From Candidatus Kuenenia stuttgartensis (GTDB lineage Bacteria > Planctomycetota > Brocadiia > Brocadiales > Brocadiaceae): a stretch of 32,000 nt of DNA. The notes under the pieces were generated by a model. That model ran no database searches. It was not told the DNA's origin and saw nothing but the letters and a program-made list of their open reading frames with translations. The position numbers and the translations under genes are program-made. This document shows, one piece after another, positions 1 through 32,000 of the stretch (the stretch's first letter is position 1; each line of letters opens with the position of its first letter). The stretch lies in NCBI RefSeq assembly GCF_900232105.1, contig NZ_LT934425.1, positions 1,770,001 to 1,802,000 on the forward strand, in the 5' to 3' direction.

Positions 1-878
1 ATTTCTGTCGTATACTTCGGATTTCTCAGTATCTCTAATATTGATAACCACTTATCTATATTCCCATTATTTGTTTTCAGTTGGAGTTTTTGTATGATCA
101 ACTTGTCCAGCCCCTGTTCCATAAGTATAAGAGGTATTTCATACAAATATGGTTTTACATCCTTCTCCTCTATAATTGCGTTTTTATCAACATTACAAAA
201 AAGCGATATCTTTTCTTTTATCTCTTCGCTCAAATGTTTCTCTGTCCTGCATATAATAATATCCGGCTGCACACCAGCCTGCCGTAACATACCAACACTG
301 TGTTGTGTAGGTTTTGTCTTTATTTCGTCTGCCGCACTTAAATATGGCACAAGTGTTAAATGAATGTAGAGTACGTTTCCCCTGCCTATCGTTTGCCCGA
401 ATTGTCTGATTGCTTCAAGAAACAACTGGCTTTCGATATCGCCCACAATGCCGCCAATCTCAGAAATTACCACATCAGTGTCCGGTCCATCCAGCTTTTT
501 AATGCATTCTATAACCTCATTCGTAATATGAGGGATGACCTGCACCGTCTTTCCCAAATATTCGCCATTCCGCTCCTTCATAATAACGGAATAGTAAATA
601 GACCCTGTAGTAAAGTTACAGTATTTGTTTGTTTCTGCATTGGTAAATCTTTCATAATGCCCGAGGTCCAGATCCGTTTCCGCGCCATCTTCAGTTACAT
701 ATACTTCTCCATGTTCATACGGGCTCATCGTTCCCGGATCAACGTTGACATACGGATCAAATTTCTGCAATCGCACCTTTAATCCTCTGCTCTCCAGTAA
801 CATCCCTATAGAAGCAGAATTTAAGCCCTTCCCGAGTGACGATACTACTCCGCCCGTAACAAAAATATGTTTAGTCAT
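1..878 (-). CDS. pyrG: CTP synthase, N-terminal ~292 codons (3' end runs off the window)
   Basis: This ORF is missing from the ORF track because the window edge cuts it. Reverse complement from the ATG at 878-876 reads [78 protein letters not shown]..., the canonical PyrG N-terminus. Its start overlaps the kdsB stop (ATGACTAA). Confidence 0.9.
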
Positions 879-1629
879 TTTTATGTCTTTCTATAAATTC
901 CATCAAATCATTTTTAGTATTTATACCACACGATACATACTCAGTAATTGCCACTTTTATTTTATATCCATTTGAAAGCGCCCTAAGTTGTTCAAGTTTT
1001 TCCGCCATCTCTAATTTCGATGGCAATAAATTACGGTACTTCAGCAAAAAGTCCCTGCGATATCCATATATTCCAAGGTGTCTTAAAAATTCTCTGCCAT
1101 TTCCTTGTTCATCATTATCCCGCACATATGGTATTTGAGAACGGGAAAAGTAGAGTGCATATCCGTTATTATCCAATACCACCTTTACACAGTTTGGATC
1201 TCTTAATGCCTCCGCATTTTCTATTCTGTTTGCAAGGGTTGACATTACCGCGTTATCATCTTTCTCCAGCACATCAATAACTAAATCGACCATTGCACCG
1301 TTCATTTCCGGCTCATCTCCCTGCACGTTTACGATAAAATCCGCATCTATCCTTTCAGCAATTTCAGAGATCCTATCTGTGCCGGAATGATACTCCCCTG
1401 AAGTCATTTCTGCCACACCCCCAAAACCCTTTACGATATCAAAAATCTGCCTGCTGTCCGTTGCAACAATTACCTTTTCAATACCCCTGGCGGATTTCAC
1501 ATTTTGATACACATGCTCTATTATATACCTCCCCGTAATATCTTTTACTTCCTGTAAAATCAATTTCCCCTGTAATCGTGAAGAATCATATCTTGCAGGA
1601 ATTATTACCACCGATTTATGCTTATTCAT
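871..1629 (-). CDS. kdsB: 3-deoxy-manno-octulosonate cytidylyltransferase (CMP-KDO synthetase)
   Basis: 252-aa ORF. The N-terminal [16 protein letters not shown] and the [10 protein letters not shown] motif are typical of KdsB. It overlaps pyrG by 8 nt, which suggests an operon. Confidence 0.9.
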
Positions 1630-1771
1630 ATAGTATCCAAATGTGTATTTTTACTCTATGCACGATAAGAGCTTAATTCTATTAAAGTGTATGGCATATT
1701 CAAATGTTTTTTAAAAGATTCTTTTGCAGAAAAACTCCCAGTAGTACCTTATCGGTATCAGATCGGCGACG

Positions 1772-1813
1772 GCAAATTGCAAATTGCAGATTGAGGACTG
1801 AGGACTGAGGACT
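1772..1813. repeat. Tandem heptamer array: GCAAATT x2, GCAGATT, GAGGACT x3
   Basis: Read directly: gcaaatt gcaaatt gcagatt gaggact gaggact gaggact. It lies just 3' of the radical-SAM gene. The segment 1779-1848 has a diverged second copy at about 18004-18060. Confidence 0.85.
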
Positions 1814-1817
1814 ATTT

Positions 1818-3689
1818 TCATGCTTGCTGAACACTGGCTTTGCCAGCGTAGGGTAAAAAATGTTGCGACCTGGTACAGCTTCCACATTCAGGGCACCTGT
1901 CCAGCCTGCAATCCTGCGTTATTTCTTTTCGTGATGATCGTTCCGACTCCTGCAGGAGAAACGGCCTCACTACCCCACAATTTATGTGTTCCCACGGCAA
2001 GATTTCATCCGTTTCTCTGGTACGATGGATGTAAAAATGCCAATCTATTCCTGCCCTATGAAACACATCCATCCACTTTTCAAATTGAAAATGCTCTTCC
2101 CATGCATCAAACTTACACCCATGCATCCACGCAGTATAAATAACCTTCCCGAGTCTTCTGTCTCCACGGGCAAAGATTCCTTCCAGAATACTACGCTCCG
2201 CCTTATGAAATTTTATGCGAATGTTTTTCCTTTTTATTCTCTGGTAGAGTCTTTCTCTTATTTCCTTAATCCTATCCATGGAAACCATCGGCTGCCACTG
2301 GTAGGGAGTATGGGCCTTCGGGATAAAAGGGGCAATGCTTATATTCACTTGGCCATAATGGCCTCTCACCTTTTTCATTACATCAGAAACGTCATAAGCC
2401 AATGCTGCAATTGCCTCAATGTCATCATCTGTTTCTGTGGGAAGACCTATCATGAAATACAGCTTTACCGCATTCCATCCCTGCCTGAACGCCTCTTCAA
2501 TGCCTCTGAAAAAATCCTCATTCGTAATGTTTTTGTTTATTACTCTCCTGAGAGAAGGTTTCGCCGCTTCCAACGCTATCGTTAACCCTGATTTTCGTAC
2601 CGTATTCAACATGGAAGGCAATAAAGCAAGCTGTTCATTCACCCTGAGAGAAGGAAACGCAATGTTTACATGCCTTGGTGCAAAAACATGATTCATTTTA
2701 CCCATCAGTTGCTCTAAATGCGGATAATCGCTCACCGAAAGGGACATTAATGATATTTCATTATACCCTGTATTCGCATAAGATTCTTCCGCCAACCGCA
2801 GGATGTTCTCAACCGTCCGCGGGCGGGTCGGACGCTTGCTCATCCCCGCCTGGCAAAACCTGCAACCCTGTGTACACCCTCGCATGATCTCAATACTAAT
2901 ACGGTCGTGAATTATTTTTACAAAAGGAATAACCGGTTTCGTTGGGTGGTATGCTGCGTTTAAATCCTCAATTGCGGCAGATCGGACAGAGGACGGTACG
3001 CCGGGGATTTTGGGGCGTATTTCTTTTATTGTATTGTCACTATTATAAAATACATCGTATTGTGAAGGCACATATGCATTTCTCATTTTTGTGCTAATAA
3101 GAAAAAGTTTTTCCTGCCGGGAAAGTTTTTGTTGTTTCATTTCTTTAAATAATTCAACAAATTGCGGTAAACTTTCCTCTCCATCGCCAACAAGAAAAAC
3201 ATCAATAAACTCCGCTAATGGTTCCGGCGAAATCGCTATTGCGCCACCCGCTATAACAAGGGGGTCTTCTTCTCCGCGAGCAGTGGATAAAACAGGAATG
3301 TTCGATAGATCCAGCATATTGAGAATATTCGTATATGACAACTCGTACTGAACAGAAAATCCCAAAATATCAAACTCATGTAACGGCGTATATGTTTCCA
3401 ACGAAAATAAAGGTTTCTTATGTGCTCTTAAAAGAGCCTCCATGTCGGTCAACGGTGCAAATGCCCTTTCACAGACAGTATCTTTGCGGTCGTTTAGCAA
3501 TCCATACAGGATTTGCATCCCCGCATGGGACATTCCAATGCTGTAGGTATCCGGGAACGCCAGGGCTATCTTCACAGCAACATCGGAATGGTTTTTTACA
3601 ATAACATTGCATTCTTTTCCAATATATTGTCCGGGCATTTCTACCTTTGGCAATATGTTTTCTACGATATATTTTCTAAGAGAATTCAT
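1818..3689 (-). CDS. Radical SAM protein with an N-terminal B12-binding-like region (resembles the TIGR03960-type uncharacterised rSAM family)
   Basis: 623-aa ORF with an ATG start. It carries the CxxxCxxC cluster motif in IMRGCTQGCRFCQAG. The last ~10 codons come from the dispersed repeat at 1779-1848. Confidence 0.8.
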   Translation of the reverse strand: MNSLRKYIVENILPKVEMPGQYIGKECNVIVKNHSDVAVKIALAFPDTYSIGMSHAGMQILYGLLNDRKDTVCERAFAPLTDMEALLRAHKKPLFSLETYTPLHEFDILGFSVQYELSYTNILNMLDLSNIPVLSTARGEEDPLVIAGGAIAISPEPLAEFIDVFLVGDGEESLPQFVELFKEMKQQKLSRQEKLFLISTKMRNAYVPSQYDVFYNSDNTIKEIRPKIPGVPSSVRSAAIEDLNAAYHPTKPVIPFVKIIHDRISIEIMRGCTQGCRFCQAGMSKRPTRPRTVENILRLAEESYANTGYNEISLMSLSVSDYPHLEQLMGKMNHVFAPRHVNIAFPSLRVNEQLALLPSMLNTVRKSGLTIALEAAKPSLRRVINKNITNEDFFRGIEEAFRQGWNAVKLYFMIGLPTETDDDIEAIAALAYDVSDVMKKVRGHYGQVNISIAPFIPKAHTPYQWQPMVSMDRIKEIRERLYQRIKRKNIRIKFHKAERSILEGIFARGDRRLGKVIYTAWMHGCKFDAWEEHFQFEKWMDVFHRAGIDWHFYIHRTRETDEILPWEHINCGVVRPFLLQESERSSRKEITQDCRLDRCPECGSCTRSQHFLPYAGKASVQQA

Positions 3690-3701
3690 ACGTGTCCTTA
3701 A

Positions 3702-4793
3702 TTATTCAGAGGCAAGATCGATCTTTGAACGGCTTTTTACATTAAACACAATAGAGAGGGCAATAAAAGAGGCAAGCATTGAAGATCCTCCATAGCTAAT
3801 AAACGGCAGTGTCATCCCAACAATCGGAGCTATCCCTAAATTCATCGCGATATTAACGACAACCTGTGTCGCAAACATGGTGAACACTCCAACAACAACA
3901 AGGCGCCCGAATGGCTCCCTGGTATTCCTGGCAATGCCGAGCCCGCACATAAAAAAAACCACATAAAGAAATAAAATAAAACACGCCCTCAAAAACCCCC
4001 ACTCTTCAGCAATAACGGCAAAAATAAAATCCGTATGCCTTTCGGGGAGAAATTTCAGTCTGTTTTGAGAGCCATTTCCCCATCCTGCTCCCAGCAACCC
4101 CCCTGAACCGACAGCAATAAGGGATTGAAGCCGATGATACCCTGCGCCCCAATCTGACGTCTTTTCAGGCCAAAGAACGCCAAGAATCCTCATCTTCTGA
4201 TAGGGGTGCATCACAAAAAACCAAAGAAGTGGAGAGACGGCAAGCGACATACAAAACATTGATATGAGGTAAAAAATACGAATCCCGGCAACATACAACA
4301 TGGCGATTAATACCGGAACCAATATAAGTGCTGTACCTAAATCAGGTTGTTTTATGATAAGGGCCATGGGAATTATAGTTAAAAGAATTGCAATCCCGAC
4401 ATCACACAACCCGAGCCCGTATTTTTTATACCTTAGAAATCTCGCAAGCGCAAGAATTAAGGTTATTTTCATAAACTCCGCCGGTTGTATCGAAAAGGAA
4501 CCTATCGAAAACCATCGGCGTGTTCCTTTTACAGAATCTCCAAGAATCAACAACAAAACCAGAAGACAAAGTACGCAGACATAAATGATGTAGGAATAAT
4601 ACGCAAACAATAAATAATCAAAAGAAAGAAGAATGAAAAAAAATATAAATCCCATCCCAATCCATACAAATTGCTTCATTACAAATTTTTCATTTGATGC
4701 GCTTAAAATAAAAAACACCCCAATTATCAGCAGAATGCATATTACCGGGAAAATAATCCAATCAAAATTTTTTGTCCTGATATCACCAATCAT
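3702..4793 (-). CDS. rodA: Rod shape-determining SEDS protein (FtsW/RodA/SpoVE family)
   Basis: 363-aa polytopic membrane ORF. It has SEDS-type motifs (RRWFSIGSFSIQPAEFMKI, LPFISYGGSS) and sits directly downstream of PBP2. Confidence 0.9.
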   Translation of the reverse strand: MIGDIRTKNFDWIIFPVICILLIIGVFFILSASNEKFVMKQFVWIGMGFIFFFILLSFDYLLFAYYSYIIYVCVLCLLVLLLILGDSVKGTRRWFSIGSFSIQPAEFMKITLILALARFLRYKKYGLGLCDVGIAILLTIIPMALIIKQPDLGTALILVPVLIAMLYVAGIRIFYLISMFCMSLAVSPLLWFFVMHPYQKMRILGVLWPEKTSDWGAGYHRLQSLIAVGSGGLLGAGWGNGSQNRLKFLPERHTDFIFAVIAEEWGFLRACFILFLYVVFFMCGLGIARNTREPFGRLVVVGVFTMFATQVVVNIAMNLGIAPIVGMTLPFISYGGSSMLASFIALSIVFNVKSRSKIDLASE

Positions 4794-4842
4794 CTTGCTT
4801 TAACACTCTTTAAAAATAGTTCTGTTTTTCACCTTTTCATCC

Positions 4843-6771
4843 TTAAGACGATTGCGCCAATTCCGGATATAAAAAAGATAATAACTCCTTTGCAATGGGA
4901 ACTGCAATTGCACCGCCATGTTCAGAGGTATGTTCTACCAGTACGAGAAAAACGTATTGAGGCTTATCGTGCGGTGCATAGCCGGCAAACCATGCATGAT
5001 TATCACCTGGACGGCCCGTTTCTGCCGTCCCGGTTTTGCCTGCTGCCTTGTAAACCTCCAAACCTTTATTTTGCGCCGTACCGCGGAGGACAACATCGTG
5101 GAGGGATTCACGTATAACGTTTAAAATTTCAGGACGAATATTGATTTTTTTCTCCTTGCTATGAGTGAAAGTTTTCACGGTTTCCCCATTTTTGTTTGTT
5201 ATTTTCAGCATTACATGCGGCTGTACAAGTGTACCGCCATTCGCAATAGCAGCATACGCCCGAACCATCTGGAGGGGCGTGGTTAACAGTGCTCCCTGAC
5301 CTATTGAAAAATTCATGGCAGTCGCCGTTGTCTGAATCTCCGGGAGGTTTCCAGCTTTTTCGAACAGAAGATCTATGCCCGTTTCCTCGCCTATGCCAAA
5401 TTTTTTTGCCCCGTCGTACAATAATTTTTTCTCGAGTCTTTTGGCCGTTTCAAAAAAGAAGACATTGCACGAAAAGGGAAGGGCATCTTCTATGGTTATC
5501 AACCCATGCCCGCTTTTCTGCCAGCACCGGAAAATGATATTTTTATAATTAGTATAGCCATTGCACTCATAACCAGTATGCGCATGTATATTGTTTTCAT
5601 TCATTGCCGTTATTGCGGTAATTGCTTTAAAAATAGAACCCGGAGGCAAAGCGCCCTGTATCGCCCTGTCAAGCAATGGTTTTGCACTATCCTTATTAAG
5701 ACGGGCAAAATCCTTATTCAATGTGTTGGGATTAAACCGGGGATTATTTACCATGGCGATTACTTCTCCCGTCCATGGTTCCATAACAATAATTACGCCA
5801 CGGTTTTTCCCCAATGCCTTTTCCGCATGCGCCTGTATTTTGCTGTCAATCGTTAAATAAATATCATTACCCGGAACGGGCGGCCTTTCCAATACAATTT
5901 TTTCTATTTGAGTATTTTTGCAAATAATTTCTTCAAACCTTTTTCCCCGCATACCACGCAACTCTTCCTCATATTTCGCTTCAACGCCCGCCCTGCCAAT
6001 AAGGTCGTCTTTCGCGTATCCTTCATAAAGCAACAAGGGATTTTCATCTGCTGAACGACCGGAATCTAAAACAAAATTATCCCATTTTTTACTGTATTCC
6101 TGCCATTCCTTACCGGTGAGTTTTCCCAAATATCCGAGTACATGAGAAGCAATCTCCTGCTTCGGATATACCCTCTTTGACCTTGGTGTAACACGCACTT
6201 CCGGGAATGTATCCTTTTCAACCTCAATCTGAATGGCCTTTTCTATCGGTACGTCATAAACGACAGGATAATATCCGTTCTCTTCTTTGATGAGGACAGG
6301 CTTTCCGAATTTTTTCTCCATGTTCTTTTTCAACTTTTCTACTTTCATAACCGCCTTTTTGGAATCTCTCAATAATTTATCACGTGAAGTATTTAATACA
6401 CGGGACAAATTATCCATCCACGCCTCCATGTCTGCATGACATTCCTTGCATGATTTATCTGTATCTTTGTGCACCTTTAACTCCGCAACCCGTGGAACAG
6501 TATTGTTACCGTATACGATAGAACTATAGAGTAATTTCTTATATTTTACCGAGATATCGAAGGCATGGTGATCAATCGCCAAAACATCTCCTTGCCGGTC
6601 AAAAATGGTTCCCCGAACCGCCTCCAACGGATAGCTTCTGATTCTGCGTGTTTTGGATATTCCCTTGTATTTACTGGTTTCAATAATCTGCAAATAAAAA
6701 AGCCTTCCCGCAATACAAAAAATACAGAGTAAAAATAGTATTAAAATATGTTTATTCCGGTTAAAGTACAT
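4843..6771 (-). CDS. mrdA: Penicillin-binding protein 2 (elongasome transpeptidase)
   Basis: 642-aa ORF with an N-terminal TM anchor. It carries the transpeptidase triad SxxK (GSIFKAIT), SxN (FSCNVFF) and KTGT (AGKTGTAE). Confidence 0.9.
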   Translation of the reverse strand: MYFNRNKHILILFLLCIFCIAGRLFYLQIIETSKYKGISKTRRIRSYPLEAVRGTIFDRQGDVLAIDHHAFDISVKYKKLLYSSIVYGNNTVPRVAELKVHKDTDKSCKECHADMEAWMDNLSRVLNTSRDKLLRDSKKAVMKVEKLKKNMEKKFGKPVLIKEENGYYPVVYDVPIEKAIQIEVEKDTFPEVRVTPRSKRVYPKQEIASHVLGYLGKLTGKEWQEYSKKWDNFVLDSGRSADENPLLLYEGYAKDDLIGRAGVEAKYEEELRGMRGKRFEEIICKNTQIEKIVLERPPVPGNDIYLTIDSKIQAHAEKALGKNRGVIIVMEPWTGEVIAMVNNPRFNPNTLNKDFARLNKDSAKPLLDRAIQGALPPGSIFKAITAITAMNENNIHAHTGYECNGYTNYKNIIFRCWQKSGHGLITIEDALPFSCNVFFFETAKRLEKKLLYDGAKKFGIGEETGIDLLFEKAGNLPEIQTTATAMNFSIGQGALLTTPLQMVRAYAAIANGGTLVQPHVMLKITNKNGETVKTFTHSKEKKINIRPEILNVIRESLHDVVLRGTAQNKGLEVYKAAGKTGTAETGRPGDNHAWFAGYAPHDKPQYVFLVLVEHTSEHGGAIAVPIAKELLSFLYPELAQSS

Positions 6772-6774
6772 GGG

Positions 6775-7272
6775 TTATTCTCCCGTGGATCTGAAATTTT
6801 TGGCAGGTTGCAGCTTATTAAAGAGATAAAACAAAAATGGAGTAACGGCCGCCGTGTACGAAGAACAAATAAAGATCATCCATATCGTTGAAGAAATGTC
6901 TGCAGACCGGCAGGATATTGCAGTATGTAAGGCATAGAGTACATTATAGAGAAGAGAAAAAATAAATGTGACCAATATTTTAGTCACTAAATGTCCCCGA
7001 AATAACACTCCCCTTATTGACCATATAAAAAAACCGACTGCAACAAAAAAAATAGCATTAACCCCCAAGGTGCCTTCAGATAATAAATCTTTTGATATCC
7101 CAATAAACCAGCTCGTAACCACATTTCGTTTCACATCAATAAAAAAAGAATAAAAAACCACTAATGAAAAATAAAGATCGGGCGTTGCAGTGCCAATATT
7201 AATCCAATTCATCAATGTTGATTGAAAAAGGGAAATACATAGTAGTATGCAAAAAAAGGTTATCCAGCGCAT
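6775..7272 (-). CDS. mreD: Rod shape-determining protein MreD
   Basis: 165-aa multi-TM ORF lying between mreC and mrdA. The call rests on position and hydrophobic character. Confidence 0.7.
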   Translation of the reverse strand: MRWITFFCILLCISLFQSTLMNWINIGTATPDLYFSLVVFYSFFIDVKRNVVTSWFIGISKDLLSEGTLGVNAIFFVAVGFFIWSIRGVLFRGHLVTKILVTFIFSLLYNVLYALHTAISCRSADISSTIWMIFICSSYTAAVTPFLFYLFNKLQPAKNFRSTGE

Positions 7273-7364
7273 GGCAATGTTTTAAAAATATTCAATCGTA
7301 TCCTTGCAGAAAGATGCAGGGTGCTTTCCCCTGCAATGTTCATCGTTCACTCTAAGCTGGCATA

Positions 7365-7527
7365 GCCGGAAATAAAAAATACGAAACAAATTCTAATGAC
7401 AAAATGATTTGAAATTCTAAACAAATGCATCTTTCGTATCTCGCATTTCATGCTTCATATTGTTGTATGTTTTGGATTTGTTTTGAATTTTATACTTTGT
7501 TATTAGAATTTGTTTCGTATTTCCGGC
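7365..7527. repeat. 163-bp long imperfect palindrome (MITE-like) in the mreC-mreD spacer
   Basis: The left arm gccggaaata(aaaa)atacgaaacaaattctaatgacaaa pairs with the right arm tttgttattagaatttgtttcgtatttccggc. Inner segments (aaattctaaacaaat / atttgttttgaattt) extend the hairpin. No ORF is present. Confidence 0.65.
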
Positions 7528-7611
7528 TTGTCCATGCGGGGGAATTGTAATTTACTGTAACACTTTCGTCTGGGGAACGAGCAGCAACCGTTTATATCAA
7601 ATGTTTCTCCC

Positions 7612-8445
7612 CTACTCCTTTATTACCAAAACATTTTCAATCCTTGATATATTTACCAGGGGCAATGCTTTTACGCTTTGAAAAATAGCGCCGCCTTTCG
7701 TCTCATTCGCTATCACTGTAGCAATTGGCAGGGATGCTATATAAAATGATCCTACGTCAGAAGTTACGACTTTATCCGATTTTTTTAACGTCGTCCACCG
7801 CGGCACATATTTTAACTGACAATAAGGAGATGCATTACCTTCTATTATAACCTGGTCCCTTGTCCGGAGTATTCTTCCCGGAATACGTGATGCGGGATCG
7901 GTAATCAACCGAACCTGACTGGTTCTGGCTCCTGCAACAGAAATCACCCCGACTAGCGCATTTTTTGCCACTACAACATTATTGTCTTTAACGCCATGTT
8001 TTATGCCGACGTTAATAGTGATGCTTCTTCTGAAAATGGAGGTATCGTATCCAATAATGTCGGCCGGAATGATGTGAGATTTTGTTTTTTTTTGTTCTTT
8101 ATGAAATTCAGAAACTGCGCTTAATTTATCTTGTAATTTGTAATTAGTATCCTGCAATTCAATAATTTTATTTTTAAGCTCTGCAACTTCATTTTCCCGT
8201 TCCGTATTTGTCTCATTTTCCGCCCAAATATATGCAATTCTATGGAAAAAATCACTTGCCGTATTGCTGGATAAACACGTCGCCCACTGAAATGGCCTGA
8301 CTGGCATTACACATGCCATTTTTATTCCATTTGAAACGTTAAGAGGCAGGAATAATAGTAGTAAGGAAATGGTAAGAACGAGGGTTGTAATAGTGAATGG
8401 ACGAGATAAGATCTCGTTAAAATTAGGTTTGGAGGTCCTCATCAT
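7612..8445 (-). CDS. mreC: Rod shape-determining protein MreC
   Basis: The ORF-track frame is 7612..8502 with a TTG start. The ATG pair at 8445/8442 (MMRTSKPNF...) is the more likely start. The product has a TM anchor, a coiled coil (ENEVAELKNKIIELQDTNYKLQDKL) and a beta-rich C-terminal domain. It overlaps the mreB stop. Confidence 0.85.
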   Translation of the reverse strand: MMRTSKPNFNEILSRPFTITTLVLTISLLLLFLPLNVSNGIKMACVMPVRPFQWATCLSSNTASDFFHRIAYIWAENETNTERENEVAELKNKIIELQDTNYKLQDKLSAVSEFHKEQKKTKSHIIPADIIGYDTSIFRRSITINVGIKHGVKDNNVVVAKNALVGVISVAGARTSQVRLITDPASRIPGRILRTRDQVIIEGNASPYCQLKYVPRWTTLKKSDKVVTSDVGSFYIASLPIATVIANETKGGAIFQSVKALPLVNISRIENVLVIKE

Positions 8446-9478
8446 ATAAAACAGCTTTAAATAAATCCAGATTTTCAAGGAGGTATCCTGTACCCTTTGC
8501 AACAGCAGTTAAGGGATCGTCAGCGACTCTCACCGGCAGGCCGGTTTCTTCCGCCAGCAGTGTATCCAGCCTTTTAATTAAAGCACCACCCCCTACCAAT
8601 ACTAAACCATTGGTTAGTAAGTCGGATGCAAGTTCCGGGGCAGTTTTTTCCAGGGTGGCCTTCACAGCATGCACTATCTTATCAATGGGTTCTTTTAACG
8701 CCTCACGGATCTCTTCGGAACCAATATTCGTGGCCCTTGGCAACCCGGCAATTGCATCCCTTCCGCGAACTTCCATTTTCAATTCTTCTTCCAGCGGGTA
8801 GGCAGACCCTATCAATATCTTTATTTGTTCCGCCGTTCGATGCCCTATGTCAAGGTTGTAAGTCTTCCTCACATACTGAACAATCGCCTCATCCAGCTCG
8901 TCTCCCGCAATTCTAAGGCTTTCGTGAGTAAATATATCGCCAAGGCAAAGCACAGCAACCTCTGTTGTGCCTCCCCCTATATCAACAACCATACTTGCTT
9001 CCGGTTCCCCGACGGGAAGTCCCACTCCAATTGCGGCGGCCTTTGGTTCTGAAACAAGGTACACTTCGCGTGCTCCGGCCCTTTCCGCCGAATTCACCAC
9101 CGCTCGTTTTTCTACCGCAGTGATCCCGGACGGTATCGCAATCAATATCCTTGGCCGTACGCCCCATTTGCGCTTGTGAACCTTTGTGATAAAGTATTTC
9201 AGCATTGCTTCCGTAATATCGAAATCCGCAATTACGCCATTTTTAAGCGGACGAATAACGGAAATGCTGCTCGGCGCTTTTTCCAGCATAGATTTTGCGA
9301 CAATCCCTACCGCCCTGCCGTTCAAAAGAACTTTGTTTGTACCGGGCTTTACCGCCACCACGGAGGGTTCCGACAATACAATGCCATGACCGGGTATGCA
9401 AACAAGTGTGTTTGCAGTACCAAGATCAATCCCCATATCTGTTGAAACAAAGCCCAAAATAAAGTCTAACGGATGCAT
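8423..9478 (-). CDS. mreB: Actin-like rod shape-determining protein MreB
   Basis: The ORF-track frame is 8423..9526, starting at a TTG. The ATG at 9478 gives MHPLDFILGFVSTDMGIDLGTANTLV..., the canonical MreB N-terminus. DIGGGTTEVAV and LVGGGALI phosphate-binding motifs are present. Confidence 0.93.
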   Translation of the reverse strand: MHPLDFILGFVSTDMGIDLGTANTLVCIPGHGIVLSEPSVVAVKPGTNKVLLNGRAVGIVAKSMLEKAPSSISVIRPLKNGVIADFDITEAMLKYFITKVHKRKWGVRPRILIAIPSGITAVEKRAVVNSAERAGAREVYLVSEPKAAAIGVGLPVGEPEASMVVDIGGGTTEVAVLCLGDIFTHESLRIAGDELDEAIVQYVRKTYNLDIGHRTAEQIKILIGSAYPLEEELKMEVRGRDAIAGLPRATNIGSEEIREALKEPIDKIVHAVKATLEKTAPELASDLLTNGLVLVGGGALIKRLDTLLAEETGLPVRVADDPLTAVAKGTGYLLENLDLFKAVLYDEDLQT

Positions 9479-9587
9479 TTTTATTCTCTGGAAATGTACC
9501 CCCGCAGCAGTGCTTATTTTCTGCAAGTATAATAAATATAATAGTTAACAATTAAATCAGGATTATACGTTTATTATTTACAGAATG

Positions 9588-11201
9588 TCAAGTGTAAAGT
9601 CTTTTAAAAAAAGAGGATAAAACCATGCCCCCGGTCACTGTTAAACAAACAAGGGGAAACCAATCTCCGTATAGCGTATAATAAGTATTATCGCTTTTAA
9701 CCAGTTTAATCCGGTTTAACAGAACGCCGCTTATCTCTTTTTGCCTCCCTTCGGAGTCGGTTAGTTTACTATATATATTCCCGTCAGGACTCACAAATGC
9801 CGATATCCCCGTATTTGCCGCACGCGCCATGCCTGTACGATTTTCTACTGCTCTAAATACCATTATTGCAAGATGTTGCTCCAATTCCGCGCTATCATGA
9901 AACCATCCATCATTTGTCACGTTAAATATAAAATCCACTCCTTGCTTTTTCAGGTTCCTTAGCAAGGCGGAAACCGTGTCTTCATAGCAAATAGATGCTC
10001 CAAAACGAAAGGTTTGATTTTGCAACGTCTTAAGATGAAATAAGGTGGGGGCTTTCCCGGGCGACAACCCAACAGAATAAGGCACTAGTTTCGCTAAAAA
10101 AGGAAAATATTTTTTCAGCGGAGTAAATTCACCAAAAGGCACCAGGTGGATCTTGTCGTATCTGTCCAGCAGTTTTCCGTTTATTCCATAAAAATAAACG
10201 CTGTTAAAATATCGTTGATCATCTTCCGAAAGAACCAGTGAAATACCGCCCAGGAGGAGGTTTGCATTCAATTCCTGCGCCAGTTGAACTACCGTAAGCT
10301 GCGACAGATAATCAATTTTTCTTCCCGTAAGGTCAGGGTTGATATTAAGTATCCCCGGCACCATCGTTTCCGGCCAGACGACAATATCTACCGGTTCCCC
10401 TTTAACGCGTACAGATAAATCATAATATTTTCTTAACGTATCAACTTCTTCCTCTTCCGACGGCGCTGCTTTCACGTCCTGCGGGATATTCCCCTGCACC
10501 AGACACACAACAGGTCCGTCATACGGCTTATAACCTTTAAGCCAATGCACGCCATACCATAACGCCCCAATAACAAATAGCGGCGGTAAAATATACGATA
10601 AATAAATAAACTCGTGTTTTCTTCCAACCCAAAGGGCTATTTCATCATTTTTTTCATTTCCCTTCTCTTTAAGAAAACAATGTGCGATTAACCACGCAAT
10701 ATACGCATTCACCATAATAATAATAAACGATACGCCGGAGACTCCTGTAATGTCACATATTTGTATTACCGGCAAACAGCGGTATTGAGTGTGGCCTGCG
10801 AAAAACCAGGGAAACCCAGAGAAGAGATAGGATCGTATATATTCCAAAGCTATCCACACACATGGGGCCACAAAAACGATGGGTAACTTTAGTTTTAAAA
10901 CGGCCCTTCGAATGCAAAAAGCAAAGCAGAGGAAATAGAGCGCACAATAAAGACTTAATAACAACCACGCCGCATAGGTAACATGCCGCAGCCATGAAAG
11001 CTCTGTGAAAAAAAAGAGCAACCCTACAAGATATGAAGAAAGAAGGACATGCTTCTTTCCCCGGATAATAAGGATAAACCACGGTACAAGTGCAAACCAG
11101 GCAAAATACCCTAAATCTGCAGGAGGAAAGGAAAGGCAGAAAAAAAGGATGGTTAAAAAGGAAAGGCCTGTAATTTGAATAATTTCTTTATTTCTCAACA
11201 C
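9588..11201 (-). CDS. lnt: Apolipoprotein N-acyltransferase
   Basis: 537-aa ORF with an N-terminal multi-TM region and a C-terminal CN-hydrolase domain (ICYEDT, NVTNDGWF). Its GTG start overlaps the moeA stop (GTGTTGA). Confidence 0.9.
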   Translation of the reverse strand: MLRNKEIIQITGLSFLTILFFCLSFPPADLGYFAWFALVPWFILIIRGKKHVLLSSYLVGLLFFFTELSWLRHVTYAAWLLLSLYCALYFLCFAFCIRRAVLKLKLPIVFVAPCVWIALEYIRSYLFSGFPWFFAGHTQYRCLPVIQICDITGVSGVSFIIIMVNAYIAWLIAHCFLKEKGNEKNDEIALWVGRKHEFIYLSYILPPLFVIGALWYGVHWLKGYKPYDGPVVCLVQGNIPQDVKAAPSEEEEVDTLRKYYDLSVRVKGEPVDIVVWPETMVPGILNINPDLTGRKIDYLSQLTVVQLAQELNANLLLGGISLVLSEDDQRYFNSVYFYGINGKLLDRYDKIHLVPFGEFTPLKKYFPFLAKLVPYSVGLSPGKAPTLFHLKTLQNQTFRFGASICYEDTVSALLRNLKKQGVDFIFNVTNDGWFHDSAELEQHLAIMVFRAVENRTGMARAANTGISAFVSPDGNIYSKLTDSEGRQKEISGVLLNRIKLVKSDNTYYTLYGDWFPLVCLTVTGGMVLSSFFKRLYT

Positions 11202-12403
11202 AGGTTATCGAGAAGAATAATATCAATCAATTGTCCTTTGGAAAGTGTTTCTGCTTCTTCAGGAATAATAAGAAGGCAATTCGCCTTTGTCGTTGCCAAT
11301 AAGTCAGCGGAACCATGCCATTCAACAGGAGAAACAGACCATGTGTTTTCTTTCCATTGACACCGTGCAGGGCGAAACTCGCGGCGTCTTCTTTTCGTGG
11401 AAATATCCGTTTCCAACAATGCCGCTACCGTTGTTCTGCTCAAAGAAGAAAAACCCATTAATTTCCGTATCGCCGGATAGATAAACAATTCGAACGTAAC
11501 CAGTGAAGCAACAGGGTTCCCGGGCAGTGCAAAAATCAATGTTTTGTCCTTTTTCCCGAAGATAACGGGTTTTCCCGGCCGTAACGCCACCTTTTCAAAA
11601 TAAATGCGCACCCCTGCTTCTTTCAAAACATCTCCGACAAGATCATATTCTCCCATTGAAACCCCGCCGGAAAGAATCAGGACATCCTTCTGCAGCCCCC
11701 GCGTCATTATCTCCACAATGTCTTCTTTCCTATCTCCGGCAATGCCCAGTATTTCAACCCCGGCATTCATTCGCCTTGCCTGTGCTGCCAGGGAATAACT
11801 GTTGCTGTTTCTTATTTGTACAGGAGACGGTTTTTCATCAACGTTTACCAGTTCATTCCCTGTAGAAATGATGCCAACGGCAGGGGCAGGATATACTTTT
11901 ACAACAGACTTTCCCACTGTTGCGAGTATCCCTATTTCCTGTGGACGAATCTGCATCCCTGCATGAAGAACTATTTGCCCGATTTGTATATCCTCGCCAC
12001 GGTTGGAAATATTGGCTCCGGTTTTAACAGATTTCGATATTTTTACCCGGTCTTCTTCCCCGGTATCGTCCGTATCCTCAAACCTGACTACCGCATCCGC
12101 ACCTTCCGGAACGGATGCGCCGGTCATAATTTTAGAAACACACCCCTGCGATACCTTCTTTGCAGGCATATCTCCCGCCGCAATATTCTCAATGATTTTT
12201 AATACGACGGGCGCGGTTTTCGTATCTTCCGCAATCACAGCGTATCCGTCCATGGCAGAACGATTGAAGGGGGGCATGTCGATGTCGGACCTTACGTCTT
12301 CGGCAAGACAAAAACCCCGTGCGTCCTCAAAGTACACCTCTGTGGGCGCTAAAGGGCTTACATTTTCAATAATAATTTTCTTTGCTTCATCTACTGAAAT
12401 CAT
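11195..12403 (-). CDS. moeA: Molybdopterin molybdenumtransferase
   Basis: 402-aa ORF with MoeA hallmarks: PPFNRSAMDGYAV, the ILSGGVSMGEYD MoCF-binding motif and PGNPVAS. Confidence 0.9.
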   Translation of the reverse strand: MISVDEAKKIIIENVSPLAPTEVYFEDARGFCLAEDVRSDIDMPPFNRSAMDGYAVIAEDTKTAPVVLKIIENIAAGDMPAKKVSQGCVSKIMTGASVPEGADAVVRFEDTDDTGEEDRVKISKSVKTGANISNRGEDIQIGQIVLHAGMQIRPQEIGILATVGKSVVKVYPAPAVGIISTGNELVNVDEKPSPVQIRNSNSYSLAAQARRMNAGVEILGIAGDRKEDIVEIMTRGLQKDVLILSGGVSMGEYDLVGDVLKEAGVRIYFEKVALRPGKPVIFGKKDKTLIFALPGNPVASLVTFELFIYPAIRKLMGFSSLSRTTVAALLETDISTKRRRREFRPARCQWKENTWSVSPVEWHGSADLLATTKANCLLIIPEEAETLSKGQLIDIILLDNLC

Positions 12404-12803
12404 AGTTTGCTATGTTAAATAAACAACAATGGTAAGTCAAGTATTGTTACGCTGACGAAAATAAACAAGCGCTTCCGATACCGTTGTATCAACACTATTT
12501 ACAGACTTATTGTGACAGCGCCTCACCGCTTTACAAATGAATAGTAAAAGTGGCGGTTGTCTGCTAAAATGTAAGGACATTTTTTTGTTAATGGTATGCG
12601 GTTCTTATTGGTGGATTCGTCGCTAAAAAGCCGCGCCTTAATCCGCATTCTACACAGGTTTGCAAACCGAACCCGTAGTTAGCCTTTGGGTGGAATTAAA
12701 ATTTTGAATTTATTTCGGATTTTACCATTAAATATTTTGACAAAAGTGCGAAGAAATACCTTTTAGGGTACTAACTCTTTGCCCTCTGTGAAAGGAGGAC
12801 GCG

Positions 12804-13322
12804 TTGAATCATTCCGTAGTAAAATATCCCATCTTCTGCTGGTTCATGTTGTTTTTTCCCCTTTGTTTTTACGGATGCGCCTCGTTAAGCAACAAAGACC
12901 ATCCTTTTCATTTTGATAGACAACATGCAATACTTTCGCAGAGAGAAGGGTGGCAAGTCCTTCAGGATGAAAAGGAGGGTATCATTCTATGGAATGAAGA
13001 GCACCTTGCCGCAATTGTCATGCTTTATAGTCCTTCCGGCAATAAAAAACTCACACCCGATCTGCTCAATCATCAACTGTTTATTGGCATAAGGAACAAG
13101 GATATTGTATTGAAAGAACCGTTAATCATTGACGGCAAGGACGCACTGCATTCATTATTATTGGGGGAACTCGACAGCAGAAAATTTAAATTTGACTCCT
13201 ATACTATAAAAGGAGAGGGCATTGTTTGCGACATCGTCTATTTTGCACCTCCCGATTTTTTTGACGCCAAGCATGAAGACTTCCTTACATTAATACAAAC
13301 ATTCAAATTCCCAGCACAATAA
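12804..13322 (+). CDS. Hypothetical lipoprotein
   Basis: 172-aa ORF. Its TTG start follows a strong SD (aaaggaggacgcgTTG). It has a hydrophobic signal peptide ending in the lipobox-like CFYGC. Confidence 0.55.
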   Translation: MNHSVVKYPIFCWFMLFFPLCFYGCASLSNKDHPFHFDRQHAILSQREGWQVLQDEKEGIILWNEEHLAAIVMLYSPSGNKKLTPDLLNHQLFIGIRNKDIVLKEPLIIDGKDALHSLLLGELDSRKFKFDSYTIKGEGIVCDIVYFAPPDFFDAKHEDFLTLIQTFKFPAQ

Positions 13323-13538
13323 CATATCTGCCGGGTATTGTAATGGGTCTGGTTTCTACCCTGTCTTGAGTGTTAAAATCTACAGGCAATCCGTCTTTCT
13401 CCTCCCAAAGAATTTCGTCTCATGCATTGAAGGCAAAAAACTCTCTGTGCAAAAAAAAATGTCTTGAAGCGGCTGTTTTTTATCACAAGTAATGTTCTAT
13501 TAACCGGATAAACAAACGGTAACCACAAATTAGTAAGT

Positions 13539-13689
13539 AAATTTGGTAACACTTTAGTTTTTTGAAAAAGTAGATGCGAAGCATTTGCCACCTTTGGGTT
13601 TGAATGCATTTATGACAATTTACGGTAAATGCTTCGCCCCTACAATGCGATTATTGGAATTTTCAAAAAACTAAAGTGTTACTAAATTT
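13539..13689. repeat. 151-bp palindromic MITE-like element with 30-bp terminal inverted repeats
   Basis: Left arm aaatttggtaacactttagttttttgaaaa (13539-13568) matches the reverse complement of the right arm (13660-13689) at 29/30. An inner pair gcgaagcatttgcc / ggtaaatgcttcgc is also present. The 23-mer gtaacactttagttttttgaaaa recurs at 18183 and, diverged, at 18728. Confidence 0.7.
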
Positions 13690-13740
13690 GAGAAAACAGG
13701 ATATTATAACCTTATGTTTATACACATCTTTTTCGTTTCC

Positions 13741-15752
13741 CTAGCGTGAGTTTATCACGAAATAAGGTGTAAGACAAAGACATCAAGTTGCAATCCAATG
13801 ATTTGTATCGGGTTGCGACTTTTTTTGTCTAAAAAATTATGTATACACTGAATAATACTATATTTATATTGCATTATATGCCTGTATATACTATTATACA
13901 CGGAGTATTAATCTATTACGTATACACTAACAACTAATAGCCATGGCTACCATTCAATCTAAAAACTCCAGAGGTTATAAATATTGGTATATTGTCGAAT
14001 CGCGGCGCGTTAACGGCAAGCCCAGGCCCATCGTCCTGGCCTATCTTGGCAAGGCAGACGATTTATTAAAACAACTGCAAGGTCTTACCGAAAAATTACG
14101 GCTCAAATCTTATTCACATGGCGCGGTAGCCGCATTGCTAAGTGTGGCCAATGCCCTGGACGTCCCTTCCGTGATTAATAAATATATAAAGTCGCCACGG
14201 CAGTATTGTGCTAAAAAACCTGTTCGAAATAATCTGACCGCCGGAAGTACCCTCTTGTTGGGTGCCGTGGGGAGAGTGTGTGTGCCTACCAGCAAAAGAG
14301 GATGGTGGGATTGGGCAAAGACGACTACTGCCGAATACTTACTCAGACACAGCTTGAGTAAAATAGACAGTCAGCATTTCTGGGATTTGATGGATGCACT
14401 TCCTGAAGAATCCATTGCAGAAATCGAGCGCGAATTAATTGAAAAGACATTTAAAACATACAACCTTCAAAGCGACACACTGTTTTTTGATACAACCAAT
14501 TTTTTCACGTATATCGACACAACTAATCTGCGATGCACTATTGCCCGGCGGGGGAAAAACAAACAAAAGCGATACGATCTCAGGCAGGTCGGGTTGGCGA
14601 TGGTCGTTACACGTAACGACATGATACCGTTGTTTCACCATACCTATCAGGGGAACATGGCGGATGCAAAGGTGTTCAGCGCGGTTCTTGAGACGATAAA
14701 AGACAGGATGACCGGATTAGGTTTCGACAGCAAAAAGCACACTATTGTTTTTGATCGTGGAAACAATTCCATGGACAATATGGCTATTGTAGAGAGATTG
14801 GCATTGCATTACGTTGGAGCGCTTACACCGTATCATCACAAGCAGTTGGTAGGGGATGCCATGTGTAATTTCAGGGAATATGACGTTGACGGCAGTAAGA
14901 TACAGGTGTACCATGACAAACGGGTTATTTGGGGGCAGGAAAGAACCGTTGTCGTATTTATTTCCGAGAAATTAAAGGTTGGGCAATTAAGGGGAATGTC
15001 TCAGTCTCTGGAAAAGGCAGAACATCAGTTAAAGCTCTTACAGCAGCATCTGTGTAATCCAAAGGGAAAGATGCGGGACAAAGAGGGTCTGGAGGATACG
15101 ATAAGAAGTGTAGTGAAATGTCAATTTGCGAAGGATGTTATCGATTGGTCGTTAAAAGAGGTATCTGAAGGCAAGTTTCAATTGAATTTTTCAATCGACC
15201 AGAAAAAGCTCGAAGAAATAGAAGGGGAACTGGGGTTCAGGATTCTTATGACAGACCATCACGATTGGGATACCGCGGACATTATAAAAGCCTACTATGG
15301 GCAATCAAAAATTGAACATGCCTTTAGAAATCTCAAGAACCCCTATCACCTTGCTTTAAAACCGCAATTTCACTGGACGGATCAGAAAATCAGGGTGCAT
15401 TTTTTTATTTGCGTCCTCGGATACCTAATGGCGGCGATTGTGTGGTATCAGGCAAAAGCGCACGCACAATTTAGTGGAACGTTAGATACCCTGTTAGACA
15501 CCCTTAATAATATAAGGCTTTCTGCTATGCTTGAAGAAACAAAGGCCAGAGGGAGAGTTAAGGCTACCTACAAATTGGAAGAAATGTCCGACAAGGAATC
15601 TCTGTTGATGAATGCGTTAGGCATTATGGATTTCCACAAACATCGGCTGAAACTTCAAGGACTCAGTGTATACAATTGATGTTGTGCTTAACGCATTGAC
15701 TGTATTTATGTTACGTTGCTTCATGCCTTATTTTGTGATAAACTCACGCTAG
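13741..15752 (+). mobile_element. IS1634-family insertion sequence, copy 1 (2012 bp)
   Basis: The terminal inverted repeats are ctagcgtgagtttatcacgaaataagg (13741-13767) and the reverse complement of 15726-15752, matching 26/27. There is a single 578-aa transposase. Three subterminal TATACAC motifs lie upstream of the ORF. No flanking direct repeat is visible. Confidence 0.88.
13943..15679 (+). CDS. IS1634-family (IS4-related DDE) transposase
   Basis: 578 aa. The N-terminus SKNSRGYKYWYIVESRRVNGKPRPIVLAYLGK is the typical IS1634-type opening. The C-terminal 257 aa are identical at the protein level to the ORF at 31225..31998. Confidence 0.88.
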   Translation: MATIQSKNSRGYKYWYIVESRRVNGKPRPIVLAYLGKADDLLKQLQGLTEKLRLKSYSHGAVAALLSVANALDVPSVINKYIKSPRQYCAKKPVRNNLTAGSTLLLGAVGRVCVPTSKRGWWDWAKTTTAEYLLRHSLSKIDSQHFWDLMDALPEESIAEIERELIEKTFKTYNLQSDTLFFDTTNFFTYIDTTNLRCTIARRGKNKQKRYDLRQVGLAMVVTRNDMIPLFHHTYQGNMADAKVFSAVLETIKDRMTGLGFDSKKHTIVFDRGNNSMDNMAIVERLALHYVGALTPYHHKQLVGDAMCNFREYDVDGSKIQVYHDKRVIWGQERTVVVFISEKLKVGQLRGMSQSLEKAEHQLKLLQQHLCNPKGKMRDKEGLEDTIRSVVKCQFAKDVIDWSLKEVSEGKFQLNFSIDQKKLEEIEGELGFRILMTDHHDWDTADIIKAYYGQSKIEHAFRNLKNPYHLALKPQFHWTDQKIRVHFFICVLGYLMAAIVWYQAKAHAQFSGTLDTLLDTLNNIRLSAMLEETKARGRVKATYKLEEMSDKESLLMNALGIMDFHKHRLKLQGLSVYN

Positions 15753-15873
15753 AGTTATTGTGGCAAGGGAGAAGATACATTAAGAAATTTAGCTGAACAC
15801 AGAAACACTGAATAATTATAATTATCTCTTTGAGTAAATACAAACTGTATTACATGGGAATGGCCAAGGACTG

Positions 15874-16496
15874 GTGCGGCAAAAAGCAAAGCTTCCGCTG
15901 CTAAGCGTATTGGAGACAGACATTCAAAGCCTGACCGGATTGCGATTGGATAGGGTACGCAGTCGGGAAGAGTCTGCATATTGGAATAGCTTGATTGATG
16001 AGTATCATTATCTGGGCTACAAGCCACTTCCTGGGGCGCAGGCAAGGTATTTGATTAGGTGGGACGGTGGAGATTTGGGGGCGATAGGTTTTTCCGCAGC
16101 GGCATGGAAAGTGGGAGTACGAGACCGGTGGATAGGGTGGGATGCGTTGACCCGCGAGAAGGGTTTACGCATGATTGTGAACAACGCGCGATTTTAGTAT
16201 TGCAAAATATCCGGGTGAAGAATTTGGCATCCCGTGTGCTTTCCCTTTGCGCGAGGCGAATACGAGTTGATTTTTTAGAGCCCTATAACTATGAACCGGT
16301 TCTTTTCGAGACATTTGTGGAAAAGGGTAGGTATTCAGGAGTCTGTTATCGCGCTGCGAATTGGCTTTACCTGGGAGATACAAAGGGAAGAGGGAAGTTA
16401 GACCGTTACCATATGCAGGGTGTTCCGGTCAAGGCCGTTTTTGTGTACCCGCTTGTTTGCAATCCCCGTCAGAGTTTGGCGGAGGTGGTGCAATGA
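15874..16496 (+). pseudogene. DUF4338 (DruA-like) protein gene, frameshifted and possibly 5'-truncated, upstream of a Tn5-like transposase
   Basis: Two ORF-track pieces (15874..16197 and 16059..16496) join into one DUF4338-like sequence: ...YHYLGYKPLPGAQARYLI...AAWKVGVRDRWIGWD...MIVNNARF | LVLQNIRVKNLAS...FETFVEKGRYSGVCYRAANWLYLGDTKGRGKLDR.... The join needs a 1-nt shift at the T-run 16192-16195. The frame is open only from 15838. Confidence 0.6.
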
Positions 16497-17917
16497 GCGA
16501 CTGGGGAAACGAGGAAACTGCAACGGCGGATTTTTCAGATGAGCGATTGAATAAACGGATGCGAGCGTTGCTGGATCGATTGGGTAGCAAGCCCGGAGCA
16601 AGTGTGCCAGCGGCCTGCAAGGGGTGGGATGAGACCATAGCCGCGTATCGTTTTTTAGATAATGAAAAAGTAACCGACCAAAAAGTATTATCATCACACA
16701 GGGACGCAACGCACAAGCGAATGGCGGGGCGTAAAGTGGTTCTCTGTGTTCAAGGCACGACGGAAATGGATTTTACGGGACGCAAACTCAAGGGGGCAGG
16801 GCCGCTCAGTATTCAGGAACGGATTGGTTTTTTCAACCACGTGACTCTGGCTGTTACGCCAGAGCGCCTTTGTCTGGGCGTGTTAGACGCAGAACTGTGG
16901 GTGCGCGACTTTGAAGACCGCAATAAAAATGACAAGCGCAAACAAAAGCCTATCGAGGAAAAGGAGAGTCATCGTTGGCTGGAAGGTTACCGTAGAGTCT
17001 GTGAGTTAAGCGAACAACTCCCCGGCACAATGCTCGTAAGTATTTCAGATCGGAAAGGTGATATCTACGAATGTTTTTGGGAGTCTGTGCGCATGGATGA
17101 GGGTAAGCGGGCGGAGTTTATAATTCGTGGTTGCCATGACCGAAGATTGCCGGAGAAGCTGGAAGATGGATGCTATAAAAAGTTGATGGAGGAGGTATCG
17201 GGAAAACCCATTTTGGGAGAGGTGGAATTCAAAATTCCCAAAACAGAGAACCGTTCCGCCCGAAGGGTGGTACAGTCGGTGAAGGCTTGCCGTGTTCGAC
17301 TCAAGCCTCCATATCGCAAAGGAGAAATGATGCCTGAAGTGGAAATCAATGTGGTGTTCGTCGAAGAGATCAATCCTCCAGGAGGAGGAGAGCCGATCGC
17401 ATGGTTGCTGCTCACCAGCCTCCCCATAGACACCTTCGGGCAAGCGTGTCTCGTGGTGGAATATTACCTTTGCCGATGGCAGATAGAGATGTATTTTAAA
17501 GTATTAAAGAGCGGTTGCAAGATAGAAGAGCGTCAATTGGAGACAGCGGAGCGTATCAAGCCGTGTATTGCTCTTTATATGATAGTGGCATGGCGGGTAT
17601 TGTTTGTTACCATGCTTGGAAGGGAATGCCCGGATTTGCCGTGTACAGCGCTTTTAGAGGATGATGAATGGAAACCCGTGTATATGATTGCCAAAAATGA
17701 AGCTCCACCCGAAACCCCGCCATCGCGCGTAGACTTTACCTTAATGGTATCAAGTCTGGGAGGATACTTAAATCGCAAATGCGATGGCCCACCAGGCCCA
17801 AAAACCATGTGGGTTGGCCTGCAGCGAATGGTAGACTTCACATTGGCATGGAAAGCCTTTGGGCCTGTGCAACCGAAAACACGGAATGGAAAAGATGTGT
17901 ATAAACATAAGGGTTGA
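16493..17917 (+). CDS. IS4-family, Tn5/IS50-like transposase
   Basis: The ORF-track frame is 16361..17917. The likely start is the ATG at 16493, after ggaggtggtgca, overlapping the DUF4338 stop as ATGA. The N-terminus WGNEETATADFSDERLNKRMRALLDRL...AAYRFLDN is Tn5-type DNA-binding. The DDE core includes YYLCRWQIEMYFKVLKSGC, and the tail GGYLNRKCDGPPGPKTMWVGLQRM is Tn5-like. The ends of this IS were not found. Confidence 0.85.
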   Translation: MSDWGNEETATADFSDERLNKRMRALLDRLGSKPGASVPAACKGWDETIAAYRFLDNEKVTDQKVLSSHRDATHKRMAGRKVVLCVQGTTEMDFTGRKLKGAGPLSIQERIGFFNHVTLAVTPERLCLGVLDAELWVRDFEDRNKNDKRKQKPIEEKESHRWLEGYRRVCELSEQLPGTMLVSISDRKGDIYECFWESVRMDEGKRAEFIIRGCHDRRLPEKLEDGCYKKLMEEVSGKPILGEVEFKIPKTENRSARRVVQSVKACRVRLKPPYRKGEMMPEVEINVVFVEEINPPGGGEPIAWLLLTSLPIDTFGQACLVVEYYLCRWQIEMYFKVLKSGCKIEERQLETAERIKPCIALYMIVAWRVLFVTMLGRECPDLPCTALLEDDEWKPVYMIAKNEAPPETPPSRVDFTLMVSSLGGYLNRKCDGPPGPKTMWVGLQRMVDFTLAWKAFGPVQPKTRNGKDVYKHKG

Positions 17918-18003
17918 GGGGTGGGTAAAAAGCCGTTGAAGTGCATGGTGCTTAGGGAATTGGATTTTTCTATTGTACCGTAGCGCTCAGCAGTCTAAAG
18001 TCG

Positions 18004-18060
18004 GCAAAATTGCAGATTGAGGACTGATTTCGTGCTTGTTTGGTTCTGGCTATGCCAACT
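18004..18060 (+). repeat. Diverged second copy of the repeat seen at 1779-1848
   Basis: aaattgcagattgaggactg is identical in both copies. It is followed by a related stretch, atttcgtgcttgtttggttctggctatgccaac here versus attttcatgcttgctgaacactggctttgccagc at 1813-1848. This copy has one GAGGACT unit where the other has three. Confidence 0.6.
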
Positions 18061-18094
18061 TAGGATTAATGAGGACTCTGATATTACATTCCCA

Positions 18095-18119
18095 AATTCT
18101 GGCGACACCATACTTAATT
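18095..18119 (+). repeat. 25-bp inverted-repeat partner (left) of 20421-20445
   Basis: aattctggcgacaccatacttaatt is the reverse complement of aattaagtatggtgtccccagaatt (20421-20445) at 24/25. The motif resembles the right arm of the hairpin repeat family (atatgggaagtgtcccctaatt). Confidence 0.7.
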
Positions 18120-18182
18120 TTGAATACTCCCATTTTTTAGCAATTAGTAAGCCTCATCGTGTTTCCCAATATCAACAAAAAC

Positions 18183-18317
18183 GTAACACTTTAGTTTTTT
18201 GAAAAAACTCTATAAAATTAAGGATTGCGTGTTTTATAGGAAATATAGAAGTATGGACACTTCCTTTATTTTTCCCCCAGATCAAGCAAGAAATATGGGA
18301 TGTGTCCCTAATTCTCC
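18183..18317 (+). repeat. Dispersed hairpin repeat, copy B (~135 bp)
   Basis: It starts with gtaacactttagttttttgaaaaaa. It then has attgcgtgttttat and a hairpin atggacacttcc ... gggatgtgtcccta, whose loop is tttatttttcccccagatcaagcaagaaatat. It is about 80 percent similar by eye to copy C and abuts the 5' break of the ATPase fragment. Confidence 0.7.
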
Positions 18318-18323
18318 AATTCA

Positions 18324-18719
18324 GGAGTTTCACCGGAAGAGAAAAGCACTATAGTCAATAAAGTTCCGAATGCTCTTATGGTAGGCGATGGAGTAAACGA
18401 CGCCCTTGCCATGTCATCCGGTTCCATTGGCATTGCGGTTCTGGGCAGCATAGAGGCGAGCTTGGTCGCAGCGGACATCTATTCAACGAAGGAGGGGGTT
18501 TCTCCTGTTTTAGACCTGATTTTATTAAGCAAAAACACCCTCTCTATTATTAAGAGAAACCTTGTAATTTCGTTTCTTTATAACTTTGCCGGCGGAATAG
18601 CCGCTCTTTTCGGAGGTATCTCGCCCCTTGTTGCGGCAATACTTATGCCTGTAAGTTCTCTCGTTATACTACTTTCTACGGTAACAGGCACAAGATTTAC
18701 CAGAAAATTCAATAAATGA
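18324..18719 (+). pseudogene. 3' fragment of a heavy-metal (P1B-type) P-type ATPase
   Basis: The frame is open from 18312. It reads GVSPEEKSTIVNKVPNALMVGDGVNDALAM...IIKRNLVISFLYNFAGGIAALFGGISPLVAAILMPVSSLVILLS, which covers the hinge motif GDGxNDAP-like and the last two TM helices only. Everything upstream of the hinge is missing and is replaced by repeat copy B. Confidence 0.85.
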
Positions 18720-18727
18720 TAACACTT

Positions 18728-18856
18728 GCAACACTTTAGTTTTTTAAAAAAGACTAACGTGTTACAAAATTGCGTGTTTTATTGAAATATAGGGACGCAT
18801 CCCTTATTTTTCCACCAGATCAAGCAAGCAATATGGGAAGTGTCCCCTAATTCCCT
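18728..18856 (+). repeat. Dispersed hairpin repeat, copy C (~129 bp)
   Basis: gcaacactttagttttttaaaaaa ... attgcgtgttttat ... agggacgcatccc (18791-18803) ttatttttccaccagatcaagcaagcaatat gggaagtgtcccct (18835-18848) aatt. It is a direct repeat of copy B, on the other side of the ATPase fragment. Confidence 0.7.
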
Positions 18857-18881
18857 TTCGCGCGTCGGCAGCAGTGCCGTG

Positions 18882-19244
18882 TTAGCTGCGCTGTTGGCAC
18901 TCAATTGCTTGGATATTTTCTATCTTAAGCTTGCGTGTATCCGGCCAATAAATAGTTGTTACATTAAACGAAAAACGATGCTTATCAAAAAACCGATGAA
19001 ATTCTTTTTTTAACAATGCAAAGATAGTAATTGAGATTCTCTTCGACGCCTTGAGTGGATCAATCTTTAGATTAGAGTATTTAAAATTCCATGCGGTCCT
19101 ACCTTGTAGAAATAGTTGTTCTTCGACGAGGTCAGGCAGGGCCGGAAGATACTTCGCTTCCAGCTCGCGCTTTACCCAAAACCGCACGGTATACAATTCT
19201 TTGGAAAGGATAAGATCATTTTCTTCTGGCATGTCCGTTATCAC
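18882..19244 (-). CDS. Hypothetical protein (120 aa)
   Basis: ORF-track ORF with a GTG start (an ATG lies 4 codons in). I recognise no motif. Its stop lies in AGCTAAC, followed by the small hairpin cggcagcagtgccg. Confidence 0.45.
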   Translation of the reverse strand: MITDMPEENDLILSKELYTVRFWVKRELEAKYLPALPDLVEEQLFLQGRTAWNFKYSNLKIDPLKASKRISITIFALLKKEFHRFFDKHRFSFNVTTIYWPDTRKLKIENIQAIECQQRS

Positions 19245-19314
19245 TTGAAGCGGTTAAATTTATATCAGACTTCCCAAATGTCACATTATTTTACGGCAAT
19301 TATGAAATATATTT

Positions 19315-19563
19315 TTATTTGTATGCCTTACTGCTAAGTGCTTGAATCATATTGGCGAACTCCAGAAATATAATCATATATGCAGTTGCAACTTGTTCAT
19401 GATCTTTGTTTATAGTTGACAAGTATGCTACGGTTGCGGGAATACATCTTGTGGTCGGGTTTAAGTACGCGGCTCCCTCGTAATGATCGTCGACTTCATC
19501 AACATTGATCATGACCCGCCCTTCCGCACTTCCTTGATAGTAGCCGATCCATTGCCCCTTCAT
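19315..19563 (-). CDS. Hypothetical protein (82 aa)
   Basis: ORF-track ORF starting 16 nt after the attC-like site. I recognise no motif. The odd hydrophobic C-terminus suggests it may be a fragment. Confidence 0.4.
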   Translation of the reverse strand: MKGQWIGYYQGSAEGRVMINVDEVDDHYEGAAYLNPTTRCIPATVAYLSTINKDHEQVATAYMIIFLEFANMIQALSSKAYK

Positions 19564-19578
19564 AATCCTCCCTTCAGT

Positions 19579-19650
19579 GCATAACGACCAAGCTCGCCTG
19601 CCGCTATGGAGCGTAGCGGAATAGCGGTCAGGTGGAGTGCTTTGTTAGGC
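19579..19650 (-). other. attC-like structured recombination site (72 bp), candidate a
   Basis: The minus strand reads GCCTAAC-AAAGCACTCCACCTGACCGCTAT-TCCGCTACGCTCC-ATAGCGGCAGGCGAGCTTGGTC-GTTATGC. The ends fit RYYYAAC and approximately GTTRRRY and pair 6/7. An asymmetric unpaired spacer is followed by a long bulged stem and a 13-nt loop. The brnA stop codon lies inside GCCTAAC. Confidence 0.45.
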
Positions 19651-19923
19651 TTTCTTTGTTTTTACCTTACGCTTTTGTGACAGCAGCGGAATTAAACAAC
19701 GCAAAGCCCTATTCACAGATTCTGAGTCTGGGAAATACGCTCTAACATCTGGTTCTAGTATAACCGACCCCTCTTTTGGCGTCACATCCTTAACAACAGT
19801 TGTGCCATTTGCTTCATGAACAGTAATTGTATATCCAGCCTGCATGGCTCTATAATGCTTACCACGTACTCCACTACTGAAATCATATTTAGCGCGCATA
19901 TCGTTATTCTCAAGCTGTGCCAT
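19645..19923 (-). CDS. BrnA-like antitoxin (YDFS...VNxALR type)
   Basis: The ORF-track frame is 19645..19944. The likelier start is the ATG at 19923, after gaaggaggtaaataaa. It reads MAQLENNDMRAKYDFSSGVRGKHY...LEPDVRAYFPDSESVNRALRCLIPL, a pattern I associate with antitoxins partnered with DUF497/BrnT toxins. Confidence 0.6.
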   Translation of the reverse strand: MAQLENNDMRAKYDFSSGVRGKHYRAMQAGYTITVHEANGTTVVKDVTPKEGSVILEPDVRAYFPDSESVNRALRCLIPLLSQKRKVKTKKA

Positions 19924-19924
19924 T

Positions 19925-20071
19925 TTATTTACCTCCTTCTTCATAAAGTGACAGCTCCGACTGACTTGCCTTGCGACAACTGATAATACGAATATTTGAA
20001 CTTCGCTCAGTATAAACCACTACCAACACATGACCCTTATCAGAGCTTCCGATGTCAATATTCCTCGGCAT
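19925..20071 (-). pseudogene. 5'-truncated BrnT (DUF497) ribonuclease toxin
   Basis: This 48-codon ORF falls below the track cutoff. MPRNIDIGSSDKGHVLVVVYTERSSNIRIISCRKASQSELSLYEEGGK matches only the C-terminal half of BrnT (…VV.TeR...IRIISaRkA...E...Y). The N-terminal ~45 residues are absent. Its stop lies 1 nt before the brnA ATG. Confidence 0.65.
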
Positions 20072-20083
20072 CGGGTAAAAACG

Positions 20084-20293
20084 TTATTTTATACAGAGTT
20101 CTTCCCAGAGGGATTGCCAGTCTTTTCCTTTTACCTGCATATCATCCTGTCTTGCTTTGCGCATGTTTTTTATAAACTCAGGATTTTGTGATAAAAGCCA
20201 GTCTTCAAGGTCTTCTTTTGTATCAGCGGTTTCAAAAACACTCAGTGGAAATGTAACTGTCTGCTTTTTTGATTTTTTCCTGGTTAATGCCAT
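20084..20293 (-). CDS. Small antitoxin-like protein (69 aa from the internal ATG)
   Basis: The ORF-track frame is 20084..20347. The likely start is the ATG at 20293, after aaaggaaaaattgc. The tail EDLEDWLLSQNPEFIKNMRKARQDD resembles the C-terminal tails of some type II antitoxins. No cognate toxin follows. Confidence 0.35.
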   Translation of the reverse strand: MALTRKKSKKQTVTFPLSVFETADTKEDLEDWLLSQNPEFIKNMRKARQDDMQVKGKDWQSLWEELCIK

Positions 20294-20408
20294 GCAATTT
20301 TTCCTTTCTTTTTCTTTATACACCTTCAGAATTAAAACCATCTGCAATCAGAATTCCACCGTCCAAAATCCTGACACAGCGAAAGCTTAACCATCTTTCA
20401 ACACAGAA

Positions 20409-20537
20409 TCAATAATCAATAATTAAGTATGGTGTCCCCAGAATTACCTCATGGCTGCCTTTTCGATTAATTTCTTTAAATTCCATCCGTTTTAAAGCTG
20501 CCAAAACCTCTCGTCCTGATAATATCTGGAGTTTCAT
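20409..20537 (-). pseudogene. hicA: 3'-truncated HicA mRNA-interferase toxin
   Basis: This 42-codon ORF falls below the track cutoff. MKLQILSGREVLAALKRMEFKEINRKGSHEVIL is the HicA N-terminal half up to the catalytic GSH. The sequence then runs into the 25-bp repeat at 20421-20445 (GTPYLIIDY stop). Its ATG overlaps the hicB stop as ATGA. Confidence 0.7.
20421..20445 (-). repeat. 25-bp inverted-repeat partner (right) of 18095-18119
   Basis: aattaagtatggtgtccccagaatt. It marks the exact point where hicA homology ends. Confidence 0.7.
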
Positions 20538-20734
20538 ATCGCCACTTCATAAACTTTGTGTTTACTGTTTTCTGTTAAGTCCTCGTCAGGTTCTAAATAT
20601 AATTCTATTGCTTCCCGAATATTCTGCAATGCCTCATCTTCTGTCCTTCCCTGACTCCAACAGCTTTTTAACGATGGACAATATGCAGCAAAGTAACCAT
20701 CTTCTCCTTGCTCCAGTATAACTTTTATTTTCAT
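20534..20734 (-). CDS. hicB: HicB-family antitoxin (UPF0150)
   Basis: 66 aa. MKIKVILEQGEDGYFAAYCPSLKSCWSQGRTEDEALQNIREAIELYLE is the classic HicB N-terminal domain pattern. Confidence 0.85.
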   Translation of the reverse strand: MKIKVILEQGEDGYFAAYCPSLKSCWSQGRTEDEALQNIREAIELYLEPDEDLTENSKHKVYEVAI

Positions 20735-21228
20735 ATCTTTTATTCTCCTCGTTGAGTTTTATTAATCTATCATATTTATCGAGTAGTCATGGCAATAGTC
20801 GTTGATTCTAATTCCTACCGCAGTTACTTTGATTTGGTATTCTGCCATCCAAAACTATCTCAAAATAACTGAAATCCACAACAATGACACGTCTCTTTGC
20901 CGTACTAAAACATTTATGAATATGGGGAAAGCAACCTTTTTCCTCTTTATTGGTTGAGTAACTGTTCTATTTCCTTTTCCAGTTCTTCTTTTCTTACTGG
21001 ATCAATAGTTTGTTGCCATATTTTTAAGAGGTTGCTTGATTCATAAATTTTTTGCCGTTCTTCGGGAGTAACTTCAATAGTATCGAGCAACGATTTTGCC
21101 TCATTTTGCATAATTTTTGGAAAAAACTTTAATACATCAAAGCTATCAAGACTAGCCTCTAGCGTGCTTTGGGCAAGAAGGACTTTTGCTATAGCTTTGC
21201 TGGCATCGGAAATTTTTTTCTCGGCTTG

Positions 21229-21735
21229 TTAGGCATGTTCTAAAGCCTTTTTCGCATCTTCACGCTCTTTTTTTGCTTCATTATATTGCCAATAAGCAAC
21301 AACTAAAAGAAAAATAGAAATGAACGTCGCAACATGATTAATATACTGGTTAAACCACTGGATACGCTTTTTCTGATAGTGCCCACAGTGAAAGCATATC
21401 TTTGCATTTTGTTTAATTTTCTCTTTGCAATAATAGCAGTCTACATTTTGATTTTCAGTAATTTGTTTTTTGTGATAATTGGTGTATCTATCAATCGGAT
21501 ATCTAATCGCCATAATAATCACAAAGACAACGATACCTGAAAATACTCCACCGTAATTATTGCACGTGATCTCAAGGAAAGCAGCGAATTCTGGCCTACT
21601 ATGAATTAAATAGTACAATAAGTAATCTCCAGGATAAAAACAAAGCCACTTAAACCACAACCACACGTCACTAATTGTGGTTGAGCCGCTACAGTTCATA
21701 TCCGCTACGAACCCCCATTCCCTTGGATCGGACAC
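21229..21735 (-). CDS. Membrane protein with a cytoplasmic zinc ribbon; the frame continues past an in-frame TAA to 20947
   Basis: 168-aa ORF with a GTG start after aggagacataataa. It has two TM helices, CYYC-x11-CFHC, a third TM helix and the start of a coiled coil. After the TAA at 21229-21231 the same frame stays open for 93 more codons (QAEKKISDASKAIAKVLL...EKEIEQLLNQ), ending at 20947. Confidence 0.55.
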   Translation of the reverse strand: MSDPREWGFVADMNCSGSTTISDVWLWFKWLCFYPGDYLLYYLIHSRPEFAAFLEITCNNYGGVFSGIVVFVIIMAIRYPIDRYTNYHKKQITENQNVDCYYCKEKIKQNAKICFHCGHYQKKRIQWFNQYINHVATFISIFLLVVAYWQYNEAKKEREDAKKALEHA

Positions 21736-21858
21736 TTATTATGTCTCCTATTTACGATCCACATATAAAAGTTTTCAAATTACGGCATATCGCTCATAAA
21801 TTATTTTGAGCAATTTTTCTTCCATTTCCTTGTTAATTTTCTTCGTGATCACAAAGAC

Positions 21859-21931
21859 TCCTAACTTTAAATTATGGGGTTTTGGTGGAGCGCCAGCGCA
21901 ACCAAAATCCCTCTTGAACAATTTGTTAGAT
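21859..21931 (-). other. attC-like structured recombination site (73 bp), candidate b
   Basis: The minus strand reads ATCTAAC-AAATTGTTCAAGAGGGATTTTGGT-TGCGCTGGCGCTCC-ACCAAAACCCCATAATTTAAA-GTTAGGA. The ends fit RYYYAAC and approximately GTTRRRY. AAATT/AATTT pair after a 3-nt bulge, followed by 6 extrahelical nt and an 11-bp stem. The loop shares CGCT..CGCTCC with candidate a. It begins 12 nt after the SIR2-like stop. Confidence 0.45.
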
Positions 21932-21942
21932 ATCAAATTTTC

Positions 21943-22836
21943 CTAATAATAAAGTTTTGAAAACCAGTCTTGAAGGTCTTTCAATGAGTCCGTTTTATAA
22001 TGCTCTCCATTTCTTAAGAACTTACCTTCAATAGAAACAGAATACTTCCATTCAAAAGTCCTTCTTGGCCAGATAGCTATAGATGATTTCCAAAAATCTG
22101 AATTAATAATACTATGCCCAAGAGGGAAATAATTTTTCCAACATTTAACAATTTCCTCTTGTTTTTTTATATCAATAATTTCCGCATGACAAAACTGTTT
22201 GAAATTATTTGTTGGTGTAGGATTCCAATTTTCAAGTAAAAGCTGACGAGCATTAAAATCTGTGGCTGGTCCAGAATAACCAAATATGGTTATTTGAAAT
22301 GCTTCTTTTAATTTTTCTGTAACCTTTTCCCAATCTCTTTTTATTAAATTATCATTAGTATAATCTTTATTTTCAACAGGATAAAATAGTTTGCTTTGTT
22401 TTAATGTTGTATTACATATTGTGCATATCTCAGATGGTACACCTAAAATATCATGCTCATTGCATGTTGCAAAAGCTACACAACCATGTAAAAAACGTAT
22501 ATCAGGTAACTTTGCTACATCTTTATTTCTTCTATAAGCTTGGATTAGGAATGGATCCCAATTAAATGTGGCAATAATGTCTTTTGAACGAAGTCCTAAT
22601 ACAAGATAATCATATATCGTTGGATAATCAGGTAAGTGCAAACTTTCAAAATAAGATACAATTGTTTTTTCAATTTTTAATAATTGAGAAGAATAAATGT
22701 CTTTTTGTTTAAGCCATGAAAATTGGCTTTCAAAGTTTCCAGGTGGCGGGCAAGCATTTTCCATTAACTCCTTCCACTCTGCAACTACCCCTTTTATATT
22801 GGGTAATTCGTCTTTCTCTTGTAACATTTTAACCAA
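21943..22836 (-). CDS. SIR2-like (SIR2_2/DUF4917-type) protein
   Basis: 297-aa ORF with a TTG start at 22836 or an ATG at 22827. The motifs occur in sirtuin order: DIIATFNWDPFLIQAY (TTNYD-like), IRFLHGC (HG), a four-Cys module C-x6-C-x13-CTIC in the position of the sirtuin zinc ribbon, and ITIFGYSGPATD (GYS..D). The N-terminal GAGxS NAD-binding loop is not evident. The gene is visibly AT-rich; a sampled line is about 28 percent GC. Confidence 0.5.
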   Translation of the reverse strand: MVKMLQEKDELPNIKGVVAEWKELMENACPPPGNFESQFSWLKQKDIYSSQLLKIEKTIVSYFESLHLPDYPTIYDYLVLGLRSKDIIATFNWDPFLIQAYRRNKDVAKLPDIRFLHGCVAFATCNEHDILGVPSEICTICNTTLKQSKLFYPVENKDYTNDNLIKRDWEKVTEKLKEAFQITIFGYSGPATDFNARQLLLENWNPTPTNNFKQFCHAEIIDIKKQEEIVKCWKNYFPLGHSIINSDFWKSSIAIWPRRTFEWKYSVSIEGKFLRNGEHYKTDSLKDLQDWFSKLYY

Positions 22837-22856
22837 TGTATTTATTGCAATTTTTA

Positions 22857-23288
22857 TTATTTAACGGCTTGGGTAACGGGCGCGCCGTAAGGAGCATCCT
22901 GTTGACCTAATGGTGAAGTCACTTTCTTTCCAATGGTTGCGAGGATGAAATCTTCCAGCTTTTCTCTCAATTCCGGTTCATTTTCCCATACGATGTGATT
23001 GTATTACCTTGTATCGAAATTGATATTCTGCGAGTCATCATGTCGGACACACCAGATGACAGGCAGCCCTAAGCCGTATGCAAAACCTGCCTCATAATAG
23101 ACTCCAGGCTTTTGCTGCGTTACATCCGCTACAATAAATCCAGAGTTTCGTATCGCGGCACTGGTTTTCGCATCAATTCGTTCAAGATGCGGCTACGAGT
23201 CCACCCGATATGGCCGATAACCCATGGCTTCAATGTCCGGTGCTATTGCATTCTCGTAGACGGGGAGCAAGGTCTTATCAAATGACAT
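22857..23288 (-). pseudogene. Nucleoside 2-deoxyribosyltransferase-like (NDT/Rcl-fold) gene with two in-frame stop codons
   Basis: It is missing from the ORF track because of the stops. The minus-strand frame reads (KTKAFVA)MSFDKTLLPVYENAIAPDIEAMGYRPYRVDS-TAG(23195-23193)-PHLERIDAKTSAAIRNSGFIVADVTQQKPGVYYEAGFAYGLGLPVIWCVRHDDSQNINFDTR-TAA(23006-23004)-YNHIVWENEPELREKLEDFILATIGKK.... FIVADVT..P.VYYEAGFA.GLG.PVI is the NDT/Rcl signature. The gene ends 20-30 nt before the SIR2-like start. Confidence 0.6.
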
Positions 23289-23310
23289 CGCTACGAATGC
23301 TTTGGTTTTT

Positions 23311-23380
23311 AAATATAGGGACACTTCCCTTATTTTCCCAAACATGATCACGCAAGCAATATGGGAAGTGCCCCCTAATT
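23311..23380 (+). repeat. Dispersed hairpin repeat, copy D (hairpin module only)
   Basis: aaatatagggacacttccc ttattttcccaaacatgatcacgcaagcaatat gggaagtgccccctaatt. The stem is 13-14 bp and the loop is conserved with copies B and C. It lies between the helicase-nuclease stop and the NDT-like gene start. Confidence 0.7.
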
Positions 23381-23438
23381 ATCCAAACACATAATCACTA
23401 ATCAAGATGTGACCCCATGCTCTCCTTGTATTCGCGCT

Positions 23439-23735
23439 TCATGACTTGGGGAAAATCTCTCGTTCCTCCAGCGCACGCCAAAGCCCTTTTAGCGCGTCAT
23501 CTTTGTTAGAGTAGAAGGCCGATTCTCTGACGCGGAAGAACTCCCAGCCGCACCGCTTTAATTGCAGCTGGCGTTGCATATCCTCTTCGTATCGGTTGGG
23601 GCCATGCCAATGGTCACCGTCACACTCGACTGCCAGGCGCGCGTTGCCTCCTTCTATAACAATATCGATTCGCTTGCCAGCGATTTCATACTGCGGAATG
23701 ACGTTGAAACCCCGCCTCGCCAACTCCAATGCAAC
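23439..23735 (-). pseudogene. Helicase-nuclease gene, piece 3 of 3: C-terminal DUF559/Vsr-like (REase_MTES_1575-type) endonuclease domain
   Basis: LELARRGFNVIPQYEIAGKRIDIVIEGGNARLAVECDGDHWHGPNRYEEDMQRQLQLKRCGWEFFRVRESAFY is a DUF559-type nuclease pattern. The frame joins piece 2 exactly once IS 23736-25587 and one ATGCAAC copy are removed. Confidence 0.85.
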
Positions 23736-25587
23736 GGATGTTCACCCCAAGTCAAAAAACAAAAGTGCCGTAAAAGCCTTATATTTATTGACTTTTACGC
23801 CGAACAGCAAGCTTTTTTCTAGTGACTACCCGTATGTTCCGGCTTGGCAATACTTCTGGCAACTTTATCTGTAATGCCTCTAATAATTCATGTGATTGTT
23901 GCCGCGGACGCGGGATCTTCTGGCAACTAGCTTTTTGGCCTTTGATTGTTACTTCCATCGAACAAATGGTCGTCAATTGTGCGAGACCTTCCTCTACCGT
24001 CAAGTCAAAATTCTTCCACGCTCTGCGCAGCCTTCGAATTATCATGTACGCAAGCATTACCACAAACACATGTCCCCGTGTACTATCCTCCTTTCTTACA
24101 TACACCGGACGAACCTCCAAATTCACCGTCTTACAGTCCCGAAACGCCTTCTCCACTTCCGTTAAATCCTTGTATCGTTCATGTACCAGATTGGTATCCG
24201 CCTCGTTCTCCTCAAGATCAGTCTTGATTGCGTAACAACCATCAAGGTATGATGCCTCCTTTAATGCTTCCTCATCTCTCTCTATCTTTAGCGTCCTATC
24301 CTCTTCTTTTATCTGCACCCACCCATCAAGTTTCAATCTCGTTAGCCTTTCCCTTGTTGTTTCCAGTGCCTTCGATACTGACGACTTAGGATGTTCCTTC
24401 AGATAACTGTTCTTCTTCGCGATGTATTTCTCTATACTCTGTAATTTTGATACACGGGTCTTTGACATCTCTTCCGCCCTTACCGGATTGCGCCTCAGAA
24501 TATATCGAACCTCATCATCCTTTATCTCGCAGAGCTTTTCTTCGAACAATCCTAATTGCAGTATCCCTTTATTTATCAACGACTCTATCTGCGGCTTGGT
24601 TATCGCCGTTATGTAATGAAACCCTTCCGGTAAACTTTCGATTTGCACCGTCTTGATCATCCCACGATCTCCTACAATCGTTACATCTTTGCATCCAAAC
24701 CGCTCTAATACCTTCTTTACCTGAGATTCAAAGGTCTTCGGATCCTGGGTGTTGCCCCTAAATACTTCTGTTGATACCGGCTCCCCGGATTCATCACAAA
24801 GCATACCGATCACTATCTGTTTTTTCCTCTTTTTGCCGTCACGATTATACCCGTACTCACCAAAATGATTCGACTTCCCCTCTAAATAACTGCTCGTCAC
24901 GTCATACAAAAACAACTTCGGCTTATTGCCTCCTCGTCTTAACTCAAACAGCTTTCGCTCTATCTTTGCCTGATTCTCTGACAACCATGACAAATTATCG
25001 TACAGATTGTTCTCGTCAAACCCACGCTTCATATCCAGGACGTCACCCGCAGCATGTATCTGCGCCAGCCTTACTGCAGACAGTCTTGACCCCTGGCCTA
25101 TTACCCTTGCCATTACTTGCCAAAGCGCCAGCTTTCCTTCAAAGTCCTTTCCCAATGCCTCTTCTATCCCTAATTCCTTTGCCACTTGGTACACGCTCCA
25201 CGCTGCTCCCACAGACAAACCCTCATGGAGTTTCACCGATTCTGACAATGCGCCCAATGCACAGAGATCGTCTTTATGTGCGAGTGCAAGTCTTATCGCT
25301 TCAATCTCCAGGGGAGTGCAATTCGACAGATTCGCAATGGTGCGTTTCTTGACCTTCCCATCCTCACGGTACGATTCCCGCAGAAGGGTAGATCGATAGA
25401 TTTTTTTACCGGATTTTGACTTGTTCTCTACAATATGCATGTCCACCATTGTACAGATAACAACCATTATCCGTCAAGTATATTGTCGGATAATAACAAT
25501 ATATTAGTGACTACATATTTATTAAAAATACAGCCTTAACAAACTATGTATTAAGCACTTATGCGTTTTGGCAGGGGTGAACATCCG
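23736..25587 (-). mobile_element. Second IS1634-family element (1852 bp) inserted in the helicase-nuclease gene
   Basis: The ends are ggatgttcaccccaagtcaaaa (23736-) and the reverse complement of ...ttttggcaggggtgaacatccg (-25587), sharing a GGATGTTCACCCC core. A 7-bp direct repeat ATGCAAC lies at 23729-23735 and 25588-25594. Confidence 0.85.
23785..25467 (-). CDS. IS1634-family transposase (different lineage from the 578-aa one)
   Basis: 560-aa ORF. The likely true start is MHIVENKSKSGKKIYRSTLLRESYREDGKVKKRTIANLS at 25440, an IS1634-type N-terminus. A DDE region follows. Confidence 0.85.
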   Translation of the reverse strand: MVVICTMVDMHIVENKSKSGKKIYRSTLLRESYREDGKVKKRTIANLSNCTPLEIEAIRLALAHKDDLCALGALSESVKLHEGLSVGAAWSVYQVAKELGIEEALGKDFEGKLALWQVMARVIGQGSRLSAVRLAQIHAAGDVLDMKRGFDENNLYDNLSWLSENQAKIERKLFELRRGGNKPKLFLYDVTSSYLEGKSNHFGEYGYNRDGKKRKKQIVIGMLCDESGEPVSTEVFRGNTQDPKTFESQVKKVLERFGCKDVTIVGDRGMIKTVQIESLPEGFHYITAITKPQIESLINKGILQLGLFEEKLCEIKDDEVRYILRRNPVRAEEMSKTRVSKLQSIEKYIAKKNSYLKEHPKSSVSKALETTRERLTRLKLDGWVQIKEEDRTLKIERDEEALKEASYLDGCYAIKTDLEENEADTNLVHERYKDLTEVEKAFRDCKTVNLEVRPVYVRKEDSTRGHVFVVMLAYMIIRRLRRAWKNFDLTVEEGLAQLTTICSMEVTIKGQKASCQKIPRPRQQSHELLEALQIKLPEVLPSRNIRVVTRKKLAVRRKSQ

Positions 25588-27422
25588 ATGCAACATCAAT
25601 CTCAAACCAACTTTCAAATGGCGCGGGGGGATTTACAACTCGTCGATTATCTTGAAAGGTGCGCCGCTCAAGCTCATTACGCTCAATTCCTGCAATCTGT
25701 TGTGGTTTCGTGTTCTCGAAGAAACTAAGGAGTCGTCGACGAAGACAGGAGGCGCTGAGTTCGTCACAAGTGACAGAGTGGAACAAAATCATCTGGTCGC
25801 GGGCACGGCTGGCGGCAACATTGAACCGCCGTTCGTCCGAAGCCTTCGTTAGAGGGCCAATTCTTTCATTGTTGGCCGCAACAAGCGATAGCAACATAAT
25901 GTCTCGCTCATCACCCTGAAAACTGTATGGATTACCGCAGACCAAATGCCGCTGCTCCATTTCCTCGGCGCCCAACTGTTCAAGCAATTGGTTCTCAATC
26001 AAAGCCGCCTGTGCTTCGCCCTGAAGCACAACCACACCCATCGACTTGTCGTCATACCTGGTGTCGCCACACAGTTCGACGATCTTTTTAACGATGGCTT
26101 CGGCCTCAGGGCGATTGATCGTCCGGTTGTATGAACCTTCGCGATACCCTCCATTTACAAAAACAAGTTCAAGGGGAGCTAATCGGTTAGGCCCATATTG
26201 CCTCAAGGGAATCAACGGCGTATCTGAATAGCAAAGGTCATTGCTGAAACGAATAATCTCCGGCATGCAGCGGAAGTGCTCGCGTAGGGTAATTCGTTGC
26301 GTTCCATAGCGAAGTTTACCGTGATCAAACAGGCTGCTTTCGACATCGAATGACGACTTAAATTGGAAATCATGTAGGAATTCCTCCATCAAACGATGCA
26401 CGGCATCTCGAGGCAAGCCTACAGCAGCCGGGCTGATCTGCTTATCATCGCCAACAATTAATACCTTCTTGCCTAGATAAAATAGAGGAAGTGCCTCTAC
26501 TCCACATTGCGATGCCTCATCTATGATAATGACATCAAACATACCAGGTATGGGATCCACCGTGTCCCAAACTCGGTGGAGAGGCATAACCCATGCCGGA
26601 ACCGCCTCACGGCACTCATTGAGGTGCTGTTGAGCTTCACGCCTGTGGCGTGGCGCGTGTTTTCCTGTGCCTTTACCAAGCCGCCTCATAGACTGCTGCC
26701 AGGCTTCCATATGGCGTCGATGATTGCTATTGAGTCGGGAAAAGCAAAATGACCAGGCATGGAGCGAGGCGAGTTTAGCTATAATGGCGTTGATCTCGTC
26801 CTCGATCTGTTTGGCGTGCTTGGCGAGGGCAGGGATGTCCTCCTGCCGTATGTATTCCTCAATCCAATATTGCGCCTGCGCCCAATGCCAAGCGTTTCCA
26901 ATTTGTTGAAGTCGCTCATCCCAATATGGCTCGTCACAGGTTCGCATCAATTCATCCGTGAGACGTGGGAGTCGGTGGCTCATTTCCGAGAGGTATTCAT
27001 CCATCTTCTGAAGGCGCTGACGCTCCTTTTCCAATTCCTGAATCTTGCTCGCGGCATTCGCGAATCCATCTACATTGCGGTCACGAATCGCGTGTAGCAA
27101 TTCGTTCGTTACCGGATGTGCGTTGCCCATGGCGGCAACGTACGATACCGGAGCCTCAATGCTTTGTATTTCTTCAGCTACAAGCCGCTTGCGGAGACGG
27201 ATATGCGCAAGGCCGCATGACGCGATTATCCTTTCAACCTGAGATTCGTCAGCCCAAAAGGGTTCGCTTATAGCCTGAAACTGGCGTATGATCCCACGGC
27301 ATTCTCCAATGAGCGTTTCAAGCGACAAGGCATTTTCAAGAGCGTCACACAGTGATTTGAGCGCAGTCAATTGTAGAGCATAAGGGCCTTGAATCTTATC
27401 GGTTCGCCCCACCCAGAACCCC
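25588..27422 (-). pseudogene. Helicase-nuclease gene, piece 2 of 3: SF1 helicase motifs II-VI
   Basis: The ORF-track frame is 25559..27412. Its last 9 codons are IS-derived and its 'M' is a GTG. It carries VIIIDEASQ (II), LIVGDDKQISP (III), REHFRCMPEIIRFSN (IV), FQGDERDIMLLSLV (V) and RRFNVAASRARDQMILF (VI), as in the Upf1/DNA2-like AAA_11/AAA_12 type. Confidence 0.85.
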
Positions 27423-28806
27423 CATAAGCGCTAACTTGTTTTATTGACAAATTTTATTCATCATGGTATTTTTATGTTAATTATCCCGCTAATCACTCTA
27501 TAGGAGGATAAAGCCATGATGAGAGAAGATTGGGATCTTCTAAGAACTTTCTTCCCAAACGATTGGAAAAGTTTAGCCGTTGATACAAATGCTTTAAAAG
27601 GCTTGCGCAAGGATAAATCTGAAGAAAAGCTTCTTCGAACATTATTAATTCATTTAGGATGTGGCTATTCATTGCGTGAAACAGTAGTTCTAGCCAAGCG
27701 TGCTAACTTAGCAGATTTATCCGATGTTGCCTTATTAAAGCGATTAAAAAAGAGCAAAGAATGGCTATATAAATTATGTTTATCTTTATTCCGTGAGCGT
27801 GGCCTCCAAATTAATAAACGGAATAATTTTCATCTTCGCTTATTTGATGCAACAACAGTAAAGGAACCTGGGAAAACAGGAAGTCTTTGGCGCATTCATT
27901 ATAGTATTGAGGTTCCTTCATTATCTTGCGATTTCTTTAAACTTACGGGAACTGAAGGAGAAGGCACAGGAGAATCTTTTCGGCAGTTTCCGATGAAAAA
28001 AGATGATTATATTATAGCTGACAGAGGTTACTGTACTGGCCAAGGAATTCATCATGCAACAAGGAAAGGCGCTTATCTTAGCGTTAGAGTTAATTCGCAA
28101 TCTCTACGGATATTCGGCGAAGAAAAGAAACCCTTTCCTTTATTGAAAGAAATCCAATATTTAAAAAGACCCCTTGCTATAAAATCATGGAACGTTTTTA
28201 TTCCAAACGTTGATAATACTGAATATGTCAAAGGTCGTCTTTGTATAATACGCAAAACAGAAGAAGCCATTAAAATAGCTCATAAAAAACTTAAAAGACA
28301 TGCAAGCAAAAAGGGCATTGAACTAAAACCGGAGACCCTTATTTATGCCAAGTACGTAATAGTATTCACAACGTTTCCTGAAAATCAATTTACCGCTTTT
28401 GATATCTTAGAATGGTATCGAGTTCGATGGCAAATTGAACTGGTCTTTAAAAGATTTAAACAAATAGCACAATTTGGACACTTACCTAAATACGATGATG
28501 ATAGCTCAAAAGCTTGGCTTTATGGCAAACTATTCGTTGCTCTTTTGACAGAAAAACTAATAGATTTTGCTACGTCTTTTTCCCCCTGGGGATACTTCAT
28601 TGTCAAGCAAGAAGACTAAAAGCAAATGGCGTGAATTTGCTTTTATGCTTAATCAAGTAAAACGGGCTATAGAACCAGCGTTATCATTACAGGAAGTTCT
28701 TAAGTGCTGGAATGACATTGCTTGTTCTTTAGCAGAAAATACAAGAATCCGAAAAACACAGATATCAAAATACTTCGAGCATACCTAAAACAAGTTAGCG
28801 CTTATG
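27423..28806 (+). mobile_element. IS4-family insertion sequence (1384 bp) inserted in the helicase-nuclease gene
   Basis: It has perfect 21-bp terminal inverted repeats: cataagcgctaacttgtttta (27423-27443) and taaaacaagttagcgcttatg (28786-28806). An 11-bp direct repeat CCCAGAACCCC lies at 27412-27422 and 28807-28817. Confidence 0.9.
27516..28788 (+). CDS. IS4-family DDE transposase, with a frameshift near its 3' end
   Basis: The 367-aa ORF 27516..28619 carries DDE_Tnp_1-type motifs (LEWYRVRWQIELVFKRFKQ). The +1 frame is open from 28564 to 28788 (…SKWREFAFMLNQVKRAIEP…). The only homopolymer in the overlap is T5C5 at 28577-28586. Confidence 0.75.
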
Positions 28807-31114
28807 CCCAGAACCCCCACGCCTTCTCACACTCGATCCGGACATGCAATGCATCGGAAAGATTTGAAAAATGTTCGACAGCGGAACAAGACCGTCCTCC
28901 AATACGCACAGTCTTGATTACATGGAGGCGCTCTTTGACCTCTTTGGGCCGAAATGGGCCCCAACCCAGCTTCCCTCCACCCTCCATGTGCTCTTTCAGT
29001 TTTCTGGCATCTTCTCGTAGCGTACTGATATTGGTATTGTCTGGGAAAACAATACTTGTATTGTCAGCGATTGTGACTACAGTTTCGACTGATGCAATAG
29101 CATCTCCCGTGATACGGAAAAGCTCGCGCCACAAGGATGAATTACCTCCCAAGATATCGCGTAATGCATCTGCCATCCATGAATGGGGCGACGCCATCAT
29201 CCTTCTTCGTGCGTCGCGAAAATTGGAGAAAGCGTCACGAATCGTTTCGATGGTCGCGAAATTGCCCTTTGATATCAGATCGGCGATACGTTCATCTGCC
29301 CCGATTACCGAGTTGCTTTCGTCCTCAGTCGCTTTCACCTCGTTCTCAGCAAGATTGGCCAACTGTTCTGTGGAAGGCAAGGCATTTGGCCATTCAAGGC
29401 TCAATTCTTGACGCTTTTCTGGTGCAAAATAACGAATGTCCTCAAGAAAATCACGCAAATCGCTGGCGGATAACTGACAGGTCTTGTCCAAGGGGATGGT
29501 GTCCGCGAACCATTCGTAAACGCTTCTGTCACGGTTGACGGCCTCCGCTATTCGGGCTGCCGTACCTCGATATGTTCCGTCCGCAATGGATTGGGATTGG
29601 GTTTCGGATTCCCTGATATCGCGGAGCCGTCGATTAACCTTGGCTTTCTCCTGCCGGAGGCGTTGGAGTCGATCTTCTAGTTCCGTGCGCTCATGTTTAG
29701 CCCGATCCTCTTTCCATTCATCATTCTTGCGAAGTATGCCGCCGACGCTGGATTCCAAAGATCGCCGCTCCTCAAGACCGCTGCCAAGCAAGTTGATGCA
29801 GAGAGGGCGTAATTCTTTCGGGATAAGTCCTTCAAGTACCTGAAGAGCACGCGGCGTCTTGGCGGTGATAAGCGTTCGCTGGCCAGTGGCGAGCAAATGG
29901 CAAATGAGATTCGCGATAGTATGAGATTTTCCCGTACCGGGAGGCCCCTGCACAAGAACGCCATTTTCCGCACGAATCTTGTCAACGATACGTCGTTGAT
30001 CTTCGTTCGATGGCTTTGGGAAGAAAACTTCTCCATCGAATGCGCTGCTTGATTCTTCTAAACCATCGCCCGTTTCGTAGTCATTCTTGTTGGAAATCTC
30101 GGCAAGGTCCGCGAATAAGTCAGGGATACCTTCGGCATTTTCGATCCGCCCCTTGATCCGTTTCAAGGTTTCGGTAAGACCCTTTGCGGAGCGCTTTCGT
30201 AGGATCAAAGCGGGAGCATATTCGACAATTGGCTTCGCTGATGCACGGATGCTTTTCGCCGCCAAGGAGTCGTCATACTCACCTTGGGAGTCGATCGAAT
30301 GCACCAACGCCTTAAGCACGCTTTCAATGCCCCCTTTTTCCCATGGATCGTCTTCTTCTCCTGCCAACGAAGACTTCGCAGTTTCTTCGGCGCGCGGCGG
30401 TTGTTCCTCTACATCCAACATGTCGAATTCTGGCCGGAGTTTTGCCCCTTCGGTATGAGGCCGAACGGTGAATTTACCCAGATGAGCTTCAAACTCCAAA
30501 ATGGCATCCGCGACAACCAAGTGACGTCTGACGCGCTGCCCAGTGGGCGTCTGCCATGTAAGCAGACCCAACCCAAGTACGAGTTCGTATTCCTCGCCAA
30601 GCCTGAGTTGCTCTTGATGAATGGCAAAAAGCTCGGAATAGACACGGTGGATTTTTTCCCACGCATTGTGATCTTCCGTCCATGGTAGCCACTTGTCTTC
30701 AACATAACGTTCCCATGCCCGCAGAACTTCGGGATGTTCGCCAAGGCGTTCGGTGCGTGGCATGGTTTCCGGCTGATGCGATCCTTCGCGCCAGTCGGGA
30801 TTTTGGACTTGTTGGGTGATTTCCGGGAGGAGTTCCGGCAAATCACTCTTATTGCAGAGCGCCGACTGGTTAAGCCAGTCTCTGCATTGAATGGGAATGG
30901 CATGCAATTCTGGCTCGCGCCGGTTTTGCACTTCCAGCCATTCATCCATCTCATGTTCCTCATCGCTCCCCCATGCCTGCGTAAAGCACCCCCGCTCATG
31001 TGGAACGTTTGATACCCAAAGGACATTCTCGTATTCGGCAATGTCGCTGATCAGCTTCGCGCGAAGTAAAGCAAGTCGTGTCAAATAGTCGAGAAGCCTA
31101 ACGGCTTTCTGCAC
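28807..31114 (-). pseudogene. Helicase-nuclease gene, piece 1 of 3: N-terminal region plus Walker A
   Basis: The ORF-track frame is 28802..31114, with a GTG start and a last codon that is IS-derived. It carries VLVQGPPGTGKSHTIANLICHLLATGQRTLITAKT (motifs I/Ia), then a long coiled-coil-like insert. The frame stays open upstream to the IS boundary at 31150. Confidence 0.85.
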
Positions 31115-31150
31115 CCTATGGCTATCTGCCTGTTGATCGTTTAAGAGTTC

Positions 31151-32000
31151 CCTAGCGTGAGTTTATCACAAAATAAGGCATGAAGCAACGTAACATAAAT
31201 ACAGTCAATGCGTTAAGCACAACATCAATTGTATACACTGAGTCCTTGAAGTTTCAGCCGATGTTTGTGGAAATCCATAATGCCTAACGCATTCATCAAC
31301 AGAGATTCCTTGTCGGACATTTCTTCCAATTTGTAGGTAGCCTTAACTCTCCCTCTGGCCTTTGTTTCTTCAAGCATAGCAGAAAGCCTTATATTATTAA
31401 GGGTGTCTAACAGGGTATCTAACGTTCCACTAAATTGTGCGTGCGCTTTTGCCTGATACCACACAATCGCCGCCATTAGGTATCCGAGGACGCAAATAAA
31501 AAAATGCACCCTGATTTTCTGATCCGTCCAGTGAAATTGCGGTTTTAAAGCAAGGTGATAGGGGTTCTTGAGATTTCTAAAGGCATGTTCAATTTTTGAT
31601 TGCCCATAGTAGGCTTTTATAATGTCCGCGGTATCCCAATCGTGATGGTCTGTCATAAGAATCCTGAACCCCAGTTCCCCTTCTATTTCTTCGAGCTTTT
31701 TCTGGTCGATTGAAAAATTCAATTGAAACTTGCCTTCAGATACCTCTTTTAACGACCAATCGATAACATCCTTCGCAAATTGACATTTCACTACACTTCT
31801 TATCGTATCCTCCAGACCCTCTTTGTCCCGCATCTTTCCCTTTGGATTACACAGATGCTGCTGTAAGAGCTTTAACTGATGTTCTGCCTTTTCCAGAGAC
31901 TGAGACATTCCCCTTAATTGCCCAACCTTTAATTTCTCGGAAATAAATACGACAACGGTTCTTTCCTGCCCCCAAATAACCCGTTTGTCATGGTACACCT
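31151..32000 (-). mobile_element. IS1634-family insertion sequence, copy 2 (inverted, runs off the window)
   Basis: From 31151, ctagcgtgagtttatcacaaaataaggcatgaagcaacgtaacataaatacag... matches the reverse complement of the right end of copy 1 (15660-15752). Confidence 0.9.
31225..32000 (-). CDS. IS1634-family transposase, C-terminal part (copy 2, partial)
   Basis: The ORF-track ORF 31225..31998 matches the last 257 residues of the 578-aa transposase at 13943..15679 exactly, apart from its artificial first M. Confidence 0.9.
   Translation of the reverse strand, partial: VYHDKRVIWGQERTVVVFISEKLKVGQLRGMSQSLEKAEHQLKLLQQHLCNPKGKMRDKEGLEDTIRSVVKCQFAKDVIDWSLKEVSEGKFQLNFSIDQKKLEEIEGELGFRILMTDHHDWDTADIIKAYYGQSKIEHAFRNLKNPYHLALKPQFHWTDQKIRVHFFICVLGYLMAAIVWYQAKAHAQFSGTLDTLLDTLNNIRLSAMLEETKARGRVKATYKLEEMSDKESLLMNALGIMDFHKHRLKLQGLSVYN

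Follow-up and report, generated by a model that had tools for sequence, protein, structure and literature searches.

Relation to described systems

Clusters of attC sites lacking integron-integrase (CALIN) were reportedly defined with IntegronFinder, by Cury and co-workers in 2016. The locus described here lies in a 32,000-nucleotide stretch of a Candidatus Kuenenia genome (referred to as the window). It resembles a CALIN in having at least two attC sites less than 4 kb apart and in one orientation, no nearby intI, short promoterless open reading frames (ORFs) and toxin-antitoxin cargo. It differs in being heavily decayed (R'' mutated in one site, L pairing lost in another, pseudogenes, and deletion of one attC), in having a lineage-specific hairpin repeat of 70 nt at its borders, and in one inter-attC interval that carries four gene units.

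Sedentary chromosomal integrons, such as the Vibrio superintegron and those of the Treponema / Chlorobium / Kuenenia intI clade (PMC3607928), share with the locus the attC architecture, stop codons embedded in R'', toxin-antitoxin cassettes, defence-type cargo (here a TIR-like gene) and a cassette content that varies between close strains. In contrast to these systems, the present locus lacks intI, attI and a Pc promoter, comprises only 3–4 sites, and its attC are heterogeneous, with strong sequence divergence among sites 1, 2 and 3. The attC of class 1 mobile integrons (aadA5, dfrA17, arr-3, aac(6')-Ib) have the same layout of R and L boxes with extrahelical bases, and are found by the same covariance model (R2, see below) in the score range of site 1. 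However, the window sites belong to another sequence family and carry CGCT(N)CGCTCC in the terminal loop, a motif found widely among environmental attC; they are chromosomal, and resistance cargo is absent.

With a probability of roughly 0.87, we consider the interval 18.8–23.4 kb of the window to be the remnant of an integron cassette array without an integrase nearby, i.e. a CALIN. The preliminary description had proposed a cassette cluster without an integrase. This proposal holds, and the CALIN label is correct, because the sites match an attC family whose relatives form arrays with TIGR02249 proteins, the context agrees, and no intI is found nearby. The locus is of a kind already known, a genomic relic with genuine attC sites, and not a new system.

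Organisation of the array

Three full attC sites are found on the minus strand, at 22919–22859 (site 3), 21931–21859 (site 2) and 19650–19579 (site 1). Neighbouring sites are 928 nt and 2209 nt apart, within the CALIN distance of at least two attC within 4 kb. A fourth, truncated attC is probably present at 18887–18864. All called genes between 18882 and 23288 are on the minus strand, as had been stated before, and the three attC and the truncated fourth are on this same strand at the 3' ends of ORFs. Four cassettes have their stop codon within R'', two of them in the window (the ORF after brnT and a 120-aa ORF) and two in the sister strain (the TIR-like and the SIR2-like gene).

The stepwise mechanism by which cassettes move is established integron biology. 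Applied to the present array, each attC site would close a cassette made up of one ORF or one toxin-antitoxin pair, and the bottom strand of the site (the plus strand of the window) would fold into a hairpin. Recognition by an integron integrase acting in trans would rely on the pairing of R'' with R' and of L'' with L', on the unpaired spacer and on the extrahelical G and T. The enzyme would then cut and exchange strands at G|TT of R', so that whole cassettes would be excised or inserted.

Family of the attC sites

Both elements reported earlier (19579–19650 and 21859–21931) are present on the minus strand with all the parts described for them. Folding predicts hairpins for both (DNA-fold z −1.8 to −3.3), the plus (bottom) strand folding better. 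The shared loop motif CGCT(N1-2)CGCTCC occurs three times in the window, versus 0.06 expected. The two sites had been called homologous. Both belong to one attC family, but they are not close homologues of each other and have only CTAACAAA and the loop in common. The GTTRRRY-like R' ends are present, but those of sites 1 and 2 deviate from strict GTTRRRY, which is why neither site is caught by a strict regular expression. Their R' variants are also found in real attC of other arrays.

A family search with a pattern taken from sites 1 and 2 matched at least 120 loci and retrieved attC-shaped sites from many phyla. At the first 100 of these loci, 74 pattern matches are attC-shaped, and 42 more attC lie at the same loci on the same strand; 26 of the 100 loci have at least two attC sites, with a maximum of 6 per 8 kb. 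Alignment of the family displays compensatory changes in 16 of 22 predicted pairs, and two extrahelical positions are unpaired in the consensus structure. IntI homologues are located within 8 kb of family members at at least 10 genome loci and at least 9 metagenome loci, and the three neighbouring homologues that were checked reach 453–471 bits for TIGR02249 (cut-off 265). Rfam contains no competing family match for the elements. This data supports the assignment, by sequence and predicted structure, of both reported elements to a widespread bona fide attC family.

Three attC covariance models were built: R1 and R3 are pattern-derived, from attC of other genomes, and R2 is derived from array attC without the loop motif. 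R2 is validated by its recovery of the class 1 attC of arr-3, dfrA17, aac(6')-IIc, aac(6')-Ib4 and aadA5 at 18–39 bits. Its top two matches in the window are sites 1 and 3, and the best match elsewhere in the window scores 11.3 bits. R3 at E < 0.05 finds exactly sites 1–3 in the window, all on the minus strand.

Individual sites

Site 1 (19579–19650, minus strand) is the best preserved, with 71.9 bits for R1, 33.9 bits for R2 (E about 1e-6) and 74.5 bits for R3. It reads GCCTAAC ... CCTG-A-CCGCTAT / ATAGCGGCAGG ... GTTATGC; a 5-nt spacer, an 11-bp stem and the loop TCCGCTACGCTCC lie between R'' (GCCTAAC) and R' (GTTATGC), and these two ends are complementary at 6 of 7 positions. Two bases of its L box are extrahelical, C and A as read on the top strand and G and T on the bottom one, and the box has two mismatches relative to the consensus structure of the family. 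The site is 93% identical to a Brocadia attC (L060), and near-identical relatives occur in intI-bearing arrays (e.g. L205 and L219).

Site 2 (21859–21931, minus strand) reads ATCTAAC-AAATT-GTTCAAGA-GGG(A)TTTTGGT-loop TGCGCTGGCGCTCC-ACCAAAACCC-...-GTTAGGA. Its ends are complementary at 5 of 7 positions, or 6 of 7 if a T-G wobble is counted. The L' half is decayed (CATAAT where CTTAAC is needed), which breaks 2–3 L pairs; both extrahelical positions are kept. The pattern-derived models give 57 bits (R1) and 54.1 bits (R3), values that are high in part because the loop motif and CTAACAAA had selected the training set. Under R2, which is independent of the loop motif, the site scores a non-significant 8.4 bits (E 4.3) because of its decayed L box. 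The site is identical in the sister strain (L040), where the SIR2-like ORF stops inside ATCTAAC.

Site 3 (22859–22919, minus strand; ACTTCAC ... GTTAAAT), located between a TIR-like pseudogene and the SIR2-like gene, was missed by the preliminary description. It scores 14.8 bits for R1, 17.7 bits for R2 (E 0.016) and 20.6 bits for R3 (E 0.011), and fits the consensus structure of spacer, L stem and extrahelical bases. Its R'' box has an A-to-C change relative to the intact ACTTAAC of the sister strain, such that the ends are complementary at 5 of 7 positions in the window and at 6 of 7 in L040. The intact version (L040:622–682) reaches 23.5 bits for R1 and 28.3 bits for R2.

The candidate fourth site (18864–18887, minus strand) would be the truncated 5' half of an attC, AGCTAAC-ACGGC-ACTGCTGCCGAC. 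The 120-aa ORF ends within it (TAA), and the half site stops a few bases short of the hairpin-repeat copy at 18782–18852. Its left-half similarity score is 16, versus at most 12 at any of the 27 remaining CTAAC positions of the window, and its best match is a 58-nt attC (L007:5909–5966). Neither cmsearch nor half-site HMMs detect it, and we tentatively assign it as an attC half on the basis of this modest similarity score.

Cassette genes and comparison with the sister strain

The sister Kuenenia genome (L040) is 98% identical, and contains the intact site 3 box, an extra attC and intact versions of genes that are broken in the window. The first gene of the array (cassette A, 22914–23288, minus strand) is a TIR / nucleoside-deoxyribosyltransferase-like pseudogene (PADLOC TIR effector, E 2.4e-11; Pfam Nuc_deoxyrib_tr, E 3.9e-5). 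It has two in-frame stops, TAG and TAA, both also present in the sister strain, and its ancestral stop codon falls within the R'' box of site 3. Cassette B (21943–22827, minus strand) carries the gene labelled SIR2-like, the product of which has no match in Pfam, NCBIfam or PADLOC. A 117-nt in-frame deletion in the window copy removes the GAGAS motif of the 339-aa version of the sister strain.

Four gene units occupy the 2.2 kb from site 2 to site 1 with no attC separating them, which is atypical for cassettes. The first is a membrane / zinc-ribbon ORF (20947–21735, minus strand), a pseudogene due to a TAG stop at 21229–21231 that is an intact ORF of 262 aa in the sister strain. A hicBA unit follows (20409–20734, minus strand), with the antitoxin gene hicB at 20534–20734 (Pfam HicB_lk_antitox, E 3.2e-6) and a truncated toxin gene hicA at 20409–20537 (HicA_toxin, E 8.6e-4, profile positions 1–23 only). 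Half a copy of the end of the hairpin repeat (20421–20445) takes the place of the 3' part of hicA; L040 has an intact HicA of 71 aa. The third unit is an orphan antitoxin-like ORF (20084–20293, minus strand); the window lacks the ParE-family toxin that comes after it in the sister strain. The fourth (19645–20071, minus strand) consists of a truncated brnT toxin gene (19925–20071) and a downstream ORF of 99 aa (19645–19944). Only the C-terminal half of brnT is left (Pfam BrnT_toxin, E 1.3e-10, profile positions 42–77 of 77). The preliminary description placed the stop of brnA inside GCCTAAC. The TAA stop of the 99-aa ORF does lie in R'' of site 1, but the label brnA is without family support: no family match was obtained for this ORF, which is presumed to encode the antitoxin, and the truncated BrnT is the only recognisable member of the pair.

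The last cassette or cassettes (18882–19563, minus strand) comprise an 82-aa ORF (19315–19563) and the 120-aa ORF (18882–19244), neither with a family match. The ribosome-binding site of the 82-aa ORF, GGGAGGA, starts 6 nt past R' of site 1.

Positions 3592–4843 of L040 are absent from the window, corresponding to a 1.25-kb deletion at 20062/20064. The deleted part holds the ParE-family toxin (ParE_toxin, E 8.1e-9), a hairpin repeat, a second copy of hicBA and the extra attC, site 4, which lies between hicBA and brnTA (L040:4598–4666; 28.1 bits for R2). One internal attC and the ParE toxin were lost from the window by this deletion, which accounts in part only for the attC-free interval of 2.2 kb. 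Another locus (L134) keeps the site 1 attC and the 82-aa gene, but has a different upstream cassette (ParDE). Its divergence starts inside the 5' part of the attC and not at G|TT, and therefore points to homologous recombination rather than to exchange mediated by an integrase.

Absence of the integrase and alternative readings

The preliminary description had reported no intI in the window, and tblastn with IntI1 likewise gave nothing there. Gene calls for 10 kb beyond each window end display no tyrosine recombinase, and hence no intI; the definition of a CALIN asks for 4 kb free of an integron integrase. The intI, adjacent attI and Pc promoter that a complete integron would have by the array are lacking; its upstream edge is formed by the end of a helicase gene and the hairpin repeat. 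On the other hand, an intI gene is listed for K. stuttgartiensis (PMC3607928). This gene could suggest that the cluster is not truly orphan, but part of a complete integron from which intI and attI were split off by IS insertions or rearrangements. The region is indeed IS-rich, and the upstream helicase gene is in three pieces via two transposase genes, being a single 1489-aa gene in another locus (L129). However, this IS-free version still has the helicase gene, and not intI, directly before the array. Together with the lack of intI within 10 kb on either side and an upstream edge made of a hairpin repeat instead of an attI-like junction, this makes a split integron very unlikely.

The reported intI would also fit an array that is still active, an integrase in trans excising and reinserting cassettes of a working reservoir. 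In favour of such activity, the R2 score of site 1 (33.9 bits) is one that functional class 1 attC also reach (18–39 bits), its R' variant GTTATGC also occurs in attC of other arrays (L085, L095), and the upstream neighbour of the 82-aa gene with its attC varies (L134, L136). Nevertheless, the locus is 99.9–100% identical across seven independent assemblies, the junction in L134 is not at G|TT, and decay is extensive: R'' is mutated in site 3, L-box pairing is lost in site 2, and the majority of the genes are broken (pseudogenes, truncated toxin-antitoxin genes and the internal deletion). A working array hence appears unlikely. We infer that the array is now mostly inert cargo, in which site 1 would at best still be recombinogenic.

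That the sites only look like attC and are in fact ordinary intergenic palindromes, either REP-type repeats or transcription terminators, is scarcely conceivable. Their hairpins are located after stop codons, and other palindromic repeat families are close by in the genome. However, the stems have no trailing T-run and a terminator scan does not report the sites; relatives form arrays beside integron integrases; the scores depend on the strand and match the orientation of the genes; and no competing Rfam family emerged. Moreover, the only three copies are all in the array, with none in the rest of the window (R1–R3) and none in roughly 30 kb of additional Kuenenia DNA, chiefly housekeeping (L122, searched with R1).

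Hairpin repeat at the array edges

The array is bounded by a 70-nt hairpin repeat. The upstream copy (23308–23380, plus strand; GGGACACTTCCC ... GGGAAGTGCCCC) is located 20 nt before the first cassette ORF, and the downstream copy (18782–18852, plus strand) about 10 nt beyond the truncated attC. There is a slight chance that this repeat (GGGACACTTCCC ... GGGAAGTGTCCC) is a small mobile element that prefers or replaces attC, and that could delimit or even mobilise the cassette block. If so, it would be an attC-associated miniature element, comparable to IS1111-attC elements or group IIC-attC introns, but far smaller. All three copies of the window lie inside the 5.2-kb interval that contains the array, two of them at its edges, and L040 has a further copy exactly at the position where the attC of the ParDE cassette is expected.

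attC sites of the array

The cluster of integron cassettes without an integrase put forward in the preliminary description is essentially correct, in observation as well as in interpretation. The array is a locus of known type, a CALIN (cluster of attC sites lacking integron-integrase); this one belongs to an anammox planctomycete and is in advanced decay. We establish the homology and architecture of its attC sites, their orientation, stop codons in R'' boxes (R'' and R' being the outer, L'' and L' the inner attC boxes), the lack of a nearby integrase, and several decay events. Every gene called between 18882 and 23288 lies on the minus strand, as had been claimed.

Both elements, at 19579-19650 (site 1) and 21859-21931 (site 2) on the minus strand, were confirmed with their listed parts when the two strands were read. 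Folded with DNA parameters, as had been proposed, both strands of both sites form hairpins, and the plus strand, which is the bottom one when the genes set the top, folds better (z -2.6 and -3.3 versus -1.8 for both minus strands). Three matches to the shared loop motif CGCT(N1-2)CGCTCC were counted in the window, where 0.06 would be expected; the third, 27015-27026 (+), lies inside a helicase gene without attC context and was taken as chance. The R' ends described as GTTRRRY-like are present, but GTTATGC and GTTAGGA each depart from GTTRRRY at one position, and for this reason a strict RYYYAAC...GTTRRRY expression misses both sites. Used as an attC test (45-160 nt), this expression proved too strict, its sole match being an unrelated pair at 31096-31218. 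The homology claimed for sites 1 and 2 stands at the level of the family, whereas direct alignment displays little common sequence beyond CTAACAAA and the loop; judged by sequence, they are members of one family and not copies of each other. Searches of Rfam came back empty, both for the window at the gathering threshold and for 18000-23600 at E up to 1, and no attC family was matched. A promoter and terminator scan gave the same counts as shuffled sequence and no Pc-like feature.

The pattern CTAACAAA-N18-26-CGCT-N1-2-CGCTCC, scanned against one genome per species, retrieved at least 120 loci. Among the matches listed, the majority are clearly attC-shaped, and their sources include Vibrio, Aeromonas, Halomonas relatives, Pseudomonas, Alteromonas, Desulfobacterales, Nitrospiraceae, Brocadia, Scalindua, Chlorobaculum, Spirochaetales and some archaeal metagenome-assembled genomes (MAGs). 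A Brocadia site (locus L060) shares 93% identity with site 1, and the sites of loci L036, L042 and L054 are nearly identical to it. Alignment of 51 sites from the scan, with the Kuenenia locus excluded, displays a consensus in which the R boxes pair, the spacer stays unpaired, two columns of the L stem are extrahelical (unpaired) and a terminal stem follows, with compensatory changes in 16 of the 22 pairs. The covariance model built from this alignment (R1) finds 116 sites in the first 100 loci of the scan, up to six per 8 kb and at least two in 26 loci; 42 of the 116 lack the search pattern and share locus and strand with those that match it. Integrase homologues (tblastn with IntI1) occur within 8 kb in ten genome loci among the matches listed, and in 9 of 120 metagenome contigs retrieved by a pattern specific for the site 1 subtype. 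Three integrases that were checked score 453-471 bits for TIGR02249 "integron integrase" (cut-off 265); a Scalindua integrase (locus L081) was ruled out as IntI, being a generic tyrosine recombinase. From the attC shape, the conserved structure, the arrays and the TIGR02249 integrases, sequence comparison identifies the family of sites 1 and 2 as a genuine attC family.

Because the training sites of R1 had been selected by a pattern derived from the window, which is circular, a second model (R2) was built from 22 array sites without the loop motif, with pairing restricted to the R boxes and outer L stem. Class 1 controls score 39.1 (arr-3), 33.0 (dfrA17), 29.5 (aac(6')-IIc), 27.3 (aac(6')-Ib4) and 18.3 bits (aadA5). 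R2 misses some cassette ends of locus L259, hence its sensitivity is incomplete. The preliminary description had proposed scoring with an attC covariance model; with these substitutes, R2 recovers site 1 (33.9 bits, E about 1e-6) and a previously unreported site 3 at 22859-22919 (-) (17.7 bits, E 0.016), but not site 2 (8.4 bits, E 4.3), the best match in the window outside the array reaching 11.3 bits. The low score of site 2 is due to its L' half (CATAAT), which no longer pairs with the canonical-looking L'' half (GTTCAAGA). A third model, R3, built from all 116 sites, returns exactly three window sites at E < 0.05, namely these three, all on the minus strand (74.5, 54.1 and 20.6 bits).

Cassette genes and comparison with a sister strain

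Family searches recognise HicB, a HicA cut down to the first 23 profile positions, and the C-terminal half only of a BrnT toxin. The label "brnA" does not hold, as the presumed gene has no family match; the same searches return none for the 82-, 120- and 297-aa ORFs. The TIR-like cassette gene (window 22914-23288 (-), L040:205-640) matches the PADLOC TIR effector with E 2.4e-11. Locus L040 belongs to a sister strain, Candidatus Kuenenia sp. isolate Bin_40. Two in-frame stops (TAG, TAA) in this gene are common to both strains, the rest being conserved and in frame; we read the gene as an old pseudogene. For annotation, the genes of the array are best described as cassette cargo, most of them pseudogenes.

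L040 is 98% identical over the region of interest, collinear with the window and better preserved. The R'' box of its site 3 is perfect (ACTTAAC, versus ACTTCAC in the window), and the site scores 28.3 bits with R2; the TIR-like gene upstream terminates at the TAA within this box. The L040 gene between sites 3 and 2 encodes 339 aa with a GAGAS motif and terminates within ATCTAAC of site 2; in the window, the copy of this gene carries a 117-nt in-frame deletion. A 262-aa ORF is whole in L040 and interrupted by a TAG stop at 21229-21231 in the window. Furthermore, 1.25 kb of L040 is absent from the window at 20062/20064. This stretch encodes a ParE toxin, whose partner is the orphan antitoxin-like ORF of the window, and a further, complete hicBA pair; it also contains a hairpin repeat and, before brnT, a fourth attC (L040:4598-4666, 28.1 bits with R2). 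The L040 contig stops where site 1 would be.

Array edges and repeats

At the downstream edge (18864-18887 (-)), the 120-aa ORF ends in a TAA within AGCTAAC, followed by ACGGC-ACTGCTGCCGAC. AGCTAAC-ACGGC-ACTGCTGCCGAC is similar to attC left halves, for instance that of L007:5909-5966, and in a pairwise left-half comparison it ranks third of 30 CTAAC positions in the window, behind sites 1 and 2 (16 versus 12 or less). It breaks off a few bases short of a hairpin repeat of about 70 nt at 18782-18852. Cmsearch on the cut sequence and half-site HMMs missed the half site, which the pairwise comparison alone picked up; for this reason, we grade it as only a probable truncated fourth attC of the window.

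The hairpin repeat (GGGACACTTCCC, loop, GGGAAGTGTCCC; RNA-fold z-scores -1.6 to -3.9) has further window copies at 18244-18314 and 23308-23380, half copies at 18095-18119 and 20421-20445, and copies at L040:162-233 and 3861-3928. All three window copies fall inside a 5.2-kb interval containing the array and two lie at its edges: one about 10 nt past the truncated attC, the other (23308-23380) at the upstream edge, 20 nt ahead of the first cassette ORF. A half copy stands in place of the hicA 3' end. The rest of the window, the 10 kb that follow it and a 20-kb housekeeping locus sampled in three other Kuenenia assemblies (about 57 kb in all) contain no copy, and the repeat has no Rfam match. 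A second palindromic family (GTAACACTTTAGTTTTTTGAAAA and complement) occurs at 13539-13568/13660-13689, 18183-18206 and 18728-18751; its copy at 18726-18767 matches the attC model weakly (12 bits, E 1.3) because of its GTAAC...GTTGC ends, and the family is probably unrelated to attC.

Integrase, mobility and decay

In line with the preliminary description, tblastn finds no intI in the window. Gene calls in the 10 kb beyond each window end are housekeeping, signalling and regulatory genes. With a Nitrospiraceae IntI as query, a protein search yielded 7999 integron integrases, of which none could be attributed to Kuenenia. A K. stuttgartiensis intI has been placed in a clade with Treponema, Chlorobium and Blastopirellula (PMC3607928). 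By established integron biology, the plus-strand hairpins would be present or past substrates of an integrase acting in trans, with strand exchange expected at G|TT of R'.

Near-identical copies of the region occur in several anammox-type assemblies and metagenomes. One contig (L134:985-1556; GCA_013328955.1, JAANMV010022692.1) carries the window's 82-aa gene and attC behind another upstream pair, with Unstab_antitox/ParE and a GGDEF gene instead of brnT and its partner. The two sequences differ only in the 18 nt at the start of the attC and in what lies upstream of it; because the divergence begins within the attC 5' part, this arrangement suggests homologous exchange between similar attC sites and not a clean G|TT crossover. 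A junction in locus L136 at window 20373 displays no attC or GTT boundary. Elsewhere the locus is 99.9-100% identical in seven assemblies, for which reason we read the array as largely frozen. Given the mutations, most of it is probably now inert, with site 1 the likeliest survivor. The array leaves the current understanding of integrons unchanged and illustrates a route of decay, in which R'' and L boxes acquire point mutations, an attC is lost as duplicated hicBA copies recombine, toxin-antitoxin pairs and defence genes erode, and small palindromic repeats invade.

In an IS-free metagenome version (locus L129), a single 1489-aa helicase/MTES_1575 gene directly precedes the array; it encodes AAA_11/AAA_12 and a C-terminal MTES_1575/DUF559 domain. 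In the window, this gene is split into three ORFs (23439-23729, 25559-27412 and 28802-31114, all minus) by two transposase genes (23785-25467 (-), 27516-28619 (+)). An 849-nt inverted duplication, 100% identical (14904-15752 and 31152-32000), represents two copies of one DDE transposase element (578-aa ORF). DruA (Druantia-type defence) gene fragments adjoin a Tn5-like transposase (15874-16496, 16361-17917), and a 113-aa C-terminal P-type ATPase stub (18378-18719) lies just downstream of the array; fragments and stub mark a junkyard-like, IS-rich neighbourhood.

Distribution of the loop motif

The attC loop is usually held to be the variable part of the site. The terminal-loop motif (T)CCGCT(N)CGCTCC, and likewise entire attC sites that share about 90% identity with site 1, are found again and again in arrays assigned to many phyla (genome loci L002-L121, metagenome loci L138-L257), among them Gammaproteobacteria, Desulfobacterota, Nitrospirota, Planctomycetota, Chlorobiota and Spirochaetota, together with MAGs of Bathyarchaeia, Methanosarcinaceae and Nanobdellati. 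These assignments carry the caveat that MAG contigs may be mis-binned. An attC type with a CCGCT(N)CGCTCC loop, almost unchanged in arrays assigned to many bacterial and some archaeal phyla, bears on the range over which cassettes travel.

Follow-up and report, generated by a model that had tools for sequence, protein, structure and literature searches.

The SIR2-like and NDT-like genes that lie next to each other in the window (the whole 32,000-nucleotide stretch of Candidatus Kuenenia stuttgartensis DNA analysed here) are very probably neighbours by chance, two independently acquired and normally solitary accessory genes in a decaying, defence-type island riddled with insertion sequences. 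Both window copies are damaged, and thus no working system is formed. A sequence-only reading of the same DNA had taken the two genes for a two-gene NAD-targeting cassette. This could not be upheld, as among 80 loci with a SIR2-like homologue their adjacency was found in the Kuenenia lineage only, and neither family has a conserved partner. The features of the region are as follows.

21859 to 21931, minus strand: single imperfect hairpin ("attC-like site") of 73 nt, with flanks ATCTAAC...GTTAGGA
21943 to 22836, minus strand: SIR2-fold ORF, 297 aa counted from TTG
22857 to 23288, minus strand: pseudogene of NDT/DNPH1/TIR fold, interrupted in frame by a TAG (23193-23195) and a TAA (23004-23006)
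23439 to 23729, minus strand: last, C-terminal fragment of a helicase gene, with a REase_MTES_1575/DUF559 domain
23736 to 25579, minus strand: insertion sequence with a 560-aa transposase and terminal inverted repeats GGATGTTCACCCC
25580 to 27424, minus strand: middle part of the helicase gene, with AAA_11/AAA_12
27425 to 28806, plus strand: second insertion sequence, with a DDE_Tnp_1 transposase of 367 aa and inverted repeats TAAGCGCTAACTTGTTTTA
28807 to 31155, minus strand: N-terminal fragment of the helicase gene

The SIR2-fold ORF is 294 aa long if counted from the ATG at 22827, which is likely the true start. It was compared with contig L006 of Candidatus Kuenenia sp. Bin_40, which is 98-99% identical to the window and whose SIR2-like product is full length (339 aa), contains RPHVVILGAGASRAAMPQGDK and has GAGAS as its loop. 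Relative to L006, the window gene carries a clean in-frame deletion of 117 nt with its junction at 22813|22812, the missing segment being positions 10019-10135 of L006, and a TAG at 21943-21945 instead of GAG trims the last 6 codons (EEKFDI). The gene had been read as intact, which it is not. It had also been described as lacking an obvious GAGxS loop, and this is true of the window copy, because the deletion took out the GAGAS loop that is present in L006. The 39 lost residues span strand beta1, which lies at the centre of the Rossmann sheet, and the NAD-binding loop GAGAS; P26-S36, G43, D44 and P51, all invariant or nearly invariant, are among them. With strand beta1 and the dinucleotide-binding loop gone, the product should neither bind NAD+ nor fold normally. 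The deletion, being in frame, has left the ORF open, and the window allele may have some residual or altered function. That the in-frame deletion was selected, leaving a shortened allele that works, for example, as a regulator, a dominant-negative partner or a new activity, is very improbable. Its reading frame is preserved, and what remains of the protein matches the L006 product at 100% identity, with one substitution in 870 nt of the ORF compared with 8-17 per kb in the flanks, a difference that counts against the explanation preferred here. However, one deletion in three would be in frame by chance alone, the deleted part holds the conserved residues and central strand named above, and the same strain has insertion sequences and nonsense mutations in neighbouring genes.

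The upstream remnant is, judging from family models, a member of the NDT/DNPH1/TIR-fold family, in agreement with the NDT/Rcl identity first given to it. The family model reached a pLDDT of 90.6, and its C-terminal domain matched the structures of the N-glycosidases NDT (8pqq), DNPH1 (Rcl) and BcmB as well as the TIR domains of SPARTA, SARM1 and SpbK. Several homologues carry precomputed PF05014 matches, and the Glu in GVYYEAG is invariant across the family; the NDT-like sequence also receives a PADLOC "TIR effector" match. The window copy differs from these relatives in being a pseudogene that scores 24 bits against PF05014, below the Pfam gathering threshold of 28.8, and full-length members of the family (246 aa) add an N-terminal winged-helix-like domain that it lacks. 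Homology extends upstream of the annotated remnant to about 23351 (KTKAFVAMSF), and the remnant is 81% identical to homologue P0121. The two nonsense codons reported to silence the gene were both located in frame, at a variable K/S/E position and at a nearly invariant Gln. Both are common to the window and L006, and L006 has a third stop in the tail.

The two genes are both on the minus strand, and the 20-30 nt previously given as their spacing agrees with the measured gap of 20 nt to the TTG or 29 nt to the ATG. The pair had also been described as AT-rich relative to its neighbours, which holds for the SIR2-like ORF (30.6% GC, GC3 20%), the lowest-GC 900-nt stretch of the window, but not for the NDT-like remnant (46.9%), which lies above the window mean of 42.6%. 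The compositional break thus sits between the two genes and not around both, and the 16-point difference in GC indicates that they were probably not acquired together.

In order to compare gene neighbourhoods, a census was made of the best 80 of at least 582 genome matches to the SIR2-like family, with up to 10 kb of flanking sequence on each side. Among these 80 best loci, an NDT-like gene adjoined the SIR2-like homologue in L006 only, and an NDT HMM found just one further gene, 9.6 kb away, in locus L036. Neighbour clustering of the same best 80 of at least 582 loci revealed no conserved neighbour of any kind; the largest cluster, of mixed helicases, was present at 8 of the 80, lying 1.8-3.5 kb off on either strand. 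Conversely, a SIR2-like gene was found in none of five contexts of NDT homologues, drawn from three proteins. Adjacency of the homologues elsewhere had been set beforehand as the test of the pairing, and in the 80 loci it came out against it. Two other candidate partners were tried and rejected: a 247-aa gene adjoining the full-length NDT homologue P0133 proved not to be SIR2-like, and the upstream helicase gene recurred in one locus (L060) of the best 80 of at least 582.

It is therefore most improbable that the two genes form a real NAD-targeting defence cassette following the logic of Thoeris (a ThsA SIR2-SLOG effector with a ThsB TIR sensor), with the sensor silenced here. They are co-oriented and closely spaced, a SIR2-fold gene adjoins a TIR/NDT-fold gene as in Thoeris, both folds are known from NAD-targeting defence systems, and the same island has a Hhe/ProA-like helicase gene and toxin-antitoxin genes. 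Against this, besides the adjacency restricted to Kuenenia in the 80 loci, the five NDT contexts lacking a SIR2-like gene and the break in GC, neither Pfam nor PADLOC recognises a SLOG, Macro or other ligand-sensing domain in the approximately 335-aa SIR2-like protein, and no ThsA or ThsB match was obtained with PADLOC. In L006, moreover, the SIR2 gene is intact beside an NDT gene that is already a pseudogene, and so the SIR2 gene does not depend on the NDT gene. A specific description of an NDT plus SIR2 pairing was not found in the literature. The evidence does not bear out a new kind of NAD-targeting defence pair, and a false lead is thereby cleared away.

An attC-like site had been said to follow the genes. 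A hairpin does exist there, beginning at the SIR2 gene stop codon, with 16-nt arms at 21876-21911 extended by CTAAC.../...GTTAG, but it is a lone structure: there is no attC array in the window, and no tyrosine recombinase or integrase was detected by Pfam among the window ORFs of at least 250 aa, two of which (560 aa and 257 aa) match no family. That both genes, or the SIR2-like gene alone, constitute an integron-type cassette ending in attC has only a very slight chance of being correct. The position and bounds of the hairpin fit such a cassette, as do the small co-oriented, AT-rich ORFs around it (19.6-22.9 kb). A motif-plus-pairing scan of the 32 kb, however, picked out no second site of this kind, and R''/R' motif pairs were not in excess, with 10 found and 14.9 expected in shuffled sequence. 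Its R' departs from the GTTRRRY consensus at the last base, its folding z-score is -1.6, and the same scan found no such site downstream of the SIR2 homologue in any of 79 other loci. No match was obtained for the window in Rfam or in a tRNA scan. For the hairpin, a 3' stem-loop or a structure arisen by chance is a likelier identity than an attC site.

The 297-aa ORF is placed in a SIR2-fold family on the basis of predicted structure (TM about 0.5) and motif order, since the Pfam (SIR2, SIR2_2), NCBIfam and PADLOC HMMs gave no SIR2 match in the window protein, the L006 product or 103 homologues; searching PDB chains with the family, by sequence and by profile, returned only noise. The full-length homologue P0003, which is 74% identical to the window ORF, was modelled by AF2 with pLDDT 89 and pTM 0.89. 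A Foldseek comparison of this model with the PDB produced 122 matches at E <= 1e-3, and the first 50 comprised only sirtuins and SIR2 proteins, each with probability 1.00, as expected from the SIR2-type fold originally proposed for the 297-aa protein. The best match was the SIR2 subunit of SIR2-HerA (8w9l, E 1.3e-8; also 8wld and 8suw), and DSR2 (8yg1) and dozens of sirtuins were also matched at probability 1.00. The invariant columns of the family include G32, G34, A35, N137, D139, H162, C170, H173, C183 and C186 (P0003 numbering), S36 is nearly invariant, and the GAGxS loop is present in the family. The motifs picked out in the first reading (TFNWD, LHG, the Cys cluster and GYSGPATD) are all present in the window protein, in columns that are invariant or nearly invariant across the family; TFNWD (N92, D94) and LHG (H117, G118) are invariant in both alignments A1 and A3. 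A zinc module of four Cys had been suggested. The Cys cluster is indeed conserved, with short strands modelled there, but the invariant residues are C125, H128, C138 and C141 (window numbering), and the ligand set of this putative module appears to be Cys3His.

The SIR2 subunit of SIR2-HerA (Nezha) resembles the family model at a TM of about 0.5 and is of similar size (340-400 aa), and a Rossmann core with GAGxS, TxNxD and HG is common to the two. They differ in that sequence identity is only 13-14% with no HMM cross-match, no HerA or other conserved neighbour lies beside the SIR2-like genes in the best 80 of at least 582 loci, a Trp-rich C-terminal region (FWxSxIAxWPRRTxEWK) is peculiar to the family, and the window copy lacks the NAD loop. 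DSR1 and DSR2 are defences in which one gene encodes a SIR2 NADase, and the family model also matched DSR2 structurally. According to the literature, DSR proteins are about 1000 aa long with a large C-terminal sensor region, whereas members of the present family are about 335 aa and no sensor domain was recognised in them.

This SIR2-fold family is uncharacterised, widespread and solitary, without a Pfam, NCBIfam or PADLOC model. It comprises at least 1300 clusters (1333 counted) at 50% identity, mostly of about 335 aa, in many phyla. Members are found on Legionella, Vibrio and Stenotrophomonas plasmids, where they adjoin type I-F CRISPR-Cas, or SLATT and McrBC genes, and the genomic neighbours of the family include LmuB, SoFic, AriA, Mads, restriction-modification genes and Cas1. 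Some homologues, on the other hand, are surrounded by housekeeping genes. PADLOC matches among the neighbours were similar in proximal and distal sets, with defence genes in both and no clear gradient, and for these reasons a defence role for the family is only suggestive. No copy of the family was found in phages, and no specific account of a solitary short SIR2 defence gene of this approximately 335-aa family was found in the literature.

Judging from fold, motifs and genomic context, the intact SIR2-like protein most likely works by itself to consume NAD+, whether as an NADase or as an ADP-ribosyltransferase, and is plausibly a single-gene abortive-infection defence. It is possible, though doubtful, that the family represents a new single-gene, NAD+-depleting anti-phage defence, with the window allele inactivated and the sister Kuenenia allele active. 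It is unlikely, though possible, that the family consists of housekeeping or regulatory sirtuin-type protein deacylases or ADP-ribosyltransferases, of which the window copy would be a dispensable, decaying example. The retained putative zinc module and catalytic His are typical of protein-modifying sirtuins, several homologues lie amid metabolic genes, and the lack of a PADLOC match for the family, the lack of phage copies and the flat distribution of defence genes around it point the same way. The housekeeping role is, however, at odds with a patchy, single-gene distribution in variable regions, with the proximity of insertion sequences, toxin-antitoxin, restriction-modification, CRISPR-Cas, LmuB, AriA and SoFic genes, with best structural matches to anti-phage SIR2 proteins and not to deacetylases, and with the strongly atypical GC of the gene in Kuenenia. 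Being often found amid defence genes and mobile elements, the family is a reasonable candidate minimal sirtuin-type NADase for testing, and the two closely related anammox (Kuenenia-like) strains supply a natural pair of intact and deleted alleles.

Under the preferred explanation, that of a chance juxtaposition, a small NDT/DNPH1/TIR-fold N-glycosidase-like gene would have been acquired separately from the SIR2-like gene, and its two nonsense mutations would have killed it before the window and sister strains diverged. The SIR2-like gene would derive from a family that has a GAGAS loop, the catalytic motifs TxNxD and HG and a putative zinc module of Cys and His; the window strain would have lost 39 of its codons in frame, with the full-length gene retained in the sister strain. 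The island as a whole would have been eroded by two insertion sequences, nonsense mutations and a deletion, and the comparison of the window with L006 offers a snapshot of this erosion of a defence island.

The helicase gene upstream is intact in L006 (4904-9391), where it encodes a 1495-aa SF1 helicase-nuclease, and in the window it has been cut into three pieces by the two insertion sequences. The element at 23736 to 25579, which splits the helicase gene, has a target duplication of about ATGCAAC, and that at 27425 to 28806 has the target duplication CCCAGAACCCCCA; both are missing from L006. In joining an SF1 helicase (AAA_11/AAA_12) to a REase_MTES_1575/DUF559 domain at the C terminus, the gene resembles the anti-phage proteins Hhe and ProA, and its product matched the corresponding NCBIfam models (ProA 9.9e-64, Hhe 2.5e-39). 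It differs from them in scoring far below the curated equivalog cut-offs and, in the window, in being split. A downstream 262-aa gene carries a nonsense codon. The island also holds toxin-antitoxin genes.

Two neighbouring reading frames on the minus strand, 20-29 nt apart, were taken in the sequence-only reading for an NAD-targeting defence cassette of an NDT-like and a SIR2-like gene. Coordinates and translation confirmed this arrangement, including two stops in the upstream frame, but the pair represents two unrelated solitary genes that stand next to each other within a decaying island and is not a real system. The NDT-like gene is dead by nonsense codons, and the SIR2-like gene is crippled by in-frame loss of its NAD-binding loop.

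21943..22836, minus strand, SIR2-like ORF, 297 aa
22857..23288, minus strand, NDT-like reading frame, upstream of the SIR2-like ORF

The intergenic gap is 20 nt up to the TTG of the SIR2-like ORF and 29 nt up to an ATG at 22827, the latter being the more plausible start. Translation of 22857..23288 gives MSFDKTLLPVYENAIAPDIEAMGYRPYRVDS, a stop, PHLERIDAK...FIVADVTQQKPGVYYEAGFAYGLGLPVIWCVRHDDSQNINFDTR, a second stop, and YNHIVWENEPELREKLEDFILATIGKK..., with the in-frame TAG at 23193-23195 and TAA at 23004-23006. With the stops masked, the NDT-like remnant scored 24 bits against Pfam Nuc_deoxyrib_tr, short of the 28.8-bit threshold, and it matched the C-terminal part of a PADLOC 'TIR effector' model at 2.8e-11. 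It has 134 homologues, mostly of 120-250 aa, the top one 81% identical; some carry the NCBI name nucleoside 2-deoxyribosyltransferase. In the family alignment the first stop falls in a variable K/S/E column, and the second is a CAA-to-TAA change at a nearly invariant Gln. For a 246-aa member, AF2 predicts (pLDDT 90.6) a helical, winged-helix-like N-terminal domain and a C-terminal domain resembling NDT, DNPH1/Rcl and the BcmB CMP N-glycosidase, as well as the TIR domains of SPARTA, SARM1 and SpbK. A profile search gave weak DNPH1 matches, and the Glu of the GVYYEAG motif is invariant. Based on these scores, homologues, model matches and the invariant Glu, the remnant is indeed a pseudogene and belongs to an NDT/TIR-fold N-glycosidase-like family, in agreement with the NDT-type identity first proposed.

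The SIR2-like ORF matched no model in Pfam, NCBIfam or PADLOC, and PDB sequence searches found nothing. More than 600 homologues were recovered, every one named hypothetical, and a cluster-representative search placed 1333 clusters in the family at E <= 1e-3, mostly of about 335 aa. The full-length homologue P0003, which is 74% identical, was modelled using an alignment of 103 sequences (pLDDT 89, pTM 0.89). Foldseek against the PDB returned first the SIR2 of the SIR2-HerA anti-phage complex (8w9l, E 1.3e-8; 8wld; 8suw), then DSR2 and many classical sirtuins, all with probability 1.00 and TM about 0.5. The model also follows sirtuin order, with beta1 then GAGAS, beta2 then NWD, beta3 then HG, a Cys/His cluster, beta4 and YSG. 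On these predicted features, the SIR2 call for the 297-aa protein is right at the fold level.

The same protein had been described as intact and as lacking a GAGxS loop; the second observation was accurate, and its cause disproves the first. The family N-terminal stretch ...RPHVVILGAGASxAAxPxGDK... is missing from the window copy. A genome scan recovered a sister contig, L006 (NZ_JBDIWA010000034.1, Candidatus Kuenenia sp. Bin_40), which is 98-99% identical across the entire neighbourhood, an identity that points to a Kuenenia-like anammox genome as the origin of the window, and carries the gene as a full 339-aa ORF, MLQEKNVFLKPSIGSRPHVVILGAGASRAAMPQGDKYGKKIPLLDELPNIKG... Positions 10019-10135 of L006, exactly 117 nt or 39 codons, are missing in the window at the junction between 22813 and 22812, where the ORF reads MLQEK directly followed by DELPNIKG. 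The missing codons hold strand beta1 (model residues 27-31), the GAGAS loop and the next helix, and include invariant or nearly invariant family residues. The window product would thus not bind NAD+ and probably would not fold. It is also shortened by its final 6 codons (EEKFDI) by a GAG to TAG change at 21943-21945. A sequencing artefact is unlikely, since few indels separate the two assemblies (five in about 8.6 kb). Window 21943-22812 differs from L006 by 1 substitution in 870 nt of the ORF, where the rate in the flanks predicts about 10; adjacent segments show 8-17 substitutions per kb, and 20062-21228 shows 37 per kb. The strains may have exchanged this segment recently, AT-rich DNA may be little prone to mutation, or the scarcity may be due to chance.

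The pairing was examined in the 80 best genome loci coding for a SIR2-like family member, each taken with at most 10 kb of surrounding sequence per side; an HMM built for the NDT-like family was run against their six-frame translations. Matches were obtained at only two loci: L006, which is of the same lineage as the window and has the identical two stops, and L036, where the match lies 9.6 kb from the SIR2-like gene. Clustering of all neighbours within 4 kb at the 80 loci gave no conserved partner; the biggest cluster was of mixed helicases (8/80 loci, 1.8-3.5 kb away, on either strand), and the Kuenenia helicase was found again only at L060. Annotated contexts of six family members showed a solitary gene in diverse surroundings, and the SIR2-like gene was absent from five loci of three NDT-like homologues. 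Within this sample, then, homologues of the two genes are adjacent only in the Kuenenia lineage, and the cassette is not upheld. As L006 has an intact SIR2 gene beside an already dead NDT-like gene, the SIR2 gene needs no NDT-like gene.

P0003, the closest full-length SIR2-fold homologue, comes from a Smithella MAG (L001/L002, 9260-13330), where toxin-antitoxin genes of the PemK, RelB/YafQ and Gp49 types flank it; 210 nt downstream lies a co-oriented gene for a TPR-repeat protein of 1356 aa, and neighbour clustering of the 80 loci showed no conserved TPR partner. At L084 (6001-7566), the full-length 246-aa NDT-like form P0133, with winged-helix-like and NDT-like domains, is followed after 82 nt by a co-oriented 247-aa protein that has no Pfam match and is not SIR2-like. 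Both belong to a mobile island that also carries AbiE, IS21 and an integrase, and could be a two-gene unit of their own.

The pair had also been considered AT-rich and foreign. A compositional break does exist, but it falls between the genes: the SIR2-like ORF has 30.6% GC (GC3 20%) and is the GC minimum among 900-nt stretches of the window, about 2.5 sd under the mean, whereas the NDT-like remnant has 46.9%, against a window mean of 42.6% and 51-54% in the helicase fragments. This argues for separate acquisition and against a co-transferred cassette.

An attC-like site had been proposed after the pair.

21859-21931, minus strand, imperfect hairpin starting at the SIR2 gene stop codon, with ends ATCTAAC and GTTAGGA

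This single-copy hairpin (folding z-score -1.6) is the sole R''...R' pair in the window with mutually pairing ends, and such motif pairs are not commoner than in shuffled sequence (10 versus 14.9 expected). No similar site lies 3' of the SIR2-like gene at any of 79 homologous loci, and no window ORF of at least 250 aa has a tyrosine recombinase Pfam match; two of them (560 aa, 257 aa) have no Pfam match of any kind. We treat it as a 3' stem-loop or chance structure.

In the intact SIR2-like family the NAD loop typical of sirtuins and the catalytic Asn/Asp/His are kept, along with a putative zinc module. It is a solitary gene of patchy distribution and was not found in the phage collection. Plasmid copies adjoin type I-F CRISPR-Cas (Legionella pLPL) or SLATT and McrBC genes (Vibrio), and genome neighbours include LmuB, SoFic, AriA, Mads, restriction-modification genes and Cas1. 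Single-gene NADase defence is plausible for the intact protein. Distant neighbours give similar defence matches and some contexts are plainly metabolic; a housekeeping sirtuin-type role is also conceivable. What retains modest interest is the uncharacterised SIR2-fold family and its natural pair of intact and deleted alleles.

Window 1-12400 is housekeeping (KdsB, a radical-SAM enzyme, RodA, PBP2, MreC, MreB, Lnt, MoeA), and from about 12800 on lies an island with many transposases and small toxin-antitoxin-like ORFs. Transposase genes at 13943-15679 and 16361-17917 (DDE_Tnp_1; Tn5-like with Tnp_DNA_bind and Dimer_Tnp_Tn5) lie at the border between the two, bringing the IS-type transposases to at least four in 20 kb.

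23736-25579, insertion sequence with terminal inverted repeats and target duplication
27425-28806, insertion sequence with terminal inverted repeats and target duplication
23439-23729, 25580-27424 and 28807-31155, helicase fragments
21229-21735 and 20947-21111, minus strand, 168-aa and 54-aa ORFs, remnants of a 262-aa gene

Upstream of the NDT remnant, L006 (4904-9391) encodes a single SF1 helicase of 1495 aa that carries a REase_MTES_1575 domain at its C-terminus and is similar to the anti-phage proteins ProA and Hhe with scores under their cut-offs. Its gene is intact in L006 and split into three pieces by both insertion sequences in the window. Downstream of the SIR2-like ORF, L006 (11214-12002) has an intact gene for a 262-aa zinc-ribbon protein containing hydrophobic stretches, and only the window copy has a CAA-to-TAA nonsense change at codon 169. 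The island is thus eroding faster in the window strain than in the sister strain. Window 20409-20734 (minus) holds two ORFs, one HicB-like (66 aa) and the other short and HicA-like (42 aa); around 20413 a 7-nt tandem duplication relative to L006, ATTGATT, changes the 3' end of the hicA-like ORF. L006 contains a second copy of window 20450-20928 that is 96% identical.

Follow-up and report, generated by a model that had tools for sequence, protein, structure and literature searches.

Hhe was reportedly described by Gao and colleagues in 2020 as a single-gene anti-phage system that combines a helicase with a Vsr-endonuclease. It consists of one helicase-nuclease gene and is triggered by phage genes of DNA metabolism (PMC11482910). 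Phage defence is also known on integron cassettes (10.1101/2024.07.02.601719). Here we analyzed a window of 32,000 nt from the anammox bacterium Candidatus Kuenenia stuttgartensis (NZ_LT934425.1, positions 1,770,001 to 1,802,000). We consider it likely that this region contains a recently killed, cassette-borne helicase-nuclease gene encoding 1489 aa, the intact form of which would have been an effector against phage or other mobile genetic elements (MGE).

Three insertion sequences interrupt a single helicase-nuclease gene

The open reading frames of the window include three pieces of a helicase-nuclease on the minus strand, at 28802..31114, 25559..27412 and 23439..23729. A preliminary description had these pieces separated by two insertion sequences (IS). 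We found all three pieces and both of the named IS, as well as a third IS that starts at 31152. The features are as follows, in window positions.

31152..32000, minus strand: IS-C copy B, IS1634 family, 2012 bp in full, continuing past the window end
28807..31151, minus strand: gene segment 1, codons 4-785 of 1489, with the N-domain of unknown fold, Walker A and the first half of the insert
27423-28806 (1384 bp), plus strand: IS-2, IS4 family, transposase at 27516-28619
25588..27422, minus strand: gene segment 2, codons 782-1393, with the second half of the insert, motif II, RecA2/AAA_12 and the start of the nuclease
23736-25587 (1852 bp), minus strand: IS-1, IS1634 family, transposase at 23785-25467, 7-bp duplication ATGCAAC at 23729-23735 and 25588-25594
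23439..23735, minus strand: gene segment 3, codons 1392-1489 and stop, with the MTES_1575/Vsr-like endonuclease core (GKRIDIV...AVECDGDHWH)
13741-15752, plus strand: IS-C copy A, complete, 2012 bp, flanked on both sides by CTAG

IS-2 was assigned to the IS4 family and IS-1 and IS-C to the IS1634 family, with transposase, terminal inverted repeats and target duplications all present. The IS-1 transposase and the IS-C transposase fragment matched NF033559 with 308.9 and 117.5 bits (cut-off 100), and the IS-2 transposase matched NF033592 with 161.5 bits (cut-off 115). IS-2 ends in perfect 20-bp inverted repeats, CATAAGCGCTAACTTGTTTT, and its target is an 11-bp duplication, CCCAGAACCCC, at 27412-27422 and 28807-28817. 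The direct repeats ATGCAAC and CCCAGAACCCC flank the ends of IS-1 and IS-2 as previously described. IS-1 can be delimited equally well as 23735-25587, in which case its CGGATGTTCACCCC repeats are perfect and the duplication is 6 bp long. The terminal repeat of IS-C, CTAGCGTGAGTTTATCAC, was found at 13741, 15752 and 31152.

When IS-2 and one copy of CCCAGAACCCC were removed in silico, ...ECEKAWGFW was joined to VGRTDK... in frame and with no stop. Removal of IS-1 and one copy of ATGCAAC likewise joined ...WFEIDVA to LELARR... in frame and with no stop. Both junctions thus agree with the preliminary description: excision yields a single open frame.

IS-C copy B carries a tip or target CTAG at 31152-31155, and its insertion point in the gene falls between codons 3 and 4 (ATG GGG A/CTAG, the slash marking the cut). 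The far junction reads ATGGGGA/CTAG/CGTGAG... in L085, which is the same genome reaching beyond the window and matches it without a difference over 13,199 nt. On the far side of IS-C copy B, outside the window, lie the promoter and the initial 11 nt of the gene (ATGGGGACTAG). The true protein has 1489 aa and starts at an ATG beyond this third IS, which replaces the 1473 codons given before; the GTG at 31114 that had been taken as the start aligns with an internal residue in all homologues.

The GC content of the restored gene is 0.515, lower than the 55-58% first reported and well above that of the flanks (0.38-0.42). This supports the view that the gene is compositionally foreign to its surroundings. 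Since the gene makes up ~40% of the non-IS island DNA, three IS within it are statistically unremarkable (binomial P for at least 3 of 5, ~0.32). This is within chance and is no sign of selection for inactivation.

The restored protein joins an SF1 helicase to a Vsr-like nuclease

We compared the restored protein to Pfam and found AAA_11, AAA_12 and MTES_1575/DUF559, in that order. These three domains had been expected; DUF4011, also expected, gave no Pfam match on the full protein (E<=0.01) or on the N-terminal ~400 aa (E<=10). MTES_1575 (PF18741) scored 98.3 bits against a gathering score of 38.2, with profile positions 1-96 of 96 covered. The order proposed earlier was confirmed: an N-region of ~380 aa comes first, then a helicase in which a large insert separates motifs Ia and II, and last the nuclease. 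The N-terminal domain (~365 aa) is unannotated and had no fold match in the PDB, and the RecA1 domain of the helicase holds an all-helical insert of ~550 aa. Walker A (GPPGTGKS) is at 406, motif II (IIDEASQ) at 1081 and motif VI (NVAASRARD) at 1316. Across 33 homologues there is almost no variation in motifs I, II and VI or in the nuclease D/E-x-D-x-x-H, and the nuclease signature GKRIDxV...ECDGDxWH hardly varies in homologues either. The restored sequence retains every catalytic motif intact.

Using phmmer, the only PDB sequence matches were Sen1, Upf1, IGHMBP2 and DNA2 (E 1e-10). Foldseek with an AF2 model (pLDDT 70.7), the inter-domain arrangement of which is unreliable (pTM 0.37), retrieved SETX, Sen1, IGHMBP2, Dna2 and Upf1 at E 1e-9 to 1e-6. 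Pfam, motifs and fold agree on a fusion of an SF1 (Upf1-like) helicase with a Vsr/MTES_1575 nuclease, as had been suggested. Judged by sequence and model, the helicase is classed as Upf1/Sen1-like SF1B, having Walker A, DEAxQ, motif VI and the two-RecA fold.

The gene was inactivated recently

A search for an uninterrupted allele in a related genome had been suggested as a check, and we found one in the metagenome-assembled genome of Candidatus Kuenenia sp. Bin_40 (L007). This allele is collinear with the restored gene and differs from it at 68 of 4470 nt (98.5% identical). It contains exactly one copy of each target at the IS-1 and IS-2 sites, GTTGCAT and GGGGTTCTGGG respectively. The two sequences show 39 synonymous and 29 non-synonymous codon differences (dN/dS ~0.24), with derived replacements about equally frequent in the window lineage and the L007 lineage. 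The 849 nt of IS-C copy B within the window are 100% identical, in inverted orientation, to 14904-15752, and the full copies A and B differ at 0 of 2012 positions. The absence of the IS from the L007 allele, the lack of frameshifts and stops, the dN/dS and the identity of the IS-C copies all support the earlier proposal that the gene was inactivated recently, by clean IS insertions in the lineage of the window.

The preliminary description saw no damage beyond two insertions. We found that the third IS splits off the start and the promoter, and that a C-terminal acidic linker, the wHTH tail and the attC, present in most homologues, are missing from both Kuenenia alleles. The match to full-length relatives stops at the last codon of the Kuenenia gene (stop at 23439), indicating that its tail and attC were lost. 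This loss is older than the split between the two Kuenenia alleles known.

The gene family moves as an integron cassette

We found that the helicase-nuclease family is mobile in the form of a ~4.95-kb integron gene cassette that lacks a promoter and has a single ORF. That the architecture recurs in defence islands, as stated before, holds loosely; the actual vehicle of the family is the integron gene cassette. The family has a patchy distribution, with members in more than 15 phyla that share ~80% nt identity, and the GC content of the gene is constant at 0.50-0.56 irrespective of that of the host. Across phyla the protein is conserved at 73-80% aa and the gene at 80-89% nt over the full length, including non-catalytic parts. 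By megablast, nt identity between phyla is 80-96% and is limited to the ORF from -15 nt to +35-65 nt, and homology between hosts begins at a GTTAGGC boundary. This 5' boundary, G/TTAGGC, lies 8-21 nt before the ATG in L007, L085, L010, L012, L017, L055 and L073.

A canonical attC is located 3' of the gene, with the stop codon contained in its R'' box. This site (R'' RYYYAAC, an imperfect palindrome with bulged bases, R' GTTRRRY) was present in L012, L073, L015, L035, L031, L019, L044, L010, L076, L014, L022, L058, L063, L029, L011, L028, L032, L068 and L001. The attC folds as ssDNA at -21.7 kcal/mol (z -4.2), its pairing holds in 80% of cells against 24-38% when slid, and compensatory changes occur in 7 pairs. 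A covariance model located more attCs after the gene and in the flanks, nearly all on the gene strand (one exception, L014).

Full-length integron integrases lie 2.5-3.2 kb upstream of the gene in L012 (466 bits) and L076 (386 bits; TIGR02249, cut-off 265). A truncated intI stands beside the gene in L002-L005, in L002 adjoining it divergently, and intI matches were found by tblastn in L031 and L028. The attC spacing exceeds the 4 kb within which IntegronFinder clusters attCs by default, and cassettes of this kind may therefore be under-reported.

A decayed array with the Kuenenia copy at its head

Two attCs were found downstream of the gene in the window.

21853-21931, minus strand: attC directly after the stop of a 297-aa ORF and oriented like the helicase gene
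19573-19650, minus strand: canonical attC, R'' GCCTAAC ... R' GTTATGC

The first, a site outside the training set, scored 28 bits (E 3e-6) with model R1, and its L-box stem has z -3.3. The second is of the same sequence type as the attC 3' of the helicase gene in other phyla. No attC was found between the stop of the Kuenenia gene (23439) and the next ORF, and no intI in the window, L007 or L085. The cassette remnants of this copy are a 5' GTTAGGC (seen in L085) and the downstream attCs only. As the copy has neither its own attC nor a nearby integrase, its cassette origin is deduced from the 5' GTTAGGC, the neighbouring attCs and its relatives. We conclude that the Kuenenia copy is the head of a decayed cassette array now without an integrase.

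Proposed history and function

We propose that Candidatus Kuenenia acquired the helicase-nuclease cassette at the head of an array and that loss of the acidic linker, the wHTH tail and the attC immobilised it. Three different IS copies later made clean insertions, leaving target duplications of CTAG, 11 bp and 7 bp. IS-C separates the promoter and start codon from the gene body, IS-2 parts Walker A from motif II and IS-1 parts the helicase from the nuclease core. A functional product is no longer possible.

By analogy to Hhe and ProA, the intact protein may have been a stand-alone effector of their kind, directed against phage or MGE. Aberrant or foreign nucleic acid would be loaded by the helicase, which would translocate along it 5'->3' with ATP and then deliver or license the Vsr-like nuclease for cutting, with the N-domain and the helical insert as putative sensing and regulatory parts. 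The substrate may be DNA or RNA; Upf1-like helicases work on both.

It is improbable that the gene is primarily selfish and helps its cassette to persist or spread, either through addiction or through cleavage of alleles that lack the cassette. Such a role would account for a very large cassette that swept many phyla with unusually high conservation, non-catalytic parts included, and many metagenome contigs hold the helicase-nuclease gene alone. Larger cassette size normally lowers recombination efficiency, and recombination reportedly did not recover a cassette whose attCs were 4 kb apart (10.64898/2026.03.17.712381); the success of a 4.95-kb cassette thus needs explaining. However, there is no evidence for a recognition site, homing-type insertion or an addiction partner, IntI and attC sufficiently explain the mobility, and several family copies are decayed or IS-struck with no apparent consequence. 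A strong defence benefit would explain the spread equally well.

That the protein is a housekeeping DNA-repair enzyme, damaged by IS here by chance, we regard as quite improbable. Both the Vsr-like nuclease fold and Dna2/Upf1-like helicases do serve in repair, and JGI names relatives 'very-short-patch-repair endonuclease'. Yet the gene is an integron cassette with sharp boundaries, patchy in its distribution and not adapted to host GC, its neighbours are toxin-antitoxin genes and other cassettes, and its closest named relatives are anti-phage proteins. The disrupted allele was recovered in at least 20 sequencing runs, and the gene is dispensable in cultured Kuenenia lineages.

It is very improbable that the 770-, 617- and 96-aa pieces are still functional, with IS-borne promoters driving their expression and the products reassembling or working separately. 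Each piece is indeed open throughout and has a GTG or TTG in frame close to its 5' end, and the pieces are called as separate genes in GCA_900232175.1. However, Walker A (406) and motif II (1081) fall on different pieces, the nuclease fold is cut at 1392, the putative starts correspond to positions inside all homologous proteins, 2 kb lie between the gene body and its native start and promoter, and 0 of 78 genome loci are naturally split at these points.

Comparison with known systems

The helicase core resembles Sen1/SETX, Upf1, IGHMBP2, Dna2, nsp13 and ZNFX1 in fold and motifs (Foldseek E 1e-9 to 1e-4). Identity of Upf1-like SF1B helicases to the Kuenenia protein is ~20% and confined to the core, and they have no counterpart to its ~550-aa helical insert, N-domain or Vsr-like nuclease. 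In Dna2 the nuclease is of the PD-(D/E)xK type and N-terminal to the helicase, whereas that of the Kuenenia protein is Vsr-like and C-terminal.

Among defence proteins, the best named NCBIfam match was ProA (NF058533.1; 217.6 bits, cut-off 1500, E 2e-64), which aligned residues 362-1466 with profile positions 643-1705 of 1903. Five distant family members behaved likewise, scoring 190-240 bits against the same profile. The alignment spans Walker A, the helical insert, RecA2 and the nuclease. In contrast, nothing in the Kuenenia protein corresponds to the first ~640 profile positions of ProA, its N-domain has no equivalent in ProA, and the Kuenenia protein is ~300-400 aa shorter.

PADLOC matches were PDC-S37, MkoA/C and Hhe. 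PDC-S37, which has no curated cut-off, scored 199 bits (E 2.6e-59, residues 882-1466 against profile positions 760-1340 of 1550). Hhe matched with 135.1 bits (NF042953; cut-off 2000, E 2e-39) over residues 1041-1466 only, and its PADLOC model (PDLC02194) with 94.8 bits. As in Hhe, an SF1 AAA_11/AAA_12 helicase is followed by a Vsr/DUF559-type nuclease in a single long polypeptide, with similarity over RecA2 and the nuclease, and most members of the present family have wHTH-type C-terminal tails after the nuclease. Unlike in Hhe, the N-terminal DUF4011 region is replaced by a different domain of ~365 aa, and the family is carried on integron cassettes. Whole-protein scores fall far below the curated cut-offs, and membership in Hhe or ProA was rejected. 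Sequence comparison instead places the family as a sister of Hhe and ProA.

In its carriage the family resembles the bacteriophage-resistance integron cassettes (BRiCs) and other defence cassettes of chromosomal integrons, in which a promoterless defence-type gene stands between G/TTRRRY and an attC, in arrays with toxin-antitoxin cassettes and an adjacent IntI (10.1101/2024.07.02.601719). The present cassette differs in its unusual size, ~4.95 kb for one ORF, and its hosts are environmental phyla (Planctomycetota, Chlorobiota, Acidobacteriota, Nitrospirota, Desulfobacterota and others) rather than Vibrio or clinical plasmids.

A third insertion separates the gene from its start codon

The preliminary description had reconstructed a 1473-codon helicase-nuclease from three minus-strand pieces separated by two insertion sequences. 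We found all three open reading frames and both elements:

28802..31114, minus strand: ORF piece 1, 770 aa
25559..27412, minus strand: ORF piece 2, 617 aa
23439..23729, minus strand: ORF piece 3, 96 aa
27423-28806: IS-2, IS4-family transposase (NF033592, 161.5 bits; cut-off 115)
23736-25587: IS-1, IS1634-family transposase (308.9 bits; cut-off 100), target duplication ATGCAAC

IS-2 has perfect 20-bp terminal inverted repeats and an 11-bp target duplication, CCCAGAACCCC. IS-1 can be read equally well as 23735-25587 with a 6-bp duplication. When both elements were excised in silico with one duplicate copy each, a single open frame resulted, in agreement with the junctions first proposed. The strongest test of the rebuilt gene is independent of the window. 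A genome scan, a check suggested at the outset, identified an uninterrupted, collinear allele with conserved downstream synteny in the MAG Candidatus Kuenenia sp. Bin_40 (L007), which differs at 68 of 4470 nt and carries each IS-1 and IS-2 target sequence in exactly one copy. That the elements inserted, and how they disrupt the frame, is directly observed.

A complete 2012-bp IS1634-family element (IS-C) at 13741-15752 has the terminal repeat CTAGCGTGAGTTTATCAC at both ends, and an identical repeat starts at 31152. Homologues of the helicase-nuclease start with M-x-T-R about four codons before the stop met by the window's frame. Using an exact match of the 770-aa piece we retrieved a second assembly of the same genome (L085, GCA_900232175.1), which matches the window without a difference for 13,199 nt and continues for another 10 kb. 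There the far end of IS-C adjoins ...GGCGAAAAGTT ATG GGG A|CTAG, while the intact allele of L007 reads ATGAGGA CTAG GGAACTC, with a single CTAG. This comparison shows that the gene is in four pieces separated by three clean insertions, that its true product is 1489 aa (MGTRELLNDQQ...), that the GTG at 31114 is an internal codon and that the promoter and start codon lie 2 kb from the gene body. The length of 1473 codons therefore has to be revised, as does the view that two insertions were the only damage: IS-C copy B is a third, and the 3' end has also been lost (below). In the public assembly this single 1489-aa gene, carrying three IS, is annotated as three separate "proteins".

Two other explanations of the missing start were considered. 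An inversion by way of the IS-C copies, which face in opposite directions, is unnecessary, since L085 has the start immediately past copy B. An N-terminal truncation of ~145 aa, suspected since homologues are ~1620 aa long, is ruled out; the surplus is a C-terminal tail, and the actual 5' loss is 11 nt and the promoter only. Scans of metagenomes for the IS-C junctions gave 0 matches, and the first search pattern differed from the true sequence by a SNP.

The two identical IS-C copies (13741-15752 and 31152-32000+) are inverted, ~15.4 kb apart and flanked by CTAG on each side, with the whole island between them. Homologous recombination between them could therefore invert the island. Of the five IS copies in the window, three are inside the helicase-nuclease gene; because the gene makes up ~40% of the island outside the IS, this number is not significant (P ~0.32) as a sign of targeting or selection. 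The GC content of the restored gene is 0.515, below the 55-58 percent estimated earlier, compared with 0.416 in the housekeeping part and 0.379 in the adjacent array. The pseudogene is real, and we judge it ordinary.

The inactivation is recent

The window gene and the L007 allele differ by 39 synonymous and 29 non-synonymous codons (dN/dS roughly 0.24). When polarised with 120 outgroup proteins, the derived replacements number ~10 on the window branch and 7-8 on that of L007. The bulk of the divergence therefore accumulated under purifying selection and the inactivation is recent, as had been proposed. Since IS-C copies A and B differ at 0/2012 positions, the IS-C insertion is very recent. 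Two long NCBI contigs carry the 770-aa piece, which also occurs on ~2.4-kb contigs ending at IS boundaries from at least 20 sequencing runs; the dead allele is the commoner one in public data. The anammox genome of Kuenenia is known for its IS activity, and here the decay steps of one gene are placed in a dated order within it.

Decay of the family gene seems common, and some cases may be sequencing errors. A plasmid homologue from Deinococcus actinosclerus (CP029776.1) has an IS701-family element inside the gene, some short (~1490 aa) relatives (L027, L032) still encode the tail downstream of a premature stop, and several MAG copies have broken frames.

The family travels as an integron cassette

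Relatives at 73-80% amino-acid identity were found in 78 species-level genomes from >15 phyla. Their GC content is constant (0.50-0.56) with host flanks from 0.37 to 0.65, and many contigs consist of the gene only. Nucleotide identity between unrelated hosts is 80-96% and ends ~15 nt 5' of the ATG and 35-65 nt 3' of the stop. The upstream edge is GTTAGGC; the downstream edge is GCCTAAC, containing the stop codon, followed by an imperfect palindrome and GTTAGGC, which is a canonical attC. Taken together, these features point to a gene-sized mobile unit.

The bottom strand of the attC folds into an R-box stem, bulges and an L-box at -21.7 kcal/mol (z -4.2). Pairing holds in 80% of cells versus 24-38% in slid controls, with compensatory changes in seven pairs. 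A covariance model detected attCs immediately 3' of the gene in eight loci that had not been used for training, as well as further attCs in the flanks; nearly all are on the gene's strand (one exception, L014 6047-6112). Two loci have a full-length integron integrase 2.5-3.2 kb upstream of the gene, one in an Acidobacteria MAG (466 bits) and the other in Prosthecochloris vibrioformis DSM 260 (386 bits; cut-off 265). At locus L002 a truncated intI adjoins the gene. These data establish the cassette nature of the family.

The cassette is 4948-4951 bp long. Integron-finding software allows a smaller attC spacing than this by default, so cassette surveys may have missed the family. Larger cassettes are reported to recombine less, and one whose attCs were 4 kb apart was not recovered (10.64898/2026.03.17.712381). 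Phage-defence genes are known from integron cassettes (10.1101/2024.07.02.601719).

The unexpected outcome is an oversized, phylum-hopping cassette and an unnamed protein family. Our overall reading, which we offer tentatively and hold to be somewhat short of probable, is that this is an unnamed family, sister to Hhe and ProA and numbering at least 1300 clusters at 50% identity, whose dominant clade is a ~4.95-kb single-ORF cassette above the presumed limit of efficient recombination, probably overlooked by surveys, very recently spread over >15 phyla of bacteria and into at least one archaeal MAG, among the largest and most widely travelled cassettes, and a candidate new stand-alone immune protein. 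A 1600-aa helicase-nuclease carried as a single cassette across phyla bears on the cassette size limit for IntI and on the amount of defence capacity in environmental integrons. The family is suited to experiment: its catalytic residues are obvious, and the cultured green sulfur bacterium P. vibrioformis DSM 260 has an intact allele in a complete integron.

In another subgroup (L006/L071, L008, L016, L020, L027) a conserved ~75-aa excisionase-type HTH gene (TIGR01764, MAD1-like) lies upstream, with ~300 nt conserved at 72-81% and differing downstream context. The family therefore also travels in a two-gene, non-cassette form.

The Kuenenia gene heads a decayed cassette array

The Kuenenia gene retains GTTAGGC 8 nt 5' of the ATG. 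In both Kuenenia alleles homology to full-length relatives stops exactly at the last codon, so the tail and attC have been lost from both. Two attCs lie downstream:

21853-21931, strand of the helicase gene: attC
19573-19650, strand of the helicase gene: attC

Small ORFs lie among and around them, including HicB-like and BrnT toxin-antitoxin genes. There is no integrase within reach of the gene. Thus the gene heads a decayed, integrase-less array, beside the housekeeping genes rodA, pbp2, mreBCD, lnt and moeA.

The array is further decayed in the window genome than in L007. At ~20062-20064 the window lacks 1.25 kb of L007 (17912-19163; a ParE-like toxin and a second HicAB copy), and a 262-aa ORF of L007 (16245-17033) is split into 168 and 54 aa (20947-21735). 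A 297-aa ORF downstream of the helicase (21943-22836, minus strand; 339 aa at L007 15035-16054) has an in-frame 117-nt deletion at 22812/22813 that takes out ...VVILGAGASRAAMPQGDKYGKK... and is itself a cassette, since an attC follows it. By eye it is SIR2-like (motifs GAGAS, TFNWD, LHG, IFGYSG); it has no match in Pfam, NCBIfam or PADLOC, and we did not adopt the SIR2 identity from by-eye motifs only.

Palindromic repeats of 70 nt (23316-23380, 18786-18852, 18252-18312) were rejected as attCs, having no AAC/GTT boxes and no match to our attC model R1. This ~65-nt family (TAGGGGACACTTCCC ... GGGAAGTGTCCCTA; stem ~14 bp, loop ~30 nt), also present at L007 14475-14553 and 18180-18251, sits between cassette ORFs and just 3' of the helicase stop, and may be REP or MITE-like. 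A GC-rich block (0.50) at 16059-17917, where a DruA-domain (PF14236) fragment overlaps a Tn5-like transposase (Tnp_DNA_bind, Dimer_Tnp_Tn5), is apparently another IS, possibly frameshifted.

Protein architecture and relation to Hhe and ProA

Pfam identified AAA_11 (Walker A region), AAA_12 and MTES_1575 (98 bits), as anticipated; DUF4011, also expected, was absent by Pfam. The restored protein preserves Walker A, motifs II and VI and the nuclease motif GKRIDxV...ECDGDxWH, all of them near-invariant in homologues. A PDB sequence search matched only the cores of Sen1, Upf1, IGHMBP2 and DNA2. For homologue P0003, an AF2 model covering residues 369-1483 (pLDDT 70.7, pTM 0.37) matched SETX, Sen1, IGHMBP2, Dna2 and Upf1 in Foldseek (E 1e-9 to 1e-6), and predicts an all-helical insert of ~550 aa. 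A model of the N-terminal 430 aa (pLDDT 65.8, core 70-94) had no PDB match, and Pfam at E<=10 gave no meaningful match to the N-domain, insert or tail. The N-terminal domain and the helical insert are without known structural relatives. Most relatives have an additional acidic linker and small wHTH-like tail, resembling the DUF3320 wHTH described in MTES_1575 proteins (PMC3710099). In the distant member P0176 (1987 aa) a full sigma-70 (RpoD-like, also MzaA-like) C-terminal domain replaces this tail.

Plasmid relatives (27-34% identity) were found on 289 plasmids. A phage origin was rejected, as the family is nearly missing from viral contigs (8 loci in a set of 2.9 million). Hhe is reported to respond to DNA-metabolism functions of phages and not to one protein (PMC11482910). 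Based on homology, this published finding and the integron and toxin-antitoxin context, we infer that the intact protein may be an immune effector of Hhe/ProA type that acts on its own. It would use ATP to translocate 5'->3' and couple this movement to cleavage by the Vsr-like nuclease.

The N-domain alone defines 1313 clusters at 50% identity and is nearly always N-terminal in full-length proteins (~1450-2030 aa). In PADLOC the best relatives are the candidate PDC-S37, MkoA/C and Hhe; a literature search found no source paper for "ProA" or "PDC-S37". The best named relatives are the anti-phage proteins ProA, at 217.6 bits against a cut-off of 1500, and Hhe, at 135 bits against a cut-off of 2000. 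Five distant members are also far under both cut-offs. Since the members share the N-domain and score so far below these thresholds, their sequences suggest that the family is a separate, unnamed sister of Hhe and ProA.
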